The notes beneath the pieces are model-generated. The model did not search any database, was not told the origin of the DNA, and saw only the letters and a program-made list of their open reading frames with translations. This document shows positions 1 to 46,303 of a DNA stretch of 46,303 nt, in pieces (within the stretch, counting starts at the first letter, position 1; every line of letters begins with the position of its first letter). The stretch comes from Clostridia bacterium. GTDB taxonomy: Bacteria; Bacillota; Clostridia; UMGS1883. The position numbers were made by a program, and so were the translations under genes. The stretch spans positions 1 through 46,303 of the forward strand of contig JAZRLV010000033.1 in the NCBI GenBank assembly GCA_045646985.1. Reading direction: 5' to 3'.

Positions 1-198
1 GCCATTAAATGCTGTATCAATAAGAGAAAGTCTTTCCTCCAGTGAAATAGTGGGGGAGTCAAGAATAACGGCATATTCACTATTCTGACTCATTACAGAG
101 GAAAGTTGAGAAAGCTCCTCCATTATTACATCTGCTTTCCCTTCCTCATTGCAAAGTGCAAAAAGAGCCTGGGCATATGTTAAAGAAAATGAATTCAT
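1..198 (-). CDS. atpH: ATP synthase F1 delta subunit, N-terminal part (runs off window)
   Basis: Not in the ORF track. Manual translation from ATG 198 gives MNSFSLTYAQALFALCNEEGKADVIMEEL...ILDSPTISLEER (delta/OSCP YAxAL motif). ATGA overlap with the atpF stop. Confidence 0.92.
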   Translation of the reverse strand, partial: MNSFSLTYAQALFALCNEEGKADVIMEELSQLSSVMSQNSEYAVILDSPTISLEERLSLIDTAFNG

Positions 199-689
199 TT
201 TTCTTCACCGGAGCTGTTTATAAACTCCTCAACAAGCCTTTCATAATCACTTTCATTAATATCCTTTTCTATAACCTTTTCGGCTACAGAAACTGCAATG
301 GATGCGATATCGCTCTTTATTTCATTTACAGCAGCCTTTTTTTCACGTTCAATTTCTTTTTGTGCCTTTGAGAGTGCTGCGGCGGCCTTACTCTGTGCTT
401 CGGAAACAATTTCTTCGCCTTTAAGCGTAGCCTCACGTGTGGCGTCCTTCATAATGCGTGCAGCCTCCTCTTTTGCAGCGGAAAGCTTCTGTGTATAATC
501 CTTTTCAAGATTTTCGGCATTCTGCTGTGCAGTTTCTGCCTGTTTGTACATGGTGCTTACTTCTTTTTCACGCTCTGCAAGCATTTTTGTGACAGGCTTG
601 AAAAGGAGCTTTTTCATAATGAGAACAAGGATAATAAGGTTTATCCAAGTAAAAATTATTGTCCAAGTGTCAATAGATACAAAATCCAT
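195..689 (-). CDS. atpF: ATP synthase Fo subunit b
   Basis: N-terminal TM (WTIIFTWINLIILVLIMKKLLFKPV) followed by a long charged helix; position between atpE and atpH. Confidence 0.96.
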   Translation of the reverse strand: MDFVSIDTWTIIFTWINLIILVLIMKKLLFKPVTKMLAEREKEVSTMYKQAETAQQNAENLEKDYTQKLSAAKEEAARIMKDATREATLKGEEIVSEAQSKAAAALSKAQKEIEREKKAAVNEIKSDIASIAVSVAEKVIEKDINESDYERLVEEFINSSGEEK

Positions 690-713
690 ACATTAACCCC
701 CTTTTGTGATTAC

Positions 714-736
714 TGGGCGGCACTTTACGCCGCCCA
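714..736 (-). other. Intercistronic stem-loop downstream of atpE
   Basis: TGGGCGGC-ACTTTAC-GCCGCCCA, perfect 8-bp GC-rich stem with no U-tract. Confidence 0.6.
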
Positions 737-750
737 ACCAAATTTAAAAA

Positions 751-1783
<1,033 letters not shown>

Positions 1784-1787
<4 letters not shown>

Positions 1788-2170
1788 GAATTCTCACTCC
1801 TTCGGTTAAATAAGGATACTGCAAATACGGCAATTCTTGTAAATACAAGCGGTATTATCGCCGCCCATATGTTTATTGCCTCAATCTTTGCCGCCACAAA
1901 AATCATTACTGCCGTTAAAAGAATACGGGAAGAATAGGTGGCGCTCATATATGCTTTTGCACCATTTTCTGATTTTGTAACACTTTTTTTAACGCTGTAT
2001 GCTAAGTAAAAGAAATTAAGTGACGTAAAAGCACAGCCATATAGTACTCCTATTATAATATCACGTCTTATTGATAAAAATGCCGTAAAAATAATAAATT
2101 CAATAAGTCCAAGCAAAAATATCACTGCACTTACTTTAAATGCTTCTTTATATACGGAGTTATTTTTCAT
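1784..2170 (-). CDS. atpI: ATP synthase protein I (4-TM)
   Basis: Hydrophobic 128-aa protein directly upstream of atpB with overlapping start/stop codons. Confidence 0.8.
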
Positions 2171-2393
2171 TTTTATCCTCCTTGGTTACTTCTTTGTAGA
2201 ATTTTATAAAGGAAAGTACACCACTTCCAAGTCCAAAAAGAATACCTATGACCATTACAAAATTACCTAAATGAAAGGTTTTCTTCAGCCAAGCGGCAAG
2301 CATTATCCAAAGCAGAAAGGATATTACAATACTAAGCCCTAACTGCGAGATGTTTGAAAGAGCAAGAAACATTTCCCTGCGTTGCTTTTTCAT
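2160..2393 (-). CDS. AtpZ/AtpI-family small membrane protein
   Basis: 77 aa with two TMs (ISQLGLSIV..WLKKTF..GILFGLGSG); first gene of the atp operon. Confidence 0.8.
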   Translation of the reverse strand: MKKQRREMFLALSNISQLGLSIVISFLLWIMLAAWLKKTFHLGNFVMVIGILFGLGSGVLSFIKFYKEVTKEDKNEK

Positions 2394-2440
2394 AGTTTAA
2401 ATCATTCCTTTAGAGCCGTAAAGTGATTTTATAACATAGG

Positions 2441-2536
2441 AAATTGCGTGCAAAAGTACGCAATTTAGCTTGTTTCAAACAAGCGTACCGATCTGCCCCC
2501 AAGATTGGGGGTTAGGGGGTTGATGCGTTGAAACGC
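2441..2536. repeat. Cluster of short inverted repeats between wecB and the atp operon
   Basis: AAATTGCGT..ACGCAATTT (2441-2466), GCTTGTTT-C-AAACAAGC (2468-2484), CCCCCAA-GA-TTGGGGG followed by TTAGGGGG (2496-2519), GCGTT-GA-AACGC (2525-2536). Confidence 0.6.
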
Positions 2537-2580
2537 TTTTTTATAAAAATTTAACTTAGCGTTTACCGATTGTTAAAGAA

Positions 2581-3720
2581 TTAAAGCCACTCAACAGGAC
2601 GGCAGCTTGTTATTCCGAAATGGTAAAGAATAGCATCTGTAATTCTTCTTGATGCGTTACCATCACCGTAAGGATTAACCGCAATACTCATCTTATGATA
2701 TTCGTTTTCATCTGTAAGAAGCTGTGATGTAAGAGAATATATAATATCCTCTTCTGTACCTGCAATTTTAACTGTACCTGCTTCTGCTGCTTCGGGGCGC
2801 TCTGTTTCACCACGAAGAACCAAAACGGGCTTTCCAAGTGCGGGCGCCTCCTCCTGAAGTCCGCCTGAGTCTGTGAGTATAAGATGCGCCTTATTCATTG
2901 CGTTGTGAAGCACATCAACATCAAGCGGGTCAACAAGATGTACACGGGGAATATTTCCGAGTATTGAATAAACAGTTTCACGTACAGCAGGGTTAAGATG
3001 AACAGGATATATAACCTCTACATCAGGAAAATCACGTATTATGCGCTGTACAGCCTTGCAGATGTTTTCAAGGGGAGCACCTAAATTTTCTCTGCGGTGT
3101 GCTGTCATAAGAATAATTCTCTTTGACATATCAATACCCTCCAAAGGAGTACCCGCAAAGGAGAAATCTCTTTTTATAGTTGTTTTAAATGCGTCTATAA
3201 CAGTGTTTCCTGTAACGAAAATACTGTCGGGATTTATACCCTCATTAATAAGATTTGCCCTGTTATTTTTTGTCGGAGAAAAATGAAGGTCTGCAATCGC
3301 ACCTGTAAGACGGCGATTCATTTCTTCGGGAAATGGGAAATATTTGTCATAAGTTCTCAGCCCCGCCTCAACATGGCCTACCTTTATCTGATTGTAATAT
3401 GCAGCAAGACTTCCTGCAAAGGTTGTGGAAGTGTCGCCATGTACCAATACCAAATCAGGCTTTTCCTGGCGAAAAACCTCTTCAAGCCCTGTAAGAGCCT
3501 TTGTTGTAATTCCGGCAAGCGTCTGGCGCTCTGTCATAATGTTAAGGTCAAAATCAGGTTTGATTTCAAAAAGGTCCATAACCATGTCAAGCATCTGTCT
3601 GTGCTGTGCGGTAACACATACCTTACAGTCAATAGACGGACGTGATTGCAGCTCATATATAAGCGGAGCCATTTTAATAGCCTCCGGGCGTGTGCCGAAT
3701 ACTGTAAATACCTTAATCAT
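2581..3720 (-). CDS. wecB: UDP-N-acetylglucosamine 2-epimerase (non-hydrolysing)
   Basis: FGTRPEAIKMAP, HGDT, HVEAGLR, PEEMNR, TDSGGLQEEA and NPYGDG motifs. Confidence 0.97.
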   Translation of the reverse strand: MIKVFTVFGTRPEAIKMAPLIYELQSRPSIDCKVCVTAQHRQMLDMVMDLFEIKPDFDLNIMTERQTLAGITTKALTGLEEVFRQEKPDLVLVHGDTSTTFAGSLAAYYNQIKVGHVEAGLRTYDKYFPFPEEMNRRLTGAIADLHFSPTKNNRANLINEGINPDSIFVTGNTVIDAFKTTIKRDFSFAGTPLEGIDMSKRIILMTAHRRENLGAPLENICKAVQRIIRDFPDVEVIYPVHLNPAVRETVYSILGNIPRVHLVDPLDVDVLHNAMNKAHLILTDSGGLQEEAPALGKPVLVLRGETERPEAAEAGTVKIAGTEEDIIYSLTSQLLTDENEYHKMSIAVNPYGDGNASRRITDAILYHFGITSCRPVEWL

Positions 3721-3734
3721 AATATCCTCCTAAA

Positions 3735-4790
3735 TCAGTTGTGTTTGTGTTCTTCTTTATCTGAAAGAAATTCTATAATTCTGGGAGTAAGCCATAAGAA
3801 AAGAATAAATCCCAAAATTACTGCAATGAATACCCACCATGATATTGCGCCTGTAGCAATAAGGGCAACTGCCCCGATGCAAAGAATCAGACATAAAATA
3901 TATATGATAGAAACCGCTTGTTTTTGTGAAAAACCTGCATCAACCAATCTGTGATGAAGATGCCCTCTGTCAGGGGACATGATAGACTCATGGTTACGCA
4001 GTCTGGGTATAATTGCAGATGTAGTATCAAAAATCGTAAGTCCTAAAATAAGAATAGGTGCGGCAATGCTTATTACGGCATAGCCTTTAAAAAGTCCCTG
4101 TACGGAAACTGTTGAAAGCATAAAGCCAAGGAATAATGCCCCCGTATCTCCCATAAACAGCTTTGCCGGATTAAAATTGTAGGGAAGAAAGCCAAAGCAT
4201 GCACCTGCAAGTGCACTTGTAACAAATGCTACAGTAGGTTCACCTACAATGATTGCTATAAAGAGAAGTGTCAGTGCTGAAATTGAAGATACACCGCAGG
4301 CAAGCCCGTCCAATCCGTCGAGAAGATTGATAGCATTTGTAATTCCGACAATCCATATAACTGTTACAGGTATCGCCAGCCAGCCAAGACCGATATATCC
4401 ATACTCTGAAATTACCGAAGGAACTTTAATGAAATCTATCTGAACGCCTGCAATTACAGGACAAAGCGCCGCAGCAAGCTGAAAGATAAGCTTGATTTTT
4501 GCACTTAGTGCATATATATCATCAAATATTCCTAAGATTACAATAATTGTAGAGCCTACCAGAATACCTGCGATTGCACTCTCGATCTTTGAAAAAAGCA
4601 GTGCACTTACAATAAATCCGATATAGATTGCAAGTCCGCCCATACGTGCTGTGGGCTTTTTATGCATACGGCGGTTATCCTTAGGAATATCCACCGCACC
4701 GATTTGGAATGCAAGCTTTTTTACAAACGGAGTCAGTGAAAATGTAATAATGAATGCTACAATAAACGCAACAAGTATAGTATTATTCAT
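3735..4790 (-). CDS. tagO: Undecaprenyl-phosphate GlcNAc-1-phosphate transferase (TagO/WecA, MraY-like)
   Basis: GIFDD, NAINLLDGLDGLA, FMGDTG and HLHHRL motifs; multi-TM. Start set at ATG 4790 (GAGGT RBS). Confidence 0.92.
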   Translation of the reverse strand: MNNTILVAFIVAFIITFSLTPFVKKLAFQIGAVDIPKDNRRMHKKPTARMGGLAIYIGFIVSALLFSKIESAIAGILVGSTIIVILGIFDDIYALSAKIKLIFQLAAALCPVIAGVQIDFIKVPSVISEYGYIGLGWLAIPVTVIWIVGITNAINLLDGLDGLACGVSSISALTLLFIAIIVGEPTVAFVTSALAGACFGFLPYNFNPAKLFMGDTGALFLGFMLSTVSVQGLFKGYAVISIAAPILILGLTIFDTTSAIIPRLRNHESIMSPDRGHLHHRLVDAGFSQKQAVSIIYILCLILCIGAVALIATGAISWWVFIAVILGFILFLWLTPRIIEFLSDKEEHKHN

Positions 4791-4812
4791 AAAAATACCT
4801 CTTAAATGTACA

Positions 4813-5820
4813 TTACGGAAGAACAAATCCGACTTTTTTCTTTACCTTTGTGAGAGTGCGTCTGCCAACGCTAAAGGCAGCTTCGGCACCTTTTTTGTAT
4901 ACGCTTTCAAGATAATCCTTGTTCTTCATATAGTCATCGTACTTTTTCTGTATCGGGAGCAGATGCTCTGCCACAGCCTCGCCTACACGAAGCTTGAAAT
5001 CGCCGTAGCCCTTACCTTCGAATTCTTTTACTGCATCTTCAATGCTCATTCCCGTTACAGTAGAGTAAATTGTAAGGAGATTATTTACTCCGTCTTTACC
5101 CTCACGGTAGCAAATCTCTGCCTCCGAATCTGTAACTGCACGCTTAACCTTGCGGATAATATCCTCCGGGGGGTCTAAAAGAGCAATGCAGCCGTTGGGG
5201 TTAGGGTCGCTCTTTGACATCTTTGCCGTAGGATTCTGAAGACTCATAATCTTTGCACCCGCACTCCTGTCGGGAATATAAGGCTCGGGAACGGTAAATA
5301 CATCGCCGTAAATAGTATTGAAACGATGCGCAATATCACGTGCAAGCTCCAAATGCTGCTTCTGGTCAACACCTACAGGTACGAGGTCTGTCTGGTAAAG
5401 CAGAATATCTGCCGCCATAAGAACAGGGTAGGTGAAAAGTCCTGCGTTAATGTTTTCGGGATGCTTTTGTGATTTATCCTTAAACTGTGTCATACGGTTA
5501 AGCTCACCCATCTGTGTGAAACAGTTGAGAATCCACGAAAGCTCTGCATGAAGCGGAACATGGCTTTGAATAAACATAATATTTTTTTCAGCATCCAGTC
5601 CGCATGCAAGATACTGTGCTAAAAGTGAAATAGTATTCTTGCGAAGGCGTGCCGCCTCCTGACGAACTGTGATTGCATGCATATCAACAACACTGAAAAT
5701 ACAGTTGTATTCATCCTGAAGCTTTACCCAGTTTTTTAGGGCGCCTAAATAGTTTCCCAAGGTGATAGAATCACTCGATGGCTGTATGCCGGAGAAAATA
5801 ACTTTCTTATCGTTAATCAT
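4813..5820 (-). CDS. trpS: Tryptophanyl-tRNA synthetase
   Basis: FSGIQPS, TLGN (HIGH-like), YPVLMAADIL, VPVGVDQKQH and KMSKS motifs. Start at ATG 5820 (AAAGGAG RBS). Confidence 0.97.
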   Translation of the reverse strand: MINDKKVIFSGIQPSSDSITLGNYLGALKNWVKLQDEYNCIFSVVDMHAITVRQEAARLRKNTISLLAQYLACGLDAEKNIMFIQSHVPLHAELSWILNCFTQMGELNRMTQFKDKSQKHPENINAGLFTYPVLMAADILLYQTDLVPVGVDQKQHLELARDIAHRFNTIYGDVFTVPEPYIPDRSAGAKIMSLQNPTAKMSKSDPNPNGCIALLDPPEDIIRKVKRAVTDSEAEICYREGKDGVNNLLTIYSTVTGMSIEDAVKEFEGKGYGDFKLRVGEAVAEHLLPIQKKYDDYMKNKDYLESVYKKGAEAAFSVGRRTLTKVKKKVGFVLP

Positions 5821-5883
5821 AGTGTCTCCTTTAAATTTGAAAAAATTAGAAATATATGAATAAACAAACAAAATTTCTATTAT

Positions 5884-5913
5884 ATTCTACCATATTTAGT
5901 AGGAGTATGTAAA
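5884..5913 (-). promoter_or_regulatory. Putative sigma-A promoter for trpS-tagO-wecB
   Basis: Minus strand TTTACA-N18-TAGAAT with an extended TG. Confidence 0.55.
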
Positions 5914-5929
5914 GGCTTTTTTAAAAAAA

Positions 5930-6159
5930 GGGGATGTAAAAAAAGTCCAGAACGCAAAAAGGCGATAATTAAAACTGCATATAACCTTAAAAATAGGTTG
6001 ATTTTGTTGAAAAATCTCATTTTATTCAATTTTTCTTCGTTTTTAAGCCTTTTTGCTACGAACAAACTTCACCTCTCGCTGTATACACATACAGCTTTGG
6101 GTAACCCAAACCTACGGTTTGTTCAGTTTGTCCGTTCTGAAGCATTTTTTCCTATCCCC
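5930..6159. mobile_element. MITE-like palindromic element A (230 bp)
   Basis: Imperfect terminal inverted repeats GGGGATGTAAAAAAAGTCCAGAACG / CGTTCTGAAGCATTTTTTCCTATCCCC, with A7 on both flanks. Two internal branched arms (GCAAAAAGGC/GCCTTTTTGC; ACGAACAAACT/AGTTTGTCCGT). No credible ORF. Confidence 0.6.
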
Positions 6160-6200
6160 AAAAAAAGGCAGTGTAAAGAAACCGAGTTCTTTCCACTGCC
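6160..6200 (-). terminator. Rho-independent terminator for the pglF-like gene
   Basis: Minus strand GGCAGTGGAAAGAA-CTCGGT-TTCTTTACACTGCC followed by T7. Confidence 0.75.
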
Positions 6201-6201
6201 T

Positions 6202-6446
6202 CAGACTGTCGAAAAAGTCGGTCAACCACAAGCAGAGAATAGAAATAAAGCCTTCCCCTTTGAGGGGAAGGGGGACCGCTTGCGGTGGATGAGGTGTCAT
6301 ATAACAGAAAACTTTCACGGATAAAACGGCTACAAACCGCAGTTTGTAGCCGTTTCTGCTTGTTTTCGCCGAACACGTCCTCTATCGTATCCACATACGC
6401 CGACGAGTACGTGTTCGACAAATTTACCTTCCTTTTTCAACGTCTG
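6202..6446. mobile_element. MITE-like palindromic element B (245 bp)
   Basis: Left end CAGACTGTCGAAAAAG; right end reverse-complements to CAGAC-GTTGAAAAAG. CCT directly flanks both ends. Internal hairpins at 6251-6271, 6275-6286, 6324-6355 (14-bp perfect) and 6370-6417. Confidence 0.65.
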
Positions 6447-6459
6447 CCTTTAGCTACTT

Positions 6460-8340
6460 TTAATTAACAAACTTTGATTCAAACCAGTGTATCATATCAT
6501 CATACAACGGAATTTCGCACGAAAGTCTGTCTCTTAGTGCATAAATTTCAGTAAGTAATTTTTCACTGTCATTAATTGGTTGTTCAATATAAATTTTATT
6601 ATTCTTGGTGGAGGTATGGCGCTGCTTGTCAAGAAGCAATTCTTCATACATCTTTTCACCGGGGCGAAGTCCGGAAAATTCAATTTTGATATCCACGTCG
6701 GGAACATATCCGCTAAGCTGTATAAGGTTTCGTGCCAAATCAACAATCTTTACAGGCTCGCCCATATCAAGGATAAAGATTTCGCCGCCGTCAGCCATTG
6801 CGCCTGCCTGCATTACAAGCTGTGCAGCTTCTGGAATTGTCATAAAGAAGCGGTTAATTTCAGGGTGTGTTACAGTAACGGGACCGCCTTCTTTAATTTG
6901 CTTTTTGAAAAGCGGAATTACGCTGCCATTGCTTCCGAGCACATTACCAAAGCGTACTGCTGCATACACAGTTTTACCCTGTTCATTTTTTTGATTGAGG
7001 GCAAATTGCTGAACTACCATTTCGGCAATTCGTTTGCTTGTGCCCATTATGTTAGTGGGATTTACTGCCTTATCTGTTGAGATAAGAACAAATCTTTCGG
7101 CGCCGTGCTTTTTACACGCTGATGCCACGTTATATGTACCATATACATTGTTTTTAATAGCTTCGTTGGGGCTGTCCTCCATAAGGGGTACATGCTTGTG
7201 AGCCGCTGCGTGGAATACAACACGTGGCTTGTAGCTTTCAAAAACTTCATCAAGACGCACGCTGTCACGTACAGAGCCTATGAGAACCTCGAGCTTAAGC
7301 TCAGGGTGCTTTTTTCTAAGCTCCATCTGAAGCTCATAAGCGTTATTCTCATAAATATCAAATATAATAAGGCGCTTTGGATTGTATTTTGAAATCTGAC
7401 GACAAAGCTCGCTTCCGATACTTCCGCCGCCGCCTGTTACCATAACAGTTTTGTTTTCAATGTAACCGAAGATATCTTTTCCGTCAATAAGCTCTTCATC
7501 TCTGCCGAGCAGCTCCTGCGGAGTAACCTCACGTAGCTGAGTTATATTGGATTTTCCGCTGACAAGCTCAAAAAGGGAGGGTACAGTAGAGGTTTTAAGC
7601 CCCGTTTCACGGCATATTCTCATTATCTTTTGCTGCTCAACAGGAAGATTTGAAGGAATTGCAATTATAATTTCCTGTATATTGTACTCCTTTGCGGCAG
7701 AAATAATTTTATCTCTTCCGCCTATAACGGGAACTTCGCTTATAATCATTCCATGCTTGTCTTTATCATCATCTATAGCAACAACTGGATACATTGAAAC
7801 GTTCTGGCGCATGGTTTTAATAAAGGCAGAGCCGGTGTCACCTGCACCGATTATCATAACACGCGTTTTTTTCGCATTTTCCTTTGCATTTTTTCTTCGT
7901 GTCGAAAAATTTCTCAGCATTCTTCCGCAGAAACGTTCAACTGTAAAGCCGAATATGCAGATAAGCGCCATCAGCACATAATCTGAAAAAGTGAAAAGAG
8001 CTTCGTTAAGAACGAGAATTCTTGAAAGAAGGTATGCTATCAGCGTCGCACCGGAAATAGAAAAGTACATAACGATATAGCCCATAAAATCAGCATACCG
8101 CCACGATGTTGCGTAGCTCCCCGAAAATCCAAGAGTTGAATATATTGCAAGGCAGAATATAACAATCTCCTTGTATTTTCCTGTATATAGCCCAATTACC
8201 GACAAATCCAAAGAATTAAGGCGCAAAGCGGTAGAAAGCCATGCTGATGCAAAGATTATGAGGGTATCGAAAAAAACCATCATAAAAACTCTGTGGAAAT
8301 TGTGCAGCTGCACTGTAGTCGAGTAGCGTTTTGAAAACAT
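6460..8340 (-). CDS. Membrane-bound UDP-GlcNAc 4,6-dehydratase (PglF/CapD/WbpM family)
   Basis: N-terminal TMs; IIGAGDTG, VTGGGGSIGSELCRQ, FHAAAHKHVP, ISTDKAVNP, VRFGNVLGSNGSV and GLRPGEKMYEEL motifs. Start ATG 8340 with GGGAGAGG RBS. Confidence 0.95.
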   Translation of the reverse strand: MFSKRYSTTVQLHNFHRVFMMVFFDTLIIFASAWLSTALRLNSLDLSVIGLYTGKYKEIVIFCLAIYSTLGFSGSYATSWRYADFMGYIVMYFSISGATLIAYLLSRILVLNEALFTFSDYVLMALICIFGFTVERFCGRMLRNFSTRRKNAKENAKKTRVMIIGAGDTGSAFIKTMRQNVSMYPVVAIDDDKDKHGMIISEVPVIGGRDKIISAAKEYNIQEIIIAIPSNLPVEQQKIMRICRETGLKTSTVPSLFELVSGKSNITQLREVTPQELLGRDEELIDGKDIFGYIENKTVMVTGGGGSIGSELCRQISKYNPKRLIIFDIYENNAYELQMELRKKHPELKLEVLIGSVRDSVRLDEVFESYKPRVVFHAAAHKHVPLMEDSPNEAIKNNVYGTYNVASACKKHGAERFVLISTDKAVNPTNIMGTSKRIAEMVVQQFALNQKNEQGKTVYAAVRFGNVLGSNGSVIPLFKKQIKEGGPVTVTHPEINRFFMTIPEAAQLVMQAGAMADGGEIFILDMGEPVKIVDLARNLIQLSGYVPDVDIKIEFSGLRPGEKMYEELLLDKQRHTSTKNNKIYIEQPINDSEKLLTEIYALRDRLSCEIPLYDDMIHWFESKFVN

Positions 8341-8371
8341 TGCCGTCCTCTCCCATTTTATCAAAAGTATT

Positions 8372-8408
8372 TGTTTAATATTCTAACTCAAATATTAAAC
8401 ATTGTCAA
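8372..8408 (-). promoter_or_regulatory. Sigma-A promoter of the pglF-like gene with an overlapping 11-bp inverted repeat (operator candidate)
   Basis: Minus strand TTGACA(8403-8408)-N17-TAGAAT(8380-8385); TGTTTAATATT-N8-AATATTAAACA at 8372-8401. Confidence 0.7.
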
Positions 8409-8413
8409 GAATG

Positions 8414-8455
8414 AAAAAAGGAGCTATAGCAAAATGAATTTCATTTTGCTATAGC
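8414..8455 (-). terminator. Rho-independent terminator of the transporter operon
   Basis: GCTATAGCAAAATGAA-T-TTCATTTTGCTATAGC perfect inverted repeat; T-run follows on the minus strand. Confidence 0.75.
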
Positions 8456-8467
8456 CCAGTTTCAATT

Positions 8468-8740
8468 TTATTTATTTCTTTTTTCTGCTGTCAGAGCTAC
8501 TTCTCCGCTAAGATACATTGATAAAAGTCCGAGAAGAACCATAATAGAAGAAATATAAACAATAACAGGAATAATCTTGTTATAAATAATATCGCATATC
8601 AAAACTGCTGCGTCTCCGCCGATAATAAGTGCTGCTACAAAGCCAAAAAATGTGAGGCCTCCGGTAAAAAGAGTAATCATAATTCCATAACCAAAAATTG
8701 TTTTTATAACGGAAGATAGCTTCTTTATTATGCTTTTCAT
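8468..8740 (-). CDS. Small two-TM membrane protein (probable transporter accessory subunit)
   Basis: 90 aa from ATG 8740 (GGAGGT RBS); two hydrophobic segments; immediately downstream of the DctM-like gene. Confidence 0.75.
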   Translation of the reverse strand: MKSIIKKLSSVIKTIFGYGIMITLFTGGLTFFGFVAALIIGGDAAVLICDIIYNKIIPVIVYISSIMVLLGLLSMYLSGEVALTAEKRNK

Positions 8741-8753
8741 ATCTACACCTCCA

Positions 8754-10112
8754 TTAAAGTCCAAGGATGGGAAGCCATCCCATAAGACAAATAACTTCTA
8801 ATACGAATTGGGCAGCAACCCACCAAAGATTGTTTTTAAACGTTTTTCCGAACTCTGCCTCCGACAATGACATTCCTGCATACATACCAAGACCAAGCGG
8901 CGGTGTGATTCCGCACATAACTCCGCATATGCATGGAAGCATGGCAGCGGCAAGGAGAGGATTAACGCCGACAGTTGCTAATGTTGAAATAAATGTCGGA
9001 CCAAAAATTACAACAAGTGATGAACCGGGAATTACCATGCCGAGGAAGCATGTGAGAATGCAGATAAAAAGTACCATGCCGAATTTATTGAAATTCATTG
9101 AAACAATAAAGGCTTCCATTTCTTCTGCAACGTTCATATCCTTAAAGAGTGCTCCTACCATATAACCGATGATACATACCCCGATTGCAGGAGAAATAGA
9201 TTTAACTCCGTTGACAAACATATCTGCTATTGCAGAAAAAGAAACAGCCTTTTTGTCCTTTGCTATAAGACAAGCATAAAATGAAGAAATACCGGCAATA
9301 AAAAGAAGAAGCGAACCGGAAAGAGCCTTCGCACCGCTTGCGCCTAAACGTGCTGTAAAGAAATTATCTTTAAAAGCATAGTCAAATACAAATGGAAGAA
9401 GAATTATTACAGGGAGCAAAAGTCCCTGCCATCCCTCTTTAAAAACTTTTTTAAGGTCAGGTAATTCTTCTTTTTTCATAGGTTCAACCTTGTAATATTT
9501 ACAAAATGCCCATACCATAATAAGTCTTTGCAAAATAAACCAAATTGAAATTCCCCATAATATAATCCAGAACTGTCCCTGCGAAAGATTAAAGGCAGGA
9601 TAAAGCGCAGTAAAAGCGCCCATTGCTGCCACAATATTTGAAGAGGGGGGGATCATATTTCCCAAATAGCTTGCATTGCTTTCAATATTACCGGCAAGCT
9701 CACGGGGAAAGCCTGACTTAATCATTGCAGGAATGGTCAGTGCGCCTGTTGCCATAACATTTCCGGGACCGCTTCCTGAAAGTGCGCCCATAAAGCTTGA
9801 TGCAATAACTGATACATAGCCGGCTCCACCCCTTATTCTTCCTAAAAGAGAAAGAATAATTGCTACGCACCCGTCAATAACCTTTGTTTTAGTAAGAATT
9901 ATTGACATGGCGACAAAGGATGTCATTGAATAAATAAGTGATGTGGAAAGTCCTGCGTCTATGTAACTCCACACATTTTTCCATGTGCCGCTTACTGTAA
10001 GAAGTACGAGAAAACTAAGTAAGATTGCTTCATAAACAGGTCGTTTAAAAAGTGCAAACCATACTACTACAACAAGCAACAAAATGCCCAGATAGATAAA
10101 AGCCTGCGGCAT
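8754..10112 (-). CDS. TRAP large permease (DctM)-like / ion-transporter superfamily membrane protein
   Basis: About 12 TMs; FMGALSGSG, IPAMIKSGFP, GNMIPPSS and GITPPLG motifs typical of DctM. Confidence 0.8.
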   Translation of the reverse strand: MPQAFIYLGILLLVVVVWFALFKRPVYEAILLSFLVLLTVSGTWKNVWSYIDAGLSTSLIYSMTSFVAMSIILTKTKVIDGCVAIILSLLGRIRGGAGYVSVIASSFMGALSGSGPGNVMATGALTIPAMIKSGFPRELAGNIESNASYLGNMIPPSSNIVAAMGAFTALYPAFNLSQGQFWIILWGISIWFILQRLIMVWAFCKYYKVEPMKKEELPDLKKVFKEGWQGLLLPVIILLPFVFDYAFKDNFFTARLGASGAKALSGSLLLFIAGISSFYACLIAKDKKAVSFSAIADMFVNGVKSISPAIGVCIIGYMVGALFKDMNVAEEMEAFIVSMNFNKFGMVLFICILTCFLGMVIPGSSLVVIFGPTFISTLATVGVNPLLAAAMLPCICGVMCGITPPLGLGMYAGMSLSEAEFGKTFKNNLWWVAAQFVLEVICLMGWLPILGL

Positions 10113-10166
10113 AATAACACCTCCATATTACTAAATCGTTATAAAAATAATTCCATTATGGTTATA

Positions 10167-10195
10167 ATGATAACATGCATAATGACGTTTGTCAA
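10167..10195 (-). promoter_or_regulatory. Sigma-A promoter for the DctM-like operon
   Basis: Minus strand TTGACA-N17-TATCAT with an extended TG. Confidence 0.65.
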
Positions 10196-10216
10196 CATAA
10201 AAATCTAAAAATTCTG

Positions 10217-10245
10217 TTGCATAGCCCAAAGAAGTGGAGTATAAT
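10217..10245 (+). promoter_or_regulatory. Sigma-A promoter for the LysR gene
   Basis: TTGCAT-N17-TATAAT, divergent from the transporter promoter. Confidence 0.65.
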
Positions 10246-10265
10246 TGAAGACGAGGTGAATGTAT

Positions 10266-11156
10266 ATGAATTCACGGCAACTGCAATATGCGGTGATATT
10301 ATCTGAAACAAAAAATTTTTCAACAGCGGCAGAAAAACTGAATATATCACAGCCTGCATTCAGCAAGCAAATTATTGCACTTGAAAACGAGCTTCAAATA
10401 AAGCTTTTTGACCGAAGTACAAATCCGCTTTCTCTTACGGCGGCAGGGGAGTTTTTCATAGAAAAGGCGAGAGAGCTGCTTTTAAGGGAGGATGTCCTCT
10501 TAAAAACTATGGAAAAGTATAAAACAGGAGAAAGAGGAAAGCTTGTAATCGGTGCAGTCCCCTTCCGCAGCTCATATATGATGCCTGTTCTTATAAAAAA
10601 GATAAAGGAAAAGTTTCCGTATTTGCAGCTTGAACTACGTGAATACGGGCTTTCTGTATTGAAAGAGGGGCTTTTGAATGGCGAATATGATTTTGCAATC
10701 ATGAATCTTCCTATAAATGAGCCTCAATTTGACACGATTCCTCTAAAAGAGGATATTCTTGTGCTTGCAGTACCCGACTGTCTTATTCGCTTCGTAGAAT
10801 CAGATGGGGATAAAATAGTTGACCTTTCTATGGCAAAAGATTTGCCCTATGTTACTGTTGGAAAGGAGCAGGAAATGCGTAAGCTTTTTGATGTGCTTTG
10901 TGCAAAGGCGAATATTGAGCCTGATATATATGCCACCGTCACGGGAGTGGCTACCGCATGGGAAATGGTGAAAAGCGGTGTCGCTGCCACCATTATTCCA
11001 AAGCAATTTGTACTGGCAAAAGGAGATTGTTCAAAGGTAAAGCTTTTTGAAATAAAAAATACCCCTTACACCCGTCAGAGTGCTGTGGTATTACGGCGCG
11101 GTCAGTTTGTGTCAGAGTATGCAAAGTATGCGATAGATGTATTAAAGAGTATGTGA
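10266..11156 (+). CDS. LysR-family transcriptional regulator
   Basis: NFSTAAEKLNISQPAFSKQIIALENELQIKLFDR HTH plus substrate-binding domain; GAGGTG RBS before ATG 10266. Confidence 0.95.
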   Translation: MNSRQLQYAVILSETKNFSTAAEKLNISQPAFSKQIIALENELQIKLFDRSTNPLSLTAAGEFFIEKARELLLREDVLLKTMEKYKTGERGKLVIGAVPFRSSYMMPVLIKKIKEKFPYLQLELREYGLSVLKEGLLNGEYDFAIMNLPINEPQFDTIPLKEDILVLAVPDCLIRFVESDGDKIVDLSMAKDLPYVTVGKEQEMRKLFDVLCAKANIEPDIYATVTGVATAWEMVKSGVAATIIPKQFVLAKGDCSKVKLFEIKNTPYTRQSAVVLRRGQFVSEYAKYAIDVLKSM

Positions 11157-11204
11157 ATAGATAAAGCTGAACTGCCACTGGCAGTTCAGCTTTATCTATT
11201 CACA
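11152..11204. terminator. Perfect 53-bp palindrome, probable bidirectional terminator
   Basis: 26-bp arms TGTGAATAGATAAAGCTGAACTGCCA-C-TGGCAGTTCAGCTTTATCTATTCACA between convergent genes. Confidence 0.75.
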
Positions 11205-12425
11205 ATATTTTTCAACTAAATCGTGTCTTATAAGGTCTTTTCCTTCCTTGGAAATTGCCTTTATACGGCTATTTGCAAGGGTGTGCTTTTTCTTGAGAAT
11301 TTCATAAGTATCGGCTTCTATGCTGATATAAGCAACTCTGTCACCGCTGCCATTGATTTTACCAAATTCGGTGCCTTTTGACTTGAATTGCTTGTAGTCG
11401 GAGATAACACCCTCATTGAGAAGCTCATCAAAACCTTCAAGATGGTCAAATGTGCCTTCGTTACAGTAAAGAAATTCATTAACTGTGATTGTTTCAGGAG
11501 GGGTAAATTCTTCTACGTGGGGGAGAGCACCTAACGTGAGGTCAACTACTGCCTTGACTACATCAAATCCCGAAATTTTCTTTATCATCAAAAACTTAAT
11601 TCCTCCGCCTGTTCTTGCGCAAAATTCAACAACAGAAATCCTTTCCCCGTCAGTTATAAGCTGAACAAGCATGGGCGTATTTACAAGACCGAAGGAATCG
11701 GCTATTTTTTGCACGGCATCCTTAATCTGAAGCTTAATATCGTCGGATATTTTTGCAGGGATACGGCTTCTGTTAATGACAAACTTGCCGTCTTCGCCAA
11801 TTTTATACAGGTTTGTAAGACATAGAATATGTGCCTTTCCATTTTCTATGTATGCGTCAACTGTTACCTCGTCACCCTCAACAAATTCCTCTATAATCAC
11901 ATTTTTGCTGCGGCTTATATTTATTGCAATATCAAAAGCTTCCAAAAGGGAATCGGGAGAAGTAACCTTTGTCACACCCCGTGAACTGTAAGCATCCACA
12001 GGCTTTACAATAAGCGGGTAACGAAGGTGTTTTATTTTCTCCATATCCAATTTATCCATTATAGCAAATTGAGAGGTGGGAACACCGTTTTGCGCAAAAA
12101 TCGTTTTCATATATGACTTTTTTGAAACATTTTCTGCTGTTTCAAAATCTATGTAGCAGGGGAGATTCAGCCTTTCGGAAACCTCTGCCACCACCTGAAG
12201 TACCTGGTCGGCACAAACAGTTATAAGAAAATCAACCTTCTGCTCCCTTGCAAGATTCTCTATTGCATCAATATCAAGTACAGAAACTTTATAGAATTCA
12301 TCGGCATATTCTCTTGCACCTACATTTTCATTCATATCTGCAAGAAGCGTGGTTATCCCACGACTTTTAAGTTCTTTTATAAGAGCTATTTGCGGAACAC
12401 CGCCGCAAAGTACAAGTGCTTTCAT
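11196..12425 (-). CDS. ATP-grasp domain protein (carboxylate-amine ligase-like)
   Basis: LVLCGGVPQ, YPLIVKPVDAYSSRGV, IIEEFVEG and VVEFCARTGG motifs. Confidence 0.85.
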   Translation of the reverse strand: MKALVLCGGVPQIALIKELKSRGITTLLADMNENVGAREYADEFYKVSVLDIDAIENLAREQKVDFLITVCADQVLQVVAEVSERLNLPCYIDFETAENVSKKSYMKTIFAQNGVPTSQFAIMDKLDMEKIKHLRYPLIVKPVDAYSSRGVTKVTSPDSLLEAFDIAINISRSKNVIIEEFVEGDEVTVDAYIENGKAHILCLTNLYKIGEDGKFVINRSRIPAKISDDIKLQIKDAVQKIADSFGLVNTPMLVQLITDGERISVVEFCARTGGGIKFLMIKKISGFDVVKAVVDLTLGALPHVEEFTPPETITVNEFLYCNEGTFDHLEGFDELLNEGVISDYKQFKSKGTEFGKINGSGDRVAYISIEADTYEILKKKHTLANSRIKAISKEGKDLIRHDLVEKYCE

Positions 12426-12455
12426 AAGTGTTTCACTCCTTTAGTGCTTAAATAT

Positions 12456-12484
12456 ATAATACATTTTTTTTATAAAGATGTCAA
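12456..12484 (-). promoter_or_regulatory. Sigma-A promoter for the ATP-grasp gene
   Basis: Minus strand TTGACA-N17-TATTAT. Confidence 0.6.
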
Positions 12485-12517
12485 TTCTGTTTATTCACTT
12501 TGTGGTTGAAAAATTAA

Positions 12518-12545
12518 TTGACTTTCTATTTTTTTATGATACAAT
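12518..12545 (+). promoter_or_regulatory. Sigma-A promoter for the sugar transferase operon
   Basis: TTGACT-N16-TACAAT with an extended TG. Confidence 0.6.
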
Positions 12546-12629
12546 AATTGTGGTGCTTTTTACGTTGTAGCTGTTTTTTGACATACTATTACATTTTATT
12601 TGAAATTTATATTGGGATGTGCAAGTATT

Positions 12630-13262
12630 ATGAAAAATTTAGAATTAGGAATAAAGAGGCTTTTTGACATGCTGGGAAGTGTTGTCGTGTTAGTAGTCTT
12701 GTCGCCCATACTGTTTGTGTCGGCATTACTGATAACATGTTTTATGCCCGGACCTATATTCTTTTTTCAAGAAAGGGTTGGCAAAAACGGAAAGACATTT
12801 AAGATATACAAATTCAGAACTATGAAGGTTGATAGAGAGGCAGAAATGAATTTTGATGTCAGCAAAGACGAGGAAAGACGGACAGTTGTTGGTGATTTTT
12901 TAAGACGCTTTAAAATTGACGAGGTAGTACAACTTATTAACGTACTTAAAGGCGATATGAGCATGGTTGGCCCCAGACCTACATTTAAAAGGCAAGCAGA
13001 CCAGTACAGTGAATTTGAAAAACAAAGATTGGCTATGCGTCCAGGTATGACGGGATTGGCACAAGTAAATGGGAACACGTCTCTCTTGTGGAAAGAAAGA
13101 ATAATATATGACGTTCAATATGTACATAATTTTTCACTCCTGTTAGATGTTAAAATTTTGTTTAAAACAGTACTTATAGTGTTGTTTGGCGAGAAGAGAT
13201 TTAAACGAACTCCTATAAAAGATGTTGATATAAATAAAGTTATGATTGAAGAGAGGGTGTAA
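12630..13262 (+). CDS. Priming monotopic phosphoglycosyl transferase (PglC/EpsL-like bacterial sugar transferase)
   Basis: KRLFD, FFQERVGKNGKTFKIYKFRTM, KIDE, GDMSMVGPRP and RPGMTGLAQVNG motifs. Confidence 0.93.
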   Translation: MKNLELGIKRLFDMLGSVVVLVVLSPILFVSALLITCFMPGPIFFFQERVGKNGKTFKIYKFRTMKVDREAEMNFDVSKDEERRTVVGDFLRRFKIDEVVQLINVLKGDMSMVGPRPTFKRQADQYSEFEKQRLAMRPGMTGLAQVNGNTSLLWKERIIYDVQYVHNFSLLLDVKILFKTVLIVLFGEKRFKRTPIKDVDINKVMIEERV

Positions 13263-13264
13263 TA

Positions 13265-14164
13265 ATGAAAACAATATTGGTCGGTTCGGTTAAATCAAGC
13301 GAGCGTTTATTAAAAGTGATGATAGAGAAAAATATCGATGTCAGAATGGTGTTTTCGCTTGATGAACAATATTCTGAAAATGTATCCGGATATACCCCTA
13401 TTCATAATCTTGCAGAAGAACACAGCATTCCATATACAAAGTTCAGAAAAATAAATGATGAGGAAAATGTTAAGATTATCAAGGAAATTGAGCCTGATTA
13501 TATATTCATTGTAGGACTTTCACAACTTGTAAAAAAAGAAATTATTTCATGTGCAAAAAAAGGAGTGGTTGGTTATCACCCAACTCCATTACCGAAATTC
13601 AGAGGGCGTGCTGCTACTGTGTGGCAGATATTACTTGGAGTTGAAAAATCAGCTGTTACAATGTTTTTTATAGATGAAGGTATAGACTCGGGAGATATTA
13701 TATGCCAGGAGGAATATGAAATCGGGGAAAAGGACTATCCGCTAGATGTAGCTAAAAAGACAGAAAAAGCTTCTTTAAAACTTTTTTCCAGAGGACTTGA
13801 TTTATTACAGAATCCTGATTTTAAGCCAACACCACAAAATGAAGAAGAAGCCACATATCTGTTAAAAAGAACACCGGAAGATGGCAAGATTGATTGGAGT
13901 GAATCGGGCGAAAATATAGAAAGATTGATAAGGGCAACTTCAAAACCCTACCCCGGTGCTTTTGCAAGTTATGAAAATAAGTCTGATGTTATTTTTTGGA
14001 GAGCTGAATTTATTCCCGAAACTAAATATATTGGTTTTAACGGGCAAATTATATCTGTTGAGAATGATAAAATAAACATTTTATGCAAGGATGGAATTTT
14101 ACAGGTAACTGACTACACACTTCCTGAAAATGTAAAATTGATAGTGGGTCATAAATTTAAGTAA
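13265..14164 (+). CDS. N10-formyl-THF-dependent formyltransferase (Fmt/ArnA-like; probably sugar N-formyltransferase)
   Basis: GYHPTPLPKFRG, IDEGIDSGDI, IDW and PYPGAF motifs; sits in a glycan operon with no def gene nearby. Confidence 0.85.
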   Translation: MKTILVGSVKSSERLLKVMIEKNIDVRMVFSLDEQYSENVSGYTPIHNLAEEHSIPYTKFRKINDEENVKIIKEIEPDYIFIVGLSQLVKKEIISCAKKGVVGYHPTPLPKFRGRAATVWQILLGVEKSAVTMFFIDEGIDSGDIICQEEYEIGEKDYPLDVAKKTEKASLKLFSRGLDLLQNPDFKPTPQNEEEATYLLKRTPEDGKIDWSESGENIERLIRATSKPYPGAFASYENKSDVIFWRAEFIPETKYIGFNGQIISVENDKINILCKDGILQVTDYTLPENVKLIVGHKFK

Positions 14165-14175
14165 GGGTGGTATTT

Positions 14176-14835
14176 TTGAAGATTTTAGTATATGCACCGC
14201 ATAACGATGATGAGGTGCTCGGAGTTGGAGGGACAATTGCGAAATTGTCAGATGAGGGACATGAGGTTTATATTTGCGAAGTAACACGTGGAAAACAGCA
14301 AGAGAACGTCGATAAGCTCAGAGCTGAGGCAAAAACAGCTCATGAAATTTTAGGCGTAAAGGAAACGTTCTTTTTGGATTTGCCGGTGGTTCATCTTAAG
14401 AATTTACAGGTAAGTGAGTTGAACAAGAAATTTCTTGATATCACTAAAAAAATATCTCCTGACGTGACATTTATACCTCATAAAGGTGATATGCATATAG
14501 ACCATTACGAGGTGGCAATGGCTGCAATGGTAGCACTCAGACCGGTAGAAATACCGAATTTGAAAGCTATATATGCATATGAAACATTGTCTGAAACTGA
14601 ATGGAATATCCCTTCAACAGATAACTTGTTTGTTCCAAATGTTTGGGTTGATATATCTGAATATATAGAAAAAAAGAAAGATGCAATGAAATGCTATTTG
14701 TCTCAATTAAGAGAATTTCCAAATCCTCGCTCCTTGAGGGCAATAGAAGCATTGTCTGAATATAGGGGCTCGACCATTTGTAAGAAAAATGCAGAAGCAT
14801 TCATGCTGATACGCCAAAATGACATTATAGTTTAA
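14176..14835 (+). CDS. PIG-L/LmbE-family deacetylase
   Basis: APHNDDEVLGVGG, HIDH, YETLSETEW and AEAF motifs; TTG start inferred. Confidence 0.9.
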   Translation: MKILVYAPHNDDEVLGVGGTIAKLSDEGHEVYICEVTRGKQQENVDKLRAEAKTAHEILGVKETFFLDLPVVHLKNLQVSELNKKFLDITKKISPDVTFIPHKGDMHIDHYEVAMAAMVALRPVEIPNLKAIYAYETLSETEWNIPSTDNLFVPNVWVDISEYIEKKKDAMKCYLSQLREFPNPRSLRAIEALSEYRGSTICKKNAEAFMLIRQNDIIV

Positions 14836-14907
14836 AAGCATAGGGAATATATATAGCCTGCATCGGAGTTTGGCTTTTGAAAATTTAAAAATATATAGGT
14901 TTGCTTT

Positions 14908-14937
14908 ATAGGTATAGTTTGCAACTATACCTATTTT
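14908..14937 (+). terminator. Rho-independent terminator
   Basis: ATAGGTATAGTT-TGC-AACTATACCTAT followed by a short T run. Confidence 0.65.
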
Positions 14938-14976
14938 CGTTGTTGTCATTATTTGAAATTCCTAAACGAGTCTGTG

Positions 14977-15005
14977 TTGACATTTTTTACTTGTTTCGTT
15001 ATAAT
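14977..15005 (+). promoter_or_regulatory. Consensus sigma-A promoter
   Basis: TTGACA-N17-TATAAT, exact match. Confidence 0.85.
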
Positions 15006-15045
15006 ATCTTTATAATACTCTGTAAATATCAAAGGAGAATGGAAA

Positions 15046-16065
15046 ATGCACAAGATTTCTTTAATAGTCCCGGTATATAATGCCGAAAAAACTTTAAAAA
15101 GATGCCTTGACAGTATACAAAGTCAAACATTATGTGATTTTGAAGTGCTCCTAATTAACGATGGTTCGAAGGATAGCAGTGAAGCTATTTGTAATGATTA
15201 TTGTGAAAATGATTCGAGATTTAAGCTTATCAATCAGGAAAACAGCGGACCTTCTTCGGCGAGAAACCGAGGAATAGATGAATCAAAGGCAAAATATCTT
15301 GCTTTTGTTGATTCAGACGACTATATAGAGCCGGATATGCTTGAAAAGTTATATAATGCTGCTGAGGAAACAAAGGCGGATTTGACAATGTGCGGATACT
15401 ACACCGAAAATGAACTTGGAAATAAAAAAGAGTCTGTTTGTAAATTTGGTGCAGGTGTTTACCGTGGTGAAAAGTGCAGGAAGATAGCGGTTGAGTCAAT
15501 TGATATCGGAATAAGGGGGAATATACGTCCGTATTCATGGATAAGGTTTGTGCGTCGTGAATGTATGGAGAATCCCAAAATGCGATTTGATACAAAAATA
15601 TACCGAAGCGAGGACTATCTTCTTTGGACACAGGTATTCTTTAAAATTGATTGTCTCTGTCTTATGAGCGATGAATTTCTCTATCACTATGTTGAAAACA
15701 CAGGCTCAATAACTCATAGACACATAGAAAATTACTGGAAAATGGCAAAGGAAATATATGATAAATTAAAGCTTGAACTGCCTGACGAAAGGGAAGTTTC
15801 TCAAAATCTTGCATTTATGCTGATAAGGCGTGCATATATGTCGCTAAAAAATGCGAGTAAGGCAGAGAATGAAGATATCTTTAAAACTGAAATGAGGGAA
15901 GTTTTAGGGGACAAGAAACTTAAAAATATTGTCAAAAGTATTGATTTTAATAGGGGAACAAAGGTTTTGAAAGAACGTTATTTGACATTGAAGTTTAATC
16001 TTTATTTTTTAATAAAGGCAGAGAACTATCGACGCTACAGAAAGCTGATGAATAAGGGGAGATAA
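15046..16065 (+). CDS. Glycosyltransferase family 2
   Basis: IVPVYNAEK, INDGSKD, SSARNRG, FVDSDD and SED motifs. Confidence 0.93.
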   Translation: MHKISLIVPVYNAEKTLKRCLDSIQSQTLCDFEVLLINDGSKDSSEAICNDYCENDSRFKLINQENSGPSSARNRGIDESKAKYLAFVDSDDYIEPDMLEKLYNAAEETKADLTMCGYYTENELGNKKESVCKFGAGVYRGEKCRKIAVESIDIGIRGNIRPYSWIRFVRRECMENPKMRFDTKIYRSEDYLLWTQVFFKIDCLCLMSDEFLYHYVENTGSITHRHIENYWKMAKEIYDKLKLELPDEREVSQNLAFMLIRRAYMSLKNASKAENEDIFKTEMREVLGDKKLKNIVKSIDFNRGTKVLKERYLTLKFNLYFLIKAENYRRYRKLMNKGR

Positions 16066-16067
16066 AT

Positions 16068-17201
16068 ATGAAAATCGGAATTATAACGTTTCATTTTGCA
16101 CATAACCAGGGTGCAGTTCTGCAATGCTATGCATTACAATGCTTTTTAAAGAAGCAAGGGTATGATGTAGAGGTTATAAACTATTGCCCGTCATACCATA
16201 CCAACCGCTATAGCGCCAAAAGAAATCCTTTTATTATGGCAGTAAGCAGCTTGAAAAAAAATAGGAACGCAAAAATTCAAAAGAAGCTTTATCATATGGT
16301 ACGCTCTTTCGCAAAAGGGATTTATATTTCTATTGCAGGAACATATAAATTGCGTGAGAAGAAATTTGCGGAATTTACAAAGACGCATCTTAATTTGTCA
16401 GGAGAGTATAAAACTCTTAAAGCACTTCAAAAAATGCCGCCCGAGTGTGATGCGTATATTTCCGGAAGTGACCAGCTATGGAATCCGGATTTAGTAAATA
16501 GTGGTTTTGACAGTGCATATTTTTTGAATTTTGGAGGAAGCAATATTAAAAAGATTACCTATGCCGTCAGCCTTAGAGAAAACTATACACAAGAAGAAAA
16601 GGATGAAATAATGACATACTGTAGAAATATAAATGTTATTTCATCACGTGAGAGAAGTGAAACTCTTTATGAACTGCTTGGAGAAAATTACACAGTGTGT
16701 GTAGACCCTACCTTGCTGCTTGAAAAAGAAGAATATGCTGATGCAGAAAACGAAATTAAGGAAGCAGAACCGTATATTTTTGTGTATGGCTTTGAATCAT
16801 CGCACAATATTCTTGAGGCAGTAGATGAAATCTCAAAAAAGACGGGACTTCGTATTATTAATGGTTCCCCGGACAGGGTTATGCTGAATAATGCGATAAA
16901 GCTTTGTAATTATGGCCCAGGTGAATTTCTCAGTTACATAAAAAATGCTGATTTTGTAATAACAAATTCCTTTCATGGAACGGCATTTTCGCTTATTTAT
17001 AATAAACAATTTGTTACGGTAGCACATACGACACGAGGAAGAAGAATGACAGAGCTGCTTGAAAAAGTTGGACTTTCGGAAAGAATCTGGAAAGAGAAGA
17101 ATGATGAATGGAAAAAAGAAATTGACTATGCTGAGGTAGAGCAAAAACGCAATGCCTTAAAGCAACAATCTGCGGAGTACCTTAATAAAAGTCTGAAATG
17201 A
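16068..17201 (+). CDS. Polysaccharide pyruvyl transferase family protein
   Basis: KIGIITFH..NQGAVLQCYAL, SGSDQLWN, DPTLLL and TNSFHG motifs. Confidence 0.88.
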   Translation: MKIGIITFHFAHNQGAVLQCYALQCFLKKQGYDVEVINYCPSYHTNRYSAKRNPFIMAVSSLKKNRNAKIQKKLYHMVRSFAKGIYISIAGTYKLREKKFAEFTKTHLNLSGEYKTLKALQKMPPECDAYISGSDQLWNPDLVNSGFDSAYFLNFGGSNIKKITYAVSLRENYTQEEKDEIMTYCRNINVISSRERSETLYELLGENYTVCVDPTLLLEKEEYADAENEIKEAEPYIFVYGFESSHNILEAVDEISKKTGLRIINGSPDRVMLNNAIKLCNYGPGEFLSYIKNADFVITNSFHGTAFSLIYNKQFVTVAHTTRGRRMTELLEKVGLSERIWKEKNDEWKKEIDYAEVEQKRNALKQQSAEYLNKSLK

Positions 17202-17211
17202 GGGGATTGTT

Positions 17212-18363
17212 ATGCCGGAATTATATAATAAAGAAAATCCGTCACAATGCTGTGGATGTAGTGCCTGTTTTGCACAGTGCCCAATGAAAGCAATAGAAAT
17301 GGTGAGGGACGGGGAAGGCTTCTTGTACCCTTTGGTTGACAAAGAAAAATGTATAGAGTGTAACGCCTGCGTACGGGTTTGTCCATTGAAATCCGGTGAC
17401 AACCCCGTGAAAAATGAAGAGACAAAAACATTTATCGCACTTAAAAACAAAGAAGAAGAAACAATCCTTTCCAGTTCATCTGGAGGTGCTTTTTCTGCAA
17501 TTTCTGATTACATATTGAATCAAGGTGGGGTTGTTTACGGTGTGGTTTTTGATGAAAAGCTACGAGCCGTACATGCACGAGCCGACAATAAAAAAGAACG
17601 AAATAAAATGCGTGTTTCAAAGTATCTGCAAAGTGACTTAATGGATACCTTCAGGAGGGTGAAGGAAGATGCAGACAATGGTATAAAGGTTCTTTTTACA
17701 GGAACGCCCTGTCAGGTTGAGGGACTTAAAAAATATCTAAAAAGAGATTATGAAAACCTTTTTTTAGCAGATGTAATTTGCCATGGGACACCAAGTCCCT
17801 TGATGTTTGCCGAACATATCAAGAATATTGAAAAAACCAGGAGGAAAAAGGTAGTAAGCTACAAATGTAGGTCTAAGGTTTATGGATGGCACCGTCACAC
17901 AGAGGAAGCTGTATTTGAAAATGGGAAAAGTGAGTCGGGGACAGTGCTTTTGCAGGAGCATAAGGTACTGTTTTATGCAGGATATACTTTGCGTCCCTCG
18001 TGTTATGAGTGCCAATTCACAAATCTTTGCAGACCGTCCGACCTTACTCTGGGAGATTTCTGGGGAATTGAAAAGTGCATGCCTGATTGGGATGACCAAA
18101 AAGGGACATCTATGCTACTTGTTAATTCTACAAAGGGAAAAAAACTGCTCGATAAAATCCAAAAAGATGTTGTTATACGTGAAAGTACGGCTTACGGCAG
18201 ACAGCCACAGCTTGAAAATCCTGCAAAAAAACCTGATGATCGTGCAGAATTCTGGACAATGTATCGCAAACACGGATATAGGTTTGTTGCGGCAAAATAC
18301 GGCAGAAATAATTTTAAATCCGGATTGAAACATACTATAAAGCGGATTTTAGGGAAAATATAG
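17212..18363 (+). CDS. F420 hydrogenase/dehydrogenase beta-subunit (FrhB)-like Fe-S protein with N-terminal 2x[4Fe-4S] ferredoxin
   Basis: CCGCSACFAQCP and CIECNACVRVCP clusters; SSSGGAF, GTPCQ, ICHG, RPSCYEC and DLTLGDFWG motifs. Confidence 0.88.
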   Translation: MPELYNKENPSQCCGCSACFAQCPMKAIEMVRDGEGFLYPLVDKEKCIECNACVRVCPLKSGDNPVKNEETKTFIALKNKEEETILSSSSGGAFSAISDYILNQGGVVYGVVFDEKLRAVHARADNKKERNKMRVSKYLQSDLMDTFRRVKEDADNGIKVLFTGTPCQVEGLKKYLKRDYENLFLADVICHGTPSPLMFAEHIKNIEKTRRKKVVSYKCRSKVYGWHRHTEEAVFENGKSESGTVLLQEHKVLFYAGYTLRPSCYECQFTNLCRPSDLTLGDFWGIEKCMPDWDDQKGTSMLLVNSTKGKKLLDKIQKDVVIRESTAYGRQPQLENPAKKPDDRAEFWTMYRKHGYRFVAAKYGRNNFKSGLKHTIKRILGKI

Positions 18364-18369
18364 TAAGTG

Positions 18370-18410
18370 ACAATCTTCACAGAGCTATGTCTTTCTGTGA
18401 AGGTTGTTTT
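18370..18410 (+). terminator. Putative terminator
   Basis: ACAATCTTCACAGA-N10-TCTGTGAAGGTTGT followed by TTT. Confidence 0.6.
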
Positions 18411-18450
18411 AAAGAAATTTTAAAATGGGCTACACACGTATAATTCGTTA

Positions 18451-18479
18451 TTGACTAAATCTCACAAATGTATTATAAT
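18451..18479 (+). promoter_or_regulatory. Sigma-A promoter of the main polysaccharide operon
   Basis: TTGACT-N17-TATAAT. Confidence 0.75.
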
Positions 18480-18535
18480 ATAGGAGTGAAATTTTGGGTA
18501 TGTTTGCACAAAACGCTCGGAAGGAGTAATAAAAA

Positions 18536-19669
18536 ATGGCTGAAAGCGAGAGAATATGGCTCTCTACTCCGACTATACACGGGGAAGAGCAGCTTTTTGT
18601 AAAAGAAGCGTTTGATACTAACTGGGTAGCACCTTTGGGGAAAAATGTTACCGAGTTTGAAAACGAAATGGCGGCTTTCGTTGGGGTAAAGGCGGCAGCA
18701 GCGATGACTGCGGGCACCCATGCACTACATCTTGCGGTAAAGCTTGCAGGGGTGAAAGAAGGGGATATTGTTATCTGCTCCGACCTTACTTTTGCGGCGA
18801 CTGTTAACCCTGTCAGCTACGAAAACGGAACGCAGGTTTTTGTAGATAGCGAGCGTGATACATGGAATATGGACCCTGCGGCACTTAAAATTGCACTTGA
18901 AAAATACAAGGGCAGGGTAAAAGCTGTTATGCTTGTGCATCTTTATGGTACTCCCTCGAAAATTGACGAAATAAAGGCACTTTGTGATGAATACGATGTA
19001 ATTCTCATAGAAGATGCGGCAGAATCGCTATCAGCTGCATATAAGGCAAAACAGACAGGTTCTTTCGGTAAATACAGTGCCGTTAGCTTTAATGGTAATA
19101 AGATAATCACATCTTCCGGCGGCGGAATGTTTCTTTCCAATGACGAGGAAGCCGTGCAGAAGGTACGCTTTTTCTCCACGCAGGCAAGAGAGCCATTCCC
19201 CCATTATCAGCATAAGGAAATCGGATATAACTATCGTATGAGTAATATCGTTGCAGGTATCGGCAGAGGGCAGCTTCTTCACCTTGAAGAACACAGAAAA
19301 CTGAAAGAAGACATATATTTCAGATATAAAGAGGGATTTAAAGATTTACCTGTTACAATGAATCCTTACGAGGATTGCAGCGTTCCAAACTTCTGGCTCA
19401 GCTGTATGTTGATTGATGAGGCAGCTATGGAGAAAACCGATCCGGAAAAAATACGCCTTGCTCTTGAAAAAGAGAATATAGAGGCACGACCCATATGGAA
19501 GCCAATGCATATGCAACCTGTGTATAAAAATAATGATTTCATTACAGCAGGCGATAACGTGGGTGAGGATATTTTTGCGAGGGGTTTGTGCCTTCCCAGT
19601 GATATAAAAATGACTGCAGAACAGCAGAACAAGGTTATAACTCTTATAAAAAAGTGCTTTGAGGGATAA
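18536..19669 (+). CDS. DegT/DnrJ/EryC1/StrS aminotransferase (PglE/EpsN-like)
   Basis: NWVAPLG, GTHALHLA, IEDAAESL, SFNGNKIITSSGGG (PLP Lys), GYNYRMSN and GLCLPS motifs. Confidence 0.95.
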   Translation: MAESERIWLSTPTIHGEEQLFVKEAFDTNWVAPLGKNVTEFENEMAAFVGVKAAAAMTAGTHALHLAVKLAGVKEGDIVICSDLTFAATVNPVSYENGTQVFVDSERDTWNMDPAALKIALEKYKGRVKAVMLVHLYGTPSKIDEIKALCDEYDVILIEDAAESLSAAYKAKQTGSFGKYSAVSFNGNKIITSSGGGMFLSNDEEAVQKVRFFSTQAREPFPHYQHKEIGYNYRMSNIVAGIGRGQLLHLEEHRKLKEDIYFRYKEGFKDLPVTMNPYEDCSVPNFWLSCMLIDEAAMEKTDPEKIRLALEKENIEARPIWKPMHMQPVYKNNDFITAGDNVGEDIFARGLCLPSDIKMTAEQQNKVITLIKKCFEG

Positions 19670-19671
19670 AA

Positions 19672-20763
19672 ATGTCAAAAATAGTTATTTTAACAAATTC
19701 AATAACAGGACTTCGCTCATTCAGAATTGAGGTTATGAAGAAATTCCGTGATGAGGGACACGATGTTAAAATATATTGTCCCGAGCATTCGGAAACAGAC
19801 GAGTTTACTGAAATTGGATGCAGAGTTTCATTTGTTAAAAATATTCAAAGAAGAGGGACAAGTATACTGACAGATATTAAGCTTTTCTTTGAATATTTAA
19901 CAATTCTTCATAAAGAAAAGCCGGATATTGTTTTTTCTTACACAATAAAACCCAATATTTACGGAGCATTGGCATGTGAATTGTTAGGGATACCCTGTGC
20001 ACCAAATATTACAGGGCTTGGCAGTGCTGTTGAAAACGGTGGAAAGTTACAGCTGCTAACTGTGTTTTTGTACAAGGCAGCATTTTTGCGTGTTAAGAAG
20101 GTCTTTTTTCAAAACAGAGAAAATATGGAGTTTTTTGAAAGGAAAAGAATTGCGAGGGGAAGACATGAGCTTCTTCCCGGTTCAGGTGTAAATCTCGAAA
20201 AGTTTACACTTCTTGAATATCCGCCTGATGACGAAATTCATTTTGCGTTCATATCACGGATAATGAAAGAAAAGGGTGCTGACCAGTACCTCGAGGCAGC
20301 GGAGTATATAAAGAAAAAATACCCGAATACTGTTTTTCATGTGTGTGGGGCTTGCGAGGAAGCTTATGAGGAAAAGCTCAGAGAGCTTCACGAAAAAGGA
20401 ATTATAAATTATCATGGCAGACTTCGTGATATACGTGAAATACATAATGTGATTCACTGCACAATTCATCCCACCTATTACCCCGAAGGAATGAGCAACG
20501 TGCTTCTTGAATCCTGTGCAAGCGGTAAGGCAATTATTACCACAAACAGAAGCGGCTGTCGTGAAATTGTTGATGACGGCATAAACGGATATGTTGTGGA
20601 ACAAAAGAATACACAGGATGTAATAGAAAAAATTGAAAAATTCCTGTCACTTTCCTATGAGGAGAAGAGAAATTTGGGAATAGCGGGACGAAAAAAGGTT
20701 GAAAAGGAATTTGACAGAAATATTGTTATTGAAAAGTATATGCAAGAGCTTAACAGGATTTAA
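19672..20763 (+). CDS. Glycosyltransferase family 4 (PglA/CapM-like)
   Basis: YTIKPNIYG, ITGLG, FFQN, PGSGV and EGMSNVLLE motifs. Confidence 0.92.
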   Translation: MSKIVILTNSITGLRSFRIEVMKKFRDEGHDVKIYCPEHSETDEFTEIGCRVSFVKNIQRRGTSILTDIKLFFEYLTILHKEKPDIVFSYTIKPNIYGALACELLGIPCAPNITGLGSAVENGGKLQLLTVFLYKAAFLRVKKVFFQNRENMEFFERKRIARGRHELLPGSGVNLEKFTLLEYPPDDEIHFAFISRIMKEKGADQYLEAAEYIKKKYPNTVFHVCGACEEAYEEKLRELHEKGIINYHGRLRDIREIHNVIHCTIHPTYYPEGMSNVLLESCASGKAIITTNRSGCREIVDDGINGYVVEQKNTQDVIEKIEKFLSLSYEEKRNLGIAGRKKVEKEFDRNIVIEKYMQELNRI

Positions 20764-20774
20764 GGAGCATACTT

Positions 20775-21692
20775 ATGGACGGATATAAAAAAATTTTTAG
20801 AAGCAGAAAGGTAAGAACTAAAATTCTGAAAATACTCAGTTTTGTTCCTGACGAAGCTATGCTGAAAATTCAGTATTATATAAAGCATAAACGAAGATTG
20901 AATTTAAAGAATCCTGAAAGATTTACTGAGAAACTGCAGTGGTATAAGCTTAATTACCATGACCCTCTTATGCGAAGATGTACGGATAAGGCAGAAGTCA
21001 GGGATGTTATAGAAGAGTGGGGCATGGGAGATATTTTGACTAAGTGTTACGGGACATTCTCCTCAGCAGATGAAATTGATTTTGATGCTTTGCCAGATTC
21101 TTTTGTTCTTAAGAGTACTTTAGGCGGTGGCGGAAATTCGGTTGTGCTTGTGCAGAGTAAAGAAAGTGCAGACATTGATGAACTTAAATCAGTTGCTTCA
21201 AAATGGGTAAAAACATCCTTGCCAAAAAAAAATTCAGGAAGAGAATGGGCATATAAAGCTGAGAAACCGAAAATTTTGGTTGAAGAATTATTGGTGGAAG
21301 AGGGGAAAGAGAAAGAGGGCGTAGATGATTTTAAGTTCATGTGTTTTAATGGAAAAGTGAGGTATATATTCATATACAGAGACAGGAAAACAAATGTAAA
21401 AAGAGCTATATATGATGAAAACTGGAATTATATTACTGTAGAGTCTGGGTATGAAAGACTTCAAGATGTTGTAGAAAAACCGGAAAACTTTACTCAAATG
21501 TGTGCTCTTGCAGAAAGACTTTCCGAAAAGTTTCCTTTTGTTAGGGTAGACTTATATAACGTAAACGGAAAAATATATTTTGGGGAATTGACGTTTTACC
21601 CGACCTCCGGGTATATTATGTTTTCACCGGATGAATTCGATTATATTATGGGTGAACATTTTATTCTTCCAAAGAAAGTGAGCGAGAAGTGA
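20775..21692 (+). CDS. TupA-like ATP-grasp fold amidoligase
   Basis: NLKNPERFTEKLQWYKL, DFKFMCFNG, RVDLYNVNGKIYFGELTF motifs. Confidence 0.9.
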   Translation: MDGYKKIFRSRKVRTKILKILSFVPDEAMLKIQYYIKHKRRLNLKNPERFTEKLQWYKLNYHDPLMRRCTDKAEVRDVIEEWGMGDILTKCYGTFSSADEIDFDALPDSFVLKSTLGGGGNSVVLVQSKESADIDELKSVASKWVKTSLPKKNSGREWAYKAEKPKILVEELLVEEGKEKEGVDDFKFMCFNGKVRYIFIYRDRKTNVKRAIYDENWNYITVESGYERLQDVVEKPENFTQMCALAERLSEKFPFVRVDLYNVNGKIYFGELTFYPTSGYIMFSPDEFDYIMGEHFILPKKVSEK

Positions 21693-22753
21693 TGAGTGGA
21701 AAAAAGATAGTGTTTTTTACCGGTTCTATGGGCAGGGGCGGCGCTGAAAGAGTAATATCCATTTTATCCGACTATCTCGTGAAAAACGGCTGGGATGTTA
21801 CTATAGTTATGCTTTTGCATCATTTTAAGAATGGATATAAGCTCAATGAAAATGTGAAAATTAAAACTTTTTTTCCTGAAAAATGCTCGAATGTAAAAAA
21901 AGCACTTTACAATCTTGTAAGAGTGCGTGCATTTATTAAAGGAGAAAGACCGGATGTTGTGGTTTCCTTTATAGCACAGAATACATTAATTTCCGGTATT
22001 GCCTGTAGTGGGCTAAAACTCAGGTATATTGCTTCAGAGAGAATTGACCCTGCAATGGTAAAAAGAAATTTCATTTATAAAAGGATTTTAAATTGTATCT
22101 ATAAAAAAGCAGATAAGGTTATTTTCCAAACGGAGAGAGCAAAGAATTATTTTAGTTATGATATTCAAAAGAACGGTGTCATAATAGGTAATCCTATAGA
22201 AATTAGCTGCGAAGCAACACGTACAGAAAAAAGAATTGTTTCTGCCGGAAGGTTTACACCACAAAAAAATCAGAAAATGCTGATAGATGCTTTTGCAAAG
22301 ATAGTAAAAAAGCATCCTGATTACATATTGGAAATATTTGGAGATGGGAAACTTAGAGCAGATTTAGAAAAACAGGTTCAAGAACTTGGTTTAGAACAGA
22401 AAGTCTTTTTACCGGGAAGTGTTCCGAATTTACACGAGCGTATGAAAAATGCAATGATTTTCGTTCTTCCTTCAAATTTTGAAGGACTTTCCAATGCTTT
22501 GTTAGAGGCAATGATGATGGGGTTTGCATGTGTGTCTACAAATTGTGCAGGTTCGGATGAAATAATTAAGAGCTGTGAAAATGGGCTTCTCATCCCGGTA
22601 GGGGATGAGAAAGCACTTGAAAATTCTGTAGAAAAACTTATCACAGACGAAGCATTATGCGAAAGAATATCAAAAAATGGAAAAGAAAGTGTTCAAAAAT
22701 ACAGACTGGCAAACATTGTAGAACAGTGGATGGAGGTCATTGAAGGGCGATGA
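21689..22753 (+). CDS. Glycosyltransferase family 4 (PglJ/PglH-like)
   Basis: GGAERV, SER, GRFTPQKNQ and EGLSNALLEAM motifs. Confidence 0.92.
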   Translation: MMSGKKIVFFTGSMGRGGAERVISILSDYLVKNGWDVTIVMLLHHFKNGYKLNENVKIKTFFPEKCSNVKKALYNLVRVRAFIKGERPDVVVSFIAQNTLISGIACSGLKLRYIASERIDPAMVKRNFIYKRILNCIYKKADKVIFQTERAKNYFSYDIQKNGVIIGNPIEISCEATRTEKRIVSAGRFTPQKNQKMLIDAFAKIVKKHPDYILEIFGDGKLRADLEKQVQELGLEQKVFLPGSVPNLHERMKNAMIFVLPSNFEGLSNALLEAMMMGFACVSTNCAGSDEIIKSCENGLLIPVGDEKALENSVEKLITDEALCERISKNGKESVQKYRLANIVEQWMEVIEGR

Positions 22754-23622
22754 AAAAACATATAAAACGAATACTAAAGTACCTTAGCAGATTTTTGCCT
22801 AGCTCTTTATACATACGATTAGGATTTCTAAGACGATTTGGCAGGCTTCCAAATCTTAAAAATCCGCAGACCTTTAACGAAAAGCTTCAATGGCTGAAAC
22901 TTCACGACAAAAATCCTGAATACTCTAAACTGGTAGATAAATACGAAGTGAAAAACTATATTGCTGAAAAAATAGGTGAAGAATATATTATTCCAACTCT
23001 CGGAGTTTGGGATAGCTTTGATGAAATAGATTTTGATAAGCTTCCCAAGCAGTTTGTTTTAAAATGCACTCATAACAGCGGCGGTCTTGTCATTTGCAAG
23101 AATAAAAGTACGCTTGATATAAAAAAGGCACGTAAACAATTAACGGGAAGTCTTAAGTCCAACTATTATTGGGCAGGGCGTGAGTGGCCGTATAAAAATG
23201 TAAAGCCCAGAATTATCGCTGAAAGATTTATGGTAGATGAGTCAGGCACTGAGCTTAAGGACTATAAATTTTTCTGCTTTGACGGCAAACCTGAATTTTT
23301 GTTTATTGCAACCGACAGACCTCACGATACAAAATTTGATTTTTTTGATATTGACTTTAACCATCTTCCGTTTACTAATGGCCATCCAAATACTGACAAG
23401 GAATTAAAGAAACCCGAAAAATATGAAGAAATGATAGAAATTGCAGCTAAATTATCAAAAGGACTTAAGCACGCAAGAATTGATTTGTATAATATAAATG
23501 GTAAGATTTATTTTGGGGAAATAACCTTTTTCCACTGGAGTGGATTTACACCATTTGAACCTGATGAATGGGATAAAAAAATTGGAGATTTTATAAAACT
23601 GCCTGCTAAAAAAAAGGCATAG
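22750..23622 (+). CDS. TupA-like ATP-grasp fold amidoligase (second copy)
   Basis: NLKNPQTFNEKLQWLKL, DYKFFCFDG, RIDLYNINGKIYFGEITF motifs. Confidence 0.92.
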   Translation: MKKHIKRILKYLSRFLPSSLYIRLGFLRRFGRLPNLKNPQTFNEKLQWLKLHDKNPEYSKLVDKYEVKNYIAEKIGEEYIIPTLGVWDSFDEIDFDKLPKQFVLKCTHNSGGLVICKNKSTLDIKKARKQLTGSLKSNYYWAGREWPYKNVKPRIIAERFMVDESGTELKDYKFFCFDGKPEFLFIATDRPHDTKFDFFDIDFNHLPFTNGHPNTDKELKKPEKYEEMIEIAAKLSKGLKHARIDLYNINGKIYFGEITFFHWSGFTPFEPDEWDKKIGDFIKLPAKKKA

Positions 23623-23635
23623 AGGAGAGAATAAA

Positions 23636-24568
23636 ATGTTTGTAACAGTGTTTACACCAGCATATAATAGGGCGAATACTCTTCATAGAGTTTATGACTC
23701 GTTAAGACAGCAAACTTACAAAAATTTTGAATGGATAATTATTGATGATGGTTCAAAGGACAACACAAGAGAAGTTGTAGAACGCTTTCTTCAAGAAGAT
23801 AATTTTTTTGAAATCAGATATTTTCATCAAACAAATCGTGGTAAGCATATTGCTACAAATGAGGCGGTAAATAAAGCAAAAGGGGAAATGTTCATTTGTC
23901 TTGATAGTGATGATGCTTGCAAGGCAAATGCGATTGAGGTTTTAATAGATGCATGGAATACAATTCCAGAAGATAAAAAAGAGGGGTATAAGGGTGTTGC
24001 ATGTAGAACTTGTGATCCTAAAACTCCTGATAGGGTTATTGGAACTATTGGCGATATGTGGATGAAGGGAAAATATGATTATTTTGATTCCAATGATACC
24101 GAGTTACGATTTATCCATAAAATCAAGGGCGAATTATGGGGAATGACACGTGTGGAGATATTAAAAAAATATCAGCAACCAAATATAGAAGGATTGCATT
24201 ATTTCCCAGAGGGAATAAATTGGTGTAATATAGGATTTGAGTATGCAACAAGATACATAAATTTTCCATTAAGATATTATTATCGAGATGATGAAAATGC
24301 GATAACTAAAAAAATCAATTCTAAAGAGAGTTATTATACAAGAGAATGGGTTTTAACTACATTAGTAAAAAAGGGATACTTTAAATATGAACCACGTTAT
24401 TTTTTAAGGAATGCAGTTGGACTTTTTCGTGATGGCATATTATCAGGAAGAAGCATTAATCAACTGTTTAAAGTCCCTGATACATTTTTAGCCTACCTGC
24501 TTTCTATTGTAGCAATGCCATTTGGAATATACCTTGCAAGCAAAGAAAAGAAAAAAAGAAAAAGTTGA
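23636..24568 (+). CDS. Glycosyltransferase family 2
   Basis: FTPAYNRA, IDDGSKD, GKHIATN, CLDSDD and FPE motifs. Confidence 0.92.
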   Translation: MFVTVFTPAYNRANTLHRVYDSLRQQTYKNFEWIIIDDGSKDNTREVVERFLQEDNFFEIRYFHQTNRGKHIATNEAVNKAKGEMFICLDSDDACKANAIEVLIDAWNTIPEDKKEGYKGVACRTCDPKTPDRVIGTIGDMWMKGKYDYFDSNDTELRFIHKIKGELWGMTRVEILKKYQQPNIEGLHYFPEGINWCNIGFEYATRYINFPLRYYYRDDENAITKKINSKESYYTREWVLTTLVKKGYFKYEPRYFLRNAVGLFRDGILSGRSINQLFKVPDTFLAYLLSIVAMPFGIYLASKEKKKRKS

Positions 24569-24596
24569 TATTTTTAGCGGTGAAAGGTAATGAGTT

Positions 24597-25520
24597 ATGA
24601 AAGAAAATTTAGTAAGTATCATAATCCCCTCATATAATGGCAGCGACAAGGTGGCTACAGCCGTCAAAAGTGTATTGAATCAGACTTATAAGAATGTCGA
24701 AGCAATAGTAGTTGACGATAACGGCAAAGGAACACAGGAGCAGCTTAAAACAGCCAAGGCGGTTAAAGAATTTGAAGAATATGAGAATTTTCACTATATT
24801 GTTCATGATGTAAATAAAAACGGCTCTGCGGCAAGAAATACAGGGGCAAAGGCTTCGCAGGGTGAATACCTTGGCTTTTTGGACGATGATGATGAATATT
24901 TACCCCATTATGTTCAAATGCATATTGATGTACACAAAACACTAAGCGAAGAATATGCACTTACCTATTGTTCCGCCGAGGAATATCGAAATGGGGTCAA
25001 GGTAAAGGAACATCGAAAAACAATGAGTGGCAGCTTGCTTTATGAGGTTCTCATACATAATGCTGTAATAGGCAGTACCTCATTAATTATAAAGAAAAGT
25101 GCTTTTGAATCTTTGGGCGGATTTGATGAAAGCTTTAAGAGACACCAGGATTGGGAATTTACTGCACGTGTAGCAGCAGATTACAAGGTGCAGGCTATTG
25201 AAGAGGTAGGTTTCAGAAGAAATCTTGAATATAGGAACTCTCCTCAAAATTATGAAACTGCGAAGGCATACAGAGTACATTATATTGAGAAAATGATGCC
25301 CTATATTAAAAGGCTTCCAAAGGAACAGCAAAAAAAGGTCATTACATCAAATTATGTTAGTTTAATAGTTCCTCTTTTACGCAAAGGAAGAATAATAAAA
25401 TTTTGTAAAGAATTTCATTATTTTAAGCTGGGGCTATTAGGAATACGAGCTGTTTTTAGAAGTATGTATAAGTATCTTTTTGTAAACAAGAATTTCTGGA
25501 CACTTAGAAAAAGAAAATAG
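24597..25520 (+). CDS. Glycosyltransferase family 2
   Basis: IIPSYN, VVDD, SAARNTG, FLDDDD and FDESFKRHQDWEF motifs. Confidence 0.92.
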   Translation: MKENLVSIIIPSYNGSDKVATAVKSVLNQTYKNVEAIVVDDNGKGTQEQLKTAKAVKEFEEYENFHYIVHDVNKNGSAARNTGAKASQGEYLGFLDDDDEYLPHYVQMHIDVHKTLSEEYALTYCSAEEYRNGVKVKEHRKTMSGSLLYEVLIHNAVIGSTSLIIKKSAFESLGGFDESFKRHQDWEFTARVAADYKVQAIEEVGFRRNLEYRNSPQNYETAKAYRVHYIEKMMPYIKRLPKEQQKKVITSNYVSLIVPLLRKGRIIKFCKEFHYFKLGLLGIRAVFRSMYKYLFVNKNFWTLRKRK

Positions 25521-25544
25521 GCTATTTATGGAGACTGCTGAGTT

Positions 25545-26795
25545 ATGGAAAAAAGAAACAATTTAATTTCCTTCCTGCAAGCATATTTGTTGTGCATTGG
25601 AGGACTTAATCAGCTGTTGGGAATTGCTCTTAAACGTAGTGACGGTATTATGATTATGAACCTGGTTCCCGTTGCACTGATTCTTGCCCTTCATTTTTTT
25701 ACAGCAGATAAAAAGCAGGATTTAAATATGAATAAAAGGGCACTTTTGTTTGTTTACTATATTGTCAGTATTATAGTTGTCAGCAAATATGCCATGCGTT
25801 ATACTACCTTTTCCTATACAGAGGCATTGGTGTATTGCTTTATACCCATCTACCTTTCCTTTTACAAGGTAGATACAGAAAAGCTTCTTAAGTATATGAT
25901 GCTTTTTTCGGTGCTGGTTATCCCATTTTCAGAACGGTTTTTTAAAGATAATGGTATAAATTATGAAACTATAGGCATGTCAACCACCTACAACACATTA
26001 CCGTTTGTTGTAGCAGCGATTATTCATTTTTATTATTACAGAAAGAACGCAACTCTTTTTACTAAGATGGGGTACATAGCAAATGCATATTATTTTCTGA
26101 AAATCGTTTTCTTAGGAAACCGTGGTCCCCTTATTTCCCTTATGGTTTTGGCAATGCTCTTGTATCTACGCAGGTTTGATGAGAAGGGTGCCCTTAAGCA
26201 GAATGCAGGTAAAACCATCTTTTTCACTCTTGTAGTTGGAATTGGGGCTATATATATAGTAAATAATATAGAAACCATTGTTATATCATTTGATGCATGG
26301 CTGAAATCAATAGGCATAGAATTAAGTGCTGTTTCAAAAACTGTTGCCAAGATGAATGCGGGTGATATTTCAAACGGAAGAAGCAATTTGTTTTCCTATG
26401 TGCTTGAGGGCATACGTGAGAGGTGGATGATTGGGCACGGTGTGGCATCCATTACATATTGGAGTAATGGTGCTATAATATATCCTCATAACTTATTTTT
26501 GCAAATGTGGTATGACGTAGGTGTGCTTATTTCCATTCCGCTTCTCTATCTTACGTTACGCTCCTTTAAAACAGCAGTATATACATCTGGGTTAAAAAAG
26601 AATTTTTTGGCAGTATTTATAATGTTGTTTACATTGTCAATTCCCAGACTTTGCTATTCGTCAGAGTTTTGGGTAAACCTACCTTTCTGGCTTATGCTTA
26701 TGTATTCTATATCACCCAATATTTACGAGGAAGCTGAAGAAGCATTGATAGAAAAAATCGCAGAGGAAACAGAGGTTGATGACAATGCAAAATAG
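25545..26795 (+). CDS. O-antigen ligase/polymerase (Wzy/WaaL-like) membrane protein
   Basis: Multi-TM; GNRG, SNGR, GHG and YPHNLFLQ (Wzy_C HN) motifs. Confidence 0.8.
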   Translation: MEKRNNLISFLQAYLLCIGGLNQLLGIALKRSDGIMIMNLVPVALILALHFFTADKKQDLNMNKRALLFVYYIVSIIVVSKYAMRYTTFSYTEALVYCFIPIYLSFYKVDTEKLLKYMMLFSVLVIPFSERFFKDNGINYETIGMSTTYNTLPFVVAAIIHFYYYRKNATLFTKMGYIANAYYFLKIVFLGNRGPLISLMVLAMLLYLRRFDEKGALKQNAGKTIFFTLVVGIGAIYIVNNIETIVISFDAWLKSIGIELSAVSKTVAKMNAGDISNGRSNLFSYVLEGIRERWMIGHGVASITYWSNGAIIYPHNLFLQMWYDVGVLISIPLLYLTLRSFKTAVYTSGLKKNFLAVFIMLFTLSIPRLCYSSEFWVNLPFWLMLMYSISPNIYEEAEEALIEKIAEETEVDDNAK

Positions 26796-28248
26796 CTTTA
26801 GTATGCGCAAAAAGGTTATATCTGGACTTTTTTGGAAATTTTCAGAGAGAATTCTTGCCCAGGTTGTGACTTTTGTAGTTTCAATTATACTTGCCAGGAT
26901 GCTTGAACCGTCTACATATGGGGCAATAGCCATTGTTAATGTTTTCATAGCACTTGCAAATGTATTTGTAAGCGATGGCTTTGGTAATGCACTTGTTCAA
27001 AAAAAGAATGCTGACGAAGTTGATTTTTCTTCCGTTTTTTATTTTAACATTGCTATGTCTGTGGTGGTGTACATAGTGGTCTTTTTATGCGCACCGTTTA
27101 TTGCTGCTTTTTATAAAACACCAATATTATGCCCGGTTCTCCGTGTGCTAGGGCTGAAGCTTATATTGGCAGGTATAAACAGCGTGCAGCATGCATATGT
27201 TTCCAGCCATATGATGTTTAAGAAGTTCTTCTGGTCAACTTTGGGAGGAACCTTAGGCAGTGCTGTTGTGGGTATAGCTATGGCGTATCTTGGCTATGGA
27301 ATATGGGCATTGGCAGCACAGTATATGTTCAATTCTCTTCTGGATACTGTTATTTTATGGCTGAGCGTAAAGTGGAGACCGAAGAAAGTGTTTTCTTTCA
27401 AAAGATTAAGCGGATTATTTTCATACGGTTGGAAAATTCTTTCCACCGCATTAGTTAGAACCGGATATAAAGAATTGAGGAGTATAGTAATCGGAAAGGC
27501 ATATACGGTTTCTGATTTGGCTCATTATTCCAAGGGAAGGAGTTTCCCCTCTCTGATAGTAACAAATATTTACGTTGCTGTAAAAAGTGTCGTTTTCCCT
27601 GCCATGTCAAGGGTGCAGGATCAAAAGCAAGTGCTTAAGACAATGACACGCCGTCTTGTACGGATTCATAGCTATACACTTTTGCCTCTTCTTATGGGTT
27701 TGGCCTTGGTAGCAGAACCTCTTGTTAAATTATTGCTGACGGAAAAGTGGCTTTTCTGTGTCCCTTACTTGCAAGCGTTTTGTATCCTTTCTTCATTGGA
27801 ACCTATACAGACAGCTAATTTGCAAGCAATTAAGGCTATCGGAAGAAGCGATATTTATCTTAAACTTGAAATAATAAAAAAGAGCATAGGGATTATTGTA
27901 TTAATAATCAGTATGCGATATGGAGTTTGGGCTATCGCAGTAGGAGAAATTGCAGCAGAACTCCTTGCTGCACTAATAAATATTTTCCCGAATAAGAAGC
28001 TTTTAGGATATGGCTATATACAGCAAATAAGAGATACTTTTTCGGCGATTGTACCGCTGTGTGCGATGGTAGTGGTTGTTGTTATTATCGGTCAAATCAA
28101 CATAGGCGTACTGCCCCTATTACTTATTCAGGTTGCTTTGGGAGCGGCAGTATATATAGGTGCCTCAGCCGTAACAAAAAATTCATCCTTTCTGTATGTG
28201 CTTTCACTCATAAATGATACTATCTTTCGGAAAAAGGTTAATGAATAA
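26785..28248 (+). CDS. wzx: Polysaccharide flippase (Wzx, WzxC-like)
   Basis: ILARMLEPSTYG, GFGNALVQ, GYGIWALAAQ, VVFPAMS and LLTEKW motifs; about 12 TMs. Confidence 0.9.
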   Translation: MQNSFSMRKKVISGLFWKFSERILAQVVTFVVSIILARMLEPSTYGAIAIVNVFIALANVFVSDGFGNALVQKKNADEVDFSSVFYFNIAMSVVVYIVVFLCAPFIAAFYKTPILCPVLRVLGLKLILAGINSVQHAYVSSHMMFKKFFWSTLGGTLGSAVVGIAMAYLGYGIWALAAQYMFNSLLDTVILWLSVKWRPKKVFSFKRLSGLFSYGWKILSTALVRTGYKELRSIVIGKAYTVSDLAHYSKGRSFPSLIVTNIYVAVKSVVFPAMSRVQDQKQVLKTMTRRLVRIHSYTLLPLLMGLALVAEPLVKLLLTEKWLFCVPYLQAFCILSSLEPIQTANLQAIKAIGRSDIYLKLEIIKKSIGIIVLIISMRYGVWAIAVGEIAAELLAALINIFPNKKLLGYGYIQQIRDTFSAIVPLCAMVVVVVIIGQINIGVLPLLLIQVALGAAVYIGASAVTKNSSFLYVLSLINDTIFRKKVNE

Positions 28249-28279
28249 TATTATATAGTGTTCTAAAAGTGGTGAGATT

Positions 28280-28807
28280 ATGAAAAAAATCATACTTATA
28301 GGCGGGGGAACTTTTTCTCCCGTTGTGATTGATGCTATTTTGGAAAATGAGAAATATGCAGAGTACAAAATAGAGGGTATTTTGGACGATAAAGGAATTT
28401 GCAGTATAAATTACAACTATCCGCATCTTGGAAAGATAGAAGATGCAGAAAAATTTGCCGCAGATGACACATTCTTTGTGATTTCAATCGGAAGTCCGAA
28501 GGTGCGCAGAATGATAGCTGAAAAATATCCTGATCTTAACTACCTGACAGTAATTGATAAATCAGCCAATATCACCGAAAATGTAAAGCTAGGTGAGGGC
28601 AGTATTGTTCTTAAAGGTGCAATTATAAACGCCTTTGCATCTCTGGGAAGCCATGTTATTGTAAATTCGGGAGCAATAGTAGACCACCATTGTCAAATAG
28701 GGAATTACAGCCATATAGGTCATGGTGTAATCACATGGGAATGTGCAAAAATAGATGAAGCACAGCACTTTTTCCCCGGAACAGTTATTAAAGGTGAAAA
28801 AATCTAA
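28280..28807 (+). CDS. PglD/NeuD-like sugar acetyltransferase (hexapeptide repeat)
   Basis: IILIGGG, GILDD, ISIGSPKVR, then hexapeptide repeats with VDHHC. Confidence 0.85.
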   Translation: MKKIILIGGGTFSPVVIDAILENEKYAEYKIEGILDDKGICSINYNYPHLGKIEDAEKFAADDTFFVISIGSPKVRRMIAEKYPDLNYLTVIDKSANITENVKLGEGSIVLKGAIINAFASLGSHVIVNSGAIVDHHCQIGNYSHIGHGVITWECAKIDEAQHFFPGTVIKGEKI

Positions 28808-28818
28808 GGAGTGGCAGT

Positions 28819-30027
28819 ATGACAACTGCATTTAATGAGCTTTTATATATTTACGGCGATGCAATATGCGGCAGAAAATCTGTAATTAATGATGATGTAA
28901 GCCGTGATGAGATTGCGAAAAAAGCAATAGAGCAGAATGTTTTGCCTATAGTTTATTTTAATTTGTTCGGAGAGGATACAAAGAACAGATATTATCCGAT
29001 TGTAATGCAGGCATTGGCGGCAAATGAGAGAAAAATGTTTTTCCTTAATAAGCTTCTTAAGGAGATGGAAGAAAGCGACCTTTTCTGCTGTGTGCTAAAA
29101 GGTTGTACACTTGCACCTCTTTATGCATCACCTGATTTAAGAGTTTCAGGTGATGTTGATTTGCTGATAAATCCGAAAGATGAGAAAAAAGTAATAGAAT
29201 TTTTAGAAAAGCGTAATTTTATAATTCATGAACGTTATAAGGGTGGACACCACTTTGAGGCAAGACATGATAAGGCAGGGCTGTTTGAGGTACATGTCAG
29301 TGTATATGAAAAAGATTTCAGTAAATCTGTTTTAAAAGACAAATTCAAGGCAGAAGAACCGTTTGAAAGTATGGTAACAAGCTCCGGCATAGCTGTGAAT
29401 ACCCTTGGAAAAAATGATGGGCTATATTTTGTTACGGCGCATATGATAAAGCATTTTGTAAAAGACGGATTGGGACTTAGACAGATTTCTGACTGGCTTC
29501 TATACATAAAAAATTATCGTGATGTACTTAACATGGAAGAATATGAAAAAGTGATAAAAGAGCTTGGCTTTAATAAGTTTATAAATGCAATGTACACTGT
29601 GGGAAAGAAATATTTTGGAATTGAGCTTGGCGAAAACTTTGAAGAAAACCCTTTGGACATTCTTTCTGATATGGAAGAGGGCGGCTCTTTCGGACATAAT
29701 GATTCAGAGCGAAGCAACTATAAACAGCAGCTTGTAAATGAAGTATATGGAAGAAAAGAGCTTGAAAAGAAAAAAAATATTTTTATCAGATTTTTGCGCA
29801 TCCTTTTTCCTACCAGGCGTGTGCTTATAAAAAAGGGATATATAAGTTCAGAACAAAATGTTTTGTTAATACCTTTGTGTTGGGTGAAAATGTGGATTGA
29901 TTTTGTTAAAAAAGGTAAGGTTAAAAACATTGACAAGATTACCGCAACAAACGAAATTGATACACAAAAGTTTGACAAGAGATATACGATGCTTAGAAAA
30001 TATCTCTTTATAAAGAGAGATAAATAA
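28819..30027 (+). CDS. Uncharacterised nucleotidyltransferase (NTP_transf_5-like)
   Basis: VLKG..LAPLY..PDLRVSGDVDLL, FEVH and HMIKHF..GLGLRQISDW motifs. Confidence 0.8.
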   Translation: MTTAFNELLYIYGDAICGRKSVINDDVSRDEIAKKAIEQNVLPIVYFNLFGEDTKNRYYPIVMQALAANERKMFFLNKLLKEMEESDLFCCVLKGCTLAPLYASPDLRVSGDVDLLINPKDEKKVIEFLEKRNFIIHERYKGGHHFEARHDKAGLFEVHVSVYEKDFSKSVLKDKFKAEEPFESMVTSSGIAVNTLGKNDGLYFVTAHMIKHFVKDGLGLRQISDWLLYIKNYRDVLNMEEYEKVIKELGFNKFINAMYTVGKKYFGIELGENFEENPLDILSDMEEGGSFGHNDSERSNYKQQLVNEVYGRKELEKKKNIFIRFLRILFPTRRVLIKKGYISSEQNVLLIPLCWVKMWIDFVKKGKVKNIDKITATNEIDTQKFDKRYTMLRKYLFIKRDK

Positions 30028-30047
30028 AAGAAAAGGAAAATGAAATT

Positions 30048-31181
30048 ATGTATACTGATAAGACTTTTTGTCCATACCGTGTGTGCCCGATTGGTGCACA
30101 TATTGACCATCAGTATGGAGTGGTAAGTGGATTTGCCATTGACAAAGGGATTGAAATTGAATATGAAAAAACCGCAAATGGCAGTGTGAGCCTTACAAGC
30201 AGTGACTTTGAAAAAAAGGTGGAATTTTTCACAAATAAGCCGCTTATTAAAGAAAATGACTGGGCAGATTATTTGAGAGGGGCAACAGCTTCCCTTAAAA
30301 GAAACCACGATTTGTCCTATGGCATAAAGGCGCATATAAAGGGAAGCCTTCCGATAGGGGGACTATCTTCCTCGGCGGCTGTTATAATAGCATTCCTTAG
30401 TGCACTTTGCCGTGTTAATAACATAATACTTTCAAAAAATGAAATGGTTATGACAGCGCTATGGGCAGAAAATGAATTCGTAGGCGTAAGTGTGGGAAAG
30501 CTTGACCAGTCCTGCGAGGTTTATTCCAAGAAAAATCATCTTTTGTATATTGATATGAAAGATGATACATACGAGCTTATTCCCGCAAACGATAAGATGA
30601 AGCCGTTTGAAATAGCAATATTTTTCAGCGGTCTTGAAAGAAGTCTTGTCGGAAGTCAATTTAATATGCGTGTGGACGAGCTTAAAAGCAGTGCATATGC
30701 ACTCAAAGCTTTTTCAGGTATGGAATATGGAAAGTTTTCAGATACTCGTCTTAGAGATGTGCCAAGAGAGGTTTTTGAAAATCATAAGCACAAGCTTCCT
30801 GAAAATTGGAAGAAAAGAGCGGAGCATTATTACAGTGAATTTGAGCGAGTTCAAAAAGGTACAGAGGCTTGGAGAAACGGTGATATAGAAGAATTTGGCA
30901 AGCTTTCCTTTGAAAGCGGACAAAGCAGTATCGTAAATTATGAAACAGGCTCCGAGCAGCTTAAGAAAATTCACGAAATAATGCTTGAAACCGATGGAAT
31001 ATATGGCGGCAGATTTAGCGGAGCAGGATTTAAGGGTTGTGCAATGGCACTAGTAAATCCTGAGTATAAAGAGAAGATAGAATTTGAGGTAACAAAAAAA
31101 TATCTCAAAGAATTTCCTGAACTTGAAGGAAAATTCGGCGTTTATTTTGCAAATACAGCAGACGGAGTGAAACTAAATTAA
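30048..31181 (+). CDS. GHMP sugar kinase, galacturonokinase-like
   Basis: [37 protein letters not shown] and [12 protein letters not shown] motifs. Confidence 0.85.
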
Positions 31182-31197
31182 GAAAGGGTTTGAGATA

Positions 31198-32382
31198 ATG
31201 AAAATTGCAGTAGCAGGAACAGGATACGTAGGACTTTCAAATGCAATTTTGCTTGCACAGAAAAATCAGGTGTTTGCTGTTGATATTATTCCTGAAAAGG
31301 TGGAAATGATAAACAGTGGCAAATCACCTATTGTAGATAAAGAAATAGAGGAATATCTCAGAGAAAAAGAGCTTAATCTTACTGCGACAACAGACTGTCA
31401 AGAGGCATACAAGGATGCAGACTTTGTGATTATTTCCACACCTACCAATTATGACCCGAAGTTGAATTATTTTGATACTTCCAGTGTTGAAAATGTAATA
31501 GAGCTTGTAATGAGCATTAATCCTGATGCAGTTATGGTTATAAAATCCACTGTTCCTGTGGGATACACAGAAAGTGTGAGAGAAAAATATAATTGCAAAA
31601 ACATTATTTTCTCTCCCGAATTTCTGCGTGAGGGAAAAGCACTTTACGACAATTTATATCCATCAAGAATCATCGTGGGTGCACCGCTTGATGATGAGAA
31701 AATCTGCGAAAAGGCACGCACCTTTGCATCGCTTTTAGCAGAGGGTGCAATAAAGGAAGATATCCCCGTTCTCTTTACAAATCCTACAGAGGCGGAGGCA
31801 GTTAAGCTTTTTGCAAATACTTACCTTGCGCTGAGGGTATCGTTTTTTAATGAGCTTGATACATATGCAGAAGTCAGGGGCCTTGACACAAAGCAAATTA
31901 TTGAGGGTGTAGGACTTGACCCGAGAATCGGAAGCCATTATAATAACCCGTCATTCGGTTACGGAGGTTACTGCCTGCCCAAAGACACAAAACAGCTTCT
32001 TGCAAATTTCAATGATGTTCCAAATAATATTGTTCGTGCAATAGTTGATGCGAACAGTACCCGTAAGGACTTTATTGCAGACAGAATTATAGAGAAAAAT
32101 CCAAAGGTTGTCGGAATATACCGTCTGACAATGAAATCAAATTCTGATAATTTCCGTCAAAGCTCTATTCAGGGAGTTATGAAGCGTATAAAGGCAAAGG
32201 GAATACCTGTTGTTGTTTATGAGCCAACACTCAAGGAGGAAAGCTTCTTTAATTCTGAAGTAATAAGAGACCTTGATGAATTTAAGAAAATATCTGATGT
32301 CATTATTGCAAACAGATACAGCGATGATATAGCAGATGTAATTGATAAAGTCTATACACGTGACCTTTATTTTCGTGATTGA
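31198..32382 (+). CDS. ugd: UDP-glucose 6-dehydrogenase
   Basis: [47 protein letters not shown] and DNFR motifs. Confidence 0.96.
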
Positions 32383-32396
32383 TAGGAGAAAATATT

Positions 32397-33404
32397 ATGT
32401 CCAATTTTAAAAAATATGATGGCAGCAGGAAAATACTTGTTACAGGCGCAGCGGGATTTATAGGCTTTCACCTTTCAAAAAGAATTCTTGAGGAAGGCGG
32501 CGAGGTAATCGGATTTGATAATCTTAATGATTACTACGAGGTTTCTCTTAAAGAAAGCCGTCTTGAAATTCTCGGAAAATACAAAAAGTTTACTTTTGTA
32601 AAAGGAAATCTTGCTGATAAAGAAGCTATAAAGAATATCTTTGAAACCTATGAGCCCGATATTATTGTAAACCTTGCGGCGCAGGCAGGGGTAAGGTATT
32701 CAATCGACAATCCCGATGCATATATAGAAAGTAATATTATAGGATTCTATAATATTTTAGAGGCATGCCGCAAGTATAAAACGGAGCACCTTATATATGC
32801 GTCAAGCTCCTCTGTATACGGAAATCAAAAAAAGACTCCGTTTTCAACGGACGATAATGTTGACCATCCGATAAGTCTTTATGCTGCTACAAAAAAATCT
32901 AATGAGCTTATGGCGTTTACCTACAGCCATTTATATAATATACCCTGTACGGGACTTAGATTTTTTACAGTATACGGACCATACGGCAGACCTGATATGG
33001 CATATTTCTCCTTTACAAAGAAAATTATGAACGGGGAAAAAATCAAGATATTTAACAACGGAGATATGTATCGTGATTTTACCTATGTAGACGACATCGT
33101 TCAGGGTATTATGAATATGCTGCTCAACGCTCCAAAGCCTGACGAAAACGGAGATTGTGCAAAAGTATACAATATTGGAAATAATAATCCTGAAAAGCTG
33201 ATGTATTTTATAGAAACACTTGAAAAAGCAATAGGAAAAACTGCACAGAAAGAATTTTTACCCATGCAGCCGGGTGACGTATACCAAACCTATGCAGATG
33301 TGTCGGAGCTTCAGAAAGATTTTAATTTCAAACCCTCGACATCTATAGAGGAGGGCCTTGGTAAATTTGCAAAATGGTATTTTGAATATTACGGAGAAAA
33401 TTAA
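32397..33404 (+). CDS. UDP-glucuronate 4-epimerase (NAD-dependent, CapI/WcaG-like)
   Basis: TGAAGFIG, LAAQAGVRYS, ASSSSVYG, YAATKK, FFTVYGPYGRPDMA and MQPGDV motifs; ATG 32397 with AGGAG RBS. Confidence 0.92.
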   Translation: MSNFKKYDGSRKILVTGAAGFIGFHLSKRILEEGGEVIGFDNLNDYYEVSLKESRLEILGKYKKFTFVKGNLADKEAIKNIFETYEPDIIVNLAAQAGVRYSIDNPDAYIESNIIGFYNILEACRKYKTEHLIYASSSSVYGNQKKTPFSTDDNVDHPISLYAATKKSNELMAFTYSHLYNIPCTGLRFFTVYGPYGRPDMAYFSFTKKIMNGEKIKIFNNGDMYRDFTYVDDIVQGIMNMLLNAPKPDENGDCAKVYNIGNNNPEKLMYFIETLEKAIGKTAQKEFLPMQPGDVYQTYADVSELQKDFNFKPSTSIEEGLGKFAKWYFEYYGEN

Positions 33405-35305
33405 TGAGTTTATTGATGCTTAACAATATTTCGAAAAGCTTTGGAGAACGTGTGCTTTTTGAAAATGTATCATTTAATATTGAGAATAATACAAAGATGG
33501 GATTTATAGGGTCAAACGGCGTGGGTAAAACCACGCTTTTCCGTACGATATTGGGTGAAGAGGACTTTGAGGGAGATATAGCTAAGTCCTCTGAGCTTAA
33601 TATAGGAATAATGGAGCAGACTCCGCCATCATCCGAAAGCCTCACAGCATATGATTATGCGCTGGAGGTTTTTTCCCGTTTTTTTGAAATAGAAGCGGAG
33701 ATGGAAAATATCCGTATAACCCTTGAAAAAGGAGAGGGAGATACAGAGCGGCTTATAAACCGTCAGGAGGCACTTAACACCGAATATATCAGAAATGACG
33801 GACTTACATTCCGTAGCCGCACACGCTCAATGCTGCTTGGACTGGGCTTTTTGGAAAGTGAGCTAAGCCTTCCTATGAATTCACTTTCAGGCGGTCAGAA
33901 AACTAGGCTTTCACTTGCAAGAACCCTGCTTTCCGAGGCGAATTTTTTACTTCTTGACGAGCCGACAAATCACCTTGATATTGAGTCGGTACGTTTCTTA
34001 GAAGATTTTTTGAAGAATACAAATAAGGCATTTATAGTAATCAGCCATGACAGATATTTTCTTGACAAGGTGACAAATACAACCATCGAGCTTGAAAATA
34101 GAAAGATTTCCTGTTACACAGGCTCATATTCAACGTTTCTTGAAAAGAAAGAGCAGGTAAAAAAAGCGGCAGAGAGAAAATATGAAAACACAATGGCGGA
34201 AATAAAACGTATTGAGGGAATTATTGAACAGCAGAAGCGCTGGAACAGGGAACGTAATATCCGTACTGCCGAGCATAAGCAAAAGAGCATCGACCGCTTG
34301 TCGGAAACGCTGGAAAAACCCGAAGAGGACACGTCAAAAATACGATTTAGGTTTAGTGCAAACAGAAAAAGCGGAAATGATGTTATGAAGGTAACAGATT
34401 TAACCAAGCGCTACGGGGAAAAAGCACTTTTTGAAAACGTGAATTTTGAGGTAAAACGTGGGGAAAGAGTTTTCCTGCTTGGTCCTAACGGATGCGGAAA
34501 ATCCACTCTTTACAAAATGATAAAGGGAACTGTCAATGCACCAGAGGGTGCAGTCTGGTTTGGTACAAATGTTGATTGTGCCTATTACGACCAGGACAGA
34601 AGCGACATACAGGGTGGTAAGGATGTTGAAAGTGAGCTGTGGGATGTGTATCCGCAGATGGACAGAACGCAAATCAGGAATGCGCTTGCGGCATTTCTCT
34701 TTAAGGGTGACGATGTGTTTAAACAGACAGATACCCTTTCAGGTGGAGAAAAAGCGAGGCTGTCGCTTCTTGAAATAATGCTGACGGGGGCAAACTTCCT
34801 GCTTCTTGACGAGCCGACAAACCACCTTGACATACGTTCAAAGGAAGCATTGGAATCGGCGATTGAGAACTTTGAAGGAACAGTGTTTATTATAAGCCAT
34901 GACCGTTATCTGATAAATAAAATGGCAGATAAAATACTTGCTTTTGAAAATGGCAGCGTCAGCTGCTATAATATGAATTATGACGATTATATAAATAAGG
35001 TGGCAAGTGTTTCTTCCCAGATTGTGCAGACAGGAGAAAAAGCGAAGAAAGAGCCTAATGATTATCAAAAGCAAAAGCAAAAGCAAAGCGAAAGACGAAA
35101 GCTTGAGGGAAAAATCAAGCGATGCGAGGAAGCAATAGAACTGTGCGAGGCAGAAATTGAAAAAATCAATGATGAAATTAACTGTGCAGGCAGTGATTTT
35201 GAAAAAATAACCAATCTTAGCAAACAACTGGAAGAAAAAGAAGCACAGCAGGAAGAGCTTATGAACGAATGGGAAAACCTGAGTATGGAGCTTGAAGAAT
35301 TATGA
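33404..35305 (+). CDS. ABC-F family ATPase (ribosome-associated; YdiF/Uup-like)
   Basis: Two ABC domains (GSNGVGKT, LSGGQ, LDEPTNHLD; GPNGCGKS, LSGGE), no TMs, C-terminal coiled coil. Confidence 0.93.
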   Translation: MSLLMLNNISKSFGERVLFENVSFNIENNTKMGFIGSNGVGKTTLFRTILGEEDFEGDIAKSSELNIGIMEQTPPSSESLTAYDYALEVFSRFFEIEAEMENIRITLEKGEGDTERLINRQEALNTEYIRNDGLTFRSRTRSMLLGLGFLESELSLPMNSLSGGQKTRLSLARTLLSEANFLLLDEPTNHLDIESVRFLEDFLKNTNKAFIVISHDRYFLDKVTNTTIELENRKISCYTGSYSTFLEKKEQVKKAAERKYENTMAEIKRIEGIIEQQKRWNRERNIRTAEHKQKSIDRLSETLEKPEEDTSKIRFRFSANRKSGNDVMKVTDLTKRYGEKALFENVNFEVKRGERVFLLGPNGCGKSTLYKMIKGTVNAPEGAVWFGTNVDCAYYDQDRSDIQGGKDVESELWDVYPQMDRTQIRNALAAFLFKGDDVFKQTDTLSGGEKARLSLLEIMLTGANFLLLDEPTNHLDIRSKEALESAIENFEGTVFIISHDRYLINKMADKILAFENGSVSCYNMNYDDYINKVASVSSQIVQTGEKAKKEPNDYQKQKQKQSERRKLEGKIKRCEEAIELCEAEIEKINDEINCAGSDFEKITNLSKQLEEKEAQQEELMNEWENLSMELEEL

Positions 35306-35739
35306 AAATTTTTATAGATGCAGACGGTTGCCCTGTAGTAAACGAAACAGTAATGTTATGTAGTGAATTTAAAAAGGAATGCATAATATTATGTGATACA
35401 GCGCACTGCATAAAGCGTGACGGTGCGCAGACAATAGTAGTGGAAAAGGGTGCTGACAGTGTTGATTTTAAGCTGGTTAATATGCTTGAAAACGGCGATG
35501 TTGCTATTACTCAGGATTATGCGCTTGCTGCTATGTGCCTTGCAAGGGGCGCACGGATAATAAATCAGAATGGTATGGAGTATACAGATAAAAATATAGA
35601 CTCTCTTTTAATGAGCCGTTTTGTTGCAAAAAAAGTAAGAAATGCCGGCGGACGGCTTAAAGGACCTTCAAAGAGAACAAAAGAACAGACAGAAAGCTTT
35701 GTTAAAAAGCTTAGAGAAATATTGGAGGAAACACAATGA
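35302..35739 (+). CDS. YaiI/YqxD (DUF188) family protein
   Basis: IDADGCPV, GADSVD, ITQDYALA and GGRLKGP motifs. Confidence 0.92.
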   Translation: MKIFIDADGCPVVNETVMLCSEFKKECIILCDTAHCIKRDGAQTIVVEKGADSVDFKLVNMLENGDVAITQDYALAAMCLARGARIINQNGMEYTDKNIDSLLMSRFVAKKVRNAGGRLKGPSKRTKEQTESFVKKLREILEETQ

Positions 35740-36311
35740 AAATAATTGCCGCAACAAAAAATAAAAACAAATTACGTGAGTTTGGTGAAATTTTAAAAGG
35801 ATTTGAAATTATAAGCCAGGAGGACGCAGGAATAGACATAGATGTTGAGGAAACGGGCACCACGTTTGAAGAAAATTCTATGCTTAAAGCAAAAGCAATT
35901 TACGAGGCGACGGGAATTGCTGCAATAGCTGACGACAGCGGCCTTTGTGTGGACGCACTGGGCGGTGCACCAGGGATATACAGCGCACGTTACGGCGGAG
36001 AAGGTCTTGATGACGAGGGGAGAGTAGAGCTTCTCTTAAAAAATATGAAAGACGTTCCTAAAGAAAAACGCAGTGCAAGATTTGTCTGCGCAATAACACT
36101 TGTAGGAAAAGACGGCGTTATTACTGCAAGAGGCGAATGTGAAGGCAAAATCGACTACGAACCTAAGGGAGAAAACGGCTTTGGCTATGACCCGGTGTTT
36201 TATATGGAAGAATACGGAAAAACAACTGCACAAATGACACCTGACGAGAAAAACGCTGTAAGCCATCGAGGTAAGGCACTGCGTATTTTTGCAGAAAAAA
36301 TGGGGCTGTGA
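35736..36311 (+). CDS. rdgB: dITP/XTP pyrophosphatase (RdgB/HAM1)
   Basis: ATKNKNKLRE, ADDSGLCVDALGGAPGIYSARY, GFGYDPVF and SHR motifs. Confidence 0.96.
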   Translation: MKIIAATKNKNKLREFGEILKGFEIISQEDAGIDIDVEETGTTFEENSMLKAKAIYEATGIAAIADDSGLCVDALGGAPGIYSARYGGEGLDDEGRVELLLKNMKDVPKEKRSARFVCAITLVGKDGVITARGECEGKIDYEPKGENGFGYDPVFYMEEYGKTTAQMTPDEKNAVSHRGKALRIFAEKMGL

Positions 36312-36325
36312 CAAATCACAGCCCC
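36302..36325. terminator. Hairpin overlapping the rdgB stop, between convergent genes
   Basis: GGGGCTGTGA-CAAA-TCACAGCCCC, perfect 10-bp stem. Confidence 0.6.
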
Positions 36326-36352
36326 TCGATTAAGATTTTTTACGAAACGTAA

Positions 36353-36484
36353 TCAGCAAGTTCCGCAGCCGTTGCAGCCGCAATCGTTGCCGTTATTTCC
36401 GCATGCACAGTTAAGAAGAATAACGATGATGATTATCCAGATTATCCATTCGCAACCGCAGTTATTATTATTACCAAAGAACAT
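36353..36484 (-). CDS. Small Cys/Gly/Asn-rich membrane peptide (43 aa), probable spore-surface protein
   Basis: Below the ORF track cutoff: MFFGNNNNCGCEWIIWIIIIVILLNCACGNNGNDCGCNGCGTC. Strong GAAAGGAG RBS. Confidence 0.8.
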   Translation of the reverse strand: MFFGNNNNCGCEWIIWIIIIVILLNCACGNNGNDCGCNGCGTC

Positions 36485-36528
36485 AGTAAAAGCTCCTTTC
36501 TATATTAAGTAGGTCACCCTACATTAGC

Positions 36529-36555
36529 ATACTATGAATTCAGCCCCAAAAATGT
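36529..36555 (-). promoter_or_regulatory. Sigma-K-like sporulation promoter
   Basis: Minus strand ACA-N16-CATAGTAT upstream of the Cys-rich peptide. Confidence 0.5.
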
Positions 36556-36641
36556 TTCTGCTTTTTATGATTATTTAAAAATTTACGGGAAATAATAGCA
36601 AAGCAGAACACTGCATTATAATGTAGAAAGGAACTTGTAAA

Positions 36642-36977
36642 ATGAAAAAACTTATTTGTTTAATGGCGGCTGTTATGTTGTTATTTACTGCCTGCGGAAA
36701 CAATGATGCAAATGACAATATGACAAATGACGGAGTTGTTGAGGATAACAACGGCATTATTGAAGACAAGGATAATAATGGAAACTCAACAGCAGGGGAT
36801 GCTGTTGATGATGTCAAAGACGGTGCGGGAGATGTTGTAGACGGCGCCGCTGATGCAGTTGATGACGCTGTAGGCGGAGTTGAGAATGCAGTTGATGAAA
36901 TGACCGGAAACGACAACAAGAACGACGATAAAAACAACAATAACAATAATAACAACAGCACTAACAGCAACAAATAA
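36642..36977 (+). CDS. Asn/Asp-rich low-complexity lipoprotein
   Basis: MKK + hydrophobic core + LFTAC lipobox; GDAVDD-type repeats and poly-Asn tail; GAAAGGA RBS. Confidence 0.85.
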   Translation: MKKLICLMAAVMLLFTACGNNDANDNMTNDGVVEDNNGIIEDKDNNGNSTAGDAVDDVKDGAGDVVDGAADAVDDAVGGVENAVDEMTGNDNKNDDKNNNNNNNNSTNSNK

Positions 36978-36979
36978 TC

Positions 36980-36997
36980 GCCGGGGCAGACCCCGGC
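36980..36997 (+). terminator. Stem-loop after the lipoprotein gene
   Basis: GCCGGGG-CAGA-CCCCGGC; weak T tail. Confidence 0.5.
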
Positions 36998-37024
36998 TTA
37001 CATATTTGATACGGGGGAGTTACA

Positions 37025-38287
37025 ATGAACAAAACAGAGCTTAAAAAAGGAATAAATCTTTATCTTGTAAAGGATGAAAAATTTAAGGCATTCAGAGCTT
37101 GTTTGCTCATTCACAGGCCGCTTACAAAAGAAGAGGTTACGCTTAATACTCTTACTGCGGCGGTAGTAAGAATGCAGAGCAAAAACTATCCTACAGCGCA
37201 GAAAATATCCGAAGAGCTTGAAAATCTTTACGGAGCAGAGCTTATTGTGCGTGCAAGCAAGTATGGAGAAAGACAGATAATTAAAATAGGCTTGCAGTCA
37301 GTGTGCGACGAAGCATTAGGAAAAAAAGGTAATTTTGAAAAAGCTATGAAACTGCTTTGCGACATTGTACTTTGCGGCGGAAACGGAGAAGGGTTCTCTG
37401 AAAATGTTGTAAGCATTGAAAAGAAAAATATATCCGATGCAATACTTGCGCAGAAAAATGATAAGCGAAGCTACAGCGTGACAAGACTGCTTGAAGAAAT
37501 GTGCAAGGATGAGCCATATGGCACAGACCCTATGGGTTATATTGAACAGCTTAAAAAAATTGATGCTGACACCCTCTACTCTCATTACAGAAAAATAATT
37601 GAAGAAAGCAGAATTGATATAATTTTTTCAGGTAATTTTGATGAAAAAGATGCTAAGAGTGCAGCGGCAAATATTGCAGCAAATCTTCCTGAAAGAGATA
37701 TTCAGCCCATAAAGGAAACAACAGATAAAATTCCTTCAGAGGTAAAGCGTGTTACAGATAAAATGGATGTAACACAAGGAAAGCTGTGCATGGGATGGCG
37801 CTGCGGAAAAAATACATCGGGAGAAAATTACCCTGCCGCAATAGTATACAACACCATATTCGGAGGAAGTGCAGTGAGCAAGCTTTTTAATAATGTCCGT
37901 GAAAAGCTTTCTCTTTGCTATTATGTATCAAGCAGTATAGACCGCCTTAAGGAAATTATGATTGTAAGAAGCGGTGTAGAATTTGAAAATTTTACAAAAG
38001 CATATGACGAGATTATGGCGCAGCAGGAATTAATGGTAAAGGGCGAATTTTCAGATGATGAAATAGATAGTGCTAAAAAGCAGCTTATAAGTGCCTACGA
38101 ATCAAAAACAGACAGTGTCGGCGCAATGGCTGAATATAATACTATGCAGCTGCTTTTGGGAACGGACGTTTCAATAGAAGAAATGATAGAAAAAATACAA
38201 AAAGTAACAAGAGAAGAAATAGCACAGGCAGCAAAAGAAATGAAGCTTGATACTGTTTACTGTATCGATAAGGAGGCGGAAAGATGA
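37025..38287 (+). CDS. ymfF: M16 peptidase family, non-catalytic subunit (YmfF-like)
   Basis: LENLYGA, QGKLCMG and IFGG..SKLFNNVREKLSLCYY motifs; lacks HXXEH; paired with the next gene. Confidence 0.85.
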   Translation: MNKTELKKGINLYLVKDEKFKAFRACLLIHRPLTKEEVTLNTLTAAVVRMQSKNYPTAQKISEELENLYGAELIVRASKYGERQIIKIGLQSVCDEALGKKGNFEKAMKLLCDIVLCGGNGEGFSENVVSIEKKNISDAILAQKNDKRSYSVTRLLEEMCKDEPYGTDPMGYIEQLKKIDADTLYSHYRKIIEESRIDIIFSGNFDEKDAKSAAANIAANLPERDIQPIKETTDKIPSEVKRVTDKMDVTQGKLCMGWRCGKNTSGENYPAAIVYNTIFGGSAVSKLFNNVREKLSLCYYVSSSIDRLKEIMIVRSGVEFENFTKAYDEIMAQQELMVKGEFSDDEIDSAKKQLISAYESKTDSVGAMAEYNTMQLLLGTDVSIEEMIEKIQKVTREEIAQAAKEMKLDTVYCIDKEAER

Positions 38288-39576
38288 ACTTTACAAAAGT
38301 ACACTATGACACATTGAATGAAACCGTATATTCTGCCACGCATAAAAGCGGATTGCGTGTTATCCTTATAAAAAAGCCCGGTTTTAAGAAAAGCTATGCG
38401 ACCTTCAGCACAAAGTACGGCTCAATTAATACTGAGTTTGTTGTGCCGGGAGAAACCCAAACAACTAAGGTCATTGACGGTGTGGCACATTTCTTAGAGC
38501 ATAAGGTATTTGAACAGCCTGACGGAAGCAACGCATTTAACGACTTTTCTAAATACGGAGCGAATGCCAACGCTTTTACAAGCTTTGGTGTGACAAATTA
38601 TCTCTACAGCTGTACGGATTATTTCTATGAAAATCTTGAAATTCTGCTCAATTTTGTGCAGACACCATATTTTACGGAAGAAAACGTGGAAAAGGAAAAG
38701 GGAATTATCGCACAGGAAATCAGAATGTATGAGGACGATGCTGAGCAGACTTGCATGTATAACTGCCTTGAGGCAATGTATGAAAATCATCCCGTAAGGA
38801 CTAATATAGCAGGAAGCGTGGATGAAATTATGAAAACTACTCCCGAGCTTCTTTATAAGTGCTACAATACTTTTTATCACCCGTCAAATATGGCGCTTAT
38901 CTGTGTGGGAGACCTTGACGAGGCGAAAATATGGGAAACAGTTGAAAAATGCATAAAAGCCACATCTCCGCATGGAAAAATAACACAGGTATTCCCAAAA
39001 GAAAAGAGTACTGTAAACAAAAGGCGCATAGAGGCAAGCTTTGATATACCTGTACCTATGTTTATGATTGGCTTTAAGGACCGATACTTTGCCGGAAACA
39101 GCAGTGAAATCCTAAAGCGTGAAACCGTGACGAACTGTCTTTTAAGAACTCTTTTCGGAAAAAGCAGCAGCTTTTATAAAGACCTTTATGATAGCGGTGT
39201 AATAAATAAAACATTCTCAACCTTTTATGAATATGAGGACAGCTGTGCCTACGCAGCATTTTTCGGAGAGTCAGAGAATATCGATAAAGTAGAGAAAGAG
39301 ATATTCAAAACAGTTGAAAATGCGAAGAAAAATGGTATTGATGCTGACGCCTTTGAAAGAGCAAAAAAAGTGCTGTGCGGACAGTTTATGGCAATTTTTG
39401 ATAGTGTGGAAAGCTTTGGAAATGAGTATATGATGTGCTATCACAAGGGCGTAAATCTTTTTGACTATGCCGCTATATGCGAAAATCTTACAATAGAGGA
39501 CGCAAATAAAAGACTGTGTGAGCTGTTTAACGAGGAGCAGTGTGCTGTATCGGCAGTATTCCCCAAGAAAGGGTGA
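38284..39576 (+). CDS. ymfH: M16 zinc peptidase (YmfH-like)
   Basis: GVAHFLEHKVF (HXXEH), ANAFTSF, EKEKGIIAQEI and FYHPSNM motifs. Confidence 0.92.
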   Translation: MNFTKVHYDTLNETVYSATHKSGLRVILIKKPGFKKSYATFSTKYGSINTEFVVPGETQTTKVIDGVAHFLEHKVFEQPDGSNAFNDFSKYGANANAFTSFGVTNYLYSCTDYFYENLEILLNFVQTPYFTEENVEKEKGIIAQEIRMYEDDAEQTCMYNCLEAMYENHPVRTNIAGSVDEIMKTTPELLYKCYNTFYHPSNMALICVGDLDEAKIWETVEKCIKATSPHGKITQVFPKEKSTVNKRRIEASFDIPVPMFMIGFKDRYFAGNSSEILKRETVTNCLLRTLFGKSSSFYKDLYDSGVINKTFSTFYEYEDSCAYAAFFGESENIDKVEKEIFKTVENAKKNGIDADAFERAKKVLCGQFMAIFDSVESFGNEYMMCYHKGVNLFDYAAICENLTIEDANKRLCELFNEEQCAVSAVFPKKG

Positions 39577-39584
39577 ACCTATAA

Positions 39585-39767
39585 TGAGTTTGCAAAGCAA
39601 ACTCAATGAATTGCCTTCGGCATGAATTGAAATCAGACATTTCATTAATTGAGCCTACGGCTCATGAATTGCACCTTTCGGTGCATTATAAAGGCAATTC
39701 AATTCATGGAGCGATAGCGAGAATTCATGGTGATAACCAATTCATGACAACGGAGTTGTCAATTCAT
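39585..39767. repeat. Mirror-symmetric array of ATGAATT heptamers separated by variable mini-hairpins
   Basis: ATGAATT at 39606, 39622 and 39664, ATTAATT at 39644, then the inverse AATTCAT at 39701, 39722, 39739 and 39761. Spacers are distinct self-complementary sequences. Confidence 0.85.
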
Positions 39768-39876
39768 TAAAAATGAGTGACATCTAAAATATACACCGCC
39801 CCTGTGTGATCGCCCAAATTTCATGTGTTCGTGAATCTCCATTACAGAAAAATTATCAAAAAGAGGCGAAGAAACT

Positions 39877-40656
39877 ATGAATAATATATCTTTTCCGAGA
39901 CTGGGGCTTAGCTTTGATATAAATCCTGTTGCAATAGATTTACCGTTTTTAGGCGGTGTACACTGGTACGGTGTAATTATTGCGACAGGAATAATTCTTG
40001 CCGTAATATATTGCAGTTTTCTTGCAAAAAAAGAAGACGTATCACCCGAAATATTGACTGATATGCTCTTGTATGCACTCCCTGTAGCAATAATCTGCGC
40101 ACGTATATATTACGTAGTATTTTCCTGGGAGGATTATCGTGATAATATTTCCGATGTGTTTAAAATATGGGAGGGCGGTCTTGCCATTTACGGAGGTATA
40201 ATAGGAGCTATCGTTACCGCAGGAATATTTTTTAAAATAAGAAAGCTTAATGTTCTTAAAATGTTTGATATATGCTGCCTTGGTGTTATGATAGGTCAAG
40301 CTGTCGGCAGGTGGGGCAATTTTGTAAATGCCGAAGCCTTTGGCGGTGCGTGCAGCTACATATGGGGAATGAGCATTAACGGAGGAGAGTGTGTTCATCC
40401 GACGTTTTTATATGAATCGCTCTGGAATATTGCAGGTCTTACTATACTTTCATATCTGCACAGAAGAAGAAGGTATTACGGCTTTACGTTCTTTTCGTAT
40501 CTTGCATGGTATGGAACGGGCAGATTTTTTATCGAAGGACTGCGCAGTGACAGCCTTTATCTTGGCGGTATACGCATATCGCAGCTTGTTGCGCTCGTTT
40601 GCGTATTTATAGGCACTGCGGTGAATATTTACCTTTCCAAAAGGAATAGCCATTGA
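39877..40656 (+). CDS. lgt: Prolipoprotein diacylglyceryl transferase
   Basis: HWYG, ARIYYV, WEGGLAIYGG, GQAVGRWGNFVNAEAFG, HPTFLYES and RFFIEGLR motifs. Confidence 0.97.
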   Translation: MNNISFPRLGLSFDINPVAIDLPFLGGVHWYGVIIATGIILAVIYCSFLAKKEDVSPEILTDMLLYALPVAIICARIYYVVFSWEDYRDNISDVFKIWEGGLAIYGGIIGAIVTAGIFFKIRKLNVLKMFDICCLGVMIGQAVGRWGNFVNAEAFGGACSYIWGMSINGGECVHPTFLYESLWNIAGLTILSYLHRRRRYYGFTFFSYLAWYGTGRFFIEGLRSDSLYLGGIRISQLVALVCVFIGTAVNIYLSKRNSH

Positions 40657-40922
40657 AGTATTATCCGAACCCGCCTGAAACGGTGAAATTTAGGCATCTT
40701 TTAACTTGTTGTCCTTGAAAGGCGACACCCTACCGGCGTCCGCCGCATTAAAATATGCACAAAATTTCATCCGTTTCAGGTTCAAAGAATTTTTTGCAAA
40801 CTATTTTTTGCCGATACAAGGCAAAAACGAAGCCGATACTGATGTATCGGCAAGGCTTTTAACGTAGTATCGGGGAAAAAGAGAAAGCAAAAAACGTGGT
40901 TCGGATAATTCTTCAATGGCTA
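40647..40922. mobile_element. MITE-like element C (272 bp plus flanking TA dinucleotides)
   Basis: Ends TAGCCATTGAAGTATTATCCGAACC / GGTTCGGATAATTCTTCAATGGCTA (24 of 25 complementary). Two long internal hairpin arms. Supplies the lgt stop codon. Confidence 0.8.
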
Positions 40923-40989
40923 AGTTTACAAATTAAGACATAAATTTTGTTAATTTCCACAAAGTGTATAATTTAAAACAAATATCCTA

Positions 40990-41018
40990 TTGACTTATTT
41001 AACAAACCAAGTTAAAAT
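40990..41018 (+). promoter_or_regulatory. Sigma-A promoter of the SLH gene
   Basis: TTGACT-N17-TAAAAT. Confidence 0.65.
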
Positions 41019-41060
41019 ATATTTGCGAAGCTATAATTTTTTATGCAAAGGAGAGTTATT

Positions 41061-43841
41061 ATGAGAAGTTTAAAGAAGCTTATCACCATGCTTGTGGCTG
41101 TGGCAATGATACTTACTTCAATGGGTATACCTGCACTTGCGGCAAGCTTTAGTGATATTACAGATCAGCGTGTGTCGGAGGCTGTGGACAAGCTTGTGGG
41201 CTTTAATATTATCACAGGCTACGAGGACGGCACATTTAAGCCTGATAATCAGATTACAAGAGCAGAATTTGCTGCTATAGTTACACGTATGAAGGGTGTT
41301 GCAGATAACCTCAGCACAGATGCAGTTACAGGTTTTTCTGACCTTGACAATGATTCTTCACGTGCATGGGCACGTCCTTATGTAAAGGCGGCAGTAGACC
41401 TTAAGATTATAAACGGTTTTGAGGACGGCACTTTCAGAGCAGGGGAGCCTGTTACATATGAGCAGGCTGTAAAAATGCTCGTTTGTGCTGTAGGATATGA
41501 GGTTGTTGCAAGAAGTGAGTATAATAAGATTATTGCTACAAACCCCAATGCTACATGGTCAGCAGGCTATATTGCTGCTGCTAATAAGCACGGCATTACA
41601 AAAGGTGTAATTACTGCCAAAATTTCTGAGCCTGCTGCACGTGGTGTTGTTGCAGTGCTTACAAGCAACGGACTCGATGTTCCTGAAATCAAGGAGAATG
41701 AGGACGGAACCTTTGAAAAGGTTGACCCCGAAGAAGAAACAAATAAGAATGTTGAGGAAATAAAGGGGGTTGTATCGGGAACATATTACACAGGTCTTGA
41801 TGCAGCAAGTGTGGATGTTGCTCAGAACGAAATTATGATTGGCACAGGCGAGGATAAGGAAACTTATGAGCTTTCAGCTGAACTCCGTAAGTCGATTAAC
41901 TTTGAAGACCTTATCGGTAAGAATGTAGTTGCATATTACGATACTATTGACCGTCAGGTTACATCGGTTGTAGCACGTAATAACACAAGTACAATTATTA
42001 AAGAACAGGATATCATCAGCATAAACGGCGATACTGTAAGGTATTATACAGATGAAAACAGAAGAAATACAGATTCCATTTCACTTTCAGGATATACAAA
42101 AATATACAATGGTAAGTATTATCCTGCGGCAGATCTTGCAAATGATTTCAGAAACGGACAGATTGAGCTTATCGAGGGTGGCGGACAGAAGGTTGCCAAG
42201 ATTACAAGCTATCAGGTGTTTGTTGTAAACAGCAAGAGCTTTACTTCAACAGAAGAAAGAATTTATTTCAAGGATAATAAGGAGTATAAACCTGGGGAGG
42301 CATTTTACGATTTCCCTGCGGCAACATCTTCAAAGCCCGAAATTTATCAGAATGGTGCGAAAAAAGAGTTTTCTTCATCACTATTCTCTGAATGGACTGT
42401 AATCAATCTTCTCGAATCTCCCAATGTTGGTGGCAACAAGGTTAACAGAATGTATCTTACCAGTGGCAAGAAGTCAGGTAAGATTACACAGGGTCTTGAC
42501 GAGGAAAGAATGGTTATGATGGACGGTAAGGAGATTTTCCTGACACGTGACTATGCAGAAAGCAGTGACAAGGTTACATTTGAGCTTAATTCAACCTATT
42601 CCTATGTCCTTGACTACACAGGTCAGATTGCCGCAGTTGATAAGAAGGCTGCTGCAACAAATACTAAGTATGAAAATGGCTACATTATCGGTGCAGATGA
42701 TGAAAAGGTGCGTCTTATTCTTAAGGATGGAACAGATACAACTGTTGCGATGAAGAAGAATGTCAAGATTGACGGTGTAAGCATTGATAAAGATGATGTA
42801 AAATCAAAGCTTGAAGCAACTGCAACATTGGCTAATAGCACAGAATGTTATCAGCCTGTAAAATATAATATTACAAACAGCGAACTTGTAGCACTTGATA
42901 CAGTTGCAGATTCAACAGGTGCGAAAGCAACTGCTGTAGGAAGTAATAGTGATGATACATTAGTGTATTATGGTGCTAAAGAAACCTCTAGTGCTACTAC
43001 AAGTGATGTTACTGTAACTGGTAGTAATGGAGAAAATTTGTGTCAGTTTTCTAATTCTACAATTGTTATATATGTACCATACGATAAATCTGCAGTAGCT
43101 GATTATTCTGTTATGTCAGCTTCTAAAGCATTTAATATATCTAAAAATAGAAAAATTGAGGCGTTGGGAACAGACAGCCTTGATGAACGTTTAAAAAGCA
43201 CTGACATAGTAATTATGAATGCAAAAGATGCGTATGATCTTGCTCCAGCTTATACCTTTGCGGCAAACACACCATATATGCTTGTAACAAAGGTGCGTAA
43301 CGGTGGAGAGGTGATTGAAGGATATTCAAATGGATCAGACACTACAATATCCCTTAATATCTCAGAAGAAAAGTACAAAGAATCAGGCGATAACGGAATA
43401 CCTAGTGGAAATGTAGGAAAAGGAGACATTATTCGTTATATTAAAAATGGTGATTACGTTATTGCAATGGAAATGGTGTATGATGCAGACGGCGAAGGCG
43501 GAAAGCTTGGAGAAGATGGAAACAGTTTGGTTTTTGATTCGGAGGCTGGTTCAGGAGAATTGCATATCAAATATGTTGAAGCAGTAAAGAAAGATGAAGA
43601 AAACAAACAGCTTAGTGTCACAACGGATATAGGGGTATCCACTATTGATATAAATAAAGTTCTTGTATATAAAGTTGATTCTACCGTCGTTTACAGAGTT
43701 GATGGCAGTGAAATTGTTGCAGAGAAAATTTTGGATAATATTAATGTAGCAGAAGGAAGTGCCAGTGAAATAATTGTTATTACGAAGGATTCTGATTCGA
43801 CAGCCAGACCAACAGCTAAAGCTATCTACATTGTAAAGTAA
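41061..43841 (+). CDS. S-layer homology (SLH) domain surface protein, probable S-layer protein
   Basis: Signal peptide (..PALA-A); SLH repeats IITGYEDGTFKPDNQITRAEF and IINGFEDGTFRAGEPVTYEQA; long beta-rich C-terminus; own promoter and strong terminator. Confidence 0.9.
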   Translation: MRSLKKLITMLVAVAMILTSMGIPALAASFSDITDQRVSEAVDKLVGFNIITGYEDGTFKPDNQITRAEFAAIVTRMKGVADNLSTDAVTGFSDLDNDSSRAWARPYVKAAVDLKIINGFEDGTFRAGEPVTYEQAVKMLVCAVGYEVVARSEYNKIIATNPNATWSAGYIAAANKHGITKGVITAKISEPAARGVVAVLTSNGLDVPEIKENEDGTFEKVDPEEETNKNVEEIKGVVSGTYYTGLDAASVDVAQNEIMIGTGEDKETYELSAELRKSINFEDLIGKNVVAYYDTIDRQVTSVVARNNTSTIIKEQDIISINGDTVRYYTDENRRNTDSISLSGYTKIYNGKYYPAADLANDFRNGQIELIEGGGQKVAKITSYQVFVVNSKSFTSTEERIYFKDNKEYKPGEAFYDFPAATSSKPEIYQNGAKKEFSSSLFSEWTVINLLESPNVGGNKVNRMYLTSGKKSGKITQGLDEERMVMMDGKEIFLTRDYAESSDKVTFELNSTYSYVLDYTGQIAAVDKKAAATNTKYENGYIIGADDEKVRLILKDGTDTTVAMKKNVKIDGVSIDKDDVKSKLEATATLANSTECYQPVKYNITNSELVALDTVADSTGAKATAVGSNSDDTLVYYGAKETSSATTSDVTVTGSNGENLCQFSNSTIVIYVPYDKSAVADYSVMSASKAFNISKNRKIEALGTDSLDERLKSTDIVIMNAKDAYDLAPAYTFAANTPYMLVTKVRNGGEVIEGYSNGSDTTISLNISEEKYKESGDNGIPSGNVGKGDIIRYIKNGDYVIAMEMVYDADGEGGKLGEDGNSLVFDSEAGSGELHIKYVEAVKKDEENKQLSVTTDIGVSTIDINKVLVYKVDSTVVYRVDGSEIVAEKILDNINVAEGSASEIIVITKDSDSTARPTAKAIYIVK

Positions 43842-43856
43842 ATAACTAACATTTTT

Positions 43857-43897
43857 TCAAGGTAAAGAGCAAAAGCTCTTTACCTTGATTTTTTTTT
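43857..43897 (+). terminator. Rho-independent terminator
   Basis: TCAAGGTAAAGAGC-AAAA-GCTCTTTACCTTGA followed by T9. Confidence 0.9.
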
Positions 43898-43937
43898 GTG
43901 GTAAAATAGATTTATCGAATTAAAAAAGGTGATTAAA

Positions 43938-44984
43938 ATGCAAAGACGTATTTCAAGACAAATAAATGTTGGAGGTGTGCTTATCGGTGGCGGGGCACCC
44001 ATAAGTGTGCAATCAATGTGCAATACCGATACACGTGATATTAGCGCAACACTTGCACAGATAAACGAGCTTCACAAGGCAGGGTGTGATATTGTTCGCC
44101 TTGCCGTGCCTGATATGAAAGCAGCGCTTGCCATTGCTCAGATTAAAAAAGAATCTCCCGTTCCCATTGTGGCAGATATTCATTTTGATTACCGTCTTGC
44201 AATAGAGTGCGCAAAGGGTGGAGTAGATAAAATTCGTATTAACCCCGGAAACATCGGCTCACCCGAGCGTGTAAAGGCAGTTGCAGAGGAATGCGGTGCA
44301 AGGAATATTCCTATAAGAATAGGGGTGAACGGTGGCTCGCTTGAGCGTGAGCTTTTGGAAAAGTATAAATCACCTACTCAAGATGCGTTATGTGAAAGTG
44401 CTCTTTCACATATAAAGCTTTTGGAGACTCAGGGATTTTATGATATTGCACTTTCTATTAAGTCCAGTAACGTAAGCGTGATGTATGAAGCATATAAAAA
44501 AATAGCGACAATGATAGACTATCCTCTGCATATAGGGGTTACGGAGGCAGGCACAGAGTACGGAGGACTTGTAAAAAACAGTATAGGAATAGGAAGTCTG
44601 CTCCTTGAAGGTATCGGAGATACACTCAGAGTTTCTCTTACCGCACCCGTTGTGCGTGAGGTAAGGGCAGGGATTGAGATTTTAAAAGCACTGGGGCTTC
44701 GTGGCGGTGTACAGTTTGTAAGCTGCCCGACCTGCGGACGTTGTAGGGTTGATATGATAAGCGTTGCAGATGAGGTTAGTGCAAGGCTTATACGTGTTAA
44801 TAAAGATATAACTGTTGCGGTAATGGGCTGTGCAGTGAACGGCCCCGGTGAAGCACGGGAGGCGGATATAGGAATTGCGTGCGGCAATGGTGTAGCACTT
44901 CTCTTTAAAAAAGGTGAAATACAGCGTAAAATACCGATAGAATGCGCCGCTGATGAACTATTAAAAGAAATAGAGGATATGTAA
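43938..44984 (+). CDS. ispG: (E)-4-hydroxy-3-methylbut-2-enyl-diphosphate synthase
   Basis: ISVQSM, ADIHFDY, RINPGNIG, RIGVNGGSL, GIGDTLRVSL, SCPTCGR and MGCAVNGPGEA motifs. Confidence 0.97.
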   Translation: MQRRISRQINVGGVLIGGGAPISVQSMCNTDTRDISATLAQINELHKAGCDIVRLAVPDMKAALAIAQIKKESPVPIVADIHFDYRLAIECAKGGVDKIRINPGNIGSPERVKAVAEECGARNIPIRIGVNGGSLERELLEKYKSPTQDALCESALSHIKLLETQGFYDIALSIKSSNVSVMYEAYKKIATMIDYPLHIGVTEAGTEYGGLVKNSIGIGSLLLEGIGDTLRVSLTAPVVREVRAGIEILKALGLRGGVQFVSCPTCGRCRVDMISVADEVSARLIRVNKDITVAVMGCAVNGPGEAREADIGIACGNGVALLFKKGEIQRKIPIECAADELLKEIEDM

Positions 44985-46303
44985 TGGAAAATAAGTACAG
45001 CTTAAAAACAGCATTCCCGAATGCTCCGTGCAGTGAGGAGCTTTCCTGTGCAGAGGTTATAAATATTAGTGCAGATGTAAAAACACGCAGTATCTGTGCG
45101 CAGATATTTTTGGATAAAATAATTGATGCTGACGATATAGATAGCTTTCGTGAAGCGGTTATCAAAAACTATAATCTTCACGATTTTTCTCTTGATATAA
45201 AATTTAATAAGGAAAACATATCCCCAAACGATGCAATTACTTATTGCATTGATCTAGTTAAAAAAGAAAATCCCTTATGGGGGGCGATTTTTGACTGCTG
45301 CATAGTGGAAGAATCAGAGGATAAAATAAAGGTTTATCTGCGTCACGGAAATAAAGAAATTTTAGAAACAGACGGTGCAGATAAAAAGCTTTCCACCCTT
45401 TTAAAAAAGAATTTTGAATTGGAGAGGGAAATTGTTTTCGATAACGAGGAAATGGATGTTAAAACACAGCTTGCGCCTATTTGTGCACCTAAGGTAAGCA
45501 CTGCTCCGAAGAAGATTGTGTCTGTTGCCGCAGAGGGTGCGCTGATAGGAAAGCCGTTTACTGTGAATGACCTTATGCCTGTTTGCGATGTAAGCACAGA
45601 TATAGGTGCCTGCATGATATACGGCGAGATATTTAACATTGATGCAAGAGAAATTGCAAAAATTAAAAAGAGCATAATTTCGTTTTACATAACCGACTAT
45701 ACAGGCTCCGTTACGGTTAAATGCTTTGTACCGATTGCAGCGACGGAGGAGGTAATGGGTGCGTTAAAGAGTAACGGGTGTGTTGCGGTAAGGGGAAAAG
45801 CAGAATTTGACAGCTTTTCACGTGAGCTTACTGTTATGGCAAGAGATATCGTACCATATTCAATGCCGAAAGAATCAGATAATGCAGAAGAAAAGCGTGT
45901 CGAGCTGCACGCACATACAAAATCCTCCGCAATGGACGCCGTTGTAAGCGCAAAAGAGCTTGTAAAGCAGGCTATGAAGTACGGACACAAAGCCGTTGCA
46001 ATAACAGATCATGGGTGTGTTCAGGCGTTTCCCGAGGCATTCCATACAGCTGACGAAACAATTAAAATTCTCTACGGGTGCGAGGGATATCTTATTGAAG
46101 CAGGTGCGCCGCTTGTAAGAGAAACCAAGCGCTACCATATAATTATATTTGCGAAGAATCTGACGGGGCTTAAGAATTTGTACAAGCTCATAAGTGCGTC
46201 AAATCTTGAATATTTTCACCGACGGCCGCTTATTCCCAGAGATGTTCTTGATGCGCACCGTGAAGGGCTGATATTAGGCTCTGCGTGCGAGGCGGGGGAG
46301 CTT
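44984..46303 (+). CDS. polC: DNA polymerase III PolC-type, N-terminal 440 codons (runs off window)
   Basis: Not in the ORF track. Open frame from ATG 44984 with an OB fold (ITDYTGSVTVKCF) and PHP motifs KRVELHAHT, AITDHG, YGCEGY, GLKNLYKLIS and GSACEAGEL; ispG-polC synteny. Confidence 0.93.
   Translation, partial: MENKYSLKTAFPNAPCSEELSCAEVINISADVKTRSICAQIFLDKIIDADDIDSFREAVIKNYNLHDFSLDIKFNKENISPNDAITYCIDLVKKENPLWGAIFDCCIVEESEDKIKVYLRHGNKEILETDGADKKLSTLLKKNFELEREIVFDNEEMDVKTQLAPICAPKVSTAPKKIVSVAAEGALIGKPFTVNDLMPVCDVSTDIGACMIYGEIFNIDAREIAKIKKSIISFYITDYTGSVTVKCFVPIAATEEVMGALKSNGCVAVRGKAEFDSFSRELTVMARDIVPYSMPKESDNAEEKRVELHAHTKSSAMDAVVSAKELVKQAMKYGHKAVAITDHGCVQAFPEAFHTADETIKILYGCEGYLIEAGAPLVRETKRYHIIIFAKNLTGLKNLYKLISASNLEYFHRRPLIPRDVLDAHREGLILGSACEAGEL

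Follow-up and report, generated by a model that had tools for sequence, protein, structure and literature searches.

The window, a stretch of 46,303 nucleotides from a Clostridia bacterium of the gut, carries an open reading frame (30048-31181) for a GHMP sugar-1-kinase whose sequence places it in the galacturonokinase (GalAK) clade, as one of its bacterial members. Together with a PF00483 nucleotidyltransferase encoded on another contig and an adjacent epimerase, this kinase probably salvages uronates into UDP-uronates for surface polysaccharide. The observations behind this reading are the kinase's place in its family, its signature residues, and the linkage and co-occurrence of the genes. 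The genes of the window that bear on it are the following.

8754-10112, minus strand: DctM-like gene, ~19 kb off and not part of the co-directional polysaccharide operon, whose start is at 12600
12600-28807, plus strand (all genes): rest of a Wzx/Wzy-type polysaccharide locus, which would consume UDP-uronates (Pfam scans)
28819-30027, plus strand: PF14907 (NTP_transf_5) protein of 402 aa with a Pol-beta-type nucleotidyltransferase core (Pfam)
30048-31181, plus strand: GalAK-type GHMP anomeric sugar kinase of 377 aa, a proposed 1-kinase for D-galacturonate and possibly D-glucuronate (Pfam, trees, signature residues)
31198-32382, plus strand: UDP-glucose 6-dehydrogenase of 394 aa (ugd; de novo UDP-GlcA) (TIGR03026, Pfam)
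32379-33404, plus strand: UDP-glucuronate 4-epimerase-type SDR of 341 aa, interconverting UDP-GlcA and UDP-GalA (PDB sequence matches, Pfam)

The last four open reading frames run in one direction, separated by a 20-base gap, a 16-base gap and then a 4-base overlap, and occupy exactly the positions given in the initial annotation. Coordinates and Pfam domains agree with its placing of the kinase between a nucleotidyltransferase gene and the ugd and UDP-GlcA epimerase genes. The sequence AAGGAAA lies ~10 bases upstream of the kinase ATG. Upstream, Pfam scans of 12600-28807 identified genes for sugar building and assembly (an initiating sugar transferase, GT2 and GT1 enzymes, a DegT aminotransferase, Wzy and Wzx) and for modification (a formyltransferase, a PIG-L deacetylase, a pyruvyl transferase with an FrhB-like partner and a PglD-like acetyltransferase), as well as two TupA-like ATP-grasp genes at 20775-21692 and 22750-23622. 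The DctM-like transporter that had been assigned to the same locus is present, but its link to the kinase is unsupported, the two being co-located only at a distance and on opposite strands.

The kinase scored above the Pfam cut-offs for PF00288 (GHMP_kinases_N, 47.8 bits), PF08544 (GHMP_kinases_C, 29.8 bits) and PF10509 (GalKase_gal_bdg, 28.4 bits). It matched a Camellia galacturonokinase (216 bits, 37% identity, E 6e-71) more strongly than E. coli GalK (149 bits, 30% identity, E 6e-46). In maximum-likelihood trees, the window kinase, 48 bacterial rows and two plant rows formed one clade apart from nine true GalKs, with an SH-aLRT support of 98 in a 63-row PMSF quick tree and a UFBoot/SH-aLRT support of 100/100 in a 32-row careful LG+G4 tree; this is the grouping with GalAK that the initial annotation had expected of a phylogeny against plant GalAK and GalK. 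The plant rows, Camellia and Tetracentron, are galacturonokinases by UniRef/NCBI annotation and are orthologues of the assayed Arabidopsis protein, not that protein itself. The difference in bit score and the recovery of the grouping by two trees argue that the resemblance to GalAK is not due to chance. The family is large: a library clustered at 50% identity holds 489 representatives that match at E <= 1e-30.

The window kinase and plant GalAK (At3g10700, EC 2.7.1.44), which fall in the same GHMP clade, have the motifs PYR[IV]CP[IL]GAH[IV]DHQ, RAEHY.SE and SGAGF[KR]GC in common, and every kinase motif quoted by the initial annotation is present in the translation of 30048-31181. The GalK signature PGRVNLIGEHTDY, with Glu34 and Tyr38, is absent from the window kinase. 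At the column of Glu34, which we take to be the residue that binds the galactose C6 hydroxyl, Glu was found in 9/9 GalKs and Ala in 45 of the 49 bacterial clade rows and in both plant rows. At the Tyr38 column, all nine GalKs have Tyr, while all 49 bacterial and both plant rows have His. The corresponding residues of the window kinase, A17 and H21, lie within GAH[IV]DHQ, and the same Ala and His recur in 71/71 of its closer relatives. Compared to GalK, the window kinase has further changes at Gly27 (Tyr), Asn30 (Cys) and Arg227 (Val); the column table has the equivalents of the catalytic Arg28 and Asp174, and of His35 and Asp37, retained in the clade.

The Tyr of the YNxR motif, which presumably either tunes C4 selectivity or is family-defining, is replaced by Phe (F205) in the window kinase and is retained in both plant rows. 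This position is variable in the bacterial clade (29 Tyr, 19 Phe and one Leu) and among the 71 close relatives (58 Phe and 13 Tyr), and an orthologue of the window epimerase was present at 43 of the 58 Phe-type loci compared to three of the 13 Tyr-type loci. The replacements of Glu by Ala and of Tyr by Phe, both noted in the initial annotation, appear in the columns against the nine true GalKs and again when HMMER aligns the kinase with 2cz9, an archaeal GalK structure. The Phe had been proposed to relax the discrimination between GalA and GlcA; the replacement itself is real, but the functional meaning attached to it, for which a mutational result is the basis, was not supported.

The remaining two genes of the cluster would supply and interconvert UDP-uronates. 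The UDP-glucose 6-dehydrogenase scored 343.7 bits against a TIGR03026 cut-off of 189.8, contains three UDPG_MGDP_dh domains (Pfam) and reached 644 bits on the NF011631 equivalog, under its cut-off of 757. The Epimerase/GDP_Man_Dehyd protein (Pfam) at 32379-33404 best matched PDB entry 5u4q (E 2.7e-120), which has a generic depositor name only, followed by 6zl6, 6zla and 6zld (E 5.8e-53). 6ZLD is described as the Bacillus cereus UDP-GlcA 4-epimerase BcUGAepi with UDP-GlcA bound (PMC10107529). The window protein is thus close in sequence to an enzyme whose UDP-GlcA 4-epimerase activity is proven. Orthologues of it with 53-93% identity flank the kinase in relatives.

The most conserved neighbour of the kinase was a 245-aa PF00483 nucleotidyltransferase, which lies directly downstream (<=150 bases, same strand) in 67 of 81 kinase loci. 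No fusion of this transferase to a GalAK-type kinase was found among longer proteins. In the window's genome the orthologue is encoded on another contig, unlinked to the kinase (G000:C23:2846-3583); it is 56% identical, intact and has no internal stops. Its PF00483 score is 110.8 bits against a cut-off of 21.2, and it falls under all NCBIfam equivalog cut-offs (best AglF, 79.7 against 400 bits). The partner transferase has weak NCBIfam matches to MurU and HddC and no close characterised relative, its best PDB match being RmlA (E 5e-13). Among 150 scored Clostridia genomes, which include related genomes and so are not independent samples, the kinase was found in 15; the transferase was present at >=50% identity in all 15 of these and in only two of the 135 others. 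Within the window's genus, one genome (G085) has both genes, unlinked, and another (G052, 98% complete) has neither. One further genome, G033 (96% complete), carries the transferase but lacks the kinase. A PF01704 search gave no match in the window's genome, nor in any of 14 control genomes. The linkage and co-occurrence with the kinase suggest that the pyrophosphorylase of the pathway is likely the PF00483 transferase and not the neighbouring PF14907 protein, and they make the conversion of a sugar-1-phosphate to a nucleotide sugar, as put forward in the initial annotation, genomically plausible.

We infer as follows what the kinase acts on, which nucleotide is used and how the sugars reach the capsule. 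Free cytoplasmic D-galacturonate would be phosphorylated at C1 with ATP by the kinase, and Phe205 raises the possibility that D-glucuronate is also accepted. From the uronate-1-phosphate, the PF00483 transferase would make a nucleotide sugar, which is most likely a UDP sugar, and the adjacent UDP-GlcA 4-epimerase would equilibrate UDP-GalA and UDP-GlcA. Glycosyltransferases of the surrounding Wzx/Wzy locus would then use the UDP-uronates, and the two TupA-like ATP-grasp enzymes may amidate uronate carboxylates. As the neighbouring ugd offers de novo synthesis in parallel, the kinase route here would be a salvage branch. The window's genome also encodes UxaC (hexuronate isomerase, 664 bits) and two GH28-like genes as substrate-supply genes. 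Of the uronic-acid salvage originally proposed, the GalAK-type kinase and a plausible activation route were upheld, whereas PF14907 as the pyrophosphorylase and the DctM link were not.

The kinase could instead act on another sugar without a C6 hydroxyl to bind, such as L-arabinose, a 6-deoxy or 6-amido hexose or an N-acetylated hexuronate, and with the PF00483 transferase make a nucleotide sugar unrelated to GalA or GlcA. Loss of the GalK Glu would suit any sugar lacking a free C6 hydroxyl. The clade is deep and the identity to the plant enzyme is only 37%, so that the substrate could have changed, and the transferase gives no guidance from a characterised homologue. Furthermore, four sampled genomes (G109, G044, G095 and G051) have the kinase and transferase with no epimerase orthologue <=4 kb from the kinase and no ugd-family match, a pattern as compatible with any other sugar as with a uronate; in G109 and G044, a whole-genome search gave no epimerase at E <= 1e-40. 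Against this, the plant galacturonokinases nest within the clade and have the full signature in common with it, and the third gene found most often is of the UDP-GlcA 4-epimerase type (52 of 81 kinase loci). Moreover, two near-complete genomes, G144 (99% complete) and G010 (97%), have the epimerase beside the kinase-transferase pair and no TIGR03026 match above 26 bits for the ugd family. We therefore consider another sugar unlikely, if a serious alternative, and favour uronate as the substrate.

That the adjacent PF14907 protein (28819-30027) converts uronate-1-phosphate to UDP-uronate, as the initial annotation had suggested, is improbable. The protein adjoins the kinase, PF14907 genes cluster with the kinase in 33 of 81 loci, and in the window's subclade, where the adjacent PF00483 gene is lost, the PF14907 gene is always within the cassette. 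However, the window's genome retains the usual PF00483 partner. The PF14907 assignment is clear (105.9 bits against a cut-off of 31.2), and residues K94, G95, D112, D114, E157 and H159 are invariant across 29 homologues. No sequence match was found in the PDB. The folds nearest to its AlphaFold model (pLDDT 87.4) are LnuA, ANT(2'')-Ia, MenT and CCA-adding enzymes, all weak matches (TMq 0.2-0.3); the nearest structures are those of enzymes that modify hydroxyls on antibiotics or RNA, with no sugar-1-phosphate pyrophosphorylase among them. Of 151 sampled genomes, 64 have PF14907; 51 of these lack the kinase, and there PF14907 often lies beside ugd. In 12 genomes, including the kinase-less G052, PF14907 and ugd are no more than 3 kb apart (read by eye). 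The Pol-beta-type core and the occurrence in the 51 kinase-less genomes make PF14907 a poor pyrophosphorylase candidate.

An ordinary divergent galactokinase, one that feeds galactose into UDP-Gal to serve either the capsule or the Leloir pathway, is a very unlikely identity for the kinase. GalK (Leloir, TIGR00131) has the same fold family and domain order and is the best solved-structure match, the best NCBIfam and PDB names for the window kinase are galactokinase, and two sources give clade members that name. In contrast, the kinase fell under all five NCBIfam galK cut-offs (TIGR00131, 191.8 against 226.65 bits; the others, 229.1 against 443, 186.8 against 385, 173.6 against 499 and 101.6 against 509 bits), lacks the two signature residues that are invariant in true GalKs and was split from these in both trees. 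A true GalK coexists with the GalAK-type kinase in nine of the 15 sampled genomes that have the latter. There is no galT or galM context: no GalT gene adjoins the kinase (ORFs and Pfam at the locus), and no GalT C-terminal domain (PF02744) was found in the window's genome, which is 77% complete, by a search that matched in six genomes as a control. Collectively, these results bear out the earlier designation of the kinase as plant GalAK type and not ordinary GalK. Phosphorylation of a lipid-linked or polymer-bound capsule residue as a decoration is suggested by the position of the gene, where a polysaccharide operon ends and modification enzymes are encoded close by. It is hardly to be expected, however: a kinase so tightly paired with a sugar-1-phosphate nucleotidyltransferase should yield a sugar-1-phosphate that is soluble and, to our knowledge, all characterised relatives in this GHMP branch act on free sugars at C1.

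Two-step sugar activation by neighbouring genes is established in bacteria for AmgK/MurU and HddA/HddC, which pair an anomeric or sugar kinase with a PF00483 nucleotidyltransferase, and for fucose salvage by Bacteroides Fkp. The pair proposed here resembles these systems in its kinase-then-nucleotidyltransferase logic. AmgK, however, does not belong to the GHMP kinases, the substrate of HddA is a heptose phosphate, and Fkp, a fused protein, works with L-fucose and GTP; we know of none among them that handles uronic acids. We also know of no bacterial member of the GalAK clade with known activity, and the literature searched yielded no characterised bacterial galacturonokinase-type salvage or activity of any bacterial clade member. 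Bacterial uronic-acid activation is taught as strictly de novo, through UDP-glucose dehydrogenase and then a 4-epimerase.

In Arabidopsis, GalAK (At3g10700) is described as phosphorylating GalA, after which SLOPPY makes UDP-GalA (PMC8636097). The plant GalAK and SLOPPY/USP system follows the same logic of a kinase and then a pyrophosphorylase beside a de novo UGD and 4-epimerase route (PMC8636097). It differs in that the second enzyme is a PF01704 USP in plants and would be a small PF00483 transferase in bacteria. The window kinase further differs from plant GalAK, the only member of the two with known activity, in its sequence divergence, its YNxR Phe and its location in a bacterial capsule locus. 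Glucuronokinase (GlcAK) is likewise described as a GHMP kinase making uronate-1-phosphate for UDP-uronate salvage (PMC2823444); the plant and zebrafish enzymes are uronate-1-kinases too, whereas the window kinase falls in the GalAK/GalK branch. The plant GalA kinase is reported as too unstable and too weakly active for GalA-1-phosphate production, a suitable kinase being lacking (PMC7984243). Bacterial clade members with a dedicated transferase could fill this kinase gap for UDP-GalA synthesis.

More tentatively, the GalAK-type kinase, the PF00483 transferase and the UDP-GlcA 4-epimerase may constitute a widespread bacterial cassette that makes UDP-uronic acids from free diet-derived galacturonate or glucuronate. 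It might be the sole UDP-uronate source in the ugd-less gut Clostridia G144 and G010, whose capsule composition would then depend on pectin in the host diet, and the Phe variant of YNxR would mark kinases that accept both C4 epimers. If true, a salvage route of kinase and transferase would alter the strictly de novo picture of bacterial uronate activation and would explain how ugd-less genomes still use a UDP-GlcA 4-epimerase. It would also make the breakdown products of pectin a link to the synthesis of capsule or exopolysaccharide by Clostridia and Bacteroidales of the gut and rumen. Together, the GalAK relative in a capsule cluster and its partner enzyme elsewhere in the genome suggest that sugar acids of dietary pectin may go straight to the cell surface.

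The window belongs to a 1.53 Mb assembly (77% complete; contig C33), and its nearest relatives, uncultured Clostridia, were recovered from animal gut metagenomes. Pfam and ORF scans resolved 12600-33404 as a single co-directional Wzx/Wzy-type polysaccharide locus. Pfam assigned to it an initiating sugar transferase, a formyltransferase with a PIG-L deacetylase, GT2 and GT1 glycosyltransferases, a pyruvyl transferase with an FrhB-like partner, a DegT aminotransferase, Wzy, Wzx and a PglD-like acetyltransferase. The features discussed here are as follows.

Features of the window
8754-10112, minus strand: DctM-like ORF, outside the polysaccharide operon
16068-18363: polysaccharide pyruvyl transferase, then an FrhB/FdhB-like iron-sulfur protein
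20775-21692 and 22750-23622: TupA-like ATP-grasp genes (PF14305), in the polysaccharide locus
28819-30027: PF14907 protein, first of the locus's final four genes
30048-31181, plus strand: GHMP kinase, second of the four
31198-32382: UDP-glucose 6-dehydrogenase (ugd), third of the four
32379-33404: SDR epimerase, fourth of the four
36642-36977: 111-aa ORF with a lipoprotein-like N-terminus (…LFTACGNN) and a low-complexity tail rich in Asp, Asn and Gly

The final four genes are spaced by 20 bases, 16 bases and then a 4-base overlap. The two TupA-like genes, whose family is associated with joining amino acids to uronic acids through amide bonds, are consistent with a capsule bearing amidated uronates. 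The DctM-like ORF, which the initial annotation had noted as a transporter in the same locus, gained no evidence for a link to the uronate salvage pathway: it lies on the opposite strand outside the operon, scores under the TRAP permease cut-offs and, among the ORFs listed, is accompanied by neither DctP nor DctQ.

The kinase motifs quoted in the initial annotation were all found in the translation of the kinase ORF. The kinase scored under all five NCBIfam galactokinase (GalK) cut-offs (TIGR00131: 191.8 vs 226.65 bits), and its best solved-structure relatives were archaeal GalKs (E 4e-45). Scanning 1.84 billion cluster representatives with HMMER returned 489 homologues at E <= 1e-30; among the matches listed were P0208 from Camellia sinensis and P0216 from Tetracentron sinense, both named galacturonokinase (GalAK) in UniRef/NCBI. 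By BLASTP, the window kinase was closer to P0208 (37% identity, 216 bits) than to E. coli GalK (30% identity, 149 bits). The trees combined the window kinase with bacterial representatives, the two plant proteins and five kinases drawn from an even sample of Clostridia. For comparison they included E. coli GalK and eight Clostridia GalKs above the TIGR00131 cut-off, and the outgroup consisted of three GalK-like proteins of more distant kinship. Of 92 full-length representatives, 14 were dropped as chimeric or misaligned and the remainder was thinned. In a quick 63-row PMSF tree, one clade (SH-aLRT 98) united the window kinase with every bacterial representative and the plant proteins, and GalK formed a separate one (SH-aLRT 96). 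A careful 32-row LG+G4 tree gave 100/100 for the GalAK-type clade and 100/97 for the GalK clade, and the plant galacturonokinases were nested within the bacterial diversity. The proposed grouping with plant GalAK rather than GalK was thus borne out by the scores and by both trees and, judged by its sequence, the window kinase is GalAK-type and not a GalK. Long plant forms of the kinase look like merged gene models.

The same division was seen in the signature residues.

Signature columns, numbered by E. coli GalK (9 GalK rows, 49 bacterial-clade rows, 2 plant rows)
Gly27: GalK G 9/9; bacterial clade Y 41/49; plants Y 2/2
Asn30: GalK N 9/9; bacterial clade C 39/49; plants C 2/2
Glu34: GalK E 9/9; bacterial clade A 45/49; plants A 2/2
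Tyr38: GalK Y 9/9; bacterial clade H 49/49; plants H 2/2
Arg227: GalK R 9/9; bacterial clade V 42/49; plants V 2/2

All 49 bacterial rows retain His35, Asp37 and Asp174, and 48 retain Arg28. Yang et al. in 2009 reportedly characterised GalAK and its mutants, of the A41E/Y250F type; the Glu of GalK is said to bind the C6 hydroxyl, and a Tyr-to-Phe mutant of plant GalAK reportedly takes GlcA too. A literature search for GalAK together with Y250F found nothing. The tyrosine of the YNxR motif (Tyr223) is Tyr in 9/9 GalKs and 2/2 plant rows, Phe205 in the window kinase, and Tyr in 29, Phe in 19 and Leu in one of the bacterial rows. Among 71 closer relatives the position was Phe in 58 and Tyr in 13, and an orthologue of the epimerase was present in 43/58 Phe-type vs 3/13 Tyr-type loci, which are kin and not independent.

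The strongest new result is the gene context of the kinase. We compared 80 related loci from species-representative genomes with the window by tblastn. In 67 of these 81 loci a PF00483 sugar-1-phosphate nucleotidyltransferase of ~245 aa (the transferase) lay directly downstream of the kinase, on the same strand and within 150 bases. Twelve loci had no transferase by this count: the window and seven of its own subclade, two whose contig stops at the kinase, and L025 and L028. The transferases share 58-73% identity among themselves and fall short of every NCBIfam equivalog cut-off; among solved structures the best match is RmlA (E 5e-13). In the window genome an intact orthologue, 56% identical to the copy at locus L016, was found on contig C23, where its neighbours encode a 2-hydroxyacid dehydrogenase, a Pfs-like phosphorylase and LuxS. 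A search of longer proteins returned no kinase-transferase fusion among 10 matches. Two proteins of ~905 aa (P0287 and P0288) carry a GalAK-like kinase at residues ~515-902, with an N-terminal half that resembles a Wzx-type flippase only by language-model features; each could be a genuine fusion or two genes called as one.

Co-occurrence was scored in 150 genomes drawn evenly from the class Clostridia. A true GalK was found in 61 and a kinase of the window tier (179-206 bits to TIGR00131, >500 bits to the window kinase) in 15. A transferase of at least 50% identity was present in 15/15 kinase genomes vs 2/135 others, related genomes not being independent. Kinase and transferase were direct neighbours in 12 of these 15 genomes and had a single gene between them in another; only the window genome and G085, of the same genus, had them unlinked. 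G052, a third member of that genus (98% complete), had neither. The two genomes with the transferase and no GalAK-like kinase were G033 (96% complete) and G069 (62% complete), members of one genus with transferase identities of 68-74%. Since G033 is nearly complete, the transferase may in addition serve a different kinase. GHMP kinases resembling GalK also formed a third tier, which (open frames of ~420-437 aa; 130-157 bits to TIGR00131, only ~40 bits to the window kinase) was common in the sampled Clostridia and belongs to neither GalK nor the GalAK-like clade; some of these genomes also encode a transferase paralogue, 40-46% identical.

The initial annotation had put forward the PF14907 neighbour as one candidate for the uronate-1-phosphate pyrophosphorylase. 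This protein has a Pol-beta-type nucleotidyltransferase pattern (K-G ... D-x-D ... E-x-H), invariant in 29 homologues. Its confident model (pLDDT 87.4) gave only weak core matches in Foldseek, the nearest folds being LnuA, ANT(2'')-Ia, MenT toxins and CCA-adding enzymes. It had no match among PDB sequences at E <= 1, and our literature search found the family mentioned only as uncharacterised. Of 151 sampled genomes, 64 carry PF14907: 51 of these lack the kinase, and the other 13 are among the 15 that have it. In 12 of the 64 (the window's, G052, G036, G071, G015, G037, G012, G027, G033, G096, G127 and G085; distances read by eye) it lay <3 kb from a ugd-type (TIGR03026) gene, in G052 though that genome lacks the kinase. 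PF14907 therefore tracks uronate-containing polysaccharide loci generally, and the pyrophosphorylase role is unlikely. A part in making such polysaccharides may so far have gone unrecognised for this family.

Several observations link the kinase-transferase pair to uronic acids. The window epimerase matched PDB 5u4q (E 2.7e-120) and 6zl6/6zld (E 5.8e-53); 6ZLD is described in passages of PMC10107529 as the Bacillus cereus UDP-GlcA 4-epimerase with UDP-GlcA bound. Of the 81 kinase loci, 52 hold an epimerase orthologue (at least 50% identity), and 43 of these have the transferase as well. Seven of the 15 kinase genomes had no TIGR03026 match at E <= 1e-30, and G144, G010, G057, G109 and G044 were rechecked at E 0.001. 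G144 (99% complete) and G010 (97%) gave no match above 26 bits, and in both an epimerase orthologue (70% and 64% identity) adjoins the kinase and transferase. With a UDP-uronate epimerase and no UDP-glucose dehydrogenase, these genomes need another source of UDP-uronate, which the kinase-transferase pair would supply. G057 was not counted, since one of its contigs ends in a ugd fragment. In G109 and G044 the pair is present and neither epimerase nor ugd was found, which carries no weight either way. Genes for UxaC (664 bits) and two GH28-like proteins were found in the window genome as well, so free hexuronates are expected in the cytoplasm of this organism.

In plants, according to passages of PMC8636097, GalAK is followed by the PF01704 pyrophosphorylase SLOPPY. 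The bacterial cassette is predicted to work alike, by a kinase and then a nucleotidyltransferase, but its second enzyme is a small PF00483 transferase, and it lies in capsule loci. Its reading as a putative variant of plant GalAK salvage is well supported by computation. A literature search for bacterial galacturonokinase returned none among the matches listed; the relevant ones concerned plants, e.g. chickpea, or cited the plant enzyme, and the bacterial exception was a study of RmlA substrates. The plant GalAK pathway is already known; a bacterial galacturonokinase would, as far as this search showed, be new to the literature.

Follow-up and report, generated by a model that had tools for sequence, protein, structure and literature searches.

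Background

Bacterial MITEs and small repeats, such as Correia/NEMIS, BOX and REP/BIME, are short, multi-copy, intergenic, folded and non-autonomous elements, and GNA-type loops closed by a C:G pair are known to form very stable DNA mini-hairpins. Intervening sequences of the 23S rRNA are said to have been reported by Ralph and McClelland in 1993 to carry an S23p/PF05635 ORF.

Among structured RNA motifs, the closest to the locus described here is Gut-1 (RF01706), which Rfam lists as a likely non-coding RNA and for which the motif description is that of Weinberg et al. 2010 (PMC2864571). On the protein side, PF05635 has been noted to resemble Avd in the relevant passage of PMC10053308. In the account of the Avd-RNA complex given in bioRxiv 10.1101/2023.10.23.563531, all five Avd protomers contact an 11-bp tetraloop-capped stem, flipped-out bases lie in crevices between the protomers, and 207 of 278 diversity-generating retroelements (DGRs) have such stem-loops, often with GNRA or UNCG caps.

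Architecture of the array between ymfH and lgt

The locus lies in a window of 46,303 nucleotides from a Clostridia bacterium, by which we mean the whole stretch of DNA that was analysed, between an M16 peptidase pair and lgt. A preliminary description had placed at 39585-39767 a mirror-image array of constant heptamers (hereafter words) alternating with mini-hairpins. Direct reading of the sequence bears this out, with eight words and nine mini-hairpins, seven of the words being exact ATGAATT/AATTCAT and one ATTAATT. The full unit is larger than the extent then proposed, spanning 39580-39796 through inclusion of a TATAAT before the first hairpin and a 29-base tail. The features are as follows, with individual words (w, r) and hairpins (H) assigned by reading of the sequence.

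38284..39576, + strand: upstream host gene, M16 peptidase (ymfH-like; Pfam PF00675, PF05193)
39580..39585, + strand: TATAAT hexamer, abutting the first hairpin, without a -35 partner in the window copy
39585..39605, + strand: H1 (TGAGTTTGC-AAA-GCAAACTCA), 9-bp stem with AAA loop
39606..39684, + strand: 5' half-array, w1-w4 with H2-H5; ATGAATT three times and ATTAATT once; compensatory changes in H3, H4 and H5
39606-39612, + strand: w1, ATGAATT
39613-39621, + strand: H2, GCC-TTC-GGC
39622-39628, + strand: w2
39629-39643, + strand: H3
39644-39650, + strand: w3, ATTAATT
39651-39663, + strand: H4
39664-39670, + strand: w4
39671-39684, + strand: H5
39685..39700, no strand assigned: centre (ATTATAAAGGCAATTC), the point at which polarity switches
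39701..39767, + strand: 3' half-array, r1-r4 (AATTCAT) with H6-H8; loops GATA, GATA and GGA
39701-39707, + strand: r1, AATTCAT
39708-39721, + strand: H6
39722-39728, + strand: r2
39729-39738, + strand: H7
39739-39745, + strand: r3
39746-39760, + strand: H8
39761-39767, + strand: r4
39768..39796, + strand: tail module (TAAAAATGAGTGACATCTAAAATATACAC), 29 bases, stopping after CAC
39797..39876, + strand: older ymfH-lgt spacer outside the element, with a GC-rich hairpin piece and the lgt ribosome-binding site, homologous to an 86-bp spacer in a related genome (L028)
39877..40656, + strand: downstream host gene lgt (Pfam PF01790, E 1.7e-71)

The word is concentrated in the array, in that 7 of the window's 26 exact ATGAATT sites, counted on both strands, fall within 162 array bases, and dinucleotide shuffles of the whole 46.3 kb give 20.3 such sites. 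Folded as a single strand, the two strands of the array reach -64.8 and -61.4 kcal/mol (z -5.4 and -4.2, respectively), an energy that beats 200 of 200 shuffles on either strand, and in the minimum-energy fold the GGCAATTCA part of the centre is able to pair with w1 plus GCC. H1 is the module that varies most between copies of the element; a perfect stem of at least 5 bp adjoins the first word in 56 of 69 copies, as against 11 of 190 control positions. The impression that every spacer differs holds inside one copy but not between copies, in which each spacer is conserved. Likewise, the spacer H6 (GGAGCGATAGCGAG), formerly taken to be unpaired, contains a GC-GATA-GC mini-hairpin, and its equivalents in other copies are GCGAAGC or a perfect GTTGC-GATA-GCAAC.

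Full tails in other copies continue to ..TGATTC TATAAT. The window retains the conserved tail motif (..GCATCTAAA..CAC..) in a shortened form at 39768-39796, without the right-hand hexamer. A role of the tail as a promoter or terminator was rejected, given a TTGGCA-TATAAT spacing of 20, weak folds in most copies (-1 to -7 kcal/mol) and no signal in the window copy. By simple scan, neither a -35 box nor a terminator was found in the window copy. This, together with the intact ribosome-binding site of lgt, suggests that the window array is most likely read through from ymfH.

Several arrays are immediately followed by a second small element, TGTAGGG with a GC-rich hairpin behind it (window 39797-39860, G000:C90 at ~9850, L185, L252:15660-15700 and L104). 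The bare heptamer TGTAGGG shows no enrichment in the same genome, with 120 occurrences found versus ~187 expected.

An ORF of 54 codons on the + strand (39606-39770) also runs through the array, raising the alternative that the locus encodes a histidine-rich peptide of which the repeats are the motif. The frame is open and the words do give rise to HEL and IH repeats, but the product has no Pfam match, no ribosome-binding site precedes the ORF, and loop indels of 1-3 bases break the frame in other copies. Moreover, variation between copies tracks base pairing rather than codons, and we regard the chance that the array is a peptide gene as practically negligible.

Conservation of the hairpins and the words

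An alignment of 66 copies shows that the hairpins are kept by compensatory change and the words as sequence. Of 33 hairpin pairs, 17 have changed on both sides (81 cells), a level reached by 0 of 500 shuffles and well above slid controls, which give 4-8 pairs and 7-22 cells. Hairpin cells are paired in 91% of cases overall, and six of the seven helices are paired at 90-98%. The preliminary view that structure rather than sequence is conserved in the spacers is thus confirmed by compensatory changes. In contrast, the words are nearly invariant across the same copies.

The long multi-branched stem that had been proposed to form by heptamer-to-heptamer pairing between the two halves fares differently. 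Changes on both sides occur in 2 of 28 word pairs, a value equalled by 22 of 500 shuffles, w2 is ACGAATT in 14 copies without compensation, and r4 is AAATCAT in 12 copies. In one locus (L075) all reverse words have become AAATCAT and the forward words are unchanged. The lack of covariation between words, taken together with this one-sided change, leaves the long stem unsupported.

On the given strand, loops of the 5' half follow the form T(N)NC and those of the 3' half G(N)NA (GAA, GGA, GACA, GATA), mostly with C:G closure. In the window copy, read on the AATTCAT strand, seven of nine loops are GAA, GTA, GAAA, GATA (twice) or GGA, as had been observed earlier, the exceptions being H1 and H3. 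This loop rule combined with the flip in polarity gives both strands the same design, making the array a structural palindrome. Stem mismatches are rare and symmetric, with 14 G:T, 16 A:C and 20 others in ~2,590 cells. The lack of an excess of G:T over A:C offers no positive sign of selection at the RNA level, mismatches of this kind being possibly recent mutations. As a separate matter, the reading of the locus as a histidine-rich 54-aa ORF was dropped on the grounds given above.

Phyletic distribution and insertion history

The ~215-base element in the window belongs to a dispersed and apparently mobile family found in gut Clostridia. The idea of a repeat class with further arrays is upheld by nine copies in the same genome and at least 118 stretches in Clostridia MAGs. 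The segment 39580-39796 has eight further copies in its own genome (six about full length and two halves) at 81-90% identity, and matches in 18 of 41 related genomes, with up to 15 matches per genome; the genus contributes nine of these 18, out of its 24 other genomes, and another family eight out of 15. The figure of at least 118 stretches comes from an exact-pattern scan of named MAGs with one genome per species. Among the matches listed, the MAGs are labelled Clostridia, Eubacteriales, Oscillospiraceae, Acutalibacteraceae, Christensenellaceae, Feifaniaceae and Congzhengia, and their source is ruminant and human gut. In four gut metagenomes, contig depth is 5-340 over 39574-39777 versus 0-6 on the flanks out to 40151.

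A blastn search of cultured phages and plasmids gave no match to the element, and IMG/VR gave 0 matches to one stringent exact pattern. The blank in IMG/VR says little, since a prophage in one genome (G070) holds six arrays. This prophage morphogenesis region (L252; G070:C43:172000-191500) encodes a terminase large subunit and a P22-like portal, and each of the six ATGAATT arrays in its spacers is co-oriented with the genes; a small Cys-rich ORF (~L252:15331-15510) runs into one of them. Overall, Clostridia of the ruminant and human gut have the element in abundance, and at least one prophage has it too.

Comparison of the ymfH-lgt interval in relatives, which had been suggested as a check, did uncover empty sites. 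The gap between the two genes is 2-140 bp in all 29 other genomes of the genus in which both genes were found, as against 300 bp here, and none of the 13 junctions read among these 29 contains an array. The 86-bp spacer in L028 is homologous to window 39797-39876 and lacks the array, which delimits the inserted block as 39580 to ~39796, inclusive of the TATAAT and H1. The window copy is a recent, lineage-specific insertion into a junction that is normally 2-140 bp long. The site is also polymorphic: one metagenome contig matches 39433-39567 without a mismatch and resumes at 39859, so that 291 bases are missing and ~70 letters stand in between, and another contig of the same run has the filled form. 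Two further scans of metagenome contigs, with flanks for the empty allele, found nothing.

Sharing a genome does not make copies more similar: the median identity is 0.77-0.85 within one genome versus 0.82 between genomes, and by this comparison no recent burst is seen in genomes with the cognate gene (see below). Repeated import, or the persistence of several old lineages, fits this pattern better than a local burst.

Two features of MITEs, multiple copies and empty orthologous sites, were thus found. Like MITEs and other small repeats, the array is short, multi-copy, intergenic, strongly folded and non-autonomous, its sites are present or absent between relatives, and its copies are often co-transcribed with their neighbors. 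It differs from them in that the word plus hairpin is repeated 8-9 times, copies within a genome are not near-identical, and the complete form encodes solely a PF05635 four-helix bundle, with no transposase-bearing parent.

Insertion sites, junctions and orientation

Insertion sites were surveyed in 69 full-length copies from named MAGs. In 24 of these the position of the TATAAT is the -10 box of a full TTG-N17-TRTGn promoter (scored as TTGnnn, 16-18 bases and a -10 hexamer), and nine follow a -10-like hexamer alone. A further 12 follow a terminator-like unit of CCA, A-run hairpin and T-run, and ~12 have the tail of another cassette upstream. Of these 12 CCA/terminator loci, 10 have a tRNA according to ARAGORN, and at eight of the 10 the array begins ~31-44 bases past the tRNA 3' end; the tRNA species differ.

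The upstream promoters (41 copies) have a median pairwise identity of 0.40 over the 35 bases preceding the -10 box and of 0.28 beyond that, and their consensus consists solely of TTG at -35 and T.TG before the -10 box. They are not copies of each other, implying that the element takes one precise position, right after the -10 box, at many unrelated promoters. Array and downstream gene point the same way in 28 of 33 callable copies and in eight of nine copies from the window's own genome. These genes are unrelated to each other, and include lgt, genes for secreted proteins, an ACT-domain gene and a prophage terminase.

Junction sequences can recur at the two ends of a copy. This is so for a -10-like hexamer in 11 of 35 promoter-type copies, where the right-hand hexamer may belong to the tail, and for CCA(GA) plus an A-run in 5 of 12 terminator-type copies. 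In the window copy, TATAAT is confined to the left end. Tandem cassettes occur, even with different words (L051, L067, L058, L107, L137, L158), and one metagenome contig contains a head-to-tail cassette junction. In the terminator-type cassettes downstream of tRNA genes (L137, L158, L124, L167), the tail ends in ..GCCAGA, an A-run hairpin and a T-run, so that its end repeats the CCAGA of the tRNA 3' end at the left junction. In L137 the same ~40-base unit lies on both sides of the array.

Relationship with Gut-1

An Rfam scan of the region returned sub-threshold matches to Gut-1 and Clostridiales-1 only. The Gut-1 match of the window copy (39615-39696) scores 20.5 bits with E 0.22, below the threshold of 50 bits. 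Two sister word families clear it: arrays of GTGAAAT and GATGAAAT that precede PF05635 genes (L099, L098) score 76.9 and 61.3 bits. The inverted 3' half of these sister arrays matches on the opposite strand only and below threshold (37.2 and 33.0 bits), in agreement with the structural palindrome. Hence, the class is not entirely undescribed, contrary to the preliminary claim, although the window copy itself falls below the threshold. As the sister families pass the threshold, Gut-1 appears to be the 5' half of one branch of a superfamily of arrays.

Gut-1 and the window array share a variable first hairpin followed by at least three short hairpins split by one constant heptamer, as well as an origin in gut metagenomes. 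They differ in the word, which is GUGAAAU in Gut-1 and AUGAAUU in the window, and the Rfam model comprises three hairpins of the 5' half only. We found no mention of the PF05635 gene, the tail or mobility in the parts of PMC2864571 and its supplements that were examined. In the openly accessible literature we found no paper linking Gut-1 or such arrays to PF05635, and no description of the mirrored form or of the insertion sites. The present analysis contributes the evidence from empty sites, the tree that ties clades to words, the counts of covariation, the promoter-target pattern, the lack of a reverse transcriptase and the parallel with the Avd stem-loop.

The kinship with Gut-1 raises the possibility that the array acts by itself as a structured RNA, either a small RNA of the Gut-1 type or a 5' leader, whose host function would not depend on PF05635 and might for example be to stabilize or regulate the downstream message. 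The listing of Gut-1 as a likely non-coding RNA in the corresponding entry and description (PMC2864571), with sister arrays scoring as Gut-1, is in its favor, as are the 24 of 69 copies just behind strong promoters, the 28 of 33 co-oriented with the next gene, the folding z of -5.4, and the presence of arrays in genomes where PF05635 was not found. What argues against a host RNA is that the downstream genes have nothing in common and that the ymfH-lgt site lacks the array in all 29 related genomes and is polymorphic in a metagenome. Among the sequencing runs listed as containing the stretch, none is an RNA run. Furthermore, the -10 box abuts H1, so that under the usual promoter geometry transcription would start inside the 5' arm of H1, and the stems show no G:U excess. 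Taken together, we consider a host RNA improbable.

The array was also correctly set apart from CRISPR, its constant part being 7-9 nt (versus at least 23 nt in CRISPR repeats) and its variable parts palindromic.

Arrays and their cognate PF05635 genes

The statement that no cognate protein gene is adjacent is true of the window copy but not of the family, in which a PF05635 gene lies directly 3' of 8 of 69 copies. In these eight full copies an ORF (MKENKLV..; MKENKLVDLSKQFAVDIVNLC..) starts 11-13 nt after the core, as exemplified by two loci with the window's word (L100, L095). The ORF that follows ATGAATT arrays belongs to PF05635 (90.8 bits) and TIGR02436. The PF05635 profile has 18 matches in five genomes, and 14-15 of these 18 genes, in three genomes, are preceded by a mirrored array with a word of their own. 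The words found before PF05635 genes are AGCTAAAT, GTGGTATT-like, GTGAAAT, GATGAAAT, AATGAAG, ACATCAT, TCGATAT/GCGATAT and ATGAATTG.

Within the bacterial order, the family is present in 28 of 45 genomes with 77 matches. In a tree of 40 proteins every word maps to one PF05635 clade, and sister clades carry related words (GTGAAAT and GATGAAAT; GCGATAT and TCGATAT). Each array-bearing PF05635 clade of this order has its own word. Near-identical PF05635 proteins are found in different bacterial families. One clade, inserted in tRNA-Leu, is without an array; its genes lie beside tRNA-Leu in L090 and L091, and the clade is also represented in L231, L236, L238, L251 and L226. The gene of L091 lies between a duplicate of the tRNA's 5' half, on its upstream side, and an intact tRNA downstream, as would result from entry near the anticodon loop.

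No PF05635 gene was found in the window's own genome (77% complete) or in G032 (92% complete, 10 array matches), and G031 has arrays of the window's word without a gene of the matching clade. The tail of the window copy also follows the PF05635 gene in L100, L107 and L186. As this tail is the post-gene piece of complete cassettes, the window element looks like a cassette that lost its gene. It is a gene-less derivative, or orphan, without sign of a host function.

A promoter separates the array from the gene in roughly half of the gene-bearing cassettes that were read. This would place the array outside the gene's own mRNA, a poor fit to an RNA leader.

With 23S rRNA intervening sequences the cassettes share a PF05635 family gene on a small element in highly transcribed, structured places, with inverted-repeat bounds. 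They differ in that the window element lies between two protein genes and not in rRNA, the inverted halves are side by side before the gene rather than flanking it, and gene-less copies predominate among the arrays.

The same set of observations could be explained by the array being folded DNA, in the form of single-strand hairpins or a cruciform, that is the substrate of a trans-acting recombinase or transposase, with PF05635 as cargo. Several features speak for this, namely the GNA/GNNA loops, mostly C:G closed, on the AATTCAT strand, the polarity flip that gives both strands one design, the absence of wobble bias, the precise insertion behind the -10 of unrelated promoters or after a tRNA and terminator-like hairpin, the junction words at both cassette ends (TATAAT, or CCAGA plus an A-run), and the tandem cassettes with the head-to-tail junction contig. 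Nevertheless, no recombinase or transposase gene linked to the element was found, the right-end TATAAT may be part of the tail rather than a target duplication, and the keeping of its own word by each PF05635 clade is left unexplained. The HUH/RAYT connection raised in the preliminary description likewise found no support: the single Y1_Tnp gene of the genome (PF01797, 76.9 bits; G000:C1:7253-7588) is flanked by different repeats (GGGGACG/CGTCCCC, G000:C1:7217-7990), and G032, with its 10 array matches, has no match to PF01797. Accordingly, we view a recombinase substrate as unlikely.

The PF05635 protein and its relationship to Avd

The nearest solved relative of the array-linked PF05635 protein is BT_0352 (PDB: 2RLD), annotated as "S23 ribosomal protein family", with E 5.5e-28 and five chains. 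The profile also reaches Xcc0516 (PDB: 2GSC), again with five chains. A structure model of the array-linked protein (pLDDT 93.3) superposes with TM scores of 0.88-0.95 on 2RLD, 0.83/0.85 on 2GSC and 0.80/0.86 on Avd (PDB: 4DWL), as well as on Avd in DGR ribonucleoprotein entries. The motif residues named in the literature are present in the PF05635 alignment (R39, S43, N47, E50). Across the word families, an alignment of 25 PF05635 proteins shows hardly any variation in helices 2 and 3 (Q36, S43, A46, N47, E50, F60, K63, K69, E70, E73 and W77). Helices 1 and 4 vary by clade, and on the strength of these sequence patterns they are candidates for word specificity. A possible link of PF05635 to HEPN was dropped, as the HEPN survey PMC3710099 gives it no support.

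The resemblance to Avd and its DGRs lies in the fold of the cassette protein (the superposition on 4DWL) and its nearness to the pentameric 2RLD and 2GSC. The differences are that sequence profiles of the cassette protein fall short of Avd, that the array comprises many short hairpins and a repeated word whereas the Avd ligand is one 11-bp stem-loop, and that there are no template or variable repeats at the arrays. No reverse transcriptase lies next to the arrays; PF00078 is found in two of five genomes, in neither case adjoining an array, with one match beside L101 and the other on a G070 contig without arrays, and it has no match in G040 and G031, which have 6 and 8 PF05635 genes, respectively. 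The array-linked PF05635 genes are not DGR parts. One ordinary diversity-generating retroelement without a word array was encountered (L101; G030:C9:47549-50854), in which the Avd-like PF05635 gene is sub-threshold, the reverse transcriptase lies at a distance of 560 bp, and two template-like repeats of 110 bases differ mainly at A positions.

A cassette with a proposed cognate nucleic-acid ligand

The explanation that we favor, and hold to be somewhat probable, is that window 39580-39796 is an orphan, gene-less copy of a horizontally spreading cassette, the array of which is the ligand of the cognate pentamer. A complete cassette comprises a -10 box or terminator-like hairpin, the mirrored array, a ribosome-binding site and the PF05635 gene, often followed by the conserved tail; its array is built of four words with hairpins, a centre, and four inverted words with hairpins. 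That the array serves as a multivalent nucleic-acid ligand of an Avd-like pentamer is, by analogy with Avd, quite possible, if just short of probable. It is drawn from the fact that the cassette's only gene is a homologue of a pentamer that grips a stem-loop. Within an array the words are alike and the hairpins different, and the words differ between families, which suggests that one reader meets every unit. Modelled on the five Avd protomers, which grip a capped stem-loop and receive its flipped-out bases in their crevices, each word beside its stem-loop may be one contact site. Of the earlier suggestions, a protein-binding scaffold is thus the best current reading, inferred from the PF05635 link and the Avd precedent. 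In complete cassettes, binding would benefit the element, by controlling its expression, aiding its propagation, or both. The window copy, having no gene, -35 box or terminator, is most likely carried in the ymfH-lgt transcript with no host role.

An RNA ligand would be favored by the Avd precedent and by the place of the array in the gene leader of promoter-type cassettes. A DNA ligand would be favored by the promoter that separates array and gene in roughly half of the cassettes read, by H1 starting at the -10 box, and by the GNA loops with C:G closure together with the lack of wobble bias. The matching of clades to words could be mere linkage by descent, and the persistence of gene-less arrays where PF05635 was not found (the window's own genome and G032) counts against the ligand reading.

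A broader proposal, which we put forward tentatively and regard as rather doubtful, is that the arrays and Avd-like pentamers constitute a previously unrecognized selfish cassette with co-diversifying, re-codable word recognition, in which the protein would steer insertion into the first bases past promoters and past tRNA terminators without a reverse transcriptase or known transposase, and of which Gut-1 would represent half of one array.

Implications

Gut-1, an orphan motif since 2010, gains a likely protein partner, and the large, function-less PF05635/TIGR02436 family a likely nucleic-acid partner, in a pairing of a 116-residue protein with a 170-base array. The choice of sites, immediately after the -10 box of unrelated promoters or past tRNA terminators, is an unusual form of targeting. 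For genome annotation, such arrays can pass for leaders, small RNA genes, small ORFs or origins. If the correspondence between clade and word reflects recognition, these cassettes would offer a small natural example of specificity that was re-coded eight times or more.
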